Source: Polyangiaceae bacterium | GTDB taxonomy: Bacteria; Myxococcota_A; Polyangia; Polyangiales; Polyangiaceae | Direction: 5' to 3' | Length of the DNA stretch: 64,000 nt | NCBI GenBank assembly: GCA_033763455.1 | Contig: JANRKO010000023.1 | Span: forward strand, 32,001-96,000 | Shown here: positions 1 through 64,000 of the stretch, piece by piece | How the letters are laid out: the number at the start of each line of letters is the position of its first letter | How positions within the stretch are numbered: the stretch's first letter is position 1 | The notes under the pieces: generated by a model | Database searches by the model: none | What the model saw: only the letters and a program-made list of their open reading frames with translations | What the model was told of the DNA's origin: nothing | Translations under genes and position numbers: made by a program

Positions 1-1915
1 TCTCAAAGTCGGGGTGGCGGGTGCCTCCGTTTTTTCCGGATCGGACAAAGTCACGGTAGGTTACCGGCACATCTAAAGTGGCAGGAAGATCGCTCAGTAC
101 GTCCAAACAGCTGTAGCCAGATTCCACCTTGCAGGTTGAAGAGCAGCCGTCGCCATTGGAGGTATTGCCGTCATCGCATTCCTCCGCATCGTTGGGCAGC
201 TTAATGCCGTCGCCACATTTGGACTGGCACGCGCCTTGCGAACAATCGGGCTCTAGCTGGCAGAAAGGGTTGCAACCGTCGCCGACCACGTTGTTACCGT
301 CGTCGCAGGGCTCCAAGCCTTCCTTCACGCCGTCGTTGCACACCGTGGGCGAACAGACCTGGCCGGGCGTTGGGCATTTGTACCCGGTTTCTAGCTGGCA
401 GATCGCTGAGCAGCCATCGCCACCGCTTGCGTTTCCGTCATCGCAGCCCTCGCTGCCGACCTGGTATCCATCCCCACATTGCTTGGCTCGACAAACGCCG
501 CCGAGCGGGCATTCCCACCCCGGCTCAACCTGGCATGCCGAACAGCCATCACCGGAACTCGCATTGCTGTCGTCACAGGTTTCGCTGCCCGTTACTTTTC
601 CATCGGGGCACACGGCATCCGGTTGGCAAAAAACTCCGGCCGTAGGACACACGAAGTTAGCCTCAACGCTGCACGCGGCCGAACAACCATCACCGTCTCG
701 GGGCGCGCAGGTGCCGCCACCAATCCCCACACAAACTGCCGGATCACTCGCGCAAGATGCTCCGTTTTCACATTGCGAACCGTCGTCACAAACCTCAGCA
801 CGCTGGACGCTCAGCTTGCCGTCGCCACACCACTCTTGGCGAGAACAGAGCTGCCCTGCCACGGGGCATAGGTAGCCCGGAGCCACGGTGCAATCGTTGG
901 CGCAGCCATCGGCTGGGTCATTGTTTCCATCATCACAGAACTCCCCAAAGTTCAGGTTTCCGTCGCCACAACTCCCAACAACGACCGGTTGGCAGGCTCC
1001 TCCTACCCCCAAAGAAGTGGGGCAATTGAAGCCAGGCTCCACCTGCTTGCAATCCGCTGAGCAACCGTCACTTCCCGCAGTGTTATTGTCGTCACACGCT
1101 TCGTCGCCGACGACCTTACCATCGCCACACACGATGGTGCTCACACACGCTTGTCCAGGCACCGGGCACACGGAGAACGACTCGAGCGCGCAGGAGCCCG
1201 TGCAGCCATCGCCCGGTGACGTGTTCCCGTCGTCACACTCCTCGGAGGCCCCCCAATGGCCGTTCCCACAGAACTCGTCGCTCACACACGGAGCACCGGG
1301 GGTGGGGCAGGAAAATCCGGGTTCAAGGGCGCACAGCGCTGAACAACCGTCGCCAGCCGTGGTCCCGCCGTCATCACAGGTCTCACCAGAGTTCACCCTG
1401 TTGTCACCGCAAACACCGGTAACCACTAGGACACAGCCGGAAGGTCCACAACCGTAACCGGGCTCCACGTTGCATGTCGCATCACAACCGTCGCCAGCGC
1501 TGGTATTGTGATCATCGCAGGCTTCGGAGCCTGTGACCGCACCATCACCGCACACAACATTCGAAATGCACGGCTTTCCGGCCTCAGGACAGACGTAGTT
1601 TGGTTCCACGCGACACAAGCCTGAGCAGCCGTCCCCAGGCTTGCCGTTTTGATCGTCGCATTCTTCGCTAGCCTCCACGAGGCCATTACCGCACACAGAG
1701 CTGGGCACCGACTGTCCACCGGCTCCCGCGCAGGCGCCATCGGCACAACCACCTGGGGGAGTGAATCCCGTGAAGTCGAATCCGCTTGAGCTATCGGCGG
1801 GTGGAGCTCCCCCAACCCCCGCGACGAGCGACTCAGGAGTGCTGCCCGATTCACAACGAACGAGTGCGACAACCGTTAGGAACAAACCAACCGAGTAGCC
1901 AAGGACGCGTTTCAC
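1..1915 (-). CDS. Cys-rich repeat (DUF4215/Myxococcus cysteine-rich type) secreted or lipoprotein, running into a probable fibro-slime domain; 3' end lies outside the window
   Basis: Not in the ORF track. Manual translation from GTG at 1915 (GAGGTG RBS upstream) gives MKRVLGYSVGLFLTVVALVRC, then about 11 repeats of CG(D/N)G..EECDDGN..GDGCS..C..EPG..CP, ending at the window edge in VPVTYRDF..HPDFE. The + strand Ser/Pro/Gln-rich ORFs are its antisense shadow. Confidence 0.9.
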   Translation of the reverse strand, partial: MKRVLGYSVGLFLTVVALVRCESGSTPESLVAGVGGAPPADSSSGFDFTGFTPPGGCADGACAGAGGQSVPSSVCGNGLVEASEECDDQNGKPGDGCSGLCRVEPNYVCPEAGKPCISNVVCGDGAVTGSEACDDHNTSAGDGCDATCNVEPGYGCGPSGCVLVVTGVCGDNRVNSGETCDDGGTTAGDGCSALCALEPGFSCPTPGAPCVSDEFCGNGHWGASEECDDGNTSPGDGCTGSCALESFSVCPVPGQACVSTIVCGDGKVVGDEACDDNNTAGSDGCSADCKQVEPGFNCPTSLGVGGACQPVVVGSCGDGNLNFGEFCDDGNNDPADGCANDCTVAPGYLCPVAGQLCSRQEWCGDGKLSVQRAEVCDDGSQCENGASCASDPAVCVGIGGGTCAPRDGDGCSAACSVEANFVCPTAGVFCQPDAVCPDGKVTGSETCDDSNASSGDGCSACQVEPGWECPLGGVCRAKQCGDGYQVGSEGCDDGNASGGDGCSAICQLETGYKCPTPGQVCSPTVCNDGVKEGLEPCDDGNNVVGDGCNPFCQLEPDCSQGACQSKCGDGIKLPNDAEECDDGNTSNGDGCSSTCKVESGYSCLDVLSDLPATLDVPVTYRDFVRSGKNGGTRHPDFE

Positions 1916-1992
1916 TGTAAGTCACCTCAGAGCACAAAGGTGTGCAGGAAGACTTACGGTCTTGGGAGCCTCCAGGTTGAACGCAAAACACG

Positions 1993-2253
1993 CTACTCAA
2001 CTTCAATTTCCACCGTTGCCGGCGTACTCGACGCCTTGGATGTCGGCGCTGGGGCGGCGGTTCGGGGCTGCAGGACGCGCTCTTCCTTGCGTTGGTGAAG
2101 GTTCATTGCGGCGCCAACGGCGAGCACGAGAGCAATAATTGCGAAGCACACACCTGCCACCGATACCGCGAGCAGCGTTCGGTGTGTGTCCAGCTGCAGA
2201 AAGACGGGAGGTTCACGCTGGTATTGCCGGGGTGGCTTCGGCTGCTTAGCCAT
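1993..2253 (-). CDS. Small single-pass membrane protein, hypothetical
   Basis: ATG at 2253 (MAKQPKPP..) and one long hydrophobic stretch LLAVSVAGVCFAIIALVLAVGAAM. Confidence 0.55.
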   Translation of the reverse strand: MAKQPKPPRQYQREPPVFLQLDTHRTLLAVSVAGVCFAIIALVLAVGAAMNLHQRKEERVLQPRTAAPAPTSKASSTPATVEIEVE

Positions 2254-2395
2254 GGCGTGAAGCCTCGGTCGCGACGGACCCACACGTCAAGCGGGAGACC
2301 GAACGGGAACGTTGGGGAGTCGACAATGGTAGGGATTCGGGCCGGGATCCCGCGCCGTGCTTGTAGATTCGGCGATTTCTGCGAGAACACCCGAT

Positions 2396-2830
2396 ATGTT
2401 AGTCGATGAAATCAAGAAGCAGATGTTCGCCGCCATGAAGGCGAATCAAACCACGGAGAAGGAAATCCTCCGCGTTGCCGTGGGTGAGCTCCAAACGGTG
2501 CAGTCCCGCAGCGAGACGCCGCTGAGTGACGAAGATGCGCTCAGTGTGCTGAGAAAGCTCGTGAAATCCAACGAGGAGTCCTTAGCTTCCACGACAAGCG
2601 ATTCCGAGCGCGCGGTGCTCTTGCGCGAAATTGAAGTCTTGCGCACATTTTTGCCCACTTCTTTGACTCTCGATCAGATAAAGGCTGCGCTCGAACCCGT
2701 GTTAGCGGCCATCCGTGCGGCGAGCGGGGATGGTTCTGCCGTAGGTGTTGCCATGAAGCAGCTCAAGGCTGTGGACGCCCGTGTTGATGGAAAAGACGTC
2801 GCGTTGGCCGTTAAGCAACTGAGAAGCTAG
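2396..2830 (+). CDS. GatB/YqeY domain protein
   Basis: MLVDEIKKQMFAAMKA...LRKLVKSNEES...REIEVLRTFLP..L...G.AMKQLK...DGKDV is the YqeY pattern; ATG at 2396 preferred. Confidence 0.85.
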   Translation: MLVDEIKKQMFAAMKANQTTEKEILRVAVGELQTVQSRSETPLSDEDALSVLRKLVKSNEESLASTTSDSERAVLLREIEVLRTFLPTSLTLDQIKAALEPVLAAIRAASGDGSAVGVAMKQLKAVDARVDGKDVALAVKQLRS

Positions 2831-2939
2831 CCCGCTCCCTCATAGCAATCGACCGACCGACCGCACTTGGTACTTTCCGGTTTCATGAGCGTTTGGCCTT
2901 GTCGCGAGCGACCCATGAGTCTCCGTTTACCCACACTCG

Positions 2940-3611
2940 GTGCGGACCAAAACGTTCACGTTGGAGGTACAACCCGGATCGCAATGCCCGACCTGGCCAG
3001 TTAAGTGCGCGGATCTGGTGGACGTAGGGGGCGAGGCACGCTTCCTGCTTCTTAAAAGTCTCGACAGGAGCACCACTATGCCCCGCCACGACACCGAAGA
3101 CGAAAGAATGATCCACGAACTCGTGCCCACGAGCCGTGACCTTTATCAGGCCCGCGAAACACGTGTTCCTGTGCAGCTGGAGTCAGCGACAGGGCGGATT
3201 TTAGCCACCACGATTCAGATCTCGCTGGAGGGCATGAAAGTCGAGCTCGGTGAGCCGACCATGCCGGAGGGTGAAGTAAGCGTGTACTGTGAGCTCCCTG
3301 GCGTACGTGCTTCTCTCGAGGGACGAGCAGTTGTGGAGCGCGTTGCGGGGTTAACCTGGAGCCTCCGCTTCACACACTTGACACCTCAGTCTGCACTGGC
3401 GGTTCGCGCACTCACACGAGCTGAGCGCGTGCGGCGTTCTCCTTCCACGGCAAGTCTCACGGCGATCACGCTTGAGGATATCCAACAGGCAGAGGCCTCC
3501 AAAAAGCCGACGAGCGCGATGCCCCGCCCCTCTATCACGCTCTCTCAGATGCGCGCGACATCCCTCCCTGCAGCTTTAGCTGCAGACCCCAATCACCGAA
3601 ACACGGGCTAA
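2940..3611 (+). CDS. PilZ-like domain protein (degenerate motifs; start uncertain)
   Basis: RETRVPV..QISLEGM..V..ELPG..LEGRAVV.R..SLRF fits a PilZ beta-barrel; RxxxR and DxSxxG motifs are imperfect. Confidence 0.55.
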   Translation: MRTKTFTLEVQPGSQCPTWPVKCADLVDVGGEARFLLLKSLDRSTTMPRHDTEDERMIHELVPTSRDLYQARETRVPVQLESATGRILATTIQISLEGMKVELGEPTMPEGEVSVYCELPGVRASLEGRAVVERVAGLTWSLRFTHLTPQSALAVRALTRAERVRRSPSTASLTAITLEDIQQAEASKKPTSAMPRPSITLSQMRATSLPAALAADPNHRNTG

Positions 3612-3689
3612 AGGGGCCAGGGAGCCAGATCTCAGGCGTCCGCTGGCCACGGATAGACGGCGGCTGCCTTTTGGCCGACGCTCGCCAGC

Positions 3690-4706
3690 ATGAAGGTATT
3701 GGTCATTGGTGGAACGGGCAACATCAGCCGTGGGATCGTACATGCAGCCCTCATAGCCGGGCACGAGGTGAGCATCTTCACGCGGGGAACCAATTACGAC
3801 GCACCGCCCGAAGGCGTGCGCCACATAGTAGGCGACCGCAAAGACCGTGCAACTTTTGAATCCAAGTTTTCTTCCGAACGCTTCGATGCAGTCTTCGACA
3901 TGATTTCTTTTACCGCAGAGGATGCGGCCTCTGCACTCCGGGCATTTCGAGGACGAGTTGAACACTTCGTACATTGCTCCACAGTAATGACGTATGGCGC
4001 GCCTTTCCCCAATAACGGCGTCAACATCGACGAATCCGCACCGTTGCAAGGCAGCTCCGAATACGGGCTTGGCAAAATCGCCGCCGATAGGTTGTTGCTC
4101 AAAGCGCATGCGGAAGAAGGCTTCCCGGTAACCGTGATGAAGCCGTCTTATACTCACGGGCCCGGCAATCCGCTCTACCGTCAAGTTGGCGGCAGCACGC
4201 GCTGGCTAAGCCGAATGCGTGAAGGTAAACCGATCTTGTCCGCAGGCGATGGGCTCAACTACTTCCAGTACCTAGCCTCCAAAGATGCAGGTTTTGGGTT
4301 TGTTGGGGTATTGGGCAAAAAGCACTGCATCGGTGAAACCTATAATATCGTCCACCCACAGCCGCGAACTTGGGACGAGTGGCAACGCACCGCAGCCGCC
4401 GCCATGGGCGTTGAGGCCAAGCTGGTGCATGTTTCGCAAGACACCCTGGTGGCGCTCGACAAAGAACGTTTTGGGGGCATGGCGGGCTGCTTCGGGCATC
4501 ACCAGGTTTTTCGGCACGAGAAGTTGATGCGCGACGTACCCGAATTCAATCCCCGCACGCCGCTCGTAGAAAGCATGCGAGAAGTGATCGAGTGGATGGA
4601 TAGACATTCACTAATCGAACAAAAGGACGACTCCGATCTCGAAGATCGCATCATTTCGGCAATCACTGACCTGCCCAAGCGGTTTCACGCCACCACGCCA
4701 GCATGA
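3690..4706 (+). CDS. NAD-dependent epimerase/dehydratase family (extended SDR)
   Basis: N-terminal GGTGNIS Rossmann motif and YGLGK (YxxxK). Confidence 0.85.
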   Translation: MKVLVIGGTGNISRGIVHAALIAGHEVSIFTRGTNYDAPPEGVRHIVGDRKDRATFESKFSSERFDAVFDMISFTAEDAASALRAFRGRVEHFVHCSTVMTYGAPFPNNGVNIDESAPLQGSSEYGLGKIAADRLLLKAHAEEGFPVTVMKPSYTHGPGNPLYRQVGGSTRWLSRMREGKPILSAGDGLNYFQYLASKDAGFGFVGVLGKKHCIGETYNIVHPQPRTWDEWQRTAAAAMGVEAKLVHVSQDTLVALDKERFGGMAGCFGHHQVFRHEKLMRDVPEFNPRTPLVESMREVIEWMDRHSLIEQKDDSDLEDRIISAITDLPKRFHATTPA

Positions 4707-4733
4707 CGGTCAACGGAACCTAAGGAACCCGCG

Positions 4734-6002
4734 GTGTCGCCACCACTCTCTGAACCCCGCCTATTCCTGCGGTCTCTTTTCGATGCCGCGGTGAACGCCG
4801 CTCAACCGGAGCGCACCCTCGCAGCGTTTCTGCCACCACGCCCTTCGGGTCGGTTGATAGTAGTCGGCGCCGGCAAAGCCGCTGCCAGCATGGCTCGCGC
4901 TACTGAAGCCCACTACGGCACGGGGCTTTCGGGCCTGGTCATCACACGCTACGGCTACTCCCAACCGACGCACCACATTGAAGTCATCGAAGCTAGCCAC
5001 CCTGTGCCGGATCTCGCCGGCGTTCGGGCCACCCAGCGTCTGTTAGCCGCGGTCAGCAACCTCACGCCTCAAGATCTAGTAATTTTCCTTATTTCGGGGG
5101 GAGCTTCGGCGTTATTGTGCGCACCAGCGCAGGGGATCTCGTTGGAGGAGAAGCAGGAGTTAACGCGCGCGCTGCTGCGTTCGGGCGCACCCATCAGCGA
5201 AGTGAATTCGGTGCGTAAAGCCCTCTCTTTGGTAAAGGGCGGGCGTTTGGCCGAAGCCATAGCGCCAGCGCAGTTAGTAACCTTAGCCATTTCGGATGTT
5301 GCTGGCGATATTCCGAGTGCGATCGGTTCAGGGCCTACGGTGCTCGGCGACGTTGAACAGGGCGTTGTGGGATCTGCCGCGCAGTCGATATTGGTGAAGT
5401 ACGGCATTGTGCCAAGCGAAGCCGTACAGCGCGCTCTTGAGCGAACTCAGCCAATTGCGGCGCTGCCCGCGAACCAGAGTTTCCACATCGTGGCCAGCGC
5501 GGAGCAATCCCTACAAGCCGCTAAGAAAGCGTCGCTGAATCTGGGCATCCCCTGCGCCATTTTATCGGATCGTTTGGAGGGTGAAGCGCGAGAGGTTGCC
5601 AAAGTGCTCGCAGCACTCGCACGACGATCAGCAGAACAAGACGAGCCATTTTCAGCGCCAAGGGTGCTACTTTCCGGCGGGGAAACAACCGTCACGCTTC
5701 GTGGGGAAGGGCGGGGAGGCCCCAATACCGAGCTCTTGCTGTCGATGGCTATCGAGCTGAGGGAGCAGGCGGGGGTCTACGCATTAAGCGGCGATACAGA
5801 TGGAATCGACGGCAGCGAAAGCAACGCGGGCGCCATCATCACGCCCGATACCCTGCGGCGGGCACATGCCCTCGGGCTTAACCCGAAGACGTATCTCGAC
5901 CGCAACGATGCTTACGGCTTCTTCAACGCCTTGGGTGATTTGGTGGAGACCGGCCCGACGTATACGAATGTGAACGATTTTCGGGCGATCTTGATTACCT
6001 AA
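4734..6002 (+). CDS. Glycerate 2-kinase (MOFRL/TtuD family)
   Basis: GAGKAA, ASHPVPD, ISGGASAL, SGGETTV, DTDGIDG, TGPTYTNVNDF motifs. Confidence 0.92.
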   Translation: MSPPLSEPRLFLRSLFDAAVNAAQPERTLAAFLPPRPSGRLIVVGAGKAAASMARATEAHYGTGLSGLVITRYGYSQPTHHIEVIEASHPVPDLAGVRATQRLLAAVSNLTPQDLVIFLISGGASALLCAPAQGISLEEKQELTRALLRSGAPISEVNSVRKALSLVKGGRLAEAIAPAQLVTLAISDVAGDIPSAIGSGPTVLGDVEQGVVGSAAQSILVKYGIVPSEAVQRALERTQPIAALPANQSFHIVASAEQSLQAAKKASLNLGIPCAILSDRLEGEAREVAKVLAALARRSAEQDEPFSAPRVLLSGGETTVTLRGEGRGGPNTELLLSMAIELREQAGVYALSGDTDGIDGSESNAGAIITPDTLRRAHALGLNPKTYLDRNDAYGFFNALGDLVETGPTYTNVNDFRAILIT

Positions 6003-6111
6003 CCCGAACATTAGATGTGGAGCGCATACGGCCTGGGGAGGCTCTTCAGATAACCGATTCCCCCCACACAGCTTTGGCCCAAAGGGGCGCGACGGCACAA
6101 GCTAAGCGTGT

Positions 6112-7971
6112 TCAAAGTTGATCGAGGTTGCGCACTGCACCTTGAGCGGCACTTGTTGTCATCATCGCGTAAGCGCGAAGCGCCACCGAAACCTGACGCT
6201 CACGGTCTGGCTGGAAGGCGCGAGCACCCTTAGCGAGCATGTTCGCTCGGCGTGCAGTCAGCGTGGCTTCGTCGACAGCCACACGAATTGAGCGCGACGG
6301 AATATCGATTTCAATCGTATCCCCTTCCTCAACGAGGGCAATCGGCCCACCGCTCGCGGCTTCCGGCGACACATGCCCGATGCTCAGCCCACTGGTGCCG
6401 CCACTGAATCGCCCATCCGTGATGAGAGCGCAGGCTTTACCAAGGCCTTTCCCTTTGAGAAAAGAGGTCGGGTAAAGCATTTCCTGCATACCCGGACCAC
6501 CTTTGGGCCCCTCGTAAACAATCACTACCACGTCCCCCGCAACAATCTTGTCGCCGACAATAGCGTCGCACGCCGCATCCTGGGAGTGGAAAACCCGCGC
6601 CGGCCCGCTGAACTTCAAAATAGAGGCATCCACACCGGCCGTTTTCACGATGCAGCCTTCCGGTGCCAAATTTCCGTAGAGAACGGCCAACCCACCATCC
6701 TGGCTGTAGGCGTGTTCGGCTTCTCGAATGCACCCCTTCTCCGCATCGTTGTCGGGCTCGGCGAAGTACTTGTCTTGGGAAAAAGCCACGGTGGTACGCA
6801 CTCCGCCGGGAGCCGCCAAGGCTCGACGCTTAGCTTGAGCACTCACGCTTGAGCTTCTTAGATCGTGCTCGCTGAGAGCTGCTTCGAGCGATGGGCTATG
6901 AACCGTGTGGACGTTCTTATTCAAAAGCCCGGCACGGTTGAGGGCACCCAAGATCGTAAAGATGCCTCCGGCACGGTGCACATCTTCTACATGGTAGTCT
7001 GAAGAAGGCGCCACTTTGCAGAGGTTTGGCACCTTGCGGGACATTCTATCGATGTCTTTCATCGTGAAATTGACACCCGCTTCATGGGCGATTGCCAGAA
7101 TGTGCAGCACCGTGTTGGTAGAGCCTCCCATGGCAATATCGAGCGCCATGGCGTTCTCAAAAGCCTCAAAAGTACCAATGCTCCGCGGCAGGACGCTGTT
7201 ATCCCCCTGCAAGTAGTGGCGGCGCGCTAAATCCACGATGCGCTTGCCTGCGCTCTCAAACAACTCCCACCGCAAGGCATGCGTGGCCAAGATCGTGCCG
7301 TTGCCAGGAAGTGCCAGGCCAATCGCCTCATTCAAACAGTTCATGCTGTTGGCGGTGAACATGCCAGAGCACGAGCCGCACGTCGGGCAGGCGCTGCGCT
7401 CAATCTCCAGGAGCGCTTCATCCGAAACGCGAGCGTCACTTGAGTAAATCATTGAGTCGATCAAATCGAGCTTGCGCTTGAGCGGATTCCCATCGCGATC
7501 GTGGGTGCCGGTGGATTTGCCGGCTTCCATGGGGCCCCCGGACACAAAGATGGTGGGGATATTGAGGCGCATGGCGGCCATCAACATGCCTGGAGTGATC
7601 TTGTCGCAGTTGGAGATGCAAATCAGAGCATCGGCAACGTGCGCCTGCACCATGTACTCCACACTATCCGCAATAAGATCTCGACTCGGCAGCGAATAGA
7701 GCATCCCACCGTGCCCCATCGCGATACCATCATCGACAGCAATGGTGTTGAATTCCACGCCCCAACCCCCAGCAGCATCCACCACCTTCTTCACGCGCTG
7801 ACCGACATCGTGCAGATGCACGTGCCCAGGCACGAACTGGGTGAAGCTATTCGCAATAGCCACAATGGGTTTCTCAAAATCCCCATCGGTCATACCGGTA
7901 GCGCGCCAGAGCGCGCGGGCACCAGACATGTTACGGCCGTGGGTAGTAGTGCGACTGCGAAATCCTGACAT
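6112..7971 (-). CDS. ilvD: Dihydroxy-acid dehydratase
   Basis: [54 protein letters not shown]. Confidence 0.97.
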
Positions 7972-8077
7972 GCCCGGGCTTCTAGCACCTCCCCCGGGGA
8001 AGTCGCAAAGGCCCTACGAGCAACGCTCTTGAGCGCTCTACGTACCGCCTCCCGCGCGTCCGAACCGCCTACCCGCT

Positions 8078-8137
8078 CAACCTACGATCTGAACGCCCAA
8101 CCTACGATCTGAACGACACCGCCCAACCTACGATCTG
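8078..8137. repeat. Three direct copies of CAACCTACGATCTG
   Basis: Exact 14-mers at 8078-8091, 8098-8111 and 8124-8137. Confidence 0.9.
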
Positions 8138-8170
8138 GCAAGGACCGAACAGGGGTCTCCGAGCACAAGA

Positions 8171-8334
8171 AGGAATACTTAGCATGCAAAGTATTCCTGT
8201 GCATCGCTGGAAGGCACTACCGCTCATGCATATTCGCTGCGCGCAGCCGACACGCCGTTGAAAGCTCTTCGTAGTTTTACCCACTACTTAGCATGCGAAG
8301 TATTCCTGTTGTTCGCTGGAGGGCACCACCTCTC
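8171..8334. repeat. Imperfect 50-bp direct repeat pair with a palindromic core
   Basis: 8176-8225 vs 8285-8334 match at 43/50; 8171-8198 AGGAATACTT-AGCATGCA-AAGTATTCCT is a near-perfect palindrome. Confidence 0.85.
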
Positions 8335-8370
8335 TCGAACGTGGCTCAGCACCTGGGCCTTGGCCGGAAC

Positions 8371-8871
8371 CTACGTGGGCGGTAATAGGCGCCGTGTGAA
8401 GGCGCGTTCTAGCTCGATACGCGCCGCATCCACACGCGCTGTTTCGGCCTGAGGAGTCCACGATTGATCGGGTTCAAGCCGATAGCTGTTCACATATTCG
8501 TGCGGCGGTGCCCCACCGTGATCTTCGGGAGAAAGCATTGAAAAATACAACGAATTATCTATACGCCGGTACAAGTGATAGACGCGGCCCACGGTGCGCT
8601 TGAAGTTGCAAGCGGCCTGGTGAAGATCCAGATCAGCCTTAGCCTTCTGCAGGATCTCCTGTGCCTCAGCTTGCAGCGCGCGCATCTGGTCGAGAATCAC
8701 TTGGAGCCGCGCTCCGGCGTGAGAGCTGACGCTCTGAGATGCGAGCTCAAGCTCCTGGGCGATATTTACCAGCGAGATCGGAGCCTGTAGGCGACTTGTT
8801 GGATAAGGAGCGCTATTGGCCTGCCCTTGATGATTACCCCCGCTGTAGCGACTCTCCTCACTGCCGGACAT
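8371..8871 (-). CDS. DUF2452-like protein
   Basis: Coiled segment followed by H.A.CNF....G.VYHLY.R......FSMLSPE......SYRLEPDQSW. Confidence 0.75.
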   Translation of the reverse strand: MSGSEESRYSGGNHQGQANSAPYPTSRLQAPISLVNIAQELELASQSVSSHAGARLQVILDQMRALQAEAQEILQKAKADLDLHQAACNFKRTVGRVYHLYRRIDNSLYFSMLSPEDHGGAPPHEYVNSYRLEPDQSWTPQAETARVDAARIELERAFTRRLLPPT

Positions 8872-9052
8872 ATGGGGGTGTGTCTAACTCGCCGCACCGC
8901 GGATGCAAGCTCCGACTATTTTACCCGGCGCGCCGGCAAAGCCCGGGTGTAGTGCACACTCACGCGGTCACTCAGGGTGGGGGGCCGCGTGAACTCGCCG
9001 CTCACTTTTCCCCGGGATTTTGGGGGTGACTTGACGCTGGCCCCAGCCTGAC

Positions 9053-9072
9053 GCATCCATACATCCGGATTG
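9053..9072 (+). promoter_or_regulatory. Candidate SahR autoregulatory operator
   Basis: GCATCCATACATCCGGATTG (ATCC-N8-GGAT) directly abuts the ATG at 9073; TTGACG -35-like hexamer at 9031-9036. Confidence 0.5.
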
Positions 9073-10083
9073 ATGAATGGTTCCTTTGACGCTGTATTGA
9101 GCTGGATGTCAGCTCTCTCGGAGCCTGCCCGGGTGCGGGTCTTGCGTTTGGTTGAGCAGCATGAGCTCAGCGTCGCCGAGCTTTGCCAGGTCCTACAGCT
9201 CCCACAATCCACGACTAGCCGACATCTGAAGCACCTCTGCGATGAGGGGTGGCTTGAGCCCCGAAAGGATGGGCGCAATCGCTACTATCGGATGCGTCGC
9301 TCGCAACTTGGGTCCCCTGCTAGGAAATTTTGGAAGCTGGTGCGTGAGCAATTCGACGAGGACGCGAGCAGCCATGAAGACGACGCTCGGCTTGAGCGGG
9401 TGATGCAAGAACGGCAAACTCAGAGCCAGGCATTTTTTGCGAGCAGCGCGGGCCGTTGGGACAAGCTCCGTTCCGAGCTTTTCGGCGAGCACGTGGCGCT
9501 CACCGCGATTGGCGCCCTATTGCAAGACCAAGTAGTCGCCGATTTGGGCTGCGGCACCGGCCAGCTACTGGAGCTCATTGCGCCTTTTTGCGAACACGCT
9601 TTTGGAGTCGATCAGTCCGCGGCGATGATCAAAAGTGCTCGGCAAAGGTTGAAGAGCCTCTCCAAGGTTACGCTCCTTCGCACCTCCCTCGAAGAACTGC
9701 CACTTGAAGAAGCCTCACTCGACACAGCCCTCATGGTCCTGGTGCTGCACCATCTCCCGCAACCAACCCAAACTCTCGCTGAAGCCTTGCGCGCGCTCCG
9801 CCCGGGTGGGCGCCTGATTGTGCTCGATATGCAGGCCCACGAGCGCGAAGATTACCGCCAACAAATGGGCCATATTTGGCTTGGTTTCAGCGCTGAACAG
9901 TTGCGCTCTTGGTTCACCGAAGTGGGCTTTGCTCGCTTCACTTACACCCCCTTTTCCCCCAACCCGAACGCAAAGGGGCCCTCCCTTTTTGTTGGGGTCG
10001 GATACAAAACCGCATCTGCTGGCGCTTCTGGCTTGGGCTTCTCTAAGCCTCAATCAGAACGCCAGCGGGGCACTCTCAATTGA
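9073..10083 (+). CDS. sahR: ArsR-family HTH fused to class I SAM-binding methyltransferase domain (SahR-type regulator)
   Basis: ALSEPARVRVL..ELSVAELCQVLQLPQSTTSRHLK HTH plus VADLGCGTG SAM motif; immediately upstream of ahcY. Confidence 0.85.
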   Translation: MNGSFDAVLSWMSALSEPARVRVLRLVEQHELSVAELCQVLQLPQSTTSRHLKHLCDEGWLEPRKDGRNRYYRMRRSQLGSPARKFWKLVREQFDEDASSHEDDARLERVMQERQTQSQAFFASSAGRWDKLRSELFGEHVALTAIGALLQDQVVADLGCGTGQLLELIAPFCEHAFGVDQSAAMIKSARQRLKSLSKVTLLRTSLEELPLEEASLDTALMVLVLHHLPQPTQTLAEALRALRPGGRLIVLDMQAHEREDYRQQMGHIWLGFSAEQLRSWFTEVGFARFTYTPFSPNPNAKGPSLFVGVGYKTASAGASGLGFSKPQSERQRGTLN

Positions 10084-10107
10084 ACAAGAAGAAACGAGGC
10101 ATGCACC

Positions 10108-11550
10108 ATGGGTCGACCCAAATTTAAAGTTGCAGATTTATCACTCGCGGAGCTCGGTAGAAAAGAGATCCGCCTCGCCGAACAAGAGATGCCTGGGCTC
10201 ATGGCCCTCCGCAAAACCTACGGTGACAAAGCCCCCCTGCGTGGCGTCAAGGTTGCTGGCTCCTTGCACATGACGGTGCAAACGGCCGTATTGATCGAAA
10301 CCCTTACCGCACTCGGCGCTGACGTGCGTTGGGCATCGTGCAACATCTTCAGCACTCAAGACAGCGCTGCGGCAGCCGTCGCAGTGGGCCCTAAAGGCAC
10401 CGTTGAGAACCCACAGGGGGTTCCGGTGTTCGCTTGGAAAGGCGAAACGCTCGAGGAGTATTGGTGGTGCACCGAAGAGATGCTCACCTGGCCAGACGGC
10501 TCCGGCCCCACGCAGATTGTAGATGATGGCGGCGACGCCACGCTTCTTATCGTGAAGGGTGCCGAGTACGAACGCGCCGGAAAAATCCCCGAGTTCGACC
10601 CCGCCAATGACCCCGCTGAGTGGGGCATTATTTTGGACGTAATGCGGAAAACCGCCAAAACAGAGCCGAAAAAGTGGAGCCGCTTCGCTGAAATGTGCCG
10701 CGGCGTGAGCGAGGAAACAACCACCGGCGTGCATCGCCTGTACGAGATGCAGAAGAAGGGCACCCTGCCCTTCCCCGCTATCAACGTGAACGACTGCGTG
10801 ACCAAGAGCAAGTTTGACAACCTGTACGGCTGCCGCCACTCGCTCATCGACGGCATTAACCGCGCCTCGGACGTCATGCTCGGCGGAAAGGTCGCCGTGG
10901 TTTGTGGTTATGGCGATGTTGGTAAGGGTTGTGCGCAATCGCTTCGCGGCCAAGGCTGCCGAGTGATCGTCACCGAGATTGACCCCATCTGCGCGCTCCA
11001 GGCTGCGATGGAAGGCTACGAAGTGAAGACGCTAGAAGATGTGGTAAGCTCAGCGGATATCTTCGTTACCTGCACGGGCAACAAAGACATCATCACCGTC
11101 GCCCACATGCAAAAGATGAAAGATAAGGCCATTGTGGGCAATATCGGCCATTTCGATAACGAGATCGACATCGCTGGGCTCACCAAGCTAAGCGGCGTTG
11201 AACGCATTCGCATCAAAGATCAGTTTGACGAATGGCGTTTTGCAGACGGCCACAGCATTCTAATGCTCGCCGAAGGCCGCCTCTTGAATCTCGGCTGCGC
11301 CACAGGCCACCCGAGCTTCGTCATGAGCACCTCATTTTCGAATCAGGTATTGGCACAGCTCGAGCTTCACCAGAACCAGGCAAAATACCGCAACGAAGTC
11401 TACGTGCTGCCCAAGCACTTGGACGAAATGGTGGCACGCCTGCATCTCGATAAGCTCGGCGTTAAGCTAACCACCCTCACGAAGTCGCAGGCGGACTACC
11501 TCGGCCTCGCGGTGGAAGGCCCCTACAAGCCCGAACACTACCGCTACTGA
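10108..11550 (+). CDS. ahcY: Adenosylhomocysteinase
   Basis: [56 protein letters not shown]. Confidence 0.98.
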
Positions 11551-11603
11551 GAGTCGCAGCGGTGTAGCCAGAAGGCCTACGAAGTTGCGTAGCCAGAAGG
11601 CGA

Positions 11604-11646
11604 GAGAGAGCCGAGTCAAACCGAGTGTTTGCTCGGCTTTTTCTTT
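11604..11646 (+). terminator. Probable rho-independent terminator after ahcY
   Basis: AGAGCCGAG-TCAAAC..GTTTG-CTCGGCTTT stem followed by TTTTTCTTT. Confidence 0.65.
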
Positions 11647-11701
11647 GGTCGCAGCGGCCATCTCGACAGCCCCGAGCCACCCGGGGTAGAGGGGGGCCCC
11701 T

Positions 11702-12940
11702 ATGGCCAACAAGCTTTTCATCGAGAACGTCGACGTTACGGGCAAGCGCGCGCTAGTTCGCGTGGATTTCAACGTGCCACTCAAGGATGGCGTGGTCGAG
11801 AACGACAAGCGCATCCAAGAGTCGCTACCCACCATCAAGTACCTGTGTTCCAAGGGTGCGAAGGTGATCCTCATGTCGCACCTCGGTCGTCCGGATGGTG
11901 AAAGGAAGCCGGAGCTCAGCCTGCGGCCAGTGGCCAAGGCACTCTCGGCGCTGTTGGGGGCCGAGGTTGCCTTCGTCGAAGAATGCGTAGGCGCGGCCGC
12001 AGAAGCCGCTGTCAACAAGCTCTCGGCGGGAAGCGTCCTCTTGCTAGAGAACGTTCGCTTTCATTGGGAGGAAGAATACATCGACAAGCCGGGCAAGGAG
12101 GATCCCACCAAAGAGGCAGCGGCCAACGAGTTTGCACGCAAGTTGGCAACGCTCGGAGATCTCTACATCAATGATGCTTTTGGTACGGCTCACAGGAAGC
12201 ATGGCTCGACCGCCCGCATCACAGCGTTTCTAAAACCTGCAGCTGCCGGTTACTTGATGAAAAAGGAATTGGATTATTTGGGTGGAGCCCTCACCGAACC
12301 CAAACGGCCGTTCGTGGCTGTGATTGGCGGCTCCAAGGTGTCCAGCAAGCTTAAGGTGCTCGAAAGCCTGCTACCCCGCGTGGATAAGCTGCTGATTGGT
12401 GGCGGCATGACGTACACGTTCTTGAAAGCAAAGGGCCTGGAAGTGGGCAATTCTATTTGCGAGCTCGACCAGGTGGAAAAGGCGCAAAAACTGCTCGCCT
12501 CGGCTCCGGATAAGATCGTATTGGGGGAAGATTTTGTGGTCACCGAAAAGTTGGATTTCGACGCACGCACGGTTTCGCCTACCAAGGTTGTTCCCCAGAA
12601 TGGAATCGCTGCAGGCTGGGAAGCGGTCGATATTGGGCCAGCTTCCACTGAGAAGTTTTCGTCCATCATCGCCAGCGCCAAGACGGTTTTGTGGAACGGC
12701 CCCGTAGGCGTCTTCGAGATCGATGCGGCGGCACGTGGCACAATCGCCGTAGCCGAAGCCATGGCACGCGCAACCGCCGCTGGTGCCACCACCGTCGTTG
12801 GTGGCGGCGATTCAGCCTCTGCCGTGAAGAAAGCCAAAGTGGCCGACAAGGTTTCGCACGTCTCCACGGGCGGCGGCGCCTCGCTTGAGTTCCTCGAGAG
12901 CTTCTCGCTTGTCGGCGTAGAAGCCCTTTCGAACGCCTGA
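11702..12940 (+). CDS. pgk: Phosphoglycerate kinase
   Basis: RVDFNVPL, SHLGRP, NDAFGTAHR, WNGPVGVFE, VSTGGGASLE. Confidence 0.98.
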   Translation: MANKLFIENVDVTGKRALVRVDFNVPLKDGVVENDKRIQESLPTIKYLCSKGAKVILMSHLGRPDGERKPELSLRPVAKALSALLGAEVAFVEECVGAAAEAAVNKLSAGSVLLLENVRFHWEEEYIDKPGKEDPTKEAAANEFARKLATLGDLYINDAFGTAHRKHGSTARITAFLKPAAAGYLMKKELDYLGGALTEPKRPFVAVIGGSKVSSKLKVLESLLPRVDKLLIGGGMTYTFLKAKGLEVGNSICELDQVEKAQKLLASAPDKIVLGEDFVVTEKLDFDARTVSPTKVVPQNGIAAGWEAVDIGPASTEKFSSIIASAKTVLWNGPVGVFEIDAAARGTIAVAEAMARATAAGATTVVGGGDSASAVKKAKVADKVSHVSTGGGASLEFLESFSLVGVEALSNA

Positions 12941-13130
12941 TCAGTCAGCGGCGAGAAGTCCGCTGGTGTACGCGAACATAGTCACGACGCTCTATGCGCG
13001 TGTGCGCTCATGGAGCGTCGTGACTATCGCAAAACGCACGGAAAGAGCTGCGCCTCGGTTAGCCCGGGGCCGTGCGGCAGACTCAGCTAGAACCGCGGCG
13101 CCTTGGGCCGTAGCCGAGACACCTTCACTT

Positions 13131-15188
13131 TCACGGCCCCACACTCTTCGCACACCGAAACCCAATGCCATGGCTTACCGCTGTGGGCACGTTTGCGTAG
13201 CGAAATGACGGGCGAAGCCAGGACACCATTGAGCCGTTCCATGAGCCGCCACGAATTACTCGCCGCTCACCCGAGGCGGGGCCTGTGGGGTTCTTCTTGT
13301 CGGTGGGATCGTAGTCCACATACCAATCTGCAACCCATTCCCACACGTTGCCCACTACGTCGTAAGGGCCGAAGCGGGAGCGACCTTTGGGGAATTTGCC
13401 GACCGGCGCGGTAGTTGGGAAACCATCATCGCCAGCATAAAGCGCTTCGAGCGGCTGCTTGTTCGCCTTGCCCCAAGCGACACACTCGGCGCCGCAAGCA
13501 TTTAAGTGCTCGGGCGTGGGAGCCTCATCCCCCCACGGATAAACGCGGCCATCGGGACCGCGTGTAGCGTATTCCCATTCTGCTTCCGTGGGCAAACGTT
13601 TGCCCTCTGCCCTGCAGAAGGTATCCGCCTGCTGCCAATCGACGCAGTTGATCGGATGGTCCGTCTTGGCGGGATCGGTGATGGTACAGAGCGCTGAATA
13701 GGTCTCTTTATCGTGGGGTGTGATGTTGGGCCACTCCACCTCCGTGTGCGCGCGCTTGCATTTTCCAGAATCCGAACAGGCTTTGTATTTTGCGGCCGTT
13801 ACCTCGTAAAGATCAATGCAATAGGCCGCGAGTTGCACGTTGTGGGCGGGCTTTTCATTGGCCGGAGCGTCTTTTACGTCTGAGCCCTGGAAGTATTGCC
13901 CGGCTGGGATTTCGGCCATTCCGTCTGGACAGCTCGGCTTGGCTTCGGCCGCTGCAACCGCTGCGGATGGCGTGGCAGATGGCGGCTGTGTTGCCGCAAC
14001 AGATTCAGGTGCTGGCGCCGAACCACGCGTTGCGAAGTAGCCACCAGCCCCCGCAACCACGACAGCCAACCCAAGCCCAACCATCAAACCCGTCTTGCTT
14101 TTGCCTTCGCCCGTTGACGCACCGTGGGTGCTTACCGTGGAAGGTGTGCCTGTCGGTAGGCGGCTACCGGTAGTGCGATCGAGTAATGCCGCCGGAGCAA
14201 GCTCCGTTGCCGCAAACGTGTGATGGGTGACTGCCGCCGGAGACGCAACCTGATTGGCGCAAGCCTGAAGCAGCGCATCCGAGAACTCTTTGGCACGAGC
14301 GAAGCGTTCCCCAGGATTCACGGCCAACGCCTTGGCAAATACCGCTTCCACGGCGTCTGGCACGCTCAGCCCGAGGCTGCGCGGAGTGGGCCGCCGTTCG
14401 GGATTTCCAGAGGCAAAACCCAACTGCACGATATCCTCCCCGTCCAGGCACGAGCGGCGAGTGAGCAGCTCCACACCCACCAAAGCGAGAGCAAACACGT
14501 CTGTCCAAGGGCCGGTGGCGCCGTAGGAACGGCTGAATTGCTCGGGAGCGCCGTAGTGCGGAGTGAAGCTGGTGACGCTCATGCCCGTTTTAGCCAACGC
14601 CGCCTTAAGCTCAGTGTTTTCGTTCATCATCTTAGCGACGCCAAAATCCAAGATCTTCACGACGGAACTGGGCGAGCGCTCCTGCCCGCCGAGCACGAAC
14701 AAATTTGCGGGCTTGATGTCTCGATGCGCGATGCCCTTGCCGTGGGCTACATCGAGCGCGCTACAAACCTGGCTCATCAGCTGAGCCACTTCGCCCAGGC
14801 TCCAAGGCGCTCGCCCTTGAGCACGCTCGCGTTCGAGGAGCTCATCCAGCGCGAGCCCATCCAACCATTCCAACACCATGTAGGGCATCCAATCGCCCTC
14901 GGGGCTGGTGAAGGATGCAACGTCTCGCGCCTGTACAATGCCCGCGGTATGGCTGGAAAGCTCCGTGAGGAGCGCCCCCTCTTGAATGAACGCTTGTTGA
15001 AATTGATCGCGTTGATCGCGCGGCACATGCGAGAGCCCGTTGAAGAACTTGATGGCAACCGGTTTGTTCCAGATCGTGTGCTGGGCGCGGTAAACCACCG
15101 CGAACCCTCCCTCGCCAACGAGCTTCTCGACGCGGTACTTCTCCGCAATGGTGGTGCCAACAATGTTCAGTGGGTCTCGGTCGCTCAT
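13131..15188 (-). CDS. Membrane Ser/Thr protein kinase with C-terminal FGE-sulfatase (SUMF1-like) domain
   Basis: GEGGFA, VAIK, HRDIKPAN, DFG; TM helix GLMVGLGLAVVVAGAGGYF; RLPTEAEWEYA, GNVWEW, RGGSW, IGFRC. Confidence 0.93.
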   Translation of the reverse strand: MSDRDPLNIVGTTIAEKYRVEKLVGEGGFAVVYRAQHTIWNKPVAIKFFNGLSHVPRDQRDQFQQAFIQEGALLTELSSHTAGIVQARDVASFTSPEGDWMPYMVLEWLDGLALDELLERERAQGRAPWSLGEVAQLMSQVCSALDVAHGKGIAHRDIKPANLFVLGGQERSPSSVVKILDFGVAKMMNENTELKAALAKTGMSVTSFTPHYGAPEQFSRSYGATGPWTDVFALALVGVELLTRRSCLDGEDIVQLGFASGNPERRPTPRSLGLSVPDAVEAVFAKALAVNPGERFARAKEFSDALLQACANQVASPAAVTHHTFAATELAPAALLDRTTGSRLPTGTPSTVSTHGASTGEGKSKTGLMVGLGLAVVVAGAGGYFATRGSAPAPESVAATQPPSATPSAAVAAAEAKPSCPDGMAEIPAGQYFQGSDVKDAPANEKPAHNVQLAAYCIDLYEVTAAKYKACSDSGKCKRAHTEVEWPNITPHDKETYSALCTITDPAKTDHPINCVDWQQADTFCRAEGKRLPTEAEWEYATRGPDGRVYPWGDEAPTPEHLNACGAECVAWGKANKQPLEALYAGDDGFPTTAPVGKFPKGRSRFGPYDVVGNVWEWVADWYVDYDPTDKKNPTGPASGERRVIRGGSWNGSMVSWLRPSFRYANVPTAVSHGIGFRCAKSVGP

Positions 15189-15226
15189 CGTGCTCCTCGA
15201 ACTTACTAGGCGGCTTTGAGGTTACT

Positions 15227-16063
15227 TCAGATCGGCGAACTCTGGATACTCCCTGCGGTGGGTTCGGTCGCAGGCCCGAGCAGCGCGCCACGTGCTGCTA
15301 GATCGGCAAGCAGGCGAGCTACACCCTGGAGCTCTGACTCGGAGAGCGCAATGCCATGCGCGGAATACGCCTCGGTGAGCGCTTGGCCTAACGTTAACCG
15401 CTTCTGCAACAGGCCTCCCAAGATCTCGGCGGCCACGGGCGACAGCTCTAGGTAACGAACGTCATGCTCTGGACTTCGATAGACCAGTAGATGCGTGCGG
15501 GCAGCCTTGGGCTCCGAGCGATCCTCAATGTCAGCGCTAAGCTGGTGCACCGCGTATTCGTAGCGGACCAAGCGGCAAGCTTCGGTAAACCGCACCCCCC
15601 GTTCGAGCTCCAACCCCTCCGGCACCTCGGGGATAGGTGTATTCACCGCGGCCGCAACTTCAATTCTCAGGGACTCATGGCGCCCCAAATCGTGCGCCCA
15701 AGCGGGGATCCGCGCGTCCACCGGCCAAAGCGGTGCTACGAACGCGAGAAACTCGGGGGTCACGTCGCGCAGGTAGTGAGTGGCTGGTGCCTGTTCACTC
15801 AAAAAACGCTCGAAATATTCGTCAAACAAGCGCCCCAAACGTGCCACCAACCGAGGCATGCCGAGCTCCATCGCGTCACGGAGGGTGGCATGTATCAGGC
15901 GACGATATACGGCTATCTTTGGCATTTGTTGGCGTAGCTCTTCACGCTCTGCCTCCGCCAAATCTAGCTTGGCCAAAGCCGCTGCGACGGCGTCCGGATC
16001 AGTCGCGTCGAATTCGCGGCTAAATACCACGTGCTCAAACAGCGTTTCACGCGCTTCTTGCAC
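15227..16063 (-). CDS. DUF2063/HvfC-like MNIO partner protein
   Basis: AVYRRLI..L....P.L...LG..F...F..F....Y..D...EF..F....DL..HE and R.EY.VH patterns; GTG at 16063 with GGAG RBS overlaps the 3' end of the DUF692 gene. Confidence 0.75.
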   Translation of the reverse strand: MQEARETLFEHVVFSREFDATDPDAVAAALAKLDLAEAEREELRQQMPKIAVYRRLIHATLRDAMELGMPRLVARLGRLFDEYFERFLSEQAPATHYLRDVTPEFLAFVAPLWPVDARIPAWAHDLGRHESLRIEVAAAVNTPIPEVPEGLELERGVRFTEACRLVRYEYAVHQLSADIEDRSEPKAARTHLLVYRSPEHDVRYLELSPVAAEILGGLLQKRLTLGQALTEAYSAHGIALSESELQGVARLLADLAARGALLGPATEPTAGSIQSSPI

Positions 16064-16952
16064 GGCGTTCGCTCTCCCTTCGTGCGACGTGCATCGAAAG
16101 CGCCCGCTGATACACACCCTCGAGTTCGCTCACCTCCCGTACCAATTCCGGCAACGGTGGGACCTTGTTGTCACGCTCTAGCAAGACGGGCAAAGGCCCC
16201 GTTCGTTCAATCACCCACGTCAGAAGGTCACTCACACCGGGAACGACAGGAGCACCATGGGTGTCCACCAGCATGCCCCAAGAGGAGCTTTCGTGCCCGG
16301 CGATGTGCACCTCCACCACTTTCTCAAGTGGCAGTTTTCGGAGATAATCTAACGCTTCAAAACCGTGATTTCGGGCGTTCACGAACACGTTGTTCACATC
16401 CAACAACAGGCTCGCCCCACTTCTGTGGAGCAATTCACCGATAAAGTCCGCTTCCGGGATCTCTCCCGAGCCCGGCGCCGCATAATACGTAATGTTTTCA
16501 ATCACGATCGGTACATTCAAGTCGCCCTCTAGGCGCTGAATGCGTTCACTCGTGCGTGCCAACGAGGCTTTGGTAAAAGCCATCGGCAAAAGCTCATGTG
16601 TCATCCTTCCCCCCGTGTGAGAGAACGAAAGGTGATCAGAATGCCAAGGCGACTTCACGCGCTCAACTTCTGCGCAGAGTGCGCGTACGAAGCTCGGCTC
16701 CGGCTCGCGCATACTCCCTAAAGAGAGAGTAAGCCCGTGCGTTACCAACGCATAGCGCTCCCCCACTCGCTCCAGCACCTCCGGATAATAGCCCCCCCGC
16801 TGCATATAATTTTCTGGCGATACCTCCAGGAAAGCTAAGGCAAGCTGGGGCGCCTCCAGCAGCTCTTCGAGAAAATCCCAACGCAGGCCCAACCCCACTC
16901 CCGGTGGTAACCGGTGTTTTTCGGTGCCGCCCGAAGGAGTGAGGTTAGCCAT
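16047..16952 (-). CDS. DUF692 family multinuclear non-heme iron oxidative enzyme (MNIO; MbnB/TglH/ChrH/HvfB family)
   Basis: GVGLGLR, EVSPENY, HGLTLSLG, SDHL, IENI, LLDVNN, HIAGH, DTHG, LLERD metal-ligand motifs. Confidence 0.93.
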   Translation of the reverse strand: MANLTPSGGTEKHRLPPGVGLGLRWDFLEELLEAPQLALAFLEVSPENYMQRGGYYPEVLERVGERYALVTHGLTLSLGSMREPEPSFVRALCAEVERVKSPWHSDHLSFSHTGGRMTHELLPMAFTKASLARTSERIQRLEGDLNVPIVIENITYYAAPGSGEIPEADFIGELLHRSGASLLLDVNNVFVNARNHGFEALDYLRKLPLEKVVEVHIAGHESSSWGMLVDTHGAPVVPGVSDLLTWVIERTGPLPVLLERDNKVPPLPELVREVSELEGVYQRALSMHVARRESERRARSA

Positions 16953-16967
16953 GCGAGCAGCGAAACC

Positions 16968-17360
16968 TTAGCCGCAGGTTCCTGCCCCACAACCTGCTTT
17001 GGCGCCCGCCATCTTCTTCTTGGCAGGCTTCTTTGCGGGAGCTGCTGCCGCAGGCGCCGCATCCGCTGCTTCGCCTTCGGGCTTGGCTTCAGGTTTCGCT
17101 GCTGTGGCAGCGTCAGCCGCTGGCTTCTCTGTTGCCGACGCCGGTGCTTCCGGTGCGGCCTCGGCCGGCGCTTCGGGTGTGGCGGCATCAGCGGGTGCTT
17201 CTGGTGCGGCGGCGGCATCAGCGGCAGGGGCCTCGGCTGGGACCTCCGTGGCTTGAGCGGCGCTTTCGGGTGCAGGGGTAGCAGACCCACAGGCCACCAA
17301 GCCCGAAGCACTCAGAGCGGCCAAGGTTGCGGCAATCGCGGGAAATGAAAGTTTATGCAT
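16968..17360 (-). CDS. Lipoprotein RiPP precursor candidate with Ala/Pro/Glu/Lys tether and C-terminal CGAGTCG
   Basis: AAGGAG RBS; signal peptide with lipobox LVAC (Cys24); low-complexity linker; only two other Cys, both in the last 7 residues; first gene of the DUF692 operon. Confidence 0.8.
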   Translation of the reverse strand: MHKLSFPAIAATLAALSASGLVACGSATPAPESAAQATEVPAEAPAADAAAAPEAPADAATPEAPAEAAPEAPASATEKPAADAATAAKPEAKPEGEAADAAPAAAAPAKKPAKKKMAGAKAGCGAGTCG

Positions 17361-17388
17361 GATGACTAACTCCTTCTAACTCAATGGA

Positions 17389-17414
17389 TACGACCGAAGC
17401 GGCGCGGCGGATCA
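17389..17414 (-). promoter_or_regulatory. ECF-sigma-type promoter TGATCC-N16-CGTA
   Basis: Minus strand reads TGATCC (17414-17409) GCCGCGCCGCTTCGGT CGTA (17392-17389), 28 bp upstream of the precursor ATG. Confidence 0.6.
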
Positions 17415-17493
17415 GACTTTCTGGAAAGCCAACCACATCCGGGCAAGCGCATAAGGGTACGCCCATTCGCCACCAGAGTTACAGCCCCGAGCC

Positions 17494-19371
17494 TCAGCCA
17501 GGCCAGAGCGCTTCGCGCAGGCCCGAAACACGCCGAACTGGCCGCTCGACTGCCGCACGGAGACTGGCCCCGGCTCCGACAATGGTGACGCGCTTTTTGG
17601 CGCGGGTGACGCCCGTGTAAAGCAGCTCTCGGGTGAGCAAGGGAGAGGTGGCTTCCGGCAACACAAGAACCACGTGGTCAAACTCTGAGCCCTGACTCTT
17701 GTGAATGCTCATGGCGAACACCGTTTCGTGCGCCGGAAGCCGGCTGGGTGCCAGATCGCGCACCTTGCTGTCTTGCGCCAAAAAGTGCGCGCGGGGTGTA
17801 CCCCTCGCTGCCGTGGGCAGGACCACTCCGATATCTCCATTGAACAGCCCCACTTGGTAATCGTTGCGTGTGATGAGAATGGGCTGGTGAGCGTACCAGC
17901 GCCCGCTTCTCTGAATCATGCCTGCATGGCGAAGAATATCTTCGATGATGGGGCCAAGCGTGAGCACGCCGTAGGGGCCGCGCCGGTGAGCGCACAGCAC
18001 TCGGAATTCTTCGAGTGCCGAAAGCGCCGCGAGCGGCTCGGTGGCTTTGCAGAACGGCCGGTAACCGTCACGCACCGGCTTGGCGAGAGCTTTGGCGAGC
18101 CGTGCTGGGTCTGAAAGATCCACCCAAGAAACATCGGAGAACTCCTCAGCTTCCAGCACTTCGAGCGCACCCCCCACATTGCCCTCGCGGATGGCCGACG
18201 CCAAGTTCCCGATCCCGCTTTGCCCTTGAAACCGGTAGCTGCGTGTAAGCTCCACCACTGAATCGGACATGGGGGAGGCGCTACCCACACCTTTGGGCAA
18301 CTCACCCACAAACGGCAACAGTATATCGCGAAGGCCTGCCGAGTAGTTCAAGCTTCCCGCCCCGGCCGAGATGTCCCCCAGCACGGCACCTGCCTCTACG
18401 GAAGCCAATTGGTGGCGATCTCCCATCAATACAAGCCGCGCATTCAGCGGTACGGCCTCCACCAAGCGACGCATCAAAGCCACGTCCACCATGGAAGCTT
18501 CGTCGACCACCACCGCGTCTACGGGGAGTGGATTCTCTCGATTGTAGCGAAAATCCGTGGAGCTCCCACCGATGCTTCCTAAGGCTCGATGGATGGTGGA
18601 AGCATCCTCCGGGATGAGAGCTTGGATGTCTGCGTCTACCGGAAGGGCGGCTTTGGCTCGCTGTACTGATCCCACCAGCCGTGCGGCCGCTTTGCCGGTG
18701 GGGGCGAGCAATTTCACCGCAAACTGGGCGTTATTCTGGCGCCGCGCTTGCTCGGCCCACAGCGCCAACACCTTCACCACTGTTGCCGTTTTGCCGGTGC
18801 CGGGGCCACCCGTGATCACTAAGAGCGGCTGAAGGCTTGCGAGCACGGCCGCCAACCGTTGCCTATCGAGCTCCGCGCCTATCGGACCAAACAAACGATC
18901 GACCTGGGCGCGTTCGAGCACTCCGTGGTTCGTTGTACCGCGCGAGGCCACCCGTGCTTGGAGCATTTCCGCCAGACGCTGTTCGTGTTCAAAATAACGC
19001 CTCAAATAGAGCCGTGTACCTTGCAGCACGAAAGGCGTCCGGGCCGCGGCATCTCCGACGAGCGGCGAAGAGTTAAGAGCCGAGTGCCACACTTCCGAAG
19101 TGGGCCACCGAAAGGCTTTGGCCCAGAGATCAAGACTGGCCCAACGGGCATCCGCTAAGCTCTGCCCCTCGGGATCGAAGATGGGCGTGCCGGCAAACTC
19201 AGTAAGATCCAAACAGACGTGGCCCTCGCGTGTTTGGCGGCTCGCCAGGGCCAGGGCCAACAAAACGGGCTCGGTCACGCCATCCACGAGCTTGGCCAAC
19301 GCTTTGGCGCAATGAAGATCTAGCGAAGAAAAATATCCGCTTCTGGCGAGCTGCTCCAACACCTGGCTCAT
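17494..19371 (-). CDS. recD: Exodeoxyribonuclease V alpha subunit
   Basis: GHVCL, LYLRRY, GGPGTGKT, VDEASMVD, QLASVEAG, SIHKSQGSEF, ELLYTGVTRA. Confidence 0.96.
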   Translation of the reverse strand: MSQVLEQLARSGYFSSLDLHCAKALAKLVDGVTEPVLLALALASRQTREGHVCLDLTEFAGTPIFDPEGQSLADARWASLDLWAKAFRWPTSEVWHSALNSSPLVGDAAARTPFVLQGTRLYLRRYFEHEQRLAEMLQARVASRGTTNHGVLERAQVDRLFGPIGAELDRQRLAAVLASLQPLLVITGGPGTGKTATVVKVLALWAEQARRQNNAQFAVKLLAPTGKAAARLVGSVQRAKAALPVDADIQALIPEDASTIHRALGSIGGSSTDFRYNRENPLPVDAVVVDEASMVDVALMRRLVEAVPLNARLVLMGDRHQLASVEAGAVLGDISAGAGSLNYSAGLRDILLPFVGELPKGVGSASPMSDSVVELTRSYRFQGQSGIGNLASAIREGNVGGALEVLEAEEFSDVSWVDLSDPARLAKALAKPVRDGYRPFCKATEPLAALSALEEFRVLCAHRRGPYGVLTLGPIIEDILRHAGMIQRSGRWYAHQPILITRNDYQVGLFNGDIGVVLPTAARGTPRAHFLAQDSKVRDLAPSRLPAHETVFAMSIHKSQGSEFDHVVLVLPEATSPLLTRELLYTGVTRAKKRVTIVGAGASLRAAVERPVRRVSGLREALWPG

Positions 19372-22300
19372 GGCTGCACCTGAATTGGCGCAGATGAAAC
19401 TTGCCCAAAGAGATCGTCTAAAGCGCTGACCAGCCGCTCCTCGGGGCGATCGAAGAATACGCCCGTCTTGTTGGCATTGATTGGGCTCATGCCGCGCAAG
19501 AACAAGTAGAACACGCCCCCGAAGTGACGCTCATAGCTATAGCCCCGTAGCTTCTGCCGGAGGTAACGATGCAGCGCCAAGGTGTAGAGGTGGTACTGCA
19601 AGTAGTAGTGGTGATCGGCCATTGCCCCCTTGAGCTCATCGGCGGAATAATCTCGATAACGCGGCCCGAGGTAATTGGACTTGTAATCCGCCACATAGAA
19701 CAAGCCTTCGTGTTCGAACACCAAATCGATAAAGCCCCGCAAGAAGCCTTCGAGCGGCACGAAGTTCAAACGCCCAAGCTCACTCGGGTAATGTTTAGGG
19801 ATGGGAGCATTTTTGCCAGCGCCCAGCTCCAAGACGCTTGCTAGATCACGTGGGGTGAGGCGCCGCTGCCCTTCAGCGTGAACTGGCAACGTAAACTCCA
19901 ATTCGTTCAGGCGCTTCTTTTGGTCAAGCTTTGCCAGCGTAAGTGTATTGGGTGAATCCAGTAGCGGCGTTTGCAGTACTTCAGATAGCCCGCGCCCCAA
20001 AGCCGGCCCCAAGGCGACGGTGGAAAGCCCCGTGAGCTCAAGAAAGGGGGCGGCTACGGCTTGGATCTTGTCTGGGGCAACCTCAGAAAAATCGAGATTC
20101 TCCAGCACCGAATGGAGCAATGTTCCGGGTCGAGCCCCACGGGGAAACTGCTCCAGCGTTACCAAACCACCGGTACCGCTCGCCGAAACGACTGCCGAGG
20201 GCGCCTCACCCTCGTCGTCCCAATCCCGCCCCAGCTCGACCGTAGGCGCCAGGCGCACCGACGCACCCTTCGTGAGCCCCGAGAAGCTGGAGCTCCGAAA
20301 ATGGGAAGCCAACACTCGCGACAACTTTAGAGCCTCACCCGTTTGGCGTGGTGCTTCAAAAGAAACGTAGGGCTCGGCGGGCCCAGGATGTAACTCGGCA
20401 ACGGCAACGCTTCCCCCCGAACGGACACACAGCGCGTTCAACTCTTGCAGCATCTCCTGATCGGTCAAACCTTTGAGCCGAGCCGCCACCGTATCAGGTG
20501 TTGCCAAGAAATCCCCGCGCTGCGAATGCAGAATGTAGCCCAACGCGGAATAACGGAAATCAGTACCCACGGCTCCCCACGCCACGACCACACGGTGCTT
20601 GGCACGAGTGAGCGCCACGTACAGGAGCCTCAAATTCTCAGCTAACTTTTCGCGCTCAGCGAGGGCTTTAACCTCTTCTTTTTCGTCGGTGGCCCGCACG
20701 TCCAGCTTCACTTCTTCTACATTTTCCGGCTCATGATAGATGAGCTGTTGTTCTTCGGTGGCAAACAGGAGCGTGCCGTCCCAAAGATAGGGGCAATAGA
20801 CAATCGGGTATTCGAGCCCTTTGCTCCGATGCACCGTGGTGAGCTGAACTGCCAAAGCGTCGCTTTCAAGCCGAATTTGCTGCGCTTCAGGCGCGATCCC
20901 GTCGCGCGATCCGCGATCGTGGCGCATCTCATCGAACCACTGGAGCACGCCACTCACCCCCAGGTGTTGCGAGCACGCCTGACTATGCAGAAGCTCCCCA
21001 AGGTGCAAAAGATTAGTAAGCCGGCGTTCACCGTCTATCCACGCCAGGATCCGCTCGTGCGCCCGGCACTCGGTGAGAACCTGGCGCAGCATTTGAAACA
21101 CACCTCGCCGTTGCCATGTTTCGTTCCAGCGGTGAAAATCTTCCACCCAGCGTTCCCACCCGGCCTCATCTTGCTCAAGGGCAAAAAGGTCGTCGGCGGT
21201 CTGTCCGAAGAGTGTGGTTGCGAGAGCCACTCTAACCGCACGCTGGCTGTTTGGCTCCGCTACCGCACGCAGCACAAACCCGAGCTCCCGCGCCTCAGGT
21301 GCATCAAACACCGAAGTATCGCCGTGCAGTACGCTCGCCACGCCGAGCGCCCGAAGCTCGGCTTGCACCAATAGCGCCTGACGGTTGGTGCGCGTCAAAA
21401 CCGCGATATCCCCTGGCCGAACTCCGCGCTCCCCAATCTTGGCTCCGCTCTTTAGGCTCGCAGAAATCTCCCGGGCCACGAGCGCCGGAAGCGTTGTTTC
21501 GCTCCAGTGTTTTGAAAGCGCTTGGCCCGGCTTAGCACTCCGCGGATTGAGCACATTTCGCCCCAGAAACTGCAATTCCACCGGTGGCAAGCGCTGCCCA
21601 TTGAGAGTGAGCTTATCCGTAGCACCCGGCCGAGCCGCGACGTGAACGTAACGAATATCTTCAAAGATGAAGGGGTTCTGCACCCCTTCAAACACGGTGT
21701 TCACGGCCTCAACCAGGCTTGGGTCGCTGCGGAAGTTCGTGGCCAACGTGTAGGTGTTGGGCTCCGCATCGCGTGCGGCCTTGAGGTACGCAAAAATGTC
21801 GGCACCACGGAACGCGTAGATGGCCTGCTTTGGGTCTCCAATGAGAAAAAGCGTGCTCTTTGGTCTCTCCTTCGGTTCCCCTGGGGTGTTGGAATAGATG
21901 CGCCGGAAGATCGCGTATTGGGTTGGATCGGTATCCTGAAATTCGTCGATGAGTGCCGCCGGATAACGCTCTTCAATTGAACGCGCCAAGGCAACGCCAG
22001 CATCGCTGGTGACAGCCGCGTGCAGCTGATTCAGAAGATCGTCGAACGATTGAACCCCTGCAAGCTCTTTGCGCTTTGGGAATTCGCTTCGAACGTATTC
22101 GACCAGCTTGGCAACACAGCGGCGGCGCCACTCTTCGAGGGATTGGGCAGCGATCTTGTACGCATCCACTAGCTCTTGAATTGCTCCAAAAGCCGGATTT
22201 TGTGGGGTGATCTTATTCTTGTTGGTCTTCTCTGCGAGAACTCTCGACCCAAAGTTTTCGACTTTGTCGAACCAGCCGTGGAGCGTCACTCGTGTTTCTT

Positions 22301-23093
22301 TGGCTAAGCCGTCTAGCTGTTCGAGCCAAGAACCAATCGAATCTAGTTTATACGTAGTGCGAGAGAGCGCCGTGGTGGTCAAAAGGAGCTGCTCGACCCT
22401 ATCCCGTTCCTGAGCCCACACCTCGGCAAAGCGAGCCCGCGCTGCCACAAACGCCGAGAGGGCATCCGGCGTGCCTCTGCCACTTGGCGCAGGAACCACT
22501 TGGATGTTCGGGAAGCCAGCCACCGTGCGAGCCAACTGGATCAAGTCGAGCAGATCTGTATGACTCTGCTTGAGATATTGGACCTCAGCTTCGCTCGCTT
22601 CGAACAGCTCTCGCGTCCAGAAATCCTGCACCAGCTCCGTAAGCAATGGCCGCACGTCAGCGGAAAGCTTAAGATCAAAACGGAGACCGCTTTCAAACGC
22701 GTATTCTCCGAGCACTCGCTGGCAGAAGCCGTGGATCGTAAACACCTGGGCCGCATCGAGAGTGGCGAGCGCTAACCGAAGGCGCCGCGTGGCATCTTCA
22801 CGTGGAATATCCGCCGCAATTTGCAAGATTTCCGGATCTTCCGCCGATTGCGCGGACTCATCCGCACTCAAGACGTCAAACGCCGAACGCAGGCGTTTGC
22901 GGATCCGTGCACGCAGTTCAAAGGTGGCCGCTTCAGTGAACGTTACTACCAATATCTGTTCAACGGAAAGCTTCCGCTCCAGCAAGAGGCGGAGATAAAG
23001 CGTGGTGATGGTGTGGGTCTTCCCTGTTCCGGCGCTCGCTTCAATGAGCTCTGTCCCAAAGAGGGGCACCTGCAGGGGGTCCAGGACCTTCAT
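19368..23093 (-). CDS. recB: Exodeoxyribonuclease V beta subunit
   Basis: IEASAGTGKT, DEFQDTD, GDPKQAIYAFRGAD, YVALTRA, nuclease GFIDL..DYKSN. Confidence 0.96.
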   Translation of the reverse strand: MKVLDPLQVPLFGTELIEASAGTGKTHTITTLYLRLLLERKLSVEQILVVTFTEAATFELRARIRKRLRSAFDVLSADESAQSAEDPEILQIAADIPREDATRRLRLALATLDAAQVFTIHGFCQRVLGEYAFESGLRFDLKLSADVRPLLTELVQDFWTRELFEASEAEVQYLKQSHTDLLDLIQLARTVAGFPNIQVVPAPSGRGTPDALSAFVAARARFAEVWAQERDRVEQLLLTTTALSRTTYKLDSIGSWLEQLDGLAKETRVTLHGWFDKVENFGSRVLAEKTNKNKITPQNPAFGAIQELVDAYKIAAQSLEEWRRRCVAKLVEYVRSEFPKRKELAGVQSFDDLLNQLHAAVTSDAGVALARSIEERYPAALIDEFQDTDPTQYAIFRRIYSNTPGEPKERPKSTLFLIGDPKQAIYAFRGADIFAYLKAARDAEPNTYTLATNFRSDPSLVEAVNTVFEGVQNPFIFEDIRYVHVAARPGATDKLTLNGQRLPPVELQFLGRNVLNPRSAKPGQALSKHWSETTLPALVAREISASLKSGAKIGERGVRPGDIAVLTRTNRQALLVQAELRALGVASVLHGDTSVFDAPEARELGFVLRAVAEPNSQRAVRVALATTLFGQTADDLFALEQDEAGWERWVEDFHRWNETWQRRGVFQMLRQVLTECRAHERILAWIDGERRLTNLLHLGELLHSQACSQHLGVSGVLQWFDEMRHDRGSRDGIAPEAQQIRLESDALAVQLTTVHRSKGLEYPIVYCPYLWDGTLLFATEEQQLIYHEPENVEEVKLDVRATDEKEEVKALAEREKLAENLRLLYVALTRAKHRVVVAWGAVGTDFRYSALGYILHSQRGDFLATPDTVAARLKGLTDQEMLQELNALCVRSGGSVAVAELHPGPAEPYVSFEAPRQTGEALKLSRVLASHFRSSSFSGLTKGASVRLAPTVELGRDWDDEGEAPSAVVSASGTGGLVTLEQFPRGARPGTLLHSVLENLDFSEVAPDKIQAVAAPFLELTGLSTVALGPALGRGLSEVLQTPLLDSPNTLTLAKLDQKKRLNELEFTLPVHAEGQRRLTPRDLASVLELGAGKNAPIPKHYPSELGRLNFVPLEGFLRGFIDLVFEHEGLFYVADYKSNYLGPRYRDYSADELKGAMADHHYYLQYHLYTLALHRYLRQKLRGYSYERHFGGVFYLFLRGMSPINANKTGVFFDRPEERLVSALDDLFGQVSSAPIQVQP

Positions 23094-26000
23094 GAGTTGT
23101 CACCTTCCAGATGCTCCAAGAGGGGCTCAAAGATGCGGGTGCTCAAGTCAACGAACCCCGGAGCGTGAGCGAGAGCTAGCACTGGTGTGAGCTCTTCTGA
23201 AATCGGCTCGACCGCAGAGAAGCAACAATTCACATAGAGGTTGTCACGCTCCGCGGCTCCCCGATCCGCGCGATCTACGCCGAACCCTTTGCCGCTAAAA
23301 ACATCGCGGGCCGCATCCAGCGCTAAAGAAGCCGCGTGTTCCTGACCGGCCCTCTTATGGTACGTCGTTACGTACGCCTTCGACGCGTCGGGAAAGAACG
23401 GCAGCGGCACCTGCTGCCCGAGCCGATACAAGCTCACCAAATCCTCAAGAACTGCCCGGGCTCTTTCAGGCCTAACTGGCCGAAAAACGCACACTTTTGG
23501 CATATTGGACTTCGCATCGCCCCGGCCAATCAAGACACTCTGCCGCGGCAGCTTGCCCGCCTCTGCGCACTGGAGCGCCAGGTGCCAAATCCAAACTCCC
23601 AACTCACGCTTTGCTTTCACGCGCCCAAACTGCCGCCTCACCTGTGCCTTCGGCCAAAGATTAGTAAAGGCCCCGTCGAGCTCACACCCTGAAAGTGCTA
23701 GCGAGAATCGCTGTGGTTCCAGGCGCTCGCCAGAAAGCCAGGGTAACGCTGCCCGAGCCAGTTGCTCCGCTTCGTCGGCGACACGTTGATACACGCAGCG
23801 CCCGGGAGTACCGAGCGGCAGAGTTCCCATTGCGCGAGCAAGCAAGAGCGAATCTTCCAAGCTTGCGCCCCCTAAAAGGCGTTCCAAAAGATCAGCACCG
23901 ATGCCCCAACGGTCGAGTGCGCTTGGATCGATCGGTTCGCGATCAGCGACTAACTCTGGCTCATCTCTCAGCGACAAACTCAAGCGGCCCGTCAGAAACG
24001 CACGCGCCGGCAACTCAAAAAATGAGGCCAACTTCTCCACCGAAAGCCTCGCCTCAAAGACTTCGGGCAATGGCCGCACCTGAAATAGGGGACGATCCGC
24101 CCTGCTGCCTGCCAGAGCCCTGGCACCTTTGGCTTCAGGCTCGGCGTAGCTGAACCAGCGCGCATCCCGACCGTGTTCGAAATACCGGGGGCTAAACGCT
24201 TGTAACGGATGCTCCAGGAGAAATTGCTCACTCACCGGCGTGGCCTTCTGCGGTCGCTCGGCGCCGTTTTGGGGTGCCTGCTGAGAAACACAGAAGCTCT
24301 CGTTGAGCGTGTCGAGGAGCTCGCCCACCACCACCGACGGTGGGCGCTCTTTGTTGTCATGCGGATCTCGCCCCACGTAGGTGATGATCAACGCATCTCG
24401 CGCAGCCAACACGGCTTCCAAGAACAAGTAGCGATCTTCATCGCTGAGCGAGCGATCTCCGAGGCGTGGCTTTTGCGCAATCTTATCGAACGCGAGCTTG
24501 GGCGTTGACCGAGGAAAGCCTCCATCGTTCATGCCCAAAAGGCCCACCACGCGAAAAGGGATGCTGCGCATGGGCAAGAGCGCGCAAAAAGTGACCCCAC
24601 CGGTCATGAAATCGTGATGGGTGCGCTCATCTTCGAACGAGCGACGAAGCACCAACTCCATCGTTCTGAGATCTAGCTGCTCTGAAAACCGAGCTTTTTC
24701 GGCCAAGTTCACCAACTTGCCGATCGTTTCGCGCACGAAAACGAAATCCGCTTCCAGGGCCGCCTCACCCCCCAGCACTTCATCCAACAGTCGCCCGAAC
24801 GCTACCTGCCATTGGCGAGCCGTTTTGGGGCGTTGAAAGTTAGACCGAAACTCAAAGAGCTTTTGACAGAAATTCGCCAGCTGCCCAAGGACGACTGCAC
24901 CTGAACCTTCGACGCCATCCACGGGCAAGACGCCCTCAAAGAGGGAGTTAGCCTGAACGGGCATTGCCCAGCCCAAAAGCAGGCGCAAAAGCCCCAATTC
25001 CCACGTATTTTCTGGCACCTCGGGCTGCAAGAGCTCGCCCCTGTGCGCTTCATTTTCGCCCCAGCGGATACCGGAACGGAACACCCAGTGCCGGATCTGA
25101 CTGAGATCTGCACCCGAGAGGCTGAGCCTGGATTGCACCAATGGCAACCCTAACAAATCCAACACCTCACTGGCCTTCAGCCGGCCGCTCAAGAGACTGA
25201 CCACCGCTACAAAGGCTTCGGCGGCTGCGCTCGAAGCTCGAAGGCTGCGATCGGCGATGCGATACGGAATATGCCCGAGCGAGCCGGGCTCACGATCGAA
25301 TACAGCATCCAGAATGGGCGCATAAGCCTCAACATCCGGCATCATCACGATGACGTCGTGTGGCAAAAGCGTTGGGTCAGCTTCGAACCGTGCGAGCAGC
25401 TGATCCCGAAGGACTTCTACTTCACGAATCGGGCCGTGGCAGGCGTGCACCGTAATGCTGGTGTCTTTCGGATCGACGGGCGCTGGAGCAGCTTGATCGC
25501 TTCTGGGCGCTCGATGCACCAGATGCAGAATATCGTGCTGCAAGAGGCCGAGCGCGGTATCCTTACGCGGCTCCACGTAGAGATCGCTTCCGCTCTCCAC
25601 GTAGTCCACTCGGCTCTCCAACACCTGCTGAAAATCTCGACCCAAACGCCCCAACGACGCGAGGAGCGGATTTTCCAGGGTGAAGTGCTGCGCCTGCCAA
25701 TCCGCTTCAGATGGCTGCAGCCTCGCTAACTCCTTGGGCGAACGAACATGCCCCAAATATTCACGCGATGGGCTCAACTGAAATAAATGCACCGGGCAAT
25801 GTTTGGATAAGCTCCGGAGCACATCCAGATAGATCGGAGGGAGCGAAGAGATGCCAAATACACTGATACGCTCCGGGAGCCCCGCGGGCGCCAGCCGCGC
25901 ACGCTCCATGGCTTGCACGAGCTCTTCAACGTGAGTTGGCGCAACCCCTTCCCCGTGCACCGCCAAAAGCTTCTGCCACAACTCCGCTTGCCAACCATCC

Positions 26001-26491
26001 TCTTCGCCTTTGGCGAAAGCGCGAATCAACTCGGGGCGATAAACCGCGTATTGGTCGAAGATCTGGGCGATTTTATCGGAGAGCTCGAGGCGCCGGGAGA
26101 GTGCGTGGTCTCCCTGGATATAGCGGGCAAGTTCTGAAAATTTCGGATTCTCCAAGAGCTCAGGCAAAATGGCCGCTATCGACCAAGCGAGCGCCGGGCG
26201 ACTGAAGGGCTCCGCGACTCGACCCTCCGGACTCACTCCGGCCTGGCTGTTGACGCTGGGGACGAAAAGGCCGGAAAGCTGCGCCACGCAGGCCTTCGGG
26301 AATGGGAAAGCCACATTCGCCCAAACGCCAAGCTTCTGAGCCAGAAACATAGAGAGCCAACGCTCCATGCCTTTGCTTTGCACCAGGATCGTTTCCCGCT
26401 CAAAGGGCGTGCTCAACGGCTGACTCACTACCGCCAAGAGCGCTTCGGCGAGCACCTCCACCCGGTTACTGCGATGCACCGAAATGGGCAC
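23090..26491 (-). CDS. recC: Exodeoxyribonuclease V gamma subunit
   Basis: SNRVEVLA, VQSKGMERWL, FDQYAVYRP, CHGPIREVEVL, PMRSIPF, DRYLFLEA; ATGA-type overlaps join recC-recB-recD. Confidence 0.95.
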   Translation of the reverse strand: MPISVHRSNRVEVLAEALLAVVSQPLSTPFERETILVQSKGMERWLSMFLAQKLGVWANVAFPFPKACVAQLSGLFVPSVNSQAGVSPEGRVAEPFSRPALAWSIAAILPELLENPKFSELARYIQGDHALSRRLELSDKIAQIFDQYAVYRPELIRAFAKGEEDGWQAELWQKLLAVHGEGVAPTHVEELVQAMERARLAPAGLPERISVFGISSLPPIYLDVLRSLSKHCPVHLFQLSPSREYLGHVRSPKELARLQPSEADWQAQHFTLENPLLASLGRLGRDFQQVLESRVDYVESGSDLYVEPRKDTALGLLQHDILHLVHRAPRSDQAAPAPVDPKDTSITVHACHGPIREVEVLRDQLLARFEADPTLLPHDVIVMMPDVEAYAPILDAVFDREPGSLGHIPYRIADRSLRASSAAAEAFVAVVSLLSGRLKASEVLDLLGLPLVQSRLSLSGADLSQIRHWVFRSGIRWGENEAHRGELLQPEVPENTWELGLLRLLLGWAMPVQANSLFEGVLPVDGVEGSGAVVLGQLANFCQKLFEFRSNFQRPKTARQWQVAFGRLLDEVLGGEAALEADFVFVRETIGKLVNLAEKARFSEQLDLRTMELVLRRSFEDERTHHDFMTGGVTFCALLPMRSIPFRVVGLLGMNDGGFPRSTPKLAFDKIAQKPRLGDRSLSDEDRYLFLEAVLAARDALIITYVGRDPHDNKERPPSVVVGELLDTLNESFCVSQQAPQNGAERPQKATPVSEQFLLEHPLQAFSPRYFEHGRDARWFSYAEPEAKGARALAGSRADRPLFQVRPLPEVFEARLSVEKLASFFELPARAFLTGRLSLSLRDEPELVADREPIDPSALDRWGIGADLLERLLGGASLEDSLLLARAMGTLPLGTPGRCVYQRVADEAEQLARAALPWLSGERLEPQRFSLALSGCELDGAFTNLWPKAQVRRQFGRVKAKRELGVWIWHLALQCAEAGKLPRQSVLIGRGDAKSNMPKVCVFRPVRPERARAVLEDLVSLYRLGQQVPLPFFPDASKAYVTTYHKRAGQEHAASLALDAARDVFSGKGFGVDRADRGAAERDNLYVNCCFSAVEPISEELTPVLALAHAPGFVDLSTRIFEPLLEHLEGDNS

Positions 26492-26612
26492 GGCACGGTG
26501 TTACGCCGAGCAATGATGTCAATCAAGGCTTGCGCGCCGGTGGCGTGACAGAAAAGGTCCGCCTCCGGGCACACCCTTCACCGTGCAACCCGTATCTTGC
26601 TAAAAGCGACGC

Positions 26613-27728
26613 ATGCTTCCCTCCCGCACGGAAACCTTGGCGGCCGAACTCCTGCACTACTTTGGCAGGAGCCTCATGCCCGGGGAGTCGGTGATTCCGG
26701 CCATCGCCCCCACCGCCGTGTTCCACTTGCCCGGTGACCCCGCTGACGCACCCTATCAGTACGGGCGTTTCAGCAATCCCACGTGGGAAGCGCTGGAAGG
26801 CGCGCTGGGGCTGCTTGAAGGCGCCGAGACACTGGTATTCCCCTCGGGCATGGCTGCGATTGCGGCTGTGCTTTTTTCGCACTTAGCAGCGGGAGACCGC
26901 GTGCTTATTCCCTCCGATGGCTACTACACAACGCGTGTATTGGGAGAAAAGTACCTCCAAGCGTTAGGCGTTAATATCGAGACGCGCCCTACGGCGCAAT
27001 TTCTAAACGGTGGATTCGAAGGCTTTCGCTTCGTGCTCCTGGAAACACCCTCGAACCCTGGGCTCGATGTGTGCGACCTTCGAAGCGCCGCAGCCCTCGC
27101 CAAGCAAGCCGGAGCACTGTTTGTGGTGGACAACACCACAATGACACCGCTTGGTCAGCGCCCACTTGAGCACGGAGCGGACGCGGTAGTATGTGCGGAT
27201 ACCAAGGCTATCAATGGCCATTCGGATGCACTTTTGGGGCACGTCGCATCGCGGGATCAGGCGCTGCTCACCAAAGTACGCGATTGGCGGCGGTACGCGG
27301 GCGCTATTGCGTCACCGTTTGAGGCTTGGCTCGTTTTCCGCGGGCTAGAAACCCTGGAATTGCGCTTTAGCCGCATGTGTTCAACAGCGGCGATAGTCGC
27401 AGAACGTTTGGCCGCTCACCCAGCAGTGCAAAGCGTGCGTTACCCCGGGCTTCGCTCCGATCCGTCGCATTCCATCGCCGCTTCACAAATGGCTACGTTT
27501 GGGTCAATGATTTCTCTTACCCTGCAGGACAGCGCAGCGGCAGAAGCCTTCATGGCAAACTGCCGCTACCTGCAACCATCAACCAGCTTTGGAGGAGTTC
27601 GCACTTGTGCTGAACGTCGCGCCCGCTGGGGAGATGCTGTGCCGGAAGGGTTTGTGAGGCTCTCGATCGGAGTGGAACCGATCGAAGCCTTGTGGGACGC
27701 GTTGGACGAGGCGCTGAGCCAGGCTTAA
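26613..27728 (+). CDS. PLP-dependent transsulfuration enzyme (cystathionine gamma-lyase/synthase family)
   Basis: YGRFSNPT, SGMAAI, ETPSNP, VDNT, TKAINGHSD, SFGG, RLSIGVE. Confidence 0.9.
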   Translation: MLPSRTETLAAELLHYFGRSLMPGESVIPAIAPTAVFHLPGDPADAPYQYGRFSNPTWEALEGALGLLEGAETLVFPSGMAAIAAVLFSHLAAGDRVLIPSDGYYTTRVLGEKYLQALGVNIETRPTAQFLNGGFEGFRFVLLETPSNPGLDVCDLRSAAALAKQAGALFVVDNTTMTPLGQRPLEHGADAVVCADTKAINGHSDALLGHVASRDQALLTKVRDWRRYAGAIASPFEAWLVFRGLETLELRFSRMCSTAAIVAERLAAHPAVQSVRYPGLRSDPSHSIAASQMATFGSMISLTLQDSAAAEAFMANCRYLQPSTSFGGVRTCAERRARWGDAVPEGFVRLSIGVEPIEALWDALDEALSQA

Positions 27729-27794
27729 GCTGTCACTTGGCGAGCAGCAAGCGCTGTTTGCCTGTAAGTGCCTGAAACGTTGTGGCAACGTGCC

Positions 27795-28910
27795 TTACTG
27801 AGGTGAAGCTGCGGGGCCGCCCTCTTCAACACCTGAAGCCCCACCTAACCCGCTGCCCACTCCGGCCGCAGGTGGATCAATGGTACTCGGCAAACTCGGT
27901 ACTTCCCGCAGGGCGAAGGCCAGTGGGTCCTGAAAGGACGCTATGATCGCGGGAGTAGAAAGCGACAGCAGATCGATTTTTTCCGCGCTGGCCATCTGCA
28001 ATCTTATTCGATGCCCCGTCTTCCATCGCCATTCAAGCCGCGCCTCGGCCTTGCCTTGGCCCAAGCACACCAAAAATGCAGTCGCGCTCGTGCAGACCGA
28101 CGGCACCTCGTAGCGCGAAAGAATGGGCGAGCCAAAACGCTCTGAAATCGCGCGGCGATAGTCGCGAAAAGCGTGCTCCCAAAGCTTGGCGTCGTTGGCT
28201 GCCGGGCGTGCCATGAACACCACTTCGCAGAGCCCTTTGTTGCCGCAAAACGTGAGATAGGTAGCGGCCTCACCACGCACAAATCGGCCCGAGCAGCGCC
28301 AGCGCTGAAGCCCTTCATCCGCAACGTTCGGCTCCTCGCTAAACTCAAAGCCAGACCCAACGCAGACCTTTTCGGCTTGGCTCACGTCCGCCCCGAAGCG
28401 AAACCCCCCAGCGCCGTCAGGCGGCGGCTTCTTGTCAACGGCATCTTCTTGCCACGGCGGCTGAACCACCGTTTCGGAGGGCCACTCCGACCGACGCACT
28501 TGGGTGACCCATTTGGCTTCTCTAGGCTCCGCGGAAGCTGCTCCCCTTGCAGCTGAAGCTTTGCGCAACTTCCGGCACATACTCGCAGTTTCAAAACCGT
28601 AAGCTGCGGAGAACCCGAAAGCGGTAGCTAGCCCCGCGTCTGCAAGAGCCAGCGCGGTCTGGTCGTCGCCGTACATTTCCGGAGAAGCTAGAGCGGTAAA
28701 CGCTCCGATTACCCCCAGCGCGGTCCAGACCGCGTCGAACACGGGCGCAACGCGACGCTCCGAACACGGGGTTGTTGCACCGTGGTCGGGACGCTCCATA
28801 AATGTCCACGAACAACCAGCGCTTGTGACTACCAGGGGCACCAACACGCTCAGCACAGGCTTGCTCCGCCATCGCGCAGGACGCCCGCAAGCTTGATTCA
28901 CCATAACCAC
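27795..28910 (-). CDS. Hypothetical (lipo)protein with N-terminal hydrophobic hairpin
   Basis: Hydrophobic leader ending SAGC, two further hydrophobic segments and a Cys-containing C-terminal domain; start uncertain. Confidence 0.55.
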   Translation of the reverse strand: MVMVNQACGRPARWRSKPVLSVLVPLVVTSAGCSWTFMERPDHGATTPCSERRVAPVFDAVWTALGVIGAFTALASPEMYGDDQTALALADAGLATAFGFSAAYGFETASMCRKLRKASAARGAASAEPREAKWVTQVRRSEWPSETVVQPPWQEDAVDKKPPPDGAGGFRFGADVSQAEKVCVGSGFEFSEEPNVADEGLQRWRCSGRFVRGEAATYLTFCGNKGLCEVVFMARPAANDAKLWEHAFRDYRRAISERFGSPILSRYEVPSVCTSATAFLVCLGQGKAEARLEWRWKTGHRIRLQMASAEKIDLLSLSTPAIIASFQDPLAFALREVPSLPSTIDPPAAGVGSGLGGASGVEEGGPAASPQ

Positions 28911-29100
28911 ACCACCGAAGTACCGATGAGCAGATCATTGTTTCGCGCTTGGAGCAAGCTTCCCGTGCGTGGGGCGAGAGTCCTTCAGCGATCGACGGCC
29001 CTTCAACGATCAACTCAGTGGGCCTAGGGAAATCCCTCGCCCGCGTTCGCGCAAAGGCCGGCAATTGGCATCCGGGGCCTAGAGCCGCTACGACGCTCAC

Positions 29101-29874
29101 ATGCAGCCCGTAGTCGTTGTGGGTCCAGGAGAGATTGGTAGAACATTTGCCTCGGGCTGGCTTCGGCTGGGTTACCCCGTGTTTCCGGTCATTCGGGGGC
29201 AATCCTTGGCGGATGCTGCGCAAGCAGTTGAGTCGCCCGCGCTGGTTCTAGTTTCCGTTGGCGAGTTAGAGCTTGCTGCGACGCTTGAGAATCTGCCAAT
29301 GCCTTGGCGAGATCGCGTAGCGCTCGTACAGAATGAATTGGTGCCCAGCATCTGGGAGGCCCACGCCATCTCCCCTTCGGTTAGCATTGTGTGGTTCGAA
29401 AAGCGGGCTGGCCAAGCCCCTCGAGTACTCCTGCCTTCAGTGAACTTTGGGCCAAAAGAGCAACTGCTTGGCGAAGCGCTAGGAGCCCTTAGCATTGCAA
29501 GCAGGCCTATCTATGAGCAGAGCGAACTCAGCTATGAGCTCGCAAAAAAGAACCTGTATATTCTCACGTTGAATCTCGCAGGCCTCCGCACTCAGGGCAA
29601 TGCGGGTCACCTGCTCTCACTGCACCACAGCCTCTTTCGCACTGTGGCCAAGGAAGTGATTCAGTTGCAGTCGGCTTTGATGTCTCAGCCTTTACCCGAG
29701 GCGCAGCTCATCGGGGATCTCGAAAGCGCCATCCTCGCGGATCCTGAACACGGGTGTTTGGGTCGTACCGCACGTGAGCGGCTTGCACGCGCACTCAGAA
29801 ACGCACAAGTACACGGACTCACGCTGCCAACGCTTGAAAGCCTGGGTGTCGAATTTCTTAGCGCTCAACCTTGA
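29101..29874 (+). CDS. Rossmann-fold hypothetical protein (ketopantoate-reductase-like fold)
   Basis: N-terminal VVVGPGEIG dinucleotide motif, LVQNEL and KNLYILTLN. Confidence 0.6.
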   Translation: MQPVVVVGPGEIGRTFASGWLRLGYPVFPVIRGQSLADAAQAVESPALVLVSVGELELAATLENLPMPWRDRVALVQNELVPSIWEAHAISPSVSIVWFEKRAGQAPRVLLPSVNFGPKEQLLGEALGALSIASRPIYEQSELSYELAKKNLYILTLNLAGLRTQGNAGHLLSLHHSLFRTVAKEVIQLQSALMSQPLPEAQLIGDLESAILADPEHGCLGRTARERLARALRNAQVHGLTLPTLESLGVEFLSAQP

Positions 29875-31582
29875 GCACGCTAAGAGCTTCTTCGATGGCC
29901 CCGATTTCGAGAGGCTTCTGTAGCTGAATGCTCTCAGTCGCTCGCAAGAACTCTTGGACGCGCCGTGTGAAGACTCCCCCGCTCGAAAATACCAAGCGAG
30001 AAATCAGCTCAGGGGCCTTTTCAGTTACCGCCGTGTGAATATCCACGCCATCCACGTCTGGCATCATGAGGTCGCACACAATCAAATCGAAATTCCCGCC
30101 CTGAAGGATGCGCCCCAAGCCTTTCGCACCGCCTTCGGCTATCTCGATATCATGGTAGCGGCTGAGCGAACGCTGATAGGCGCGTAAGAGCTGTACTTCA
30201 TCGTCAATAATCAGGAGCTTCTTCCGAGAACCCACCTTGTTGCGGGGAGGCCGCGACGTTTCCGCCCACCCCGGCACCAGCCCGTTATTGAACGGCAACC
30301 GCACCTCGAATACCGTGGGCCCCCCGGGCTTGCTCTGTACGCTGATCTCGCCGAGATGGTCGCGCACAATGTTGGCACAGAGGGCGAGCCCAAGGCCGGT
30401 GCCCACATCTCGACTTTTGGTGGTGAAGAAGGGTTGAAAGATCTTGGCGCGCGTCTCTGGATCGATGCCCCTTCCGCTATCTTCAACGGTCACCAGTAAG
30501 CAGTCTTCGGTAGCCTCGGTCGCCACGCGGATACGGTGTTGGCCGGGGGCAGCTTCTTCGATCGCTTGCGCTGCATTGGTGAGGAGATTGGTAACCACCT
30601 GGATGAGCCGGCTACGGCTCGCAACGATGGTGCGTGTGGCCTTGAGCGACTCCTCGAGCCGGGCGCGATAACGGATCTGCGTATGGCAGACTTTGCACGC
30701 CGTCTTCACGATTTCGTTGATGTCGACTACCTCTGTATCGTCACGTTCAATGCGAGCGAAGGCTCGGAGCTCCTTTACTGTGGAGGTAATGCGCTGCACA
30801 CCATCCAAACTGTCCCGCAGCATCTCGCCCACCTCGGCGAAGCTGCGCCCCCCATGCTCCAGCTCGGAAAGGGCTAAAATTGCCGCAAAATCATCGCAAT
30901 ATTTGGCCTTTAGGTTTTCTATCGCTCGCTCGGCCCGAGCCATCTCGCGGCAAACCTCCGACAGATATACCGAGACGAACGCTGCCGGATTGCTGATCTC
31001 GTGCGCTACCCCTGCGGCTAATTCACCAATTGCCGCCAGCTTACTCGAGTGCACCAGCTGTGCGCGCGCCTCGCGTAGGCTCTCATGCGCCAGCCCAAGA
31101 TCACGCTCACGGCGCACCTGCTGCGTGATATCGCGAATGCTCAACAAACAAAGGTGTTGGCCGCCGGCCTGGAAGTTGGCAGCGGTGAGGTCACCATAGA
31201 AGGGCAAGCTATCTTCGCGAACGAACTGCAAGCGTGATCGACTCACCCGCGAGCTTGCTAGAAGCTCAGATAAGAGCTCGCGATCCGCTCCTGAAGAAGC
31301 TGGCGCAAACAACTCTGGCAATGAGCTATTCAAGAAAGCATGGGGCGTGCGACCAAAGAGGTCAGCTGCCGCTGCATTGACCTCCACGAACCTGCCCGAG
31401 TTGCGATCAACCACCAACACCGCATCCCGAGTGCTCTCAATCAACGCGCGGTAACGATCTTCGAAGGACCCGAGCTCGGGTGTAAGCTCCGGCACTGCAG
31501 TGGACGTGCGCAAGCGTGTCTCGGAGTTGGCCGTGACACTACCGAAGGGCAGGGTACTGGTGCGGGGACGGTAACGAGGCAT
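29858..31582 (-). CDS. Hybrid sensor histidine kinase (PAS-HisKA-HATPase-REC)
   Basis: EVNAAA PAS; GVAHEISNP H-box; NLLTNAAQA, DSGRGI, PFFTTK, GTGLGL; IIDDE..CDLMMP receiver. ATG at 31582 chosen; ORF is open to 31621. Confidence 0.93.
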   Translation of the reverse strand: MPRYRPRTSTLPFGSVTANSETRLRTSTAVPELTPELGSFEDRYRALIESTRDAVLVVDRNSGRFVEVNAAAADLFGRTPHAFLNSSLPELFAPASSGADRELLSELLASSRVSRSRLQFVREDSLPFYGDLTAANFQAGGQHLCLLSIRDITQQVRRERDLGLAHESLREARAQLVHSSKLAAIGELAAGVAHEISNPAAFVSVYLSEVCREMARAERAIENLKAKYCDDFAAILALSELEHGGRSFAEVGEMLRDSLDGVQRITSTVKELRAFARIERDDTEVVDINEIVKTACKVCHTQIRYRARLEESLKATRTIVASRSRLIQVVTNLLTNAAQAIEEAAPGQHRIRVATEATEDCLLVTVEDSGRGIDPETRAKIFQPFFTTKSRDVGTGLGLALCANIVRDHLGEISVQSKPGGPTVFEVRLPFNNGLVPGWAETSRPPRNKVGSRKKLLIIDDEVQLLRAYQRSLSRYHDIEIAEGGAKGLGRILQGGNFDLIVCDLMMPDVDGVDIHTAVTEKAPELISRLVFSSGGVFTRRVQEFLRATESIQLQKPLEIGAIEEALSVLKVER

Positions 31583-31916
31583 CAATGTACGGCTTCCGCG
31601 AAGACACGGATTGGCAAGCATCGGATGATACAGAAATTCAGCCTGTGGTCATCCTGCGAATAACATCTGAGTAAGCTTAGGAGATCGTGTGCACACCACA
31701 CTGAACGGGTGAGCGCTGTTTGATCAGCGGCAACAAAAATGTCACGAGAGAGCCACCGATGCATGGGCCCGGTAGCTGGCCTCTGGCTGACAACTGGAAA
31801 GTGGGTATTCCTCGTCAGTTCGTGCGAGTCTCCGGCAGGCAGTATCCCTTGCGGATTGAATGCGGATTGAACCGGATGACCGGGTTGGGATAACAGGCCG
31901 AGGCAGGTCCTAAATC

Positions 31917-33086
31917 ATGAGCACGCTCCTAAGTTGGATTCGACGCTGGCAGTCCACTCTCATCGTTGCGGGCTTCTTGGCCGGCGTCCTCTATTTCACG
32001 CGCGATAGGGATACCCGAAAGTGTGCCGACTTGCCGGTTTGTGCCGAGCTCGGCAAGTGTGGCGGGGCGCCTCCCGAATGCAAAGCGACCTCCGATGATG
32101 CATGCAAGAAGGCGCGCGTGTGCCAGAGCGCGGGCCAGTGCCACGCCGTAGGGGATCGCTGCGTGATTACGGACGACTGGTGCCAAAAGCAAAGGAGCTG
32201 CAAAGCTTCGGGCCAGTGCACTGCGCAAATCGGCCCGCCTGATCAGTGTATTGCCGGACCAAATGATTGCCAGGGCTCTGACATCTGCAAGAGCGACGGA
32301 CTTTGCATGAGTCGAAACGGCCAATGCGCAGCTACTGCGGACGGATGCAGGGCCTCCATGCCCTGCCAGAGAGACGGCCTATGCAGTGAGCAAGAGGGCC
32401 GCTGCCTCGCGCTCACGCGAAACGACTGCGAAACGTCTGAAAACTGCTTCAAGCAGGCCAAATGCAGCGCGAATGGCGGAATCTGTAAGCCTGACGCCGA
32501 TGATTGCAAGACTTCGGCGCTTTGCCAAAAGTACGGCCTCTGCAAAACCAAAGACGGAAGCTGTGTGGCCGACACCGACGAGGCGTGTTTGGCTTCCGAA
32601 GAATGCAAGTTGAACGGCCGCTGTCGTGTGAAACAGAACACGTGCGGAACCGTTAAGGATGAAGACTGCGCGGCCTCTACGAAGTGTAAGGAGGAAGGGC
32701 GCTGCGCGGTGCGCTACGGCGTGTGCGCTTCCACAGAGAACAGCCACTGCCGCAACTCCGACGTTTGCAAGACGCAAGGTCGCTGCGCCACGGACAACGG
32801 GCGCTGCATAGCAACTCAAAACGCAGATTGCCGGAAATCGGACCTTTGTCTCGAAGAAGGCCGTTGTTTCGCCGATAAAAGCAGTTGCGCAGCCCAGCGC
32901 GACGAAGATTGCAAGCGCAGCAAGGTGTGCAAAGAAAAGGGCACCTGCACGGCCAAGTACAGTCGCTGCGTTGTCGATTTCAACTACGGCAAGGCCGACG
33001 CTGGAGCCGCAACCCTCGGCACCCAGCAGAACGCAAAAGCTACTGGCGGCACGAAGCCCGCGACCTCAACAAAGCCCAAACCTTAA
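31917..33086 (+). CDS. Membrane-anchored protein with 12 tandem four-Cys repeats
   Basis: N-terminal TM LIVAGFLAGVLYF, then 12 units of C-x5-C-x5-C-x6-C-x6/7 (48 Cys; one unit has a 3-aa insertion). Confidence 0.85.
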   Translation: MSTLLSWIRRWQSTLIVAGFLAGVLYFTRDRDTRKCADLPVCAELGKCGGAPPECKATSDDACKKARVCQSAGQCHAVGDRCVITDDWCQKQRSCKASGQCTAQIGPPDQCIAGPNDCQGSDICKSDGLCMSRNGQCAATADGCRASMPCQRDGLCSEQEGRCLALTRNDCETSENCFKQAKCSANGGICKPDADDCKTSALCQKYGLCKTKDGSCVADTDEACLASEECKLNGRCRVKQNTCGTVKDEDCAASTKCKEEGRCAVRYGVCASTENSHCRNSDVCKTQGRCATDNGRCIATQNADCRKSDLCLEEGRCFADKSSCAAQRDEDCKRSKVCKEKGTCTAKYSRCVVDFNYGKADAGAATLGTQQNAKATGGTKPATSTKPKP

Positions 33087-33664
33087 GCTTGGCTCTCGAG
33101 CAGCTCTTCTTCCGTAAACAGAGGAGCTTTGGGGGCTGGCGGGATCCTGGAACCCTTAACGGACCAACGCACGCCGCTGTCAGCCATCTCGCTGAAACGC
33201 ACCCGCACGCTCACAGGCTCTTTTTCGCAGACTGCACCCGCAAGCTCGAACAGATCCGTACGAATCGCTACGTCGGACTCACCGCACTGAGCCGTGAGAA
33301 AAAGCTCTCCATCGGCCGCCATCTTGCGCGCAACCTTAGATACCAATTCGGTGCGACGCCCGGCATCCGACGGCTCAGAATCTCTGGAGGCCGCCACAAT
33401 AATGACCTGCACGCTCTGACCACCCTGGGCCAAGCTCTGCACCCGGCGTTGCACGCGCATGGAGAACTGGCGATACGACTCTTCGTCAGCTTGAACCTCC
33501 ACCAGGGACCCACCCGTCCCTCTCTGCAAGTCAGCCGCAAACACCGGCCAGCTGGCCCCGCGCTCCATGATAACCATGCACACGGTTTTCTCTTTTTGCT
33601 GCTCTTCTGAGCTCCCGAACGTCATCCCTCTACTCACCTTTTCAGAAACGCTGAACATTTGCAT
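33083..33664 (-). CDS. Hypothetical protein
   Basis: 193-aa ORF filling the gap and converging on the Cys-repeat gene with a 4-bp overlap; true start may be the downstream MVIMERG. Confidence 0.55.
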   Translation of the reverse strand: MQMFSVSEKVSRGMTFGSSEEQQKEKTVCMVIMERGASWPVFAADLQRGTGGSLVEVQADEESYRQFSMRVQRRVQSLAQGGQSVQVIIVAASRDSEPSDAGRRTELVSKVARKMAADGELFLTAQCGESDVAIRTDLFELAGAVCEKEPVSVRVRFSEMADSGVRWSVKGSRIPPAPKAPLFTEEELLESQA

Positions 33665-33968
33665 GGCACCAATAAGTCCGTCAAGGGGTCATTGAACGCA
33701 GTGCCCCCTGAACGGACATGTGGACAGGCCAGTTAAGGATCACGCTGAAATTTTCAGCACCCACGCCGAGCCTATGGCAACGCGTGCAGCCATGGTGGGA
33801 GCGCCTAAGTGATCGAGATTGCTGTTGAGCAGTGGGGGCCGGCGAATTGGTTGGATGCCCTCCCCGGCAAGACCCGTCAAAGGTGGCGACAAAACCCCAA
33901 TCACTATCGCTCCGCCCGCGATCTTCCGGATTGTGTGGTTCATCAGCTCGCCTGCAGCAACGGATACT

Positions 33969-34244
33969 TCACTCCCGGAAAACGCGAGCCAAGTCGACCT
34001 GCACTTCGGGAAAGCTAGGGGTTTCGAGCGTGGAGCCGCGGTCGAACCTCTGCTCCAGAGCATAATCCGCATTTTCTAGTCGGTAGAGTTCGATGTGACC
34101 GCCGATCGGATCCACCACCCAATACTCGGGCACCAGAAAGCGAGCATACAAGACCTTCTTGACTCTGCGATCCAACACTCTGCTGCTCGGCGAAATGATC
34201 TCGACGACGATCTCCGGAGGTCCCTCAATCCCTCGATCCGTCAC
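33969..34244 (-). pseudogene. Uma2/DUF820 endonuclease, C-terminal half only
   Basis: GIEGPPEIVVEIISPSS...DRRVK..LYARF.VPEYWVVDP; in-frame TGA three codons upstream and no N-terminal ELIDG/PD region. Confidence 0.8.
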
Positions 34245-34636
34245 GTAGCTTCAGACGTCGATCGTATCGCCCTCTAGCGTGCGCAAGTGGCGACTCCAGC
34301 GAAGTTCCAATGCGAATCCCAGTAAGGCTATCGGAGCGAGCAGAACCGCTGACATCGCTGAGAGAAGCAACACTCGCGATCGGGGCGGAAACTGCGGCAA
34401 TCAATACCAGGTTCACTACAATAGTGACCGGCCACGGTAACCTCATTGCCTCAACCAGTGTCTCCACGGGGCCGCCGGTACTATATTTTGATGCTCCTCG
34501 AAAGCAGGTTAACAGAAGCGGTCGGCCGGAGGTCGGCAAGGTGTCCGATAAACGTCAGATTTCCCAGATACTTGCCATGACAAGTGTCCGTTCGTCAGCG
34601 CGCAGGGCCCCGCGGCGCCGAGAAGTTGGCCCACAC

Positions 34637-36025
34637 CTAGAAATTCAACGCGCGCCCATCGACCGCCAATGCGGCTTCTTTGAGCGCCTCGGCGAGCGTG
34701 GGGTGTGCGTGAGTGGAACGTGCGAGATCTTCGGCGGAGGCACCGAATTCAATCGCCACCGCAGCTTCCGCGATGATGTCGCCCGCGTGGGGACCTAGAA
34801 TGTGCACGCCCAAGATCCGATCTGTTTTCTCATCCGCGAGTACTTTGGCTCGCCCCTCCGTGGAGCCAACGGCCTTTGCACGCGCGTTCGCGAGGAACGG
34901 GAATGATCCCTTTTTGTAGGCAATTCCCGCCGCCTTGAGCTCTTCTTCTGTCTTCCCCACCGAAGCTATCTCTGGGTGCGTGTAAACGACGTTCGGAATC
35001 GCGTCGTAGTTGATGTGGCTGTAGCCTTTTACGATCTGCTCAACGCACGCCACCCCTTCTTCTTCGGCTTTGTGCGCGAGCATGGGGCCTGCGATGACGT
35101 CGCCGATGGCGTAGATGCCAGGCACCTTGGTTCGGAATTTAGCATCGACCACCACACGCCCCCTGGCGTCAAGTTCAACGCCTGCGGCGCCAATGTTCAA
35201 CCCGTCCGTGTTGGGCCTACGGCCAACGGCGAGCAGCACCCGATCGCAGGTGATCGGATCCGAGCCCTCAATTTGCACCGAGCAGTGATCCCCATGCGCC
35301 TCTGCCCCCAACACCTTGGCGCCCAAACGAAACGTAAGTCCCTGCTTTTCGAAGATTCGCTTGGCCTCGGCGGCGAGCTCCGTATCCATCCCGGGCAAGA
35401 TGCGATCCAGATACTCAAGCACCGTGACTTGTGCTCCGAGCCGGCTCCAAACAGAGCCCATTTCAAGGCCAATGACGCCCGCGCCAATTACTACGAGATG
35501 TTTGGGCACCTCGGGGTACGCCAAGGCTTCGGTGCTGGTGCCAATTCGATCGCCGTCGAGCGTGACCCCACGGAGCGGTGATACACTGCTACCGGTGGCG
35601 ATTATCACGTGTTTGGCAACCACCTCTAGGCTGCCGCTCGCCGCCTGAATGTTCACGCGCTTTGAATCGATGAAGCTCGCCCAGCCTTCATAGCGAGTTA
35701 CTTTGTTCTTCTTGAAGAGCTGAGCAATCCCGGATGTAAGCTGGCGCACCACGGTATCTTTGCGGGCCAGCATGCGCGAAAGATCGAGCCGAATTCCCGA
35801 AAGCTCGATCCCGAACTCCGCGGCGTGGTGCTGCGCTTGGTAGTAACGCTCGCTCGATTCGAGCAGGGCTTTGCTTGGAATGCACCCCACGCGCAGGCAG
35901 GTGCCGCCGAGAGCCGCTTCGCCTTCCACGCACGCTACATCCAAGCCCAGCTGAGCCGCGCGAATGGCGGCAATGTAACCGCCCGGGCCTGCGCCGATTA
36001 CCAACAAATCATGGGATTTTGCCAT
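34637..36025 (-). CDS. lpdA: Dihydrolipoyl dehydrogenase
   Basis: GAGPGGY, GGTCLRVGCIPSK, GAGVIGLE, HAHPTLAE. Confidence 0.97.
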   Translation of the reverse strand: MAKSHDLLVIGAGPGGYIAAIRAAQLGLDVACVEGEAALGGTCLRVGCIPSKALLESSERYYQAQHHAAEFGIELSGIRLDLSRMLARKDTVVRQLTSGIAQLFKKNKVTRYEGWASFIDSKRVNIQAASGSLEVVAKHVIIATGSSVSPLRGVTLDGDRIGTSTEALAYPEVPKHLVVIGAGVIGLEMGSVWSRLGAQVTVLEYLDRILPGMDTELAAEAKRIFEKQGLTFRLGAKVLGAEAHGDHCSVQIEGSDPITCDRVLLAVGRRPNTDGLNIGAAGVELDARGRVVVDAKFRTKVPGIYAIGDVIAGPMLAHKAEEEGVACVEQIVKGYSHINYDAIPNVVYTHPEIASVGKTEEELKAAGIAYKKGSFPFLANARAKAVGSTEGRAKVLADEKTDRILGVHILGPHAGDIIAEAAVAIEFGASAEDLARSTHAHPTLAEALKEAALAVDGRALNF

Positions 36026-36026
36026 A

Positions 36027-37292
36027 TCAAACTTCGAGCAAGATGCGCGTAGGATTCTCGACGCATTCTTTGATGCGCTTCAAAAAGGTAACAGCTTCGC
36101 GACCATCGACGATGCGATGGTCGTACGTCATGGCGATGTACATCATGGGGCGAATCACGACGGCGCCGTTTTCGGCAATCGGCCGATCAAGAATTCCATG
36201 CAGGCCCAAGATGCCGCTTTGCGGAGGATTGATGATAGGCGTGGAGAGTAAGGAGCCGTACACGCCGCCGTTGGAGATCGTGAAGGTGCCACCTTGCATC
36301 TCTTCGAGCTTGAGCTTGTTCTCCTTCGCGCGTTTGCCGAATTCAGCGATTTTCTGCTCCACCTCGGCAAAGCTTAGGCGCTCAGCATTGCGAATCACCG
36401 GCACGGCCAGGCCCTTGCCGCCCCCTACTGCCACACCAATGTCGTAGAAGTTCTTAAACACCAGGTTATCCCCCCGGATCTCCGCGTTCACCTGGGGCAC
36501 CAGCTTCAGAGCATCGATAGCAGCCTTCACAAAGAAGGACATGAAGCCGAGCTTCACGCCGTATCGTTCTTGGAATTGTGGCTGGTACTGCTTTCGGAGC
36601 TCCATCACGTGGGACATATCCACCTCATTGAAGGTGGTGAGCAGAGCCGCCGTTTGCTGGGATTGCACGAGGCGTTCTGCGATGCGGCGCCGGAATGGGC
36701 TCATCGGCACTATCTCTTCGGCTCGACCCGGTGCTTCCGAAGGGGTGGGCGTTGGCGCTGGCGGAGGCGCCGGGGGAGCCTTGCCAAGCTCGGCGCGCCG
36801 CTGAACGTCTTCTTTGAGTAGCCTTCCGCCTGGCCCGGATGCCGGCACTTGTTCTGCGGTGAGCCCGTGCTCGTGCAGGGCATGGCGCGCCGCAGGCATC
36901 ACACGTGCGAAGGCCTGAGGAGGCAAAGACTCGCGGATGCTATCGAGCTCGCGTGAGGCCTGAGGAGCCTCTGGAGCGGGCAATATAGCAGGCGCATCTT
37001 TTGGGGGAGCCGGTGGGGGAGCGGACTTCTGGGGAGCTTGAGCTACAGCACTCGCTGCTTCCTCCATGCTTCCCACAACGTCGCCGACCGTGGCCTTGGC
37101 CCCTGTAGCGATCCGGATCTCGGTGAGCACTCCGTCGGCGGGCGCCGGAAGCTCAACGGTTACCTTATCGGTCTCGATCATCACCAGGCTCTCGTCGCGC
37201 CGAACGGTGTCCCCCACTTTCTTGAGCCATTCACCAACTTGAACTTCAGTGATCGATTCGCCGACGCTCGGAACCTTGAGTAAAATGGCCAT
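36027..37292 (-). CDS. sucB: 2-oxoglutarate dehydrogenase E2 (dihydrolipoyllysine succinyltransferase)
   Basis: Lipoyl [33 protein letters not shown]. Confidence 0.96.
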
Positions 37293-37346
37293 TTATTGAA
37301 CCCTTTCTCGCATAACCTACTCTAATCTATCGGCCCCCGTTCAAAT

Positions 37347-40175
37347 TCAATGCCGCGGGGCGAAACTTCGATCGAGCAAATCTTTCTGCTCAATCCTGTG
37401 GCAATTCGCCGAACCTGTGGCCGGGCTTGCTGAAGACGTGCGAGAAACACAGCTGAAAGGAAAACGCCCCAAGAGCTGTGCCCCAAACCGCGCCCAGAGC
37501 GTGCGCCAAGCACCCATGTTTTCCGGCTCCTCCTGAACCCAGATCACAGGTGTCCCGCTCGCGTAGCCGGCAAGCGCTGCGTTGAGCGCCTGCTCCCCGA
37601 GCGGATAGAGCTGTTCCAGGCGCACGATGGCAACATCTGTGCGGCCTAGATCTTCCCGCTGCTTCAATAGATCGTAATACACCTTGCCCGAGCAGAGCAG
37701 GATCCGTTCCGCTTGGGCGGTTACCACATCATCTTTCAGTACACGTTGAAACGTGCCCTGCGTGAAGTCCGTAAGCGGGCTGGTTACCCGCGGATGCCGC
37801 AGCAAACTCTTGGGGGTGAACACCACCAGCGGCTTGCGCCAGGGGCGAACCACCTGCCTGCGCAACAAGTGAAAGAGCTGAGCTGGCGTCGTAGGTTGAA
37901 CAATCTGCATGTTGTCTTCGGAAGCCAGAGTCAGGAAGCGTTCAAGGCGCGCGCTCGAATGCTCCGGACCCTGGCCTTCAAAGCCGTGGGGCAACAGCAT
38001 CGTGATGCCACTCAAGCGCTTCCACTTATCTTCGGCACTCGAGATAAATTGATCGATAATGACCTGCGCCGCGTTAACAAAATCACCGAACTGCGCTTCC
38101 CAAATCACCAATCCGTCTGGCCAATCCAGGCTGTAGCCGTACTCAAAACCAAGCACACCAGCCTCACTCAAACAGCTGTTGTAGATTTCAAGTGGCGCCT
38201 GAGACGGGCTCATATGGCAGAGAGGAATATAGCGCTCGCCGTTTTCGTAGTCGTGCAGTACCGCATGACGGTGGCTGAAGGTGCCGCGGCCCGCGTCTTG
38301 CCCGGTAAACCGCACGCGAACGCCCTCCATAACAAGGCTAGCAAACACCAGAGCCTCGCCAGCGCCCCAATCGAGTGGCTTCAACTGGTCCGCCATTTCC
38401 CGCCTTTGCTCGAGAATGCGAACGATTTTTGGATTGGGATGGAAGCCTTCAGGAAGCTCTAGCTGACGGCGCATGTAGTGGGTTAGCAGCGACAGATCAA
38501 CGCCGGTTGGAGGGTCATCCACTGCTGCTTCCGGGCCTCCCCCAAAGCCCTTCCAATAGCCCCCCAACCAATCCTGCACCTTCACGTAATCTTCACGGCG
38601 AGCCTCACCAAGCTCCACTTCGAGGTGTTCGCGGCGCTGCACGGTAATCGCGTCCGCCTCTTCACGCGTAACACTGCCAAGCTTCAGCAGGTTGTTGAGA
38701 TAGCCGTCGCGCACGCTGGCGCGCTGACGAATGGCTGCATAAAGAAGCGGCTGGGTGAAGGTAGGCTCGTCACCCTCGTTGTGGCCGTAGCGTCGATACC
38801 CATACATATCGATCACGACGTCGCGCTGGAACGTGTCCCGAAAGTCCATCGCCAGCAACACCACTTGTGCCACCGCTTCTGGATCTTCACCGTTCACGTG
38901 AAAGATCGGAATTTGGAGCATCTTGGCTACGTCCGTTGCGTACGTGGTCGAGCGCGCCTCTGAAGGAGGTGTGGTGAAGCCAATCTGGTTATTGATCACG
39001 ACGTGCAACGTGCCGCCCGTGCCGTAGGCGGCTAGCTGACTCAGATTGAGCGTTTCCTGGACGATGCCCTCGCCCGCAAACGCAGCATCTCCGTGGATCA
39101 CCAGGGCCATCTTGCGACGTCTCTCGGTGTCTTTGGCACGGTCCTGTTTGGCACGCGTTCGACCGAGCACGACAGTGTTCACGTATTCCAAGTGGCTTGG
39201 GTTGAAGCACAGAGAGAGGTGCACCTGTTTTCCGTTCGCACAGGCGTAATCAGCACTGTGCCCTAGGTGGTACTTCACGTCGCCACTGCCAAAATAGAGC
39301 TCAGGGTCGAGGTCTTCAAACTCCCGAAAGATATCACGTGGGCTCTTGCCCATGATGTTCGCCAGCACATTCAGGCGACCACGGTGCGCCATCCCCAGCA
39401 CTACCTCGTCCACGCCGAGCTCAGAGGCGCGATCGATGGCGAACGCTAGGAGAGGAATCAAACTTTCCGAACCTTCCAATGAAAAACTCTTAGCTCCCAA
39501 GAACTTCTTCTGGACGAACTCTTCGAAGATCACGGCATCGGTCAGCTTGGTGAGGATACGCAGTTGTTCCTGGCGGCTCAGGTCCAAACGATTCTCTGTC
39601 CCCTCCATGCGCCTTTGAAGCCAATCTTTAACCTCAAGATCATCGATGTGCATGAATTGCACACCGATCGAGCGACAATACGTATTGTGAAGGCGGCTTA
39701 CGATCTCGCCGAGCGTCGATACTGCTGGCCCAAAAATCGTACGACTAGAAAACTTGCGACTGAGATCGTCCTGTGAGAGCCCGTGAAACTCGGGCGAAAG
39801 CTCAAGTTGATCTGGGCGCGGAAGCCCCAGCGGATCGACCGCCGCGATCATGTGCCCTCGCACTCGAAAGGCGCGGACGAGTGCATCCACGCGATCCTGG
39901 CGGACCGCAGCATCTGAAACACCAGCTGAACCGTTCAGGCCACCATTGCCATTTTGATAGCTGCCGCCATTCGTTGGAGACGGGGGATTGAACAGGCTGG
40001 AGGGGCGAAAGGTAGGACCAAACCCAAGCCCACCGTGCGGGGGAGGAGCGATGCCATCGAAGTATTGTTTCCAATCGGCGGGAACACTCGAGGCGTCCTT
40101 CAAGTACTCGACGTACAGATCTTCGATGAGCGACAGGCACTCACTGTTCGGCCAAGTTTCAAATGATTGCGACAT
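37347..40175 (-). CDS. sucA: 2-oxoglutarate dehydrogenase E1
   Basis: FSLEG, GMAHRGRLN, GDVKYHLG, HGDAAFAG, WEAQFGDF, GPEHSSARLER. Confidence 0.97.
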   Translation of the reverse strand: MSQSFETWPNSECLSLIEDLYVEYLKDASSVPADWKQYFDGIAPPPHGGLGFGPTFRPSSLFNPPSPTNGGSYQNGNGGLNGSAGVSDAAVRQDRVDALVRAFRVRGHMIAAVDPLGLPRPDQLELSPEFHGLSQDDLSRKFSSRTIFGPAVSTLGEIVSRLHNTYCRSIGVQFMHIDDLEVKDWLQRRMEGTENRLDLSRQEQLRILTKLTDAVIFEEFVQKKFLGAKSFSLEGSESLIPLLAFAIDRASELGVDEVVLGMAHRGRLNVLANIMGKSPRDIFREFEDLDPELYFGSGDVKYHLGHSADYACANGKQVHLSLCFNPSHLEYVNTVVLGRTRAKQDRAKDTERRRKMALVIHGDAAFAGEGIVQETLNLSQLAAYGTGGTLHVVINNQIGFTTPPSEARSTTYATDVAKMLQIPIFHVNGEDPEAVAQVVLLAMDFRDTFQRDVVIDMYGYRRYGHNEGDEPTFTQPLLYAAIRQRASVRDGYLNNLLKLGSVTREEADAITVQRREHLEVELGEARREDYVKVQDWLGGYWKGFGGGPEAAVDDPPTGVDLSLLTHYMRRQLELPEGFHPNPKIVRILEQRREMADQLKPLDWGAGEALVFASLVMEGVRVRFTGQDAGRGTFSHRHAVLHDYENGERYIPLCHMSPSQAPLEIYNSCLSEAGVLGFEYGYSLDWPDGLVIWEAQFGDFVNAAQVIIDQFISSAEDKWKRLSGITMLLPHGFEGQGPEHSSARLERFLTLASEDNMQIVQPTTPAQLFHLLRRQVVRPWRKPLVVFTPKSLLRHPRVTSPLTDFTQGTFQRVLKDDVVTAQAERILLCSGKVYYDLLKQREDLGRTDVAIVRLEQLYPLGEQALNAALAGYASGTPVIWVQEEPENMGAWRTLWARFGAQLLGRFPFSCVSRTSSASPATGSANCHRIEQKDLLDRSFAPRH

Positions 40176-40576
40176 CTTGTCCTTTGCAAACGCTCCGTGG
40201 GATTCAATCTATAGGAGCTATCACGCTCGCGCGGCGCCACACATGCCCTCGGCTGAAGCGCGACGCAAGCACCTGTTGGCCAACCGCCCGAACCGAGCCC
40301 TTTGGCTCACCCCCACCCGCCCGCCGACATCGACCCACGGCGCGTTCGCCTGGTATTCAGGTTTCTTCAGGCCAATCGGCGGCGGCTACACGTAGGCTGG
40401 TACTGCTTCAGATTCAATCGGCCGCGTGGCCCGCAACTACAGCCGTTCCGACGCCGGCAGCCCTGGCTGGCATCCGCGGCTTGCTGTCCTGGCGCTGCGT
40501 CTGGTGAGGCCGGCAGAAGCTGTAAAACATGAACATCAACGCCGTCGCGTTTCTGTGGCTCACTGAACGAATGCTC

Positions 40577-40606
40577 TTGCACATAGACGTCCAGACGTCT
40601 TATGGT
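40577..40606 (+). promoter_or_regulatory. Putative sigma70 promoter of the RM operon with palindromic spacer
   Basis: TTGCAC-N18-TATGGT; spacer contains AGACGTC-CA-GACGTCT; ATG follows 8 nt after the -10 with no RBS. Confidence 0.6.
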
Positions 40607-40614
40607 TTCACGTG

Positions 40615-40848
40615 ATGGCAAAAACCACGGCGAAACGCCAGCCTGGAGAAGTACGGGATGCAATCTTGGCGTACCTGAAAGCCAGTGGGCGCGCCTGCTC
40701 AGTTGCCGAGATCCTGGCAGCCGTAAGTGAGAAGCTCGGCGCGCCAGTTCCCGCATCATCGGTGCGCTCATATCTTGGCTCCAACGTCAACGGTGATGAA
40801 AACAAGTTCCGCCGTGTCGGTCACGGGAAGTATGAGCTGGCAAAATGA
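40615..40848 (+). CDS. Small winged-helix protein (HARE-HTH-like), probable RM controller
   Basis: RDAILAYLKASGRACSVAEIL..SSVRSYL..FRRVGHGKYEL three-helix plus wing pattern; ATGA overlap with the MTase. Confidence 0.7.
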   Translation: MAKTTAKRQPGEVRDAILAYLKASGRACSVAEILAAVSEKLGAPVPASSVRSYLGSNVNGDENKFRRVGHGKYELAK

Positions 40849-41798
40849 AAGCAACTGCGCGCTCTACTGGACCGAAGAGAAGGCCGATGGAACCAGTGAG
40901 CCACCAGCTGCACCGCGCCGACTGCCTTGCGTGGATGGCGCAGCAGCCGGAATCTTCAATCGAAGCAATTGTGACGGACCCGCCCTATGGGCATCGCGAG
41001 TACACCGATTCCGAGCAGCAGAAACTTCGAGCGGGGCGGGGCGGAATCTGGCGAATTCCACCCGCGTTCGATGGGTTTAAGCGCAGCCCATTGCCGCGCT
41101 TCACGGTTTTGTCGGACAGGGACAAAGAAGAAATGGAGGCGTTCTTCGCAAGCTTCGCCAAACAAGTGGCGCGTATCCTTGTGCCCGGCGCGCATGTGTT
41201 CATCGCGGCAAACCCATTGCTGTCGCACTTGGTTTACTATCCGCTGATTGCCGCAGGGCTTGAGAAGCGCGGAGAAATTATCCGGCTCGTCCAGACGCTG
41301 CGTGGCGGTGACCGCCCCAAGAACGCACATGAAGAGTTCGCCGAAGTCACGGTTATGCCACGCTCTCGGTGGGAACCGTGGGGGCTGTTCCGCAAACCGT
41401 GTGAGGGTCGCGTGCAGGATAATCTTCGCAAATACGGCACGGGGGCACTGCGGCGCCTGTCGGCGGATCGTCCTTTTTCGGACGTGATCGAGTCGTCCCC
41501 AACTCGACCAGAAGAGCGTAAGATTTGTCCGCACCCATCGCTTAAGCCACAGGCATTCATGAGACAGATTGTCCGGGCAAGTCTTCCGCTCGGCCACGGG
41601 ACTGTCTTGGACCCTTTCATGGGCGGTGGGGCGACCGTGGCGGCGGCGCTTGCGGTCGGATACTTAAGCGTGGGTATCGAGAAAGACCCTGTCTTTTTCG
41701 CAGTTGCGAAGCGCGGTATCCCGGCTCTTGCCCAACTTGAGGGTACTGCGGCAGACTCAGCGGGTGCCACCCGCCGTGCCCGTTCGGGCACAACCTGA
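40845..41798 (+). CDS. Site-specific DNA methyltransferase, beta class (m6A or m4C)
   Basis: Motif IV VTDPPY precedes HPSLKP and motif I VLDPFMGGGAT. Confidence 0.93.
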   Translation: MKATARSTGPKRRPMEPVSHQLHRADCLAWMAQQPESSIEAIVTDPPYGHREYTDSEQQKLRAGRGGIWRIPPAFDGFKRSPLPRFTVLSDRDKEEMEAFFASFAKQVARILVPGAHVFIAANPLLSHLVYYPLIAAGLEKRGEIIRLVQTLRGGDRPKNAHEEFAEVTVMPRSRWEPWGLFRKPCEGRVQDNLRKYGTGALRRLSADRPFSDVIESSPTRPEERKICPHPSLKPQAFMRQIVRASLPLGHGTVLDPFMGGGATVAAALAVGYLSVGIEKDPVFFAVAKRGIPALAQLEGTAADSAGATRRARSGTT

Positions 41799-42378
41799 CC
41801 AGAGCAAGTTTAATCGCGATCGGGAGTACCCATACCAGCTTCGCTGGAGGGACTTCGAGATGGCCATGCAGGATGTGTACGACTTCTTCTATGACGTAAA
41901 TGTGCTTAGCTTGAAGAAGGGCTTGCAGCGGTTCGACGATATGCTTCGTCCTGCGATCCTGTCAGGGATGCTTTCGGACATGCTCACGGCCAGCGTTGCG
42001 AAGCATTCGAGAACACTCGTCCAGAACGAGTATTTCAACGGCCACCCGGATCTCGTCGTCCAGGGTGTCTACCCCAAGAACGCTGCCCAGGCGGGATCCG
42101 AGGGTGTTGAAATAAAGACGACGCGTAAGGGGGGCGGTGCTGTTGATACGCATGGGGCCCGCGAGCAATGGATGTGCGTGTTCGTCTATGAGGTCGACGG
42201 CGAGACCGAGCCAGCGAACGCGCGTGCTCCGCTGATATTTACGGAGGTCTATCTGGGACAGGTCAAGGTCACGGACTTCCGTGCAAACGCGCGAGGGGCG
42301 CTTGGGACCAGAACCGCGACTCTCGACGCCAAGGGCATCGCTCGTCTTCGTCAAAACTGGGTGTACTTGCTTCGTTAG
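41776..42378 (+). CDS. Putative type II restriction endonuclease, PD-(D/E)xK fold
   Basis: GHPDL...GVEIK motif; overlaps the MTase 3' end; GTG at 41776 gives 200 aa. Confidence 0.7.
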   Translation: MPVRAQPDQSKFNRDREYPYQLRWRDFEMAMQDVYDFFYDVNVLSLKKGLQRFDDMLRPAILSGMLSDMLTASVAKHSRTLVQNEYFNGHPDLVVQGVYPKNAAQAGSEGVEIKTTRKGGGAVDTHGAREQWMCVFVYEVDGETEPANARAPLIFTEVYLGQVKVTDFRANARGALGTRTATLDAKGIARLRQNWVYLLR

Positions 42379-42586
42379 TCCCGGCTGCCAAGCGGGATGG
42401 GTGGCACTCTAGACGGATGCATGAGCGATCTCGCAAGCCCAAGCGCCCCCCGGCCGACCTCAAGAGGCCGCCAGGCGCGTCTTGGACGCCTTTATCGGAG
42501 CCAGCACACGGCACCGCCCAGCCGAAAGCGAAGGGTCCTCGGCACGGCGCGAGCTTCAAGTAGCACCCAGTCCGAGGCTTGGCGCT

Positions 42587-43294
42587 TCATTTGGACCGGC
42601 GGCTCTTGGCTAGTTGGCCGATTGAATCTGAAGCGGTACGGGGGGCTTGGGGCGGCGTTACGCGGAGATATCCCTCCGCGAGGAACGCAAAAATCTGCTG
42701 AGTTAGGACATCCGCCGTCTCCTCGGTGAGCCCAAGCGCCACGGCCTGGTAGAGGAGCTCCTTCAAGGCGCCCAAGGTCAGGTACGCGAGCACCCGGGGC
42801 TCGCCATCCCGCACGATCCCGAGGGCTTGACCGTCCTTCAGGCTCTCAGTCAAAAGCTGTACCACGCTATCGTAGAAGGTTGAGAGCTTGCGGTGAAAAT
42901 CACTGTCCACGCCTGTGGCATCAGTGAACAAGATCTTGGTCATCGAACGCTCTTTCAAGCAGATCCCAACCACCGTGCGGATATTTTCGCGTACCTGCAG
43001 GCTCACACTGCGCTCCGCCTCATCCGTCGTGATGCGCTGGATACCCATCGTGATGTGCGCTGCAAAGCGATCGATCAAATCCGCCAGCACTGCGCGCTTG
43101 TCCTCAAAGTAGAGGTAGTAGGTTCCGCGGGCTACGCCGGCTTCCGCGACAATGTCGTCAATCGTCGTTTGGTGGTAGCCGCGCTTCACGAATACATCGC
43201 GAGCAGCTTTGAGGATCTGCTGTCGGCGTTCCTCCTTGGGGATAGCGGCCCCCGATCCAATCTTCTTGCGGGTTTTTGCGCGACGCTGAGCCAT
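42587..43294 (-). CDS. TetR/AcrR family transcriptional regulator
   Basis: RRQQILKAARDVFVKRGYHQTTIDDIVAEAGVARGTYYLYFEDK; ATG at 43294; last ~16 codons are supplied by the inserted cassette. Confidence 0.92.
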   Translation of the reverse strand: MAQRRAKTRKKIGSGAAIPKEERRQQILKAARDVFVKRGYHQTTIDDIVAEAGVARGTYYLYFEDKRAVLADLIDRFAAHITMGIQRITTDEAERSVSLQVRENIRTVVGICLKERSMTKILFTDATGVDSDFHRKLSTFYDSVVQLLTESLKDGQALGIVRDGEPRVLAYLTLGALKELLYQAVALGLTEETADVLTQQIFAFLAEGYLRVTPPQAPRTASDSIGQLAKSRRSK

Positions 43295-43358
43295 TTCCCA
43301 ATCAAGGTACCCCGCACGGAGGGCCGGAGTCGAGTTGACCCCACACGATCCTAGTCGC

Positions 43359-43447
43359 GTGACGTCAGTGTCACCCAATTGCAGCCTCAAGAGCTTGCAG
43401 CGAAGGCCCGATTCAGGCAGCCTGTCGACCGCTGACGTCAGTGTCAG
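43359..43447. promoter_or_regulatory. Two identical palindromic operators TGACGTCAGTGTCA
   Basis: GTGAC-GTCAGT-GTCAC at 43359-43374 and CTGAC-GTCAGT-GTCAG at 43432-43447, in the divergent tetR/activator intergenic region. Confidence 0.75.
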
Positions 43448-43486
43448 TTGCAAGGGGAACGCTCGAACTTCCCGGGAAGAGGCCAG

Positions 43487-46400
43487 ATGCAAACAGATCT
43501 CGTTATCGGAATGGACGTGGGTTCAACGACGGTGAAGGCCGTGGTGATCGATCCGCAAACCAAAGAGATCCTCTGGAGCGACTACCAACGCCATCACACC
43601 AAGCAGCCAGAGAAGGTGCTGGAGCTGTTGACCGCCATCCTGGAGAAATTCCCAGAGCAGCCGAGCGATGCGTGGCAGCTGTTTCTCACCGGCTCCGGCG
43701 CAGGGCCGCTGGTCGCGCCAACCGGCGGACGCTTCGTCCAAGAAGTGAATGCAGTAACGCTGGCCGTGGAGCACAAGCATCCGGATGTGCTCAGCGTGAT
43801 CGAGCTCGGCGGCCAAGACGCCAAGATCATCATGTTTAAGGAAGACAAGGCGAGTGGGCAGAAGACCGCTTCCACTTCCATGAACGACAAGTGTGCCTCA
43901 GGCACGGGCGCGACGATCGACAAGTGCATGATCAAGGTGGGCGCGGAACCTGGATTTGCAAATACCCTCCACTTCAACGACGAGAAGCTGCACCACGTTG
44001 CCGCCAAGTGCGGAGTCTTCGCGGAGACAGACATCGTTAATCTCGTAAAGACGGGTATCCCCAAAGACGAAGTATTGAACTCTTTGGCAGATGCGATTGT
44101 GGTGCAAAATTTGAGCGTGCTCACGCGCGGCAACACCCTTAAGCCGAAGGTATTGCTGCTTGGTGGCCCCAACACGTACCTGCCTTTTCTCCAGGAATGT
44201 TGGCGCAAGCGCATCCCGGAAACCTGGCGGGATAGGGGCTTTGCCTACCCGCTAGACGTGCCGATTGAAGAGCTCATTTTCGTGCCAAAAAATGCAGACT
44301 TGTACGCTGCCTTTGGCGCCGTAATGTACGGCTTGGCTGAGGGCTCAGACGTAGGCCGCTTTACGGGCGTCGAGACGCTGCACGATTTCATTAATCACGG
44401 GCGACGCGCCCGGTTGGGCGAACAGGCAGGCCCACCACTTTCAATCACCGCAGGCGAAACCGAATCGTTCATCGAAAGCTACACGATCCCCAAGTTCAAA
44501 AAAGCCAAGCTTGAGGCGGGAAGCGTCGTGCGCGGAGTTGTCGGTTTGGATGGCGGCTCCACTTCCTCCAAGGCCGTTATTGTGGGTGAGGATGGGGAAG
44601 TCCTGTTCAAATCGTACCAGCTCTCCAAAGGCAATCCGATCCAGGACACAAAAGAGCTTGTAACCGATCTGATGCAGCAGGTCGAAAGCCAGGGAGCTAA
44701 GTTTGAGTGTTTGGGGTTTGGTGCCACAGGCTATGCGGCGGATGTGCTGGAACAAACGGTGTTGGCCGATGTGAACATCGTGGAGACAGTGGCTCATATG
44801 ATGAGCGCGGTGCACTTTTTCGGCGATGTGGATGTGATCTGCGATATCGGTGGGCAAGACATCAAAGTCTTGTTCATGAAAAACGGGGACATTCAGAACT
44901 TCAAGCTTTCGAACTCGTGCAGCGCGGGCAACGGCATGTTGCTCCAGGCCATGGCCGATCAGTTTGGGTTGCCCGTTACCGAATACGCCGAGCACGCCTT
45001 CAAGGCCGATTTAGCGCCCAAATTTAGCTATGGCTGCGCCGTCTTTCTGGATTCAGATCGCGTCAACTTCCAAAAGGAAGGCTACCAAAAGGAAGAACTC
45101 TTAGCTGGCCTCGCGCAGGTGTTACCCAAGAATGTGTGGCAATACGTCGTACAGATCCCAAGGCTCGCTTCGCTGGGAACAAAATTCGTGCTGCAAGGTG
45201 GCACGCAATATAATCTCGCCGCGGTAAAAGCCCAGGTGGATTACATCAAGACACGGGTTCCGGGCGCCGAAGTATTTGTGCACCCCCACACCGGTGAAGC
45301 GGGGGCGATTGGAGCCGCCATCGAGACGCTGCGTCGCTATAAGCGTTCCGGCACAACGCGCTTCATCGGCATGGATGCGGTACTGAGCCTCACCTACACC
45401 ACTACCAATGATCCGAGCACAGTTTGCCACTTCTGCCCCAACGAATGCAAACGCACCTTCATTGATACCTCGCGCCCGGATGGCTCCACCGCTCGCTACA
45501 TCTCCGGCTTCTCCTGCGAGAAGGGCACCGTGGAGAGCAAAGAGGCCATGCTGGACATCGTGAAGGAGCGGAAGAAAGTGGCCGCCGCATTTCCGAACCT
45601 CGTCACCTACGAGGCAGAGCTCGCATTCAAACATTTCTATGAATGCCAGCCTATCCCCGCGGCAGGCACGGTGATTGAAGATGTGAAGGTCGAAAAAGGC
45701 CTATTTCGCATCAAGCGCCAGAAATATTTCCGCCCCTTCGAGCGCTCTTCTGAGGCCGCGAATCAGCGCAGGAAGAGCCTGCGAGTGGGCTTGCCCAGGG
45801 TTCTCAATATGTACTCCACCGGGCCCTTTTTCCGAACGTACTTCGAAGCCCTTGGTGTTGGCCGCTCAAACATCGTGTGGAGCGATGTTACGAGTGAAGA
45901 GATGTTCATGGAGGGCGCCAAGTATGGCTCGGTGGATCCGTGCTTCCCGAGCAAGGTGGTGCAGGCACATATTCACAATTTGCTCTTCCACAAGCACGAG
46001 CCAGAGCGCAAGCGTCAGCTTAACTTCATTTTCTTCCCCATCTTAACGCACGTCCCGAATTTCGTGGCCGATACTCAGGACAACGCTTCGTGCCCCATCG
46101 TAGCCGGTACACCGGATGTGATGAAGGCGGCGTTCACCAAGGAAGTGGATTTCTTCGCTCAACGCGGCATCGAATATTTGGACCCGGCGCTCTCTTTCAC
46201 CGAGCCCACGCTCCTCGCCCGCCGCATGTTTGAAACCTGGGGTGCACGGCTCGATATCACCGAAGATGAAAACGACCACGCGTGTCGTGAAGGCTGGAAG
46301 GCGCTCACGGCTTTCGAGCTCGATCTCCAAGAAAAGGGCCGCGCGATCCTGGAAACGGTGGAAGCAGAAGATCGCATCGCCATCCTCGTCTTGAACCGCC

Positions 46401-47146
46401 CGTACCACGCCGATCCAGGCATGAACCACGGTATTCCCGAGGAATTCCAGGTACTTGGCTACCCGATTCTGAGCATCCGCTCGATCCCCAAATCCCGGGA
46501 TTACTTGGACCGCTACTACAAGGACGAACTGGAGCGCGGAGTTATTACAACGCCCCTGGGCATTAACCACGTGTGGCCCGAAAATTATTCGGCCAACAGC
46601 GCGCAGAAAGTTTGGGGGGCGAATTTTGCAGCGCACCACCCGAACGTCGCGATCTTGGATCTTTCGAGCTTCAAGTGCGGTCACGATGCTCCCACCTATG
46701 GGCTCGTGAGCGACATCATCCAGACCTCGCGCACCCCCGCCTCTTCTCTGCACGATCTGGATGCCAATAAGCCCACGGGCTCCATCAAGATCCGCGTGAA
46801 GACCTACGCTCACTCGTTGCGCCTGGCCGAGGAACGCCTAGATGATCTTGCACAGCGTAAGACCTCCCTCTCGGCGGCTATCGATAAGAAGCGCCTGGAG
46901 CTCTTGGGCCTGAAGCAGGCGCAACTTGCTGACATGAAGCAGACCGATCCAGCGCTCGAGCTTGAGCTTTCACGCCTCACCGAAAAAGTCTTGGCCTACC
47001 AGACGCGCCAGGAAGAGCCCTCCAGAGCAGCACCGCAGTTTGCGCCCGAGGGCCCACAGGTTGTGACGCTGCAACGCCGAAGCGGGCATGCCCCCTCCCA
47101 AACTGGCTCCACGAAGGAAGACCGCAGCATTTCAGCCGCCGAATAG
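43487..47146 (+). CDS. BadF/BadG/BcrA/BcrD-type ATPase: double-domain acyl-CoA dehydratase activator fused to a DUF2229-like region
   Basis: Two ASKHA modules (GMDVGSTTVK..ELGGQDAK..MNDKCASGTG..CGVFA; GLDGGSTSSK..DIGGQDIK..SCSAGNG..CAVF), CHFCPNEC, CFPSK, FKCGHD. Confidence 0.88.
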   Translation: MQTDLVIGMDVGSTTVKAVVIDPQTKEILWSDYQRHHTKQPEKVLELLTAILEKFPEQPSDAWQLFLTGSGAGPLVAPTGGRFVQEVNAVTLAVEHKHPDVLSVIELGGQDAKIIMFKEDKASGQKTASTSMNDKCASGTGATIDKCMIKVGAEPGFANTLHFNDEKLHHVAAKCGVFAETDIVNLVKTGIPKDEVLNSLADAIVVQNLSVLTRGNTLKPKVLLLGGPNTYLPFLQECWRKRIPETWRDRGFAYPLDVPIEELIFVPKNADLYAAFGAVMYGLAEGSDVGRFTGVETLHDFINHGRRARLGEQAGPPLSITAGETESFIESYTIPKFKKAKLEAGSVVRGVVGLDGGSTSSKAVIVGEDGEVLFKSYQLSKGNPIQDTKELVTDLMQQVESQGAKFECLGFGATGYAADVLEQTVLADVNIVETVAHMMSAVHFFGDVDVICDIGGQDIKVLFMKNGDIQNFKLSNSCSAGNGMLLQAMADQFGLPVTEYAEHAFKADLAPKFSYGCAVFLDSDRVNFQKEGYQKEELLAGLAQVLPKNVWQYVVQIPRLASLGTKFVLQGGTQYNLAAVKAQVDYIKTRVPGAEVFVHPHTGEAGAIGAAIETLRRYKRSGTTRFIGMDAVLSLTYTTTNDPSTVCHFCPNECKRTFIDTSRPDGSTARYISGFSCEKGTVESKEAMLDIVKERKKVAAAFPNLVTYEAELAFKHFYECQPIPAAGTVIEDVKVEKGLFRIKRQKYFRPFERSSEAANQRRKSLRVGLPRVLNMYSTGPFFRTYFEALGVGRSNIVWSDVTSEEMFMEGAKYGSVDPCFPSKVVQAHIHNLLFHKHEPERKRQLNFIFFPILTHVPNFVADTQDNASCPIVAGTPDVMKAAFTKEVDFFAQRGIEYLDPALSFTEPTLLARRMFETWGARLDITEDENDHACREGWKALTAFELDLQEKGRAILETVEAEDRIAILVLNRPYHADPGMNHGIPEEFQVLGYPILSIRSIPKSRDYLDRYYKDELERGVITTPLGINHVWPENYSANSAQKVWGANFAAHHPNVAILDLSSFKCGHDAPTYGLVSDIIQTSRTPASSLHDLDANKPTGSIKIRVKTYAHSLRLAEERLDDLAQRKTSLSAAIDKKRLELLGLKQAQLADMKQTDPALELELSRLTEKVLAYQTRQEEPSRAAPQFAPEGPQVVTLQRRSGHAPSQTGSTKEDRSISAAE

Positions 47147-47242
47147 GCCCCCGTACTAACCACAGCTCCTTAACCCCCGCACCCCACACCAGCGTTTTCA
47201 ACAGCCAGCCCGCACAACTTTTACCCGAAGGAGATCCCACTC

Positions 47243-49156
47243 ATGACCCAGGTAGTTTCCATCAGCACCGACAAGAAAGTTCACCTGCCCATCAGTGGGA
47301 GGGCGCCCAAAGCTCCCGCGTTTGACATCGATAACGAACTCAAAGCCTTCGAGCGTGAAGAACGGGAGCGCTTGGGCATCCAGGCCGAAGCGCAATGGCT
47401 AGAAACGATGGCTAACCTCAGCTTCACTAAGTCTGAGAAGAGCAAAATTACCATGCTGATCGGTGGGCTCACCATGGCCCATGATTATTTGGTTCAAGGC
47501 GCCTTCAGCCACCTTGGCTACAACGTGATCGCGCTCGATGCGCCAGACTACGATGCGCTGCGCGTGGGCAAAGAGTTTGGAAACCGCGCCCAGTGTAACC
47601 CCACGTATTTTACCGTTGGTAACTTGGTGAAGTACCTCATCTACATGCGCGACGAAAAGGGGCTCTCTACCGAGGAAATCGTAGATAAGTTCATCTTTCT
47701 CACAGCGGGTGCCTGTGGGCCATGTCGTTTTGGCATGTACGTAACAGAGTATCGAAAAGCCCTGCGGGACGCAGGATTTGACGGTTTTCGTGTCATGTTG
47801 TTCCAGCAGCAAGGCGGCCTTAGCCAGGCGACCGGCGAGGCCAGCGGCCTGGAGCTGAACCCCAAGTTCTTTATCGGCCTGCTCAAATCCTTGCTTGCAG
47901 GCGACGTGATCAACGGCATGGGTTATCGCTTGCGCCCCTACGAAGTGGTCCCAGGCTCCACCGATAAAGCGCTGGAGCAAGCCAAAAAGCTCTGCCATAC
48001 GGCGCTCTCCAATGGCAAAAGCGTGATTTGGGCGCTCCATCAATCGAAGAAGCTCTTCAGCCAAGTTGAGGTGGATCGCACCCGGCCCAAGCCCAAGTGC
48101 GCTATCATTGGCGAATTCTGGGCAATGACGACCGAGGGCGATGGCAACTACAAGCTTCAGCGCTTCGTAGAACAAGAGGGAGCCGAGGCGGACATCCAGT
48201 TCGTCACGGCCTGGATCCTCTACAACATTTGGGAAGTTACCAACGATACGGCGAACCGCGCCCTCTTACGCGGACAAGATGGAGGCCAATATGGCCTGAA
48301 AACAGTCGGCGAATACGGCGCATTTGCCCGCAAAATTGGCCTTTGGGCGGGCGACAAGGCGCTTCGCGGAGCTTTCCAGACCTTCGCACACGCCGCCGGA
48401 TTTTACGGCTACGCGCTCCCCGACATGAAGGCCATAGCTGACCTCGCTCAGAACTTCTACAACAACGACTTGCGCGGCGGCGAAGGCCACATGGAAGTAG
48501 GCAAGCTGATTTTAAACGTCGCCAAACACAAAGCCACAATGACACTCAGCGTGAAGCCCTTTGGCTGCATGCCCAGCTCAGGCGTGAGCGACGGCGTGCA
48601 AACCATCATTACTGAAAAGTACCCAGGTACCATCTTCTGCGCAGTGGAAACGAGCGGTGATGGCGCAGTGAACTTCCAAAGCCGCGTTCAGATGTACATG
48701 TTCAAGGCACGTGCTGCAGCCCAAGCCGAGTTCGACGCTGCGCTCGCTTCAGCGGGCATGACAATTGACGATCTTAAAGCGTTCCTCAAAAAGAACCCCC
48801 ACTTCAACCATCCGCTGCACCATCCCCCGCACGCTGGCGCGGCAACAGCGACGGACCTTGTGTACGAGGTGGCTCACTATCGCAATTCAACGAGGCTTGA
48901 GCGCTCGGTCACGAACGCCAAAAAGGCGCTCCACCTTGCCAAAGAGCTCGCTGTCTCTGCCAAGGCAGATGGCCCCGCCCGGTTCGTCAACGCGGCCAAG
49001 CTCGGAGTGGTCGGTGTGGGAGAGCTCGCGTCTTTGGCGCGCGAAAAGGGCCCCGGTTTGGCGGTATCGACTGCAAAATCCGCACAAAATCGAGTGGCTC
49101 AGGTATTGGCAGGCAAATCCAGAGGCCCGGCCCGGAGTGCTTCCGCACATGCTTAA
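47243..49156 (+). CDS. 2-hydroxyacyl-CoA dehydratase-related Fe-S protein
   Basis: QCNPTY..G, ACGPCRFG.Y, IIGE, GGEG, KPFGCMP; AAGGAG RBS; operonic with the activator. Confidence 0.8.
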   Translation: MTQVVSISTDKKVHLPISGRAPKAPAFDIDNELKAFEREERERLGIQAEAQWLETMANLSFTKSEKSKITMLIGGLTMAHDYLVQGAFSHLGYNVIALDAPDYDALRVGKEFGNRAQCNPTYFTVGNLVKYLIYMRDEKGLSTEEIVDKFIFLTAGACGPCRFGMYVTEYRKALRDAGFDGFRVMLFQQQGGLSQATGEASGLELNPKFFIGLLKSLLAGDVINGMGYRLRPYEVVPGSTDKALEQAKKLCHTALSNGKSVIWALHQSKKLFSQVEVDRTRPKPKCAIIGEFWAMTTEGDGNYKLQRFVEQEGAEADIQFVTAWILYNIWEVTNDTANRALLRGQDGGQYGLKTVGEYGAFARKIGLWAGDKALRGAFQTFAHAAGFYGYALPDMKAIADLAQNFYNNDLRGGEGHMEVGKLILNVAKHKATMTLSVKPFGCMPSSGVSDGVQTIITEKYPGTIFCAVETSGDGAVNFQSRVQMYMFKARAAAQAEFDAALASAGMTIDDLKAFLKKNPHFNHPLHHPPHAGAATATDLVYEVAHYRNSTRLERSVTNAKKALHLAKELAVSAKADGPARFVNAAKLGVVGVGELASLAREKGPGLAVSTAKSAQNRVAQVLAGKSRGPARSASAHA

Positions 49157-49273
49157 CGCCTAAATCCGGAGGGCCCTAGCCGTAAACTAGGGGCGTCGCC
49201 ATAATGAGCGAGTTTGTGGGTCCGTGAGAACTGACCCACGGAAGCTCGCTCTCAACTGGCCACAAGGACCAAG

Positions 49274-51025
49274 ATGGTACCCAGAGATCGCCCCAGCCTT
49301 CACGACATCTATGCGGAGCCGAGCTCACCTGTGGACATGGAGGAGCGGCTGCAGCGCTTGGAGCTTCTGCACCGCATAGGTGTAGCGCTTTCGGCAGAAC
49401 AAAACAAAGACCGGCTGGTAGAGATGATTTTGCTAGAGGCCAAGAACCTCTGCAATGCCGACGGCGGTACTCTTTACCTCAAGGACGAAAAAGAAGAACT
49501 ACGGTTCGCCATCCTGCTGAATGATTCGCTTGGCCTGGCGCTTGGTGGCACTACGGGAAAGCCGATCCCATTTCCGCCGATCCCGATGAAGGATCCGATC
49601 ACCGGTGCTCCCAACCACAAGAACGTCGCCAGTTACGCGGGCTCGCTCCGACAAAGCGTCAGCATTCCCGATGCTTACGCTGCCGAAGGTTTTGATTTTT
49701 CTGGCACCAAGGCCTTCGATCAACGAAACGGCTACCGCTCCCAATCGTTTCTCACCATCCCACTGACCAATAGCCAGGGTTTGCTGATTGGTGTTCTTCA
49801 GCTTCTGAACGCGAGAGACCGTGTCACCCAAAAAGTGATCCCTTTCCCCATCGAAGATCAACTGATCGTCGAGTCGCTCGCATCCCAAGCTGGCATTGCG
49901 CTAGACAATCAGCTGCTGCTCGACGGACAGAAGGCGCTGCTCGAATCTTTCATCAAGATGATCGCTGCCGCGATCGACGCCAAGAGCCCTTACACGGGGG
50001 ACCACTGCGAACGAGTGCCAGTTTTGGCGGAGATGATTGCCCAATCACTGTGCGAGACAAAAACTGGGACATTTGCTGGTTTTTCGCTCAACGAAGAAGA
50101 GTGGTACGAACTCAGAATTGCGGCTTGGCTTCACGACTGCGGCAAGGTGGTCACGCCTGTACACGTGATGGATAAGGCCACCAAGCTGGAAACAATTTTC
50201 GATCGAATCGAGGTCGTCAGAGCCCGCTTCGAAGTGCTGCGCAAGGAAGCAAAGATCCGCTACCTTGAGCGGGCACTCGCCGATGGCTCTATTTCAGCTA
50301 ATGGCGCCAAGGAGGCGTACGAAAGCGAGCTCAAAGCCTTGGACTCAGATCTGGCTTTCTTGGAGGTGGCCAATGTGGGCGGGGAGTTTCTCTCGCCGGA
50401 GAAGCAGGCACGAATCCGCGAAATCGGCGCCAAGAGCCTGGTAATAGGCGGGCAGCAAGTGCGCTTGCTGTCCGAGGATGAAGTCAAAAATCTTGAGATT
50501 TCGCGTGGCACGCTCACGCCTGATGAACGGCTCGTAATCAACGGGCACATGGTGCAAACCATCAAGATGCTGAACGCGCTTCCCTTTCCTCGCAACCTGC
50601 GGCGTGTTCCCGAATATGCGGGAGGCCATCACGAAAAGATGGACGGCACGGGCTACCCGAAAGGGCTCTTCGCGGGCGAAATGTCGATCCCTGCGCGCAT
50701 GCTCGCAATTGCGGATGTGTTCGAAGCGTTAACCGCCGCTGACAGGCCGTACAAACCAGCCAAGAAGCTGAGTGAAGCCATGCGTATTATGGGCTTCATG
50801 AAACAGGACAATCACCTAGATCCAGAACTCTTCGATCACTTCGTGCGTTCGGGGGTCTACCGCACCTACGCGGAGCGCTACTTGGCTCCGGAGCTGATCG
50901 ACACGGTCGACGAAGCGGCACTTTTGGCAATTCGACCCAAACCCTTTGCCCTGCCCGACGTTACGATTCGGCGCGAACGCTGGGACAGCTTCTTGCCGCC
51001 GTACAATACGCCCCGCCCGCATTAG
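49274..51025 (+). CDS. GAF + HD-GYP cyclic-dinucleotide phosphodiesterase
   Basis: NADGGTLY..IPDAY..F..FD...GY.SQS.L..P GAF; HCERV, LHDCGK, HHEKMDGTGYP, ADVFEAL..RPYK. Confidence 0.92.
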   Translation: MVPRDRPSLHDIYAEPSSPVDMEERLQRLELLHRIGVALSAEQNKDRLVEMILLEAKNLCNADGGTLYLKDEKEELRFAILLNDSLGLALGGTTGKPIPFPPIPMKDPITGAPNHKNVASYAGSLRQSVSIPDAYAAEGFDFSGTKAFDQRNGYRSQSFLTIPLTNSQGLLIGVLQLLNARDRVTQKVIPFPIEDQLIVESLASQAGIALDNQLLLDGQKALLESFIKMIAAAIDAKSPYTGDHCERVPVLAEMIAQSLCETKTGTFAGFSLNEEEWYELRIAAWLHDCGKVVTPVHVMDKATKLETIFDRIEVVRARFEVLRKEAKIRYLERALADGSISANGAKEAYESELKALDSDLAFLEVANVGGEFLSPEKQARIREIGAKSLVIGGQQVRLLSEDEVKNLEISRGTLTPDERLVINGHMVQTIKMLNALPFPRNLRRVPEYAGGHHEKMDGTGYPKGLFAGEMSIPARMLAIADVFEALTAADRPYKPAKKLSEAMRIMGFMKQDNHLDPELFDHFVRSGVYRTYAERYLAPELIDTVDEAALLAIRPKPFALPDVTIRRERWDSFLPPYNTPRPH

Positions 51026-51193
51026 GTATTGCTGCCGGTGAGCGAGGCGGGGGAGGCGATACTTTCAAACTGCAAATAGGCCTACTGTGTCGGATGGTTG
51101 GCAAACCAGTCGGCTTCGCGCTATGGGCGACCGACGTAATGAACCGGCGTGCCCAAGGGCCGCTTCACCCTGTTTCACCCCCGGTGGATCCCC

Positions 51194-52390
51194 ATGTTTC
51201 AAACCGTAAAAGCCGCTCCCCCCGACCCTATTCTTGGCCTCACCGATGCCTTTAATCAGGAGCCGAATCCTAAGAAGATCAATCTCGGCGTCGGCGTCTA
51301 CAAAGACGATCAGGGCAAGACCCCAACTTTTACGGCTATCCGCAAGGCAGAACAGCTTCTTGTTGCGAAGGATCCCTCCAAGAGTTACCTGCCTATTTCG
51401 GGCTCGCCCGCATACGCCGCCTGCGTCCAAAACCTAGTGCTCGGCAAAGGCTCACGCGCGGTTGCCGAAAAACGCGTGCAAACCGCCCACTGCCCGGGAG
51501 GCACCGGAGCGCTTCGGGTTGCCGGAGATTTTCTGCACCAGGCTTTCCCTGAAGCAAAGCTTTGGGTCAGCAAGCCCACTTGGGTCAATCACTTTGGCGT
51601 ATTTCGCGCCGCTGGCATGCAGGTCGAGGAGTATGCGTACTACGATGCAGCAACGCACGGCGTTGACTTCGAGGGGCTCAAAGCAAGCCTTCGAAGCGCG
51701 AAAGCGGGAGATGCGATCCTGTTGCACGGCTGTTGTCACAACCCAACTGGAGCGGATCCAACGCTCGCCGAGTGGCGGATTCTCAGCGATCTGATGAAAG
51801 AGAAGGGCCTTTTGCCCCTATTCGATTTGGCCTACCAGGGCCTCGGCGATGGCCTGGAGGAGGACGTGGCTGGTGTGCGCGCGTTCGTGGAGGCCGGCCA
51901 TGAGCTGCTCATAGCGAGCTCCTTCTCGAAGAATTTTGGGCTCTACAATCAACGAGTAGGCGCGCTCACCTTGGTCACAGAAACGGCCAAGAGCGCTGAC
52001 GATTCCTTTAGCCAAATTAAGAGCACCATTCGTTCGAACTACTCGAACCCTCCGGCACACGGCGGCGCCCTCATCACTACAGTGCTCGAAGATGAAGCAC
52101 TCACCCGTGAGTGGCGCACGGAGCTCGACGGTATGCGCCAGCGCATCCACCAAATGCGCACCGAATTCGTCGCCAAGCTCAAGGCCTTGGGTGTGGCTCA
52201 GGATTTTAGCTTCATCGCCAAGCAGCGTGGCATGTTCTCGTTCTCTGGCTTAACGCCCGAGCAGGTACAGGCCCTGCGTGATCGCCATGCGATTTATGCT
52301 GTAAGCTCGGGCCGCATCAATGTGGCTGGCATTACCAGTGAGAATATCGATCCTCTGTGTCGGGCGATCGCCGACGTCCTCAAGGGCTGA
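51194..52390 (+). CDS. Aspartate/aromatic amino acid aminotransferase (AspC/TyrB family)
   Basis: DPILGL, NLGVGVY, GGTGAL, HNPTG, DLAYQG, SFSKNFGLY, GRINVAG. Confidence 0.95.
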   Translation: MFQTVKAAPPDPILGLTDAFNQEPNPKKINLGVGVYKDDQGKTPTFTAIRKAEQLLVAKDPSKSYLPISGSPAYAACVQNLVLGKGSRAVAEKRVQTAHCPGGTGALRVAGDFLHQAFPEAKLWVSKPTWVNHFGVFRAAGMQVEEYAYYDAATHGVDFEGLKASLRSAKAGDAILLHGCCHNPTGADPTLAEWRILSDLMKEKGLLPLFDLAYQGLGDGLEEDVAGVRAFVEAGHELLIASSFSKNFGLYNQRVGALTLVTETAKSADDSFSQIKSTIRSNYSNPPAHGGALITTVLEDEALTREWRTELDGMRQRIHQMRTEFVAKLKALGVAQDFSFIAKQRGMFSFSGLTPEQVQALRDRHAIYAVSSGRINVAGITSENIDPLCRAIADVLKG

Positions 52391-52539
52391 GGTCGCGCTC
52401 GGCACCGGCTCAAAAGGGGCCTCGCCGCGCATCCTAAGTACCCTTCGAGCCCAGCGGGGCCCTGGGGTTGCCCGCAAAACAGACGAGCTTGTTCGCCGCT
52501 TTTGCAGTAGTGGGCGGGCTTTGCTATGCGTGCCGGCCC

Positions 52540-53337
52540 ATGTTTTTGGCTGCAACCCTGGCGGTAGCGCAAGTGGCATTAGCCGCGGCTGTAACGCTGT
52601 TGCCAGTGCGTTCACTCTTTTCCGCCCCCTTAAGAACGTTTTCGTGGACCGCCGCCTTGGCTGTGACTCTCCTCAGTCTCATGCCGGAGGCCTTTGAGGA
52701 GCTCGGCTGGGTAGCACTGCTGCTGATATCGGCCGCCGTGATTATTCCAATACTTGCGGAGCGCCTGTCGGATCGTCGTTGGGGCCATGCGGGTCGATTG
52801 GGGCTTGAGGTCGCGTTCGTTGGAGTGCTGATCCACCGCGTGGTCGATGGGGTCGGGCTCGGTGCGTTTGGCAGAATTGAGAGCCTACGAGCAGACGTGC
52901 TCATTGCGCTCAGCGCCCACGCAATTGCGGTAGAGTCTGTGGTGATCTTGAAGTGTCGAGCACTCTTGGGTGCTCGTTCAGCTTGGTTTAGATCACTTTG
53001 GCTCGCCGTAGCGGGGATTTTGGGTGTGGTGGTGTGGAGTCGCGTGTACACGCAGTTCCCCGACCCGACGCCCGTTGTGGAAGCGCTTACTGCTGGAGTG
53101 CTCCTGCACGTTGCCTTGCACGACGTGCGCCACCCCCCCGAAGGCCGTGAAGTGTCTCGTTGGGTTCACTTCGTCGCTGCTATCCTTGGGGTGCTAATAA
53201 CCCAAATCCCCGGCGGCGCAGAACCTGGCATCACCTTAACTGCAAGCACACTGCTCCTCGCCACGCTCATCGCAATATCCCCCATTGCTCTCATCACATG
53301 GCGCAAGCGTTTCCCCCACGACACCTCGCATTCCTAG
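52540..53337 (+). CDS. Polytopic membrane protein, ZIP-like divalent metal transporter candidate
   Basis: About 8 hydrophobic segments; LMPEA, IHRVVDG, AHAIA, GVLLHVALHD resemble ZIP TM2/4/5/7 motifs. Confidence 0.55.
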   Translation: MFLAATLAVAQVALAAAVTLLPVRSLFSAPLRTFSWTAALAVTLLSLMPEAFEELGWVALLLISAAVIIPILAERLSDRRWGHAGRLGLEVAFVGVLIHRVVDGVGLGAFGRIESLRADVLIALSAHAIAVESVVILKCRALLGARSAWFRSLWLAVAGILGVVVWSRVYTQFPDPTPVVEALTAGVLLHVALHDVRHPPEGREVSRWVHFVAAILGVLITQIPGGAEPGITLTASTLLLATLIAISPIALITWRKRFPHDTSHS

Positions 53338-53575
53338 CAACCCATCCCATTCCCCTCCTACCCCTAGACCAGAGCCCCGCCCGCTGGCCGATAACGCCTC
53401 GCCCGCCGCTTCGGGGGCAGCGAGGATAGGTCTTAGCCCCTCGTTGCACGTGGGCTTCGACTGTTTCACGCCTGAGAACCCGCTAAATTTGAATTCTAGC
53501 TAGCCTAGAACGGTCCAACCCCAAAAAGTTCGAGGGGGCGCTTCCGATTGCTGCTAGTTTGGGAGGTTAGAGCGC

Positions 53576-55054
53576 ATGGCACTGCAAGAAGGTGATCTCG
53601 TCCAAGGCAAATACCGCGTCGTCCGAATCATCGGTGAGGGCGGTATGGGGGCAGTGTTTGAAGGCGAGAACATTCGCATCAACCGCCGCGTCGCTATTAA
53701 GGTGCTACACGCAGCACTAGCTTCCAACAAGGAAGTGGTCCAGCGCTTCGAACGCGAAGCACAGGCGGCTGGGCGCATCGGTAATGATCACATCCTTGAA
53801 GTCCTAGATCTGGGTGATCTGCCCGACGGGGACTTCTTCATGGTGATGGAATACCTTGAGGGAGAACCCTTGAGCGATCGGATCCGTCGCTTGGGCCGAA
53901 TGTCTCCCGAACAGGTTGCGCCCCTCATGGCGCAAGTGCTCACCGGGCTTCAGGCTGCGCACACCGCCGGCATTATTCACCGCGATTTGAAGCCGGATAA
54001 CATCTTCGTGCTCAAGGAAAAAGCGGGCCAAAAAGACTTCGTCAAGATTATCGACTTCGGGATTTCGAAGTTTCAGCCACTCGGTGGCGAGATGAAAATG
54101 ACGCGCACGGGCTCTGTGATGGGCACGCCGTATTACATGTCTCCCGAACAGGCGAGCGGTAGTTCGGAAGCAGACCATCGCAGCGATGTCTACGCAGTGG
54201 GCGTCATGATGTACGAGGCCGTCACGGGCAAGGTGCCCTTCGAAGCTTCCACCTTCAATCAGCTGCTCTTTAAGATCGTGCTGGATGAAGTTCCGAAGCC
54301 GGAAACGATCGTTCCGGACCTAGATCCTGGCTTTGCCAGCTTGATCCACAAGGCGATGGCGCGCGACAAAGAGGCGCGCTTCCAAGACTGCACTTCCCTA
54401 CGAAATGCCATCCTGGAATGGCAGCGGACGGGCGCCGCTGTTTCGGTTCCTCCGCCGGGCGGCGTTGAGGGGCATCTTCCCGGCAAGGCGCGCGAAGCCT
54501 TCGGCTCACAGACTGACGTGATGCCAGCAGCCACCCCTCCTGGCGGCGCACGTCTCGGCACAGGTAGCCAACCGTCGGTCGTGGTTGCCCAGGAAGGCAA
54601 CATGAGCAGCACCACGGGCGCGGGCACTTGGTCCACCGAAGAGTCCATTCAGATCCCGAAAAAGGGCGGCGCAGGCTTACTCTATGCGGGAATCGCCGCA
54701 GGTGTACTGATTGTCGGTGGCGGTGCGTTCTTTGCGCTGTCTGGCGGAAAGCAGCCAGACGCCGCAGCAGCCGCTGCTAGCGCGCAAGCGGCGGCGAGCC
54801 AAGCGCCCGCCGCTCAACCTCCAGCGAAGCCCGTTGAGGCACCGCCACCCGTGGCCCAACCAACGGTAGAGCCGGTTGCTGTGGAACCTGCAAAGACGGC
54901 AGAGCCTCCAAAGGTTGAGCCGGCAAACACAGCCTCCAAGCCCGTAGCAAAGCCCACTTCTCGCCCGAAGCCAGCAGTTAAGCCAGCAGTTAGGCCGGCT
55001 GCTAAGCCAGGCCCGAGCCCCAAGAAGCCGGACACACCTGACTTCGGCTATTGA
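53576..55054 (+). CDS. Membrane Ser/Thr protein kinase with Pro/Ala/Lys-rich tail
   Basis: GEGGMGAV, VAIK, HRDLKPDN, DFG, GTPYYMSPEQ; one TM helix; ends PDFGY. Confidence 0.95.
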   Translation: MALQEGDLVQGKYRVVRIIGEGGMGAVFEGENIRINRRVAIKVLHAALASNKEVVQRFEREAQAAGRIGNDHILEVLDLGDLPDGDFFMVMEYLEGEPLSDRIRRLGRMSPEQVAPLMAQVLTGLQAAHTAGIIHRDLKPDNIFVLKEKAGQKDFVKIIDFGISKFQPLGGEMKMTRTGSVMGTPYYMSPEQASGSSEADHRSDVYAVGVMMYEAVTGKVPFEASTFNQLLFKIVLDEVPKPETIVPDLDPGFASLIHKAMARDKEARFQDCTSLRNAILEWQRTGAAVSVPPPGGVEGHLPGKAREAFGSQTDVMPAATPPGGARLGTGSQPSVVVAQEGNMSSTTGAGTWSTEESIQIPKKGGAGLLYAGIAAGVLIVGGGAFFALSGGKQPDAAAAAASAQAAASQAPAAQPPAKPVEAPPPVAQPTVEPVAVEPAKTAEPPKVEPANTASKPVAKPTSRPKPAVKPAVRPAAKPGPSPKKPDTPDFGY

Positions 55055-55170
55055 GTTAACCCACGCCTAGCGCAGCGTGAGGAGCGCGACTTCTGGCGGT
55101 ACCCCATCCCACCGCAAGCGCGACCGCAACTAAGCTGGCCAACAAACCGCGGCGAAGCAGCGAGGCAGCG

Positions 55171-56958
55171 CTAAGCACGACGCCTCGGCCGAGCCCGCGG
55201 GCGCCACGTAAAATGGTCAATCAATTCAGGCTGAAAATTCCCCAAGGGATCCGCCGCTCCCACACAATACACATCCACCGCTTCTCCATTTTCGCGGACT
55301 CGAAATCGCAAAAAGTGCTTAAAGCCTGGGTGATCAAGCGCTGTGAAAGCTTGGGTATTCTCTAGGCCAAAGCGCGTCATGCTGGCAAGAAACACCCCGA
55401 AAGCAAACGTGGCAAGAAGCACGGCTGACGCAAGCGCCGCACCGAACGCAACCAACCCTCCAGACATCCAAGTTAACGCCAGCCAGGTGGCAAGCAGAGG
55501 AAGGCTCGTTATCGCCAGCCCGCCGGCGAAGGCCGCAGCCAACACTCGACCTCGCTTGTCAGAGCGACGAACGCCTCCGAGGAAAGCCAAAGCAAGCGTG
55601 CACGCAATGGCACAAAGTACTGTGGCAAGGCCCGCGCGCCACAGATCTTTATCGAAAAGGGAGCTCACAATTGGCTCGAAAATCACAGCGAATACCACGT
55701 GCGGTAAGATGCCGGACTGGCCACGCAATATCTTCCACGGGACGCGCTTGAGAAGCCTCCGACACTGCGGAACGCTCGGCCACTCCACGTCTACCTTGGG
55801 TGTTCGCTCGCCTGATAGGCGCTGAGGGTGCAAAAAAGCGCCGCCTCCGCCCGCTATCACGTGTTGGCTTTCCCCCTCCTGCCAGCGTTCGTAGTGGTGA
55901 ATATCGCCGGAAACCACGAGGCAACGGTCCACGTTTGGATCCACAGGCAACGCCTGAATCATGGCCGTGCCAGTGGCGCTTGGCCTCCCAAAGGCTCGCA
56001 CAGGATCTGGGAGCATTAGCAAGGTGTTGGCTTGCTCCATGCGCGACCAAATATCCGCGAAGTACCTGCGTTGCCTAAAATCGACGTGCTTTAGTTGTCG
56101 ATCAAGAGCAAACAAATTGAGTTCTGGCGTGAGTGGGAGCGCAAAGTAACTGGCTCGTTGCACGGCCTCGTAGCCAATCAGGACGAGCGCCTTGGGCTTC
56201 TCGATCTGACCGCCTCGCACGAATTCTCTGGCCCAATCCGCCGCGACTTCGAGACGAGGCCGCTCAATGGGGAGCATTGAGGGGCGAACTACTGGCGCAT
56301 CTTCATCCGAACGACGACGAAACATACGGGCGAAACCATCGAGGCCGTCGTACCAATCATGGTTGCCCGGAATGCCGAGCAGTACCCGCACCTTGCCGTC
56401 ATCCACTTCTTGGAGCACACGGTTGAAGGGGACGATCACCCGGTTGTTGATCTCATCTACCGTAGCTACTGGGTATGCTGTGTCCCCACCGAAAAAGAGC
56501 ACGTCCCCTCGAGGTGCATGCAAAAATTCTCCCTCGCGATCAGGATCCGGGAGCTCATATTCAGCGAACACCAGCCGGGCCACCGCTTCGCTCACCGAGT
56601 GGTCGTCCCCCGTATCTGCGACGTAGTCGATCCACAGGTCTCGTCCGAGGTGCTCCACCAGCGAGCTGTTCCCGCCCCCGCCTCCTAAGAGGCGCCCTAT
56701 CCGTTCGCACAGACCCTCCGGGGCGTCCGGCCACATCCAGTCCCGCGAGTCGACATCTTCGGTGGCAATGGCACTGGCCACCAGGTGCCGAAAATGGCCC
56801 CAGAACGACGTTACCCCGAACCAGCGGACGCCCAAGGGCTCACTTCGCCCTCGCTTAAAAGTCGCCAAGATCCGGCTCGTGTCAACCGGCGGGGGGCGCT
56901 GAACGTTGGGGATCGGCATTGGGGAGGAGGCGCTTCGGTTGGGGCCCCTTGGCGGCAC
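55171..56958 (-). CDS. Calcineurin-like metallophosphoesterase with C-terminal membrane segments (start uncertain)
   Basis: ADTGD, GGDTAYP, PGNHDWYDG, GDIHHY, GGGGAFLHP. Confidence 0.8.
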   Translation of the reverse strand: MPPRGPNRSASSPMPIPNVQRPPPVDTSRILATFKRGRSEPLGVRWFGVTSFWGHFRHLVASAIATEDVDSRDWMWPDAPEGLCERIGRLLGGGGGNSSLVEHLGRDLWIDYVADTGDDHSVSEAVARLVFAEYELPDPDREGEFLHAPRGDVLFFGGDTAYPVATVDEINNRVIVPFNRVLQEVDDGKVRVLLGIPGNHDWYDGLDGFARMFRRRSDEDAPVVRPSMLPIERPRLEVAADWAREFVRGGQIEKPKALVLIGYEAVQRASYFALPLTPELNLFALDRQLKHVDFRQRRYFADIWSRMEQANTLLMLPDPVRAFGRPSATGTAMIQALPVDPNVDRCLVVSGDIHHYERWQEGESQHVIAGGGGAFLHPQRLSGERTPKVDVEWPSVPQCRRLLKRVPWKILRGQSGILPHVVFAVIFEPIVSSLFDKDLWRAGLATVLCAIACTLALAFLGGVRRSDKRGRVLAAAFAGGLAITSLPLLATWLALTWMSGGLVAFGAALASAVLLATFAFGVFLASMTRFGLENTQAFTALDHPGFKHFLRFRVRENGEAVDVYCVGAADPLGNFQPELIDHFTWRPRARPRRRA

Positions 56959-56983
56959 CCGAGCCCTACATTAACAAGACAGC

Positions 56984-57646
56984 ATGATTCAGCTCAAGGG
57001 GCTCAACAAGAGCTACGCAATGGGCGATCATGCGCTGCACGTCTTGAAGGACGTGGAGCTCACGGTGAAGCCGGGCGAATTCGTGTCCATCATGGGCTCT
57101 TCGGGTTCCGGGAAATCCACACTACTTAACATCCTAGGGATCTTAGACGACTACGATTCGGGCGAATATCTCCTGGATGATCGCCTCGTGAAGGCACTCA
57201 CCGAGACCCAAGCCGCTCAGTACCGGAATCGCTTCCTCGGATTCATCTTTCAATCGTTCAATTTACTGCCGTTCAAGACAGCGCTCGAAAACGTGGCGCT
57301 TCCCCTCTATTACCAGGGTGTACCTCGCAAGAAGCGCCTGGAGCTTGCGCGAGAATATCTGGAACGCGTGGGCCTAAGCGAACGCCTCCACCACCTGCCC
57401 TCTGAGCTCTCCGGGGGCCAGCAACAGCGGGTGGCCATTGCACGCGCCCTCGTCGGCACCCCCAAGCTGATCCTTGCGGATGAGCCCACGGGAGCCTTGG
57501 ACAGTGAAACATCCTATCAGCTAATGGACCTCCTTCGCGAGGTGAACACTCAGGGCATCACGATTGTGCTCGTGACACATGAGATGGACATTGCCGACCG
57601 CACCGATCGATTGATCCGCCTAAAAGACGGGCGTGTCGATAATTAG
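56984..57646 (+). CDS. MacB/LolD-family ABC transporter ATP-binding protein
   Basis: [37 protein letters not shown]. Confidence 0.95.
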
Positions 57647-57658
57647 CGGGGAAGCTCC

Positions 57659-58888
57659 ATGTTCTGGGATAGCTGGCAAGAAATCCTCGATACCGTTCGC
57701 CGCAACAAGTTGCGAACTGCGCTCACTGCGCTCAGCGTTGCGTGGGGCATTTTCATGCTGGTAATTCTGCTCGCGGCCGGCACTGGCCTCAGAAATGCGG
57801 CCCTTTGGGACTTCCGCGACGACGCCGTGAACTCGATCTTCATCCGCGCACGGAAAACCAGCTTACCTTTTCTCGGCCGTGGCCCGGGGCGCGAGGTACG
57901 GTTAGAAAACTCCGACTTCGACAGTGTAAGGGATAGGGTGCGAGGAATCGAGCACATTAGCGGCAGGTTTCACCTCTGGGGAGAATTTGCCGTAAGTTAC
58001 GCCAATCGTTCAGCACGCTTCGACATCCGAGGCGTCCACCCCGACCACCAATATTTAGAGAAAACTCAGGTAATTCGGGGTCGCTTCTTGAATGATGACG
58101 ACATCTCCGAACGCAAGAAAGTTGCCGTCGTGGGAACCGAAGTGGCCAAGTTCTTCTTCGATGCCAAAGATCCCATTGGAGCTTTCATCAACGTGCGCGG
58201 AGCGCACTACCAGATCGTCGGTGTCTACACGCGCCCAGGGCAACAGGGAGAGATGGCCACCATCTTCCTACCCGTTAGTACGGCACAGTTGGTATACAGC
58301 GGCGGCAGGCGGCTCCACGCCCTCTCTTTCACGGTCAACACCACGGAGCTCTCGGAGAGCCAACGCATTGAGGAGCAAGTAAAAGCCTTACTCAAAGAAC
58401 GTCACGCGATTTCTCCCGAAGATGAGCGCGCCCTCACCGTTTCCAATAACCTCGAAATGTACCGCAAGATTTCGGACATCTTTGAGTGGTTGCGACTGTT
58501 TGTGTGGATGGTGGGGATAGGTACTTTGTTTGCCGGTATCGTGGGCGTGAGCAACATCATGCTCATCTCTGTGAAAGAGCGCACCAAAGAGATCGGCGTC
58601 CGAAAAGCGCTAGGAGCCACCCCTTTCGGGATCGTGAGCATGGTCATGAAGGAAGCGCTACTCATCACGACGCTCTCGGGTTACTTAGGATTGGTGGCTG
58701 CGGTTGGCCTCGTGGAGCTCGTCAATAAGAACCTCCCCGACAACAAGTACTTGCGCGAGCCAGACGTAGATCTCGGAGTTGCCCTGATGGCCACGCTTAT
58801 TGTGATTTTGGCGGGAGCCTTGGCTGGTTTTTTCCCCGCACGCAACGCTTCAAAGATCAATCCGATCTTAGCGCTGAGGGACGGTTAA
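57659..58888 (+). CDS. MacB/FtsX-family ABC permease
   Basis: NKLRTALT, periplasmic core, GVSNIMLISVKERTKEIGVRKALGA, NPILALR. Confidence 0.93.
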   Translation: MFWDSWQEILDTVRRNKLRTALTALSVAWGIFMLVILLAAGTGLRNAALWDFRDDAVNSIFIRARKTSLPFLGRGPGREVRLENSDFDSVRDRVRGIEHISGRFHLWGEFAVSYANRSARFDIRGVHPDHQYLEKTQVIRGRFLNDDDISERKKVAVVGTEVAKFFFDAKDPIGAFINVRGAHYQIVGVYTRPGQQGEMATIFLPVSTAQLVYSGGRRLHALSFTVNTTELSESQRIEEQVKALLKERHAISPEDERALTVSNNLEMYRKISDIFEWLRLFVWMVGIGTLFAGIVGVSNIMLISVKERTKEIGVRKALGATPFGIVSMVMKEALLITTLSGYLGLVAAVGLVELVNKNLPDNKYLREPDVDLGVALMATLIVILAGALAGFFPARNASKINPILALRDG

Positions 58889-58891
58889 GCT

Positions 58892-60145
58892 ATGTTTGAC
58901 CGCGACAAGTGGCAAGAGGTTTGGCAGACGCTGCGCCGCAACAAGCTTCGTACCCTGATGACTGCCAGTGGCGTGTTCTGGGGGCTATTCATGCTGGTAC
59001 TGATGCTCGGCTTCGGCACGGGGCTTGAAGGTGGCGTCCGGAAGAATCTACTCGGCTTTGCCAATAATGCGGTGTTTGTTTGGGCTCAACGCACCCGTTT
59101 GGCCTACCATGGCTTTCAAGCGGGCCGGCGTGTTCGATTTGAAACGGCCGATATCGCGCGGCTACAACAAGAGTTACCTGAGATAGCGGATCTTGCCCCA
59201 CGCATCCAATTGGGTGGCTACCGCGACGGGGCGAACGTCAATTTCAAAGAGAAGACGGGGAACTTCACCATCATGGGGGATTTTCCACAAGTACGTAAGG
59301 TCGAAGGAATAGCGATAACCAGTGGGCGGTTCATTAACGAGCTAGACATCCGAGAGAAACGAAAAATTGCCATCATTGGCACCGACGTGCAGCGGATCTT
59401 GTTCGGAAAAACCAAACCCATCGGCGAATATATCAAAATCAACAAAGTTTACTTCAAGGTTGTTGGCACCTTCAAGCGCGATGGTGGAAACGGCGATCAG
59501 GCTGAGCAACTAAAATCCACCATCTACCTACCATTTTCGACCTTCCAGTATGCATTCAACCAGGTTAACCGCGTGGGGTGGTTCGCGATGACCCTGAAGC
59601 CAGATGCTGATGCCAAGGTCGTCGAAAAGAAGGCACGCGCGCTGCTCGCTCGGGTGCATCAAATCCACCCGAACGACGATCAAGGCCTCGGCTCCTACAA
59701 TTCTGCGGAAGAATTTGGCCGAATTTCTAACCTTTTCACAGGCATCAGCTTTTTCATCTGGTTCGTGGGTGTCGTCACGCTCCTGGCGGGGATGCTCGGC
59801 GTCAGCAACATTATGCTCATCACTGTCCGAGAACGCACCCGCGAGTTCGGGATTCGCAAGGCACTCGGCGCCACGCCGTTCTCCATCATTTCGCTGGTAA
59901 TCCAAGAGGCCGTCACGCTCACCGCCATTGCTGGTTACGCGGGGCTGGTGTGTTCGGTAGCTGTGTTAGAGCTTGCAGGGCGTTTGATTGGGGATCAGGC
60001 CGAAGCCTTCTCCTCTCCAAGTGTAGATTTTAGGATCGCACTGATCGCAGTTGCGATCTTAACGATCGCGGGGCTCTTTGCTGGCATCATGCCCGCGCAA
60101 CGGGCGGCCCGTATCAATCCCGTGCTTGCGCTCAAAGCAGAGTGA
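58892..60145 (+). CDS. MacB/FtsX-family ABC permease
   Basis: NKLRTLMT, GVSNIMLITVRERTREFGIRKALGA, NPVLALK. Confidence 0.93.
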   Translation: MFDRDKWQEVWQTLRRNKLRTLMTASGVFWGLFMLVLMLGFGTGLEGGVRKNLLGFANNAVFVWAQRTRLAYHGFQAGRRVRFETADIARLQQELPEIADLAPRIQLGGYRDGANVNFKEKTGNFTIMGDFPQVRKVEGIAITSGRFINELDIREKRKIAIIGTDVQRILFGKTKPIGEYIKINKVYFKVVGTFKRDGGNGDQAEQLKSTIYLPFSTFQYAFNQVNRVGWFAMTLKPDADAKVVEKKARALLARVHQIHPNDDQGLGSYNSAEEFGRISNLFTGISFFIWFVGVVTLLAGMLGVSNIMLITVRERTREFGIRKALGATPFSIISLVIQEAVTLTAIAGYAGLVCSVAVLELAGRLIGDQAEAFSSPSVDFRIALIAVAILTIAGLFAGIMPAQRAARINPVLALKAE

Positions 60146-60200
60146 TAAGCTAGCGCGCATGTTGAGTGCAGCACGGCGCCCCGGGCGCACCCGCAAACTT

Positions 60201-60737
60201 ATGAAGATGCACAGCAGGCTTTTTGGAGTGATGGCTCTCTTTTTTGCCACCCCGCCCGCCTGCAACCACGATGAGCCGCCTGGCTGTGTACCGGGAGTTC
60301 CGTGCGAATGCCTCGGAGGAAGCTGCCTGTTTGATTGTCACGATCTGAACGGCTGCATTCCCCAATGCTCGAGTGCTGATTTTTGCTCGGCCGCGTGCGG
60401 CGATAACTGTATGTACGAGTGCCGAAGCGGCACCGACTGCAACGCTCAGTGCACATCTGGATGCAATATCCAATGCCAGAGCACCTCCACGTGCAGCGCT
60501 TCCTGCGGGGAGCACTGCGCCTACGAGTGTCGCGATGTTTCGAGCTGTGTGCCTAAGGTCGGCGAAAAAAGTCGCGTGCTCTGTGAGCGCGTCGGCACTT
60601 GTGACGTAGAATGCAGCGGAGCTTGCGTCGTCGATTGCCGGCAGACCGGTAGCTGCAACGTCCACTGCGCTACAGGAGCCCCGCTCAATTGCGGAGGCTC
60701 TCGCCGAGCGTGCGGCTCCTGCAATGAACCGGCGTGA
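60201..60737 (+). CDS. Small Cys-rich secreted/lipoprotein with 18-aa repeats
   Basis: Signal-like MKMHSRLFGVMALFFATPPAC; 31 Cys in 178 aa; six units of CxxxCxxxxxCxxxCxxx. Confidence 0.75.
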   Translation: MKMHSRLFGVMALFFATPPACNHDEPPGCVPGVPCECLGGSCLFDCHDLNGCIPQCSSADFCSAACGDNCMYECRSGTDCNAQCTSGCNIQCQSTSTCSASCGEHCAYECRDVSSCVPKVGEKSRVLCERVGTCDVECSGACVVDCRQTGSCNVHCATGAPLNCGGSRRACGSCNEPA

Positions 60738-60742
60738 AGCGC

Positions 60743-62296
60743 TTAGCGGCTCTTCTCGCCCATGAGCTTGTCCCAAAGGGCGCTTTCCGCGGCTCCCGAG
60801 CCTTTGCCCACGCTGCTCGCACCCAGGGCTCGCACCTCGGCGTAAACCACTTCATTCGGGCCCACCACTACATCAAACGAGACCGACCCTTCGCGCGCTG
60901 GCAGCTTCAGGCAGCTCATTTCAGGCTCTGCATGTTGGCGGAGTAAGCGCTCTTGGGCGATTGAAATCTCCTGCGGGCGTCCCATTCGCACCCAGGTTTC
61001 CCAGGCACTACCGGAACCCACGCGAATGCGTTCTAGCACCACCACGTGCTCCCCCGGGCCGTGGGCAGGGACGCTCACCGTCTCCTTCAGCTCCGGCTGC
61101 TGGGCAACTTCGAGTGGCTTGTGATTGCACAAAAGGACGTGCGTCGCCGAGGCTTCCCTCGTCGCCACCAACGTGTGCCCGGTGCCAAGCTTAGTGCCTT
61201 CTACCGGTTCCATGCGTGAACCCCGCAAGCGGCTCAGCAAACGGAACGCGTTGTACGAAGCCTTGGGGATACCGTGAACCGTGAGCAGGCCGTACGTGCA
61301 AGAAAATGGGCTCAGGGGGAAGCCGGCTTCTTCGAAGACGTCGCTCACCACCCAGAAGAAAAATGAATCGGCGGCGTCGTCTAAAGCGAGGCAGTTTTCC
61401 GCAATGAACGAAGCTGCATACAGGTTATCGTTGGTTGGATTATCGAGCCAATGAACCGACGCACCGGAATCCGCCGACATGGCATTCCACTCGGTCCAAT
61501 GCACTTCCAATTCGGGGTACACAGAGGCCTCGATCTCAACCTGCGTGCGCCGAACGGTGTGGCGAAAAAACGTACCTGGCGCGTGTGGGCTCGTGCCCGG
61601 CTCGGGAAACTCAACGTACTCATCCTGCGGATAAAGGTGCGTCGACACGAAGTCGATCGGCACCTCATTTTTGCTGCAATAGTCGATAAAATCCGAAATC
61701 CACGAGGCTTTGCTCGAAGCCGGGCCACCAACACGAAGCCCCGGATCTACGCGGCGTATGCCATGTGCGGCTGCCCGATAAAGCTCGAAATATTCAGCCT
61801 GTGTGCCCGACCAGAAGCCACCCAGGTTGGGCTCATTCCACACTTCGAAATACCATGAGCGCACCTCGTCGATCCCGTAGCGAGCCGCACAGTGCGCTGC
61901 GAATTCGTAGTTGAGCTCTTCCCACTCTTTGTAATCTTTGGGAGGCGTAACGTTCATCTGATAGAAGAACATCTTCTGCGTGCCGGAAGCGAGCGCGCTC
62001 GGCATTGGATTGAGCTCTACGAACGGCTTCAACCCCATCGCCAGGAGTGCATCGAACACCTTATCCACGTGGTGCCATTGGTAAACAATCGTGCCATCGG
62101 GCTTCCGATGCACCACGGCCATGTCATCGTGAAAGAGCCCGTGGAATCGGCAGTACTTGAAGCCGATCTCCGCCTGCGCCTTACGTAGATGGCCCAAGAG
62201 GTCCTCGCGCAATAATTCGTAAGCGCGGCCGACGGTGATCCCCTTCTTCCAAGGCATTCTAAGCGGCAGTGCGGCAGCGTCGATTTCAAAGCGCAT
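60743..62296 (-). CDS. GH39 family glycosidase (beta-xylosidase-like)
   Basis: GFKYCRFHGLFHDDM, PFVEL..MP, FEVWNEPNL, DFVSTHLYP, TEWN, SDVFEE; AGGAG RBS before ATG 62296. Confidence 0.92.
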   Translation of the reverse strand: MRFEIDAAALPLRMPWKKGITVGRAYELLREDLLGHLRKAQAEIGFKYCRFHGLFHDDMAVVHRKPDGTIVYQWHHVDKVFDALLAMGLKPFVELNPMPSALASGTQKMFFYQMNVTPPKDYKEWEELNYEFAAHCAARYGIDEVRSWYFEVWNEPNLGGFWSGTQAEYFELYRAAAHGIRRVDPGLRVGGPASSKASWISDFIDYCSKNEVPIDFVSTHLYPQDEYVEFPEPGTSPHAPGTFFRHTVRRTQVEIEASVYPELEVHWTEWNAMSADSGASVHWLDNPTNDNLYAASFIAENCLALDDAADSFFFWVVSDVFEEAGFPLSPFSCTYGLLTVHGIPKASYNAFRLLSRLRGSRMEPVEGTKLGTGHTLVATREASATHVLLCNHKPLEVAQQPELKETVSVPAHGPGEHVVVLERIRVGSGSAWETWVRMGRPQEISIAQERLLRQHAEPEMSCLKLPAREGSVSFDVVVGPNEVVYAEVRALGASSVGKGSGAAESALWDKLMGEKSR

Positions 62297-62480
62297 GATA
62301 AATGGGCTCCTGCATAGGTGGTTGGGCGAGTCCAAAGGTCAAAACGGCCGGGGGCGTGTGTACCCCAGCCCGGCACGACGGGCCACTGGTCAGGGCGGCT
62401 CCACAGGGTTTATAGGGCAAATCCGACACGCCCTCCCGCGGGCCCAGGCGCAACACCCACACCTAGCAAAGGTCTCCCTC

Positions 62481-63503
62481 ATGAAACCAGTCGTCACCTT
62501 CGGAGAAGTCATGCTCCGGCTGAGCCCCCCCGGGCACCTGAGATTGCTCCAAGTCACCTCCCTTGATGTTACCTTCGGCGGTGCAGAAGCCAACGTTGCT
62601 GTTGGCCTTTCCTTGCTTGGGCAGCCGGCGCGTTTCGTAACGGCATTGCCAGATAACGACATCGGCCAGCTTTGTATTAATCAACTGCGCGGAGTGGGCG
62701 TCGATACGACACAGATTGTGAGAAGCGGCAAGCGTGTGGGCACATACTACGTGGAAAAAGGCGCCTCCCAGCGGGGCTCCACGGTGCTCTATGATCGCGA
62801 GCACAGCGCCATCGCTGAGATCGATCCGGGCGCACTCGATTGGGACAAGCTCCTCGCAGGAGCCGCGTGGTTCCACTTCACGGGCATTACCCCTGCGCTT
62901 TCCGTCAACTGTCAGAAGGCGTGCCAGCAGGCGCTCGAAGCTGCCAAACGCTTGGGGATTCCCACGAGCTGCGACCTCAACTATCGAAAAAAGCTCTGGA
63001 GCCGCACGGAAGCCGGGCGCGTTCTCGGAGAATTGTTACCTAGCGTCCAATATTGTATCGCCAACGAAGAAGACGCCGATGATGTTTTCGGGATCAGGGC
63101 GGGCGCGACAGATGTTACCTCCGGAGCTCTGGATCACTCCCGCTACGAAAGCGTAGCGGCCCAGCTCACCCAGCGCTTTGGCTTCAAAGGTGTGGCCATC
63201 ACCCTCCGAGAAAGCCACTCCGCATCCGAAAATGGTTGGAGCGGAATGCTGTACACCGAGGGCAAAGCCCATTTCAGCCGAAAATACGAGATCACCGTTA
63301 TCGATCGCGTGGGCGGCGGAGATTCCTTCGGCGCGGGGCTCATCTACGCGCTCGTCCAAGGCAGCTCTCCCGAGCGAGCCATTGAATTTGCAGTAGCCAA
63401 CAGTTGCCTCAAGCACACGATTGTCGGCGATTACAACTACGTAAAGCGAGACGAAGTAGAGAAGCTGATGGCGGGCGATGGCTCGGGGCGCGTGCAGCGC
63501 TGA
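62481..63503 (+). CDS. PfkB sugar kinase, 2-dehydro-3-deoxygluconokinase-like
   Basis: VTFGEVMLRL, GGAEANVA, TGITPALS, DLNYRKKLW, DRVGGGDSF. Confidence 0.92.
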   Translation: MKPVVTFGEVMLRLSPPGHLRLLQVTSLDVTFGGAEANVAVGLSLLGQPARFVTALPDNDIGQLCINQLRGVGVDTTQIVRSGKRVGTYYVEKGASQRGSTVLYDREHSAIAEIDPGALDWDKLLAGAAWFHFTGITPALSVNCQKACQQALEAAKRLGIPTSCDLNYRKKLWSRTEAGRVLGELLPSVQYCIANEEDADDVFGIRAGATDVTSGALDHSRYESVAAQLTQRFGFKGVAITLRESHSASENGWSGMLYTEGKAHFSRKYEITVIDRVGGGDSFGAGLIYALVQGSSPERAIEFAVANSCLKHTIVGDYNYVKRDEVEKLMAGDGSGRVQR

Positions 63504-63638
63504 AGCTGGGCGCCGGCTCGGGGCACTGCAGCGCTGATGGTGCCCTCCCCGGCTGCCGCTTTTCGCGCCATCCACCCCTCCCCGATGTCTCCGTTCGGAG
63601 CCATGGGAGGGGTACGGAACCAGAACGCCACCTCTCCC

Positions 63639-64000
63639 TCACCAATACACTTCGACCACCCCAGACTGCCGAATACGTTCATCCGCCGTAATCAGCGGAA
63701 GACCCAGGCGCAACGCCGTGCCCACAATCACCCGGTCAAATGGGTCAGCCAGAGAGGCGAGGTTTCTCGCTTCATCCACATCGGGAATGCTAAGCTCCAC
63801 CAAGCGAAACCCAACTCTGAGCTCAAGCTGCTCCACGAGCTCACGAAACTCGAACCGTATGCGACCACGCTCTCCGAGCAAGACGGCTTCGTACAGGCAG
63901 AGGACCGGAACAAATAGGGTCCAGCGACCTGTTTCCGCCTTTTCAAAGGCCGACTTGGCTTTAGCACTGAGCTTCTTCGGGGCGCCCAGAAACCAGAGAA
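63639..64000 (-). CDS. PIN-domain (VapC-like) toxin; 5' end outside the window
   Basis: Frame is open to the window end: LWFLGAPKKLSAKAK..CLYE..DPFDRVIVGTA...LPLITADERI. Confidence 0.85.
   Translation of the reverse strand, partial: LWFLGAPKKLSAKAKSAFEKAETGRWTLFVPVLCLYEAVLLGERGRIRFEFRELVEQLELRVGFRLVELSIPDVDEARNLASLADPFDRVIVGTALRLGLPLITADERIRQSGVVEVYW

Follow-up and report, generated by a model that had tools for sequence, protein, structure and literature searches.

A minus-strand operon of a Polyangiaceae bacterium, found in a 64,000-nucleotide stretch of contig JANRKO010000023.1 (the window, hereafter), probably directs the synthesis of a lipid-anchored peptide of the captophorin type, with predicted thiooxazole rings that would take up excess copper in the envelope under metal stress; we put the probability of this reading at roughly 0.6. 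Lipid-anchored RiPP peptides are already known, including the lipidated EGKCG peptide NedA, and the long-armed version found here, together with its likely stress-response promoter, appears to be undescribed so far. The features are the following.

13131..15188, minus strand: fusion of a Ser/Thr kinase, a membrane segment and an FGE-like domain (Pfam), 38 bp downstream of the partner gene
15227..16063, minus strand: PME1 partner (DUF2063 + NGO1945_C/RRE), 278 aa (P0003); PF09836, PF22106
16047..16952, minus strand: MNIO (DUF692) enzyme, 301 aa (P0002); PF05114, E 2.8e-85
16968..17360, minus strand: precursor gene, 130 aa (P0001); ORF call and family alignment
16971..17000, minus strand: core tip KAGCG-AGTCG, two tandem x-x-x-C-G units, predicted MNIO targets
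16992..17288, minus strand: Ala/Pro/Glu/Lys linker, 99 residues, acidic then Lys-rich, predicted disordered from composition and model
17238..17246, minus strand: EVP motif, residues 39-41, candidate recognition element, from conservation among members
17289..17360, minus strand: predicted signal peptide and lipobox L-V-A-C24, from Cys conservation, the model helix and the presence of Lgt and LspA
17370..17376, minus strand: strong Shine-Dalgarno sequence of the precursor, GAAGGAG
17458..17483, minus strand: predicted ECF-type promoter TGTAAC-N16-CGTA, 122 nt upstream of the precursor ATG

The original prediction described an operon of precursor, DUF692 and DUF2063-like genes with a 15-bp gap and then an overlap, and both coordinates and Pfam matches agree with it. 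Specifically, 15 bp separate the precursor from the MNIO gene, which overlaps the partner gene by 17 bp; all genes lie on the minus strand, and the partner gene starts with a GTG preceded by a Shine-Dalgarno sequence. As in captophorin clusters, the DUF2063 (PME1) partner is directly 3′ of the MNIO gene. The partner matches PF09836 with 28.2 bits (cut-off 27.2) and PF22106 with E 2.8e-16, scores under the HvfC cut-off and finds no match among PDB sequences. The MNIO scores 257.8 bits with the BufB profile (cut-off 310) and 254.3 bits with HvfB (cut-off 360), and lower with ApyH (111.8), ChrH (55.5) and MbnB (33.1 bits). By sequence, the enzyme pair most resembles those of bufferin and oxazolin clusters.

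The motif residues of P0002 were mapped by alignment to 3bww. H72, H107, E152, N188, H216, D230, H232, E259 and D261 are kept in 81/81 MNIO orthologues and D185 in 80/81; by the role taken from MbnB/TglH, the motif residues presumably act as iron ligands. The iron-binding motif residues and the proposed catalytic Asp are intact in P0002, a further captophorin trait. Compared with the solved Histophilus MNIO, the enzyme carries RW in place of RR and DN in place of DF. A covariation of the second Arg with the substrate Glu was found unsupported, RR occurring in 1/20 of the EGSCG-type enzymes, and the fact that second-Arg loss does not track substrate Glu loss was counted against the main reading. 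The MNIO tree was a quick version, for descriptive use only.

A different chemistry on the CxxxxC tip, yielding one ring and a free thiol, a ChrH/DybH-like macrocycle or a plain disulfide loop, is quite unlikely. It would be consistent with an MNIO that falls under the cut-offs of the named families, with a tip that departs from EGKCG (6/10 identical to the FonA core) and with a short C-terminal two-Cys core resembling that of chryseobasins. Neither a CPxCGxG core in P0001 nor a ChrH-type enzyme was found, however, the enzyme is short (301 aa), and the cluster includes a true DUF2063 partner.

The captophorin reading draws on the anatomy of the precursor. A lipobox LVAC, a low-complexity arm and a tip holding the only other cysteines had been proposed, and they were recovered as Cys24, 99 residues and Cys124/Cys129, the only cysteines of P0001. 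The protein ends in CGAGTCG, in which C124-G-A-G-T-C129 has the CxxxxC spacing. Of the 99 residues that separate Cys24 from Cys124, 44 are Ala, 16 Pro, 11 Glu and 9 Lys, with a net charge of -9 over residues 25-77 and of +6 over residues 106-123, and the computed contour length of the arm is ~36 nm. The AlphaFold model, of low confidence (pLDDT 58.9) and with a helix at residues 6-20, is compatible with a disordered arm, which it does not prove. No match above TM 0.4 emerged from an Atlas structure search, and P0001 matches no Pfam or NCBIfam model. The sequence CGxGxC[GSA] ends just 5 of the 85,856 stop-to-stop segments of the whole genome, and a lipobox-plus-repeat screen of the genome returned 2 ORFs, P0001 and one paralogue; these two results indicate an architecture beyond chance. 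Moreover, over the last 14 codons, comparison with the three nearest relatives shows 8-9 synonymous against 0-1 non-synonymous changes.

Three traits are shared with the DAG-RiPPs, the named and experimentally shown lipoprotein-RiPP hybrids (Chen et al., PNAS 2026; PMC13056109): a lipobox (LVAC24) after a hydrophobic stretch, recognised by pattern and conservation, a precursor with a separate core beside a RiPP-modifying enzyme, and a host genome encoding Lgt and LspA. P0001 is likely, on this pattern, to be lipid-anchored at Cys24, and the Gly at +2 suggests outer-membrane routing. The M. xanthus +7 Ala sorting rule was set aside: it fits P0001, but is kept in 10/40 family members. It is very unlikely that the anchor is transient or absent, with a cut by signal peptidase I, or a release of the tip within the Lys-rich stretch, leaving a small metallophore in solution. 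In fact, although the hydrophobicity of the h-region is no more than moderate (mean 1.9) and 4-7 Lys/Arg stand just before the tip in 39/40 relatives, all 60 precursors called automatically have an [AG]-Cys between positions 21 and 30, two Nannocystis homologues bear the UniRef label 'Lipoprotein', and no protease was found to recur beside the tip-type loci.

The three genes recur together in a large group of myxobacteria from soil and sediment and form a conserved family. A complete lipobox precursor occurs at 67/80 related MNIO loci, and a further 5/80 have a contig-truncated precursor with the Cys motif. The proposed conservation of lipobox and tip was borne out, since the lipobox Cys and a CGxG[TS]C tip are kept beside related MNIOs. 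In particular, Cys24, Cys124 and Cys129 are invariant among the 41 aligned members, as are the tip residues C124, G125, G127 and C129 (41/41), and the lipobox Cys is invariant in 41/41 members and 20/20 relatives. Among the best 29 profile matches an MNIO adjoins in 25 and a lipobox is present in all 29. A loose tip pattern was followed by an MNIO gene at 14 of 30 loci, all 14 with a lipobox, the other 16 being without an MNIO; the 81/151 tally of the loose DNA pattern was set aside, the control pattern having also matched many genomes. The single two-Cys tip expected at the outset is the commonest form (32/40 relatives) without being fixed, the remaining members having 3-6 core Cys; in the 32 two-Cys relatives the linker measures 75-110 aa.

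An EVP motif is found in 37/41 members, against 1.4 expected, and in 1/251 lipobox-like ORFs of the genome. This family-specific motif is a candidate recognition element, offered by its conservation, for the partner protein, and the dispensability of the HvfA N-region calls for caution on this idea. The signal peptide was set aside as a leader, being dispensable in BufA1 and HvfA.

As far as its sequence goes, the tip is a degenerate pair of captophorin EGKCG units, which makes two copper-binding 5-thiooxazoles the likely product. Relatives of the family grade into EGSCG repeats, in which Glu comes first in 78/78 units. The HvfA model NF050137 gives weak matches in 2/41 members (best E 0.033) and 2/20 relatives, and P0001 has neither EGKCG repeats nor a match to it; in other words, P0001 would work like HvfA/Buf_EGKCG precursors, yet it is not filed in that family model. 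All characterised MNIO-PME1 pairs install 5-thiooxazoles, and the minimum substrate consists of two repeats, with Ala/Thr tolerated at position 3 and Gly at position 5 (PMC13097082); one AEGKCGEGKCG unit by itself becomes 8 Da lighter (PMC11252979). A substrate with Pro, or with Arg at position 1, is not accepted by FonBC (PMC13097082). These limits were counted against the main reading: the first unit of the P0001 tip begins with Lys, and 8/98 family units begin with Pro.

The EGKCG captophorins HvfA, FonA and gonophorin share with the cluster the precursor-MNIO-PME1 order, the five-residue Cys-Gly units and the CGxGxCG spacing (PMC13097082, PMC11252979, 10.64898/2026.06.05.730506). In contrast, HvfA has an export signal cleaved by signal peptidase I, where P0001 has a lipobox; HvfA has 6 rings and FonA 7, each with a Lys-Cys dyad, while P0001 has two Cys preceded by Gly/Thr; and the hvf operon includes a DoxX gene, which the P0001 cluster lacks. 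The low metal capacity of two rings for a buffer was also counted against the main reading. As the original prediction held, no DoxX gene is adjacent, and the sole DoxX found in the genome sits on another contig. Across the related loci, DoxX and Lactamase_B_2 were detected at 0/80 by tblastn and an HxHxDH scan, with weak probes and flanks of <=4 kb, and a Pfam scan found neither among 52 neighbours.

From these features we infer the lipidation, the ring chemistry, the metal and the location of the product. Some ECF sigma factor would fire the G(A/T)AAC-N16-CGTA promoter, after which the cytoplasmic iron enzyme and its partner would oxidise Cys124 and Cys129 to 5-thiooxazoles, with a loss of 4 Da each. 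If the enzyme needs two units in tandem, the lone Cys of the lipobox would be spared; the LVACG context of this Cys itself looks like a substrate. The peptide would then be exported by Sec and lipidated at Cys24 with the aid of Lgt and LspA. Finally, the disordered arm of ~100 residues would let the two-ring tip sweep the periplasm while staying cell-held. For NedA, modification and triacylation have both been established (PMC13056109).

The motif G[A/T]AAC-N16/17-CGTA is present in 33/39 related upstream regions, against a shuffle mean of 0.3 and 0 on the reverse strand. It also precedes a BufA2-like (Buf2-type) lipoprotein gene in this genome and an MsrP-like gene in 18/29 relatives. It is, by this conservation, a likely stress-response (ECF-type) promoter. 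Genome-wide, there are 15 matches at N16 against 4-15 at other spacers, and 23 near gene starts against 17-20, with no enrichment in either scan, so that the regulon claims are drawn from cross-species conservation only. A scan for sigma-70 promoters and terminators gave nothing above shuffles, the motif is missing upstream of all 40 ECF-size genes checked, and a literature search for it in Myxococcus returned nothing relevant. A CorE-like Cys-tailed sigma factor was rejected as the driver: its gene lies with one for a heavy-metal P-type-ATPase-like protein, at a locus where the motif was not found. The accessible part of the CorE literature yielded no usable promoter consensus.

According to the accessible text of PMC3511200, the metal-induced SigF regulon of Caulobacter has the promoter GTAACC-N16-CGAA before the same gene types, is induced by chromate and cadmium, and has targets that peroxide, paraquat and diamide do not induce. 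The putative regulon defined by the motif mirrors it, without NrsF, which was not found in this genome (93.7% complete) by a search that succeeds in Caulobacter. As in Caulobacter, MNIO operons and an MsrP/YedY-like gene seem to share a GTAACC-type ECF promoter (10.1101/2024.03.18.585515; PMC3511200, as far as its accessible text goes), the -10 element being CGTA here and CGAA there, and the predicted unfolded and lipid-anchored P0001 contrasts with the folded periplasmic miniprotein of the Caulobacter bufferins. If this holds, a SigF-like stress regulon of MNIO and MsrP genes, its promoter defined, would be present in myxobacteria too. The sharing of the motif with the MsrP-like gene could also mean that the same lipidated ring peptide mainly protects the envelope from oxidation (HOCl, metal-driven thiol oxidation), as a thiol/redox element that is consumed or recycled, and is not a copper sink. 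This is doubtful: a YceI-like gene upstream in 31/37 loci, an EGKCG paralogue divergent to a cysteine-synthesis operon and the presence of only two sites per chain would suit it, whereas characterised thiooxazole peptides generally bind copper and the SigF targets described in that text ignore oxidants.

The kinase-FGE fusion is a possible fourth gene of the operon. It stands directly 3′ of the partner gene in 35/37 tip-type loci vs 0/20 EGSCG-type loci, and it stays put where the upstream neighbour has changed (recD in the window's clade). A possibility, although an unlikely one, is that the tip is a signalling ligand, whose bound metal would be read outside the cytoplasm by the FGE-like domain and signalled inward by the membrane kinase, possibly to the ECF factor, thereby turning on an NrsF-less regulon of the operon, the Buf2 lipoprotein and MsrP. 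Both the apparent absence of the NrsF anti-sigma factor and an arm of ~36 nm, which could reach the inner membrane, agree with such a relay. However, the kinase also lies beside MNIO genes without an adjacent precursor (L013, L029, L033, L049), as plain family synteny predicts, and the relatives are kin, so the 35/37 count is not independent. FGE enzymes carry a catalytic cysteine motif; judged by it, the FGE-like domain of the fusion is without catalytic cysteines, a further point against. If this signalling were real, a RiPP would do the sensing in a two-part envelope signalling system of a bacterium; short of a true link to the kinase, a specialist would see in the proposed captophorin a useful extension and not a surprise.

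The novelty first implied for a lipoprotein-RiPP hybrid was overstated, as lipo-NedA of Neisseria dentiae and lipo-DybA are established DAG-RiPPs (PMC13056109). Likewise, the view that bufferin and oxazolin precursors have cleavable Sec signals is out of date, since not all do (PMC13056109, PMC12452194) and among Buf2 bufferins ~16% carry a lipoprotein signal (PMC12452194). Like DAG-RiPPs, the cluster has a lipobox precursor beside an MNIO and a partner, with core Cys motifs C-terminal to the anchor, and in both cases cytoplasmic modification, proposed for P0001, precedes export. NedA has three canonical EGKCG motifs, whereas the P0001 family presents one degenerate pair on a 75-110 residue Ala/Pro arm and, unlike NedA, has an EVP motif, its own promoter and its own synteny. 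The 'Cluster X' of CxxxxC lipoproteins, compared through its description in the accessible text of PMC13056109, may include the P0001 family. The 'CxxxxC' precursor family, as described in the accessible text of Antoine et al. 2025 (PMC12452194), has the same signal peptide, spacing and DUF2063 partner, but a DoxX core and, in 54% of clusters, Lactamase_B_2, neither detected in the 80 loci here. The P0001 family would thus be a minimal DAG-RiPP case, with one lipid, one disordered arm and two cysteines, in which stoichiometry, metal selectivity and the role of tethering become directly testable, and which would avoid the aggregation reported for multi-repeat captophorins.

The AAEAP-tethered Laz azurin, peroxidase and AniA of Neisseria (PMC10094543) also combine a lipid-Cys, an Ala/Glu/Pro linker and a distal metal site, a likeness of architecture; they bear folded metalloprotein domains and not a modified peptide tip. 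Lastly, the genome holds two more precursors with a predicted tether besides P0001, and the paralogue whose gene is divergent to the cysteine-synthesis operon has the same architecture and ends in EGKCG x3.

The three-gene operon of the original prediction, in which a precursor gene is followed by genes for an MNIO (DUF692) enzyme and a DUF2063-type partner (PME1), all on the minus strand, was borne out:

17360-16968, minus strand: precursor gene, 130 aa
16952-16047, minus strand: MNIO gene, 301 aa
16063-15227, minus strand: partner gene, 278 aa, GTG start preceded by a Shine-Dalgarno sequence
122 nt upstream of the precursor ATG: predicted promoter motif TGTAAC-N16-CGTA

The MNIO and partner genes overlap by 17 bp, recD lies 133 bp upstream of the cluster and a Ser/Thr kinase-FGE fusion gene 38 bp downstream of the partner. 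The reported lack of an adjacent DoxX gene also holds, the single DoxX of the genome (G000) being located on a different contig. The recC-recB-recD genes (17494-26491) stand immediately upstream of the cluster in the window's clade only, and plus-strand genes at 9070-12940 were named by eye as ArsR-methyltransferase, ahcY and pgk.

The precursor has cysteines at positions 24, 124 and 129 and no others. Its linker, 99 residues between Cys24 and Cys124, includes 44 Ala, 16 Pro, 11 Glu, 9 Lys and 2 large hydrophobic residues. No Pfam or NCBIfam model matched the precursor, and an AlphaFold model built on a 41-sequence alignment contains the signal helix alone (residues 6-20, low confidence). Lgt and LspA are found in the genome. 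A soluble product is the most improbable of the readings considered.

ORFs beside myxobacterial MNIO genes were surveyed at the best 80 of 550 confirmed loci, most of them titled Polyangiaceae, Polyangiales or Nannocystaceae. At 60/80 loci a complete precursor was picked out by an automatic rule, with the lipobox kept in all 60; by eye, the remaining 20 comprise 7 complete precursors, 5 cut by a contig end with a Cys motif and 8 without precursor. Genomes of 5 of these 8 were searched: in 3 a tip-bearing precursor lies at another site, and in 1 the best match (4 inspected) lacks the tip. The anticipated CGxGxCG tail stood in part, namely in the 40/60 query-like precursors, which together with the query keep C24, C124, G125, G127 and C129 invariant, and not in the other 20, mostly from Nannocystaceae, which keep the lipobox and carry E-G/A-S-C-G/S units (EGSCG-type) on a shorter linker. 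Exactly two core cysteines and a linker of 75-110 residues occur in 32 of the 40.

From the precursor side, the profile matches 55/101 genomes of the same taxonomic family, where weak matches may be low-complexity noise. Its best 29 non-self loci have a lipobox (29/29), an adjacent MNIO gene within the script window (25/29), a C-terminal tip (24/29) and exactly two core cysteines (20/29). As the two sets overlap and the genomes are related, counts from both directions are not independent. Database homologues (33 matches among 8000 scored) are all nameless hypothetical proteins, save two Nannocystis entries labelled 'Lipoprotein'. At two retrieved loci (L007:3568-3891 and L061:830-1267), lipobox low-complexity ORFs without core cysteine occupy the precursor position, and the genome of L007 has a tip-bearing precursor at another site. 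In Nannocystis loci L031, L036, L038, L048, L050 and L060 the order is inverted, with 2-3 DGSCG-type units near the lipobox and the Ala/Pro stretch as C-terminal tail.

Buf2-type lipobox-plus-linker precursors were seen by eye at at least 8/30 loci of a phylum sample, so that predicted lipid anchoring is a widespread myxobacterial habit, not unique to this cluster. According to the published text, about 16% of Buf2 precursors have lipoprotein signals (PMC12452194), such signals occur among bufferins and oxazolins, and lipoprotein-RiPP hybrids are already represented by triacylated, modified DybA and NedA (PMC13056109). Judged by sequence, the cluster is real, conserved and of this known kind (DAG-RiPPs, captophorins). 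The same source lists a CxxxxC-type 'Cluster X' as uncharacterised (PMC13056109); the DoxX and Lactamase_B_2 context described for the CxxxxC family in PMC12452194 was not detected at the 80 loci (flanks up to 4 kb). Neisseria lipoproteins are described with Ala/Glu/Pro linkers and distal metal sites (PMC10094543). The hybrid concept is known, and the long-linker myxobacterial form, its predicted promoter and its kinase linkage appear to be the added part; no literature description of these three was found, and published supplementary lists may include members.

The linker carries an EVP (residues 39-41), located 8-18 residues, mostly 15-18, past the lipobox Cys in 37/41 members (1.4 expected). 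Among the genome's lipobox-like ORFs it occurs at the corresponding position in 1/251, and among Buf2-type and other phylum precursors in 0/12; it is therefore a candidate recognition element for the MNIO-partner pair. An Ala/Pro-rich linker is present in 4 of the 251 ORFs, 3 of them MNIO precursors.

The tip, KAGCG-AGTCG, consists of two tandem five-residue units, each ending in Cys-Gly, with the spacing of the EGKCG pairs in oxazolin (HvfA) and fontiphorin (FonA). It can be tied to the EGKCG class through a graded series in relatives, weak HvfA-model matches (2/41 query-type and 2/20 EGSCG-type precursors) and a paralogue on contig C19 (G000:C19:183953-184312; L084:4454-4813, minus strand) with lipobox, Ala/Pro linker, AKEVPA and a canonical EGKCG x3 end. 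The DNA pattern of this paralogue was seen in 2/121 family genomes, both of the window's genus. It is an orphan, divergent to an Rrf2-cysK-moeB/thiF-thiS-cysK-Mov34-like operon (named by eye from translations), a setting kept in one same-genus genome (L116); no ECF-type motif was seen upstream of it.

The MNIO scores closest to the BufB and HvfB models, yet under their cut-offs, and its His/Glu/Asp motifs are conserved across 81 orthologues. As summarised in PMC13097082, all characterised MNIO-PME1 pairs yield 5-thiooxazoles; the FonBC pair requires two repeats, tolerates Ala or Thr before Cys, and does not accept Pro at any position or Arg at unit position 1. One HvfA unit pair is reported to lose 8 Da on modification (PMC11252979), and the oxazolin rings have been reassigned as thiooxazoles. 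A simple carry-over of the FonBC rules is argued against by unit position 1, which is Lys in 36/98 and Pro in 8/98 units of the family, and by the MNIO's RW in place of RR, which does not covary with substrate Glu. A different chemistry at the tip is very unlikely. With a probability of roughly 0.6, we favour a thiooxazole tip on a lipid-anchored disordered arm as an envelope copper site in a metal-stress regulon. Both tip cysteines would be oxidised in the cytoplasm, the peptide exported and then lipidated at Cys24, and the two-ring site displayed in the envelope. The lipobox Cys, though substrate-like, would be spared because the enzyme would need two repeats.

After the partner gene comes the kinase-FGE gene in 35/37 query-type loci vs 0/20 others. 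In the window (13131-15188) it encodes a Ser/Thr kinase-membrane-FGE-like fusion whose catalytic Cys is absent. A YceI-like gene lies upstream in 31/37 query-type loci, its place being taken by recD in the window. That the tip is a sensor for the kinase seems distinctly unlikely.

The regulon of the proposed envelope copper site is suggested by the predicted ECF-type promoter. G[AT]AAC-N16/17-CGT[ACG] lies upstream in 33/39 query-type loci, one locus with too short a flank being left out (shuffle mean 0.3, maximum 3; reverse strand 0), in 2/20 EGSCG-type loci, several with a GATC...CGTAAC variant by eye, and in 12/30 phylum MNIO loci (reverse strand 0). In the window's genome, TGAAAC-N16-CGTA precedes an orphan BufA2-like lipoprotein gene on contig C84 (C84:27810-28151; L118:5810-6151, minus strand), whose 113-aa product (E 3.7e-10, under the model cut-off) joins an Ala/Pro/Glu linker of the query-precursor type to a Cys-rich C-terminal domain. 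The motif also precedes, as a single-genome site, an operon with a second MNIO-partner pair (L081:249-3329; G000:C23, about 260-263 kb), BufB-type with a model score above cut-off, without its own precursor and joined after a 404-aa gene that presumably resembles DUF1343/NamZ. This pair probably acts in trans on the C84 precursor. Finally, the motif lies upstream of an MsrP-like molybdopterin gene (L119:2239-3597; G000:C47) with a PepSY-like membrane gene (by eye), and of its orthologues in 18/29 relatives (shuffle mean 0.27; control windows 0/71). A redox role of the modified peptide is rather unlikely.

These gene types are those of the Caulobacter SigF regulon, described as two MNIO operons and YedY under GTAACC-N16-CGAA, chromate- and cadmium-induced (PMC3511200). 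Searches of the genome found neither NrsF nor a cognate sigma factor, and a genome-wide scan for the motif showed no enrichment. A CorE-like ECF sigma factor, whose tail is rich in Cys, is encoded beside heavy-metal P-type-ATPase-like and efflux-like genes (G000:C16:63979-69212, by eye), and this locus is a distinct metal system.

Follow-up and report, generated by a model that had tools for sequence, protein, structure and literature searches.

A predicted type II restriction-modification operon in a repeat-bounded insertion without transposase in the tetR tail of a Polyangiaceae bacterium

A segment of about 2.24 kb in the window (the whole stretch of 64,000 nucleotides that was analysed) is a real insertion bounded by inverted repeats, and its only cargo is a three-gene restriction-modification (R-M) operon. 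It is probably a non-autonomous insertion cassette in which the operon lies between the ends of a DDE-type insertion sequence (IS) and was moved in trans. Transposase-less, repeat-bounded type II R-M units have already been published by Furuta, Abe and Kobayashi in 2010 (PMC2853133), and the cassette is a variant of these, differing in its free-standing winged-helix (wHTH) protein, its ends and its site in a tetR tail.

The left terminal repeat (40400..40423, + strand, 24 nt) starts with GTAC and is matched arm to arm by the right repeat (42616..42639, - strand), which lies within the tetR reading frame; the arms are identical at 23 of 24 positions, the sole mismatch being at position 5. An independent-base model gives a chance expectation of 0.0004 such inverted pairs per 64-kb window, and the cassette pair is among the 14 inverted pairs in the 6.56 Mb genome that score at least 18 with spans of 150-12,000 bp. 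The repeats enclose exactly the genes of the wHTH protein, a beta-class methyltransferase and a nuclease of NaeI-like fold, each overlapping the next, together with non-coding flanks of 188 and 237 bp, which agrees with the original prediction of a 24-bp inverted repeat around three coupled genes with flanks of about 190 and 240 bp. Its statement that no transposase or recombinase lies inside or nearby holds as well: searches for transposase and recombinase families in the genome gave no match on the contig, where lpd, sucB, sucA, tetR and a BadF/CoA-activase gene are the neighbours of the cassette. No transposase remnant was found in the inner flanks, and the non-coding flanks showed neither unusual RNA structure nor an Rfam match. 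The GC content of the cassette is that of the host.

The empty site was studied, at genus level only, in the congeners G001 and G003 (G002 is split over two contigs), with an identity of 72-79% at the locus. In the congeners sucA and tetR are adjacent, and neither the R-M genes nor leftover repeats are present, as expected of an insertion. The similarity restarts exactly at 42640, the base after the right repeat, and two congeners have 229 and 231 bp between tetR and sucA, versus 224-228 bp in the window minus the cassette. The proposed insertion between sucA and tetR thus stands as far as the adjacency of the two genes is concerned, but the site is the 3' tail of tetR and not intergenic, as the tetR frame, missed earlier, reads through the right repeat to a stop at 42587. 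The last 16 codons and the stop of the host tetR (42587..43294, - strand, identified by PF00440 and its translation) are now derived from the cassette. Through the repeat the tetR frame stays open, and 17 codons into the cassette it meets a stop, so tetR survives with a new tail. Congener TetR proteins have a short arginine-rich C-terminal tail, and a match to these tails suggests that the native tetR tail, with three arginine codons and a stop, was displaced to the far side of the cassette (40367..40387, - strand). With the stop aligned, 13-14 of 21 nt are the same (p 0.01-0.06, or 0.07-0.23 for a 24-nt version, both post hoc). The insertion would leave the region upstream of sucA intact.

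The outer GTAC is present at both ends and had been taken as a target-site duplication of GTAC or of its central TA. The only readable duplications are indeed TA, GTAC and trivial 2-bp matches, but since the tip of the repeat is palindromic they follow automatically and are a by-product, and no duplication of 5-9 bp was found when the boundaries were shifted symmetrically between -8 and +8. With a single GTAC left after collapse, what is probably the native tetR tail is no longer in frame, and this frame test appears to lean against a GTAC/TA duplication (p about 0.01-0.2). The congeners, at 72-79% identity, are too diverged to show the predicted single-GTAC junction.

The second gene of the operon encodes a beta-class N6/N4 DNA methyltransferase of 317 aa (40845..41798, + strand; PF01555, E 7.7e-16; PADLOC MTase_II PDLC03215, E 9e-113), an amino-methyltransferase with intact motifs, DPPY before FxGxG, whose nearest homologue is also 317 aa long (89%). 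Its start overlaps the end of the wHTH gene by 4 bp (ATGA). The third gene (41764..42378, + strand) encodes a PD-(D/E)xK restriction endonuclease of ~204 aa with a NaeI/EcoRV-like fold, according to a structure model and a weak PADLOC REase_II match; its start is uncertain but likely to be the GTG at 41764, giving an overlap of 35 bp with the methyltransferase end. The model has a pLDDT of 89.8 and NaeI as best structural match (Z 9.3, rmsd 3.7, 144 aligned), and the residues D96, E116 and K118 are invariant in 120 of 120 cases, while sequence searches gave no match in PDB, Pfam or phages. Among 382 other family genomes the nuclease was found in one, at 30% identity, and in the metagenomes the methylase adjoins the nuclease in 79 of 80 loci. 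The combination of a methyltransferase and a separate PD-(D/E)xK nuclease is a predicted type II R-M system.

The first gene (40615..40848, + strand, with an alternative GTG start at 40612) encodes the free-standing protein of 77 aa, which has a winged-helix fold; HARE-HTH look-alikes were found, to be taken as a lead only. Short stand-alone homologues show 58-77% identity and share the same end point; in 43 other loci the domain is fused to the methyltransferase, while it is free-standing in the window. One extra A would fuse the two genes, but a sequencing frameshift as cause of the split is unlikely because of the stand-alone homologues and because the 11 nearest non-self methylases are 297-326 aa long. 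Profiles of C-protein controllers (XRE/Cro-type) did not match the wHTH protein (0 PADLOC families), and its fold is a winged helix.

When analysing the region upstream, an operator of two GACGTC palindromes 2 nt apart was found (40586..40599), conserved across loci and filling the promoter spacer. It is present in 43 of the 44 evaluable loci bearing a wHTH versus 0 of 15 loci without one, counts that are not independent since the fused loci form one clade, and the genome has only one other such pair. The putative σ70-type promoter (40577..40606, + strand) has a weak -35 box at 40577-40582 and a -10 box at 40601-40606 and does not reach the scan threshold in the window; in homologous loci the operator is preceded at a distance of 8-10 nt by a TTGACA-like box (TTG in 39 of 48) and directly followed by TA-N3-T. 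In 26 of 48 homologous loci the start codon lies 12-13 nt past the operator, and the transcript is probably near-leaderless. Operator and putative promoter of the operon thus lie inside the inserted unit, and the wHTH protein is a putative repressor binding there. GACGTC is not depleted (0.99 in the genome; 0.79 in pooled loci, rank 26 of 64), and the two promoter sites are the only ones in the cassette, with none at either junction.

In known systems M.SsoII, M.Ecl18kI and M.EcoRII repress their own promoter via an N-terminal HTH, and CfrBI and LlaDII have cognate sites in the promoter (PMC3874152). All five resemble the cassette in having an operator over the methylase promoter and a DNA-binding domain made together with the methylase, but the cassette differs from the M.SsoII and CfrBI types, as described there, in its HARE-HTH-like winged helix, its amino-methyltransferase family, its two spacer palindromes and its separate 77-aa protein. 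M.AatII methylates the A of GACGTC, so that the AatII system shares with the cassette this hexamer, which in the cassette makes up the operator, and an amino-methyltransferase (PMC3287169). In the literature covered, most subscription papers and REBASE being outside its scope, no account of the operator, the ends or the enzyme family was found. The best PADLOC model has 331 positions, which we take to be the length of M.AatII; R.AatII is much longer than the nuclease of the cassette (about 204 aa, NaeI-like fold).

Searches for further copies of the ends gave a uniform result. The 19-nt repeat core, with up to 3 mismatches, occurs in the own genome only in the two copies of the cassette; 150 family genomes contained 12 single matches at 1-2 mismatches, versus one control match, and no pairs; 400 phylum genomes contained 2 single matches to the ends; all GTDB species together gave 4 exact matches to the core, versus 4.3 expected, none with the GTAC tip; and viral contigs and plasmids held no other copy. 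The other elements with the same ends that had been anticipated were thus found in none of these collections. Neither was a matching transposase found in the own genome, and its multi-copy repeats and the IS termini at contig ends bear no likeness to the cassette repeat. GTAC-tipped inverted pairs on two contigs (C73 and C65) represent an operator-like palindromic word that is abundant in the genome, and not element ends. Three of the four public sequencing runs listed contained 6-18% of the words; contigs from the runs gave short near-identical flank pieces and one piece of 151 nt within the methylase gene with zero differences, but no joint spanning the cassette and, among the pieces listed (32 of 642), no junction-spanning piece, making them uninformative on empty or inverted forms. 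The original prediction of a non-autonomous element carrying only R-M genes and moved in trans therefore stands in part: the inserted unit lacks a mobility gene, while mobilisation in trans is what we infer, as no other element with the same ends was found.

To assign the ends to a family, 21 delimited IS66 elements and 26 IS66 ends of Polyangiales were compared, using a profile built solely from ends starting with GT. These elements have repeats of 22-30 bp starting with GT(A/G), 4 of the 26 ends with GTAC, which agrees with the length and terminal GT(A) of the cassette repeat, and the cassette shares the TCAG of positions 9-12 with the C33 element of its own genome. Against random 12-mers the right end ranks in the top 0.07% and the left end in the top 0.9%, but once GTA is given the two ends reach only the top 5.6% and 31%; with the profile pre-selected for GT, the right end falls inside the range of true ends and the left end at its bottom, having T where 26 of 26 IS66 ends have C or G. 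The genome has nine matches to IS66 transposases, and an IS66 query gave no match in viral contigs. The cassette has neither a transposase nor the 8-bp duplication seen, by construction, in all 21 retained IS66 elements, and on this comparison its ends appear to fit IS66 termini weakly. A link to IS630/mariner or IS5, proposed earlier, found no support: no IS630 transposase (PF13358) was found in the assembly (93.7% complete), and IS630 ends in Polyangiaceae start with CTAG or CTAA.

The same methyltransferase-nuclease family was found as cargo in IS1-family elements (L032 and L238), in IS1595-family elements (L065, L239 and L240) and in a transposase-less unit of 2.0 kb (L051); L025, L032 and L065 fall in the methyltransferase clade of the window (support 98/88). 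IS elements with passenger genes are known as transporter IS. The five passenger elements, 2.8-4.1 kb in size, have repeats of 22-27 bp like the cassette, but contain a transposase, have ends starting with GG and, in L032 (27-bp repeat), an 8-bp duplication; wHTH and operator are absent from them, their ends differ from those of the cassette, and their transposases gave no tblastn match in the genome. Other loci of the family lie between long direct repeats (68 bp in L088, 44 bp in L061, 36 bp in L090/L093). This repackaging in varied ends supports transposases borrowed in trans. In the units of Furuta et al., too, imperfect inverted repeats of more than 20 bp flank type II R-M genes, a mobility gene is absent, the repeats have no further copies in the genome, and relatives show an empty site; in contrast to the cassette, target duplications of 8 bp are seen in the two cases resolved there, and none of the 24 repeats listed is similar to that of the cassette by eye (PMC2853133). 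A further difference is the entry of the cassette into a coding tail.

These data would fit a history in which the ends of a DDE-type insertion sequence came to enclose a type II R-M operon together with its promoter. The gene for the transposase would have been lost or never have been part of the captured unit, and a single insertion of the 2.24 kb into the final tetR codons would be the work of a trans-acting transposase. IS66 would be the best guess for the family of the ends, with roughly a third of the weight of the explanation, a TA/GTAC-targeting family coming next. After insertion, defence and addiction may have kept the unit in the genome, as is established for type II R-M systems generally. 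The near-leaderless transcript would yield the winged-helix protein first, whose binding to the tandem GACGTC sites of the operator between the promoter boxes would turn the operon down, and which may read the methylation of the operator if GACGTC is also the target of the enzyme.

Site-specific integration in trans, in which a small circle would have carried a symmetric attachment site with the repeats as its arms and the recombinase would be encoded elsewhere, is an unlikely alternative, although the joined ends would give a near-perfect 44-bp palindrome around TA, terminal repeats with a core of at most 2-4 bp and no 8-bp duplication would be accounted for, and the genome has 12 tyrosine recombinase matches. 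Insertion at the 3' end of a gene is typical of such elements and fits too. However, no serine recombinase was found in the 93.7% complete assembly, the host flanks are unlike arms in the inverted geometry expected of attB, and the same single-GTAC empty site is predicted against which the tetR frame test leans. We regard as rather improbable an illegitimate capture by template switching or break repair, in which one arm served as template for the other and host sequence close by provided the seed. The uniqueness of the ends across the collections searched and the direct repeats around L088, L061 and L090/L093 are in line with it, as is the fact that 20-35 bp beyond the left repeat, where the native tail of tetR probably lies, positions 40365-40380 resemble the repeat core in degenerate form, but this likeness is marginal (p 0.01, post hoc; p 0.09 in a 96-versus-84-nt comparison) and both arms lie exactly at the insertion boundaries in the fashion of transposon ends.

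That the R-M proteins mobilised the unit themselves, by nuclease cutting and repair, was left open by Furuta et al. and raised in the discussion of PMC2853133, and no cognate transposase was found in the genome; with GACGTC absent from both junctions and relatives using ordinary transposases it is nevertheless very improbable. An invertible segment, the alternative in the original prediction, which would switch the operon or the tail of tetR, is just as remote. It agrees with the inverted arms and with the single mismatch being synonymous in the tetR frame, which is therefore open in either orientation, but the contig has no recombinase match, the whole segment is missing from the congeners so that an insertion is needed anyway, and inversion would change little since the operon has its own promoter.

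How transposase-less R-M cassettes move has been an open question since 2010. Here one defence module recurs within IS ends of at least three kinds as well as between long direct repeats, and the window adds a case without firm family assignment of its ends and without an 8-bp duplication. It is doubtful that it stands for a new class of cargo cassettes, tipped with GTAC, with a 0-1-bp duplication, moved by a recombinase into gene tails whose frame is kept open and supplied with a stop, together with a new R-M controller, a free-standing HARE-like wHTH reading the methylation of two cognate promoter sites. The putative controller domain, otherwise fused to the methylase, is small, soluble and naturally separate here, and methylation sensing at the tandem GACGTC operator is for that reason directly testable.

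At the two ends of the unit (40400-42639) lies a 24-nt inverted repeat with one mismatch (arms 40400-40423 and 42616-42639), and between the arms are three overlapping genes with 188 and 237 bp of non-coding flank, as described in the original prediction. The chance expectation for such a repeat pair is 0.0004 per window, so that the observed repeat is far above chance, and it is among the 14 strong inverted pairs that a scan of this genome yielded. The reported lack of a transposase or recombinase inside or near the unit also held, as transposase and recombinase family searches of the genome gave no match on the contig holding it. When aligning the window to two congeners, G001 and G003, sucA and tetR were found to be adjacent in both, with similarity ending at ~40287 and restarting exactly at 42640. 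Counted from the last conserved tetR codons, sucA starts 229 and 231 bp away in these two genomes versus 224-228 bp in the window minus the unit (G002, the third congener, was left out of this comparison). The nuclease gene is present in one of 382 other family genomes and in three of 400 phylum genomes. The unit is an insertion, as had been proposed, and it lies in the tail of tetR, where the host frame crosses the right repeat and ends at a stop at 42587.

A TA or GTAC target duplication had also been suggested, but any repeat tipped by a 4-bp palindrome mimics its own duplication and neither GTAC nor TA is therefore independent evidence; no target duplication of 5-9 bp exists at the unit boundaries. 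TetR of all three congeners ends in a short arginine-rich tail. Bases 40387-40367, left of the unit, match this tail and keep its stop in register (p 0.01-0.06 for 13-14 of 21 nt; p 0.07-0.23 when extended by three bases; p 0.007 for the protein-level pattern). They are also similar to the repeat core (p 0.01), possibly by chance. Collapse of the unit to one GTAC would leave this candidate tail out of frame and deletion of 2238, 2241 or 2250 bp would keep it in frame. The frame test leans against a single-GTAC junction without refuting it, since it is post hoc and the tetR tail evolves fast, and the duplication is consequently not established.

Searches for other elements with the same ends, as suggested in the original prediction, gave no second copy in this genome, in 400 phylum genomes, in viral contigs or in plasmids. 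Among 150 family genomes no paired ends were found (12 single near-matches versus 1 for the control), and all GTDB species gave 4 matches versus 4.3 expected, again with no second copy. The proposed link to IS630 found no support, no IS630 transposase having been found in the assembly and IS630 having different ends in this taxonomic family. IS66 transposases are present in the genome, and 78 IS66 loci yielded 32 with a repeat-plus-duplication call, 27 of them distinct; the 21 whose two ends both start with GT were kept and six discarded as likely spurious. Against the profile of the 26 distinct termini of the kept elements, the right end of the unit is in the top 0.07% and the left end in the top 0.9% of random 12-mers, but once GTA is given only in the top 5.6% and 31%, and the 8-bp duplication typical of IS66 is missing. 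IS66 is thus a lead, a candidate source of the ends rather than an assignment. L154 (G000:C33:259329-261713), an IS66-family element that is intact and has an 8-bp duplication, is located inside a CRISPR repeat array. The genome also holds well over 100 near-copies of a 20-bp palindromic word, intergenic and on many contigs (e.g. C73:14386, C65:15169 and C23:66568, the last just beyond the window region on its lpd side), which is probably the site of a global regulator.

Among 92 related R-M loci, 73 had enough flank for an inverted-repeat search and ten of these gave a match around the genes. Five are autonomous elements carrying the methylase-nuclease pair, two with IS1-family transposases (L032:1830-5959, which has additional passenger ORFs and an 8-bp duplication, and L238:3973-6839) and three of the IS1595 family, ~2.77 kb long and bounded by perfect ends of 22-25 bp (L065:1074-3842, L239 and L240:5906-8678); the IS1595-family element with this pair occurs on viral contigs too. 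Another cassette of this R-M family that lacks a transposase, L051:71-2114 (2.0 kb), holds a fused wHTH-methylase and a nuclease between ends unlike those of the unit, 54-bp inverted repeats (78%) built of two internal direct repeats. The remaining matches mark a plasmid transposon boundary or probably arose by chance. Direct repeats of 36-68 bp in four of 57 evaluable loci (L088, L061, L090 and L093) look as in an insertion event that leaves a long duplication of the target. The window methylase clusters with those of L025, L032, L065, L086, L089 and L091 (tree support 98/88). Capture between IS ends is therefore a habit of this R-M family, and this is what chiefly supports mobilisation of the unit in trans, probably by a DDE transposase.

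The methylase is a beta-class amino-methyltransferase. The nuclease belongs to no Pfam family, but its modelled fold resembles that of NaeI (Z 9.3, rmsd 3.7, 144 aligned), followed by SwaI, SfiI, BglI and EcoRV, and D96, E116 and K118 are invariant in the homologue alignment. Its family comprises at least 8000 clusters and in 79 of 80 metagenome loci it adjoins the methylase. Two distant homologues, P0252 and P0267, are joined in one protein with an HTH of the C-protein-like kind or with an AbiEi-like domain.

The first gene of the operon encodes a winged-helix protein, whose likeness to HARE-HTH comes only from a look-alike search; for HARE-HTH domains a role as modification readers has been proposed, though not proven (PMC11037411). 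Two GACGTC palindromes, 2 nt apart, occupy the promoter spacer. Among 87 loci, 59 of them evaluable, 44 have the winged helix and 43 of these the tandem pair, versus none of the 15 others, although few independent events are represented because the fused loci form one clade. Where the pair occurs, it stands between a TTGACA-like box and a -10 box, and the start codon follows at a short distance. In the other 43 loci winged helix and methylase form one protein and the nuclease is convergent; the window falls outside the clade of fused loci, with a separate winged helix and a co-directional nuclease, yet has both winged helix and operator. Stand-alone winged-helix homologues stop at the same residue and unfused methylases exist, which indicates that the split is a lineage trait. 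ColRNAI-type plasmids, small and mobilisable, from Klebsiella, Citrobacter, Raoultella and Pseudomonas also carry the fused system with the same operator (L104, L105).

We infer that the winged-helix protein acts in autorepression at this operator. The hexamer is methylated by M.AatII (PMC3287169) and may be a recognition site of the enzymes encoded here too, but no depletion of it was seen in this genome or the pooled loci, and it tracks the winged helix and not the enzymes. CTCGAG is strongly under-represented in the genome (0.53 of expected) and the only palindromic hexamer below 0.75. The sole other tandem GACGTC pair in the genome is at G000:C38:72849. Two identical 14-bp words with the palindrome TGACGTCA, both containing GACGTC, lie in the divergent tetR/CoA-activase promoter (43360-43373 and 43433-43446) and are likely the TetR operator.

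Furuta et al. described 24 cases in which inverted repeats flank R-M genes and no mobility gene is present, leaving transposition in trans open (PMC2853133). By the criteria set out there the window unit agrees with these cases except for a demonstrated duplication. Autorepression of a methylase through an N-terminal HTH is likewise known, and so is methylation of sites in the promoter (PMC3874152). Outside subscription journals, ISfinder and REBASE, no literature was found on these ends or on the tandem GACGTC operator. The unit is thus a genuine R-M cassette, clean and without a transposase, of a kind already published, and its unassigned ends and free-standing controller set it apart as a variant worth modest follow-up.
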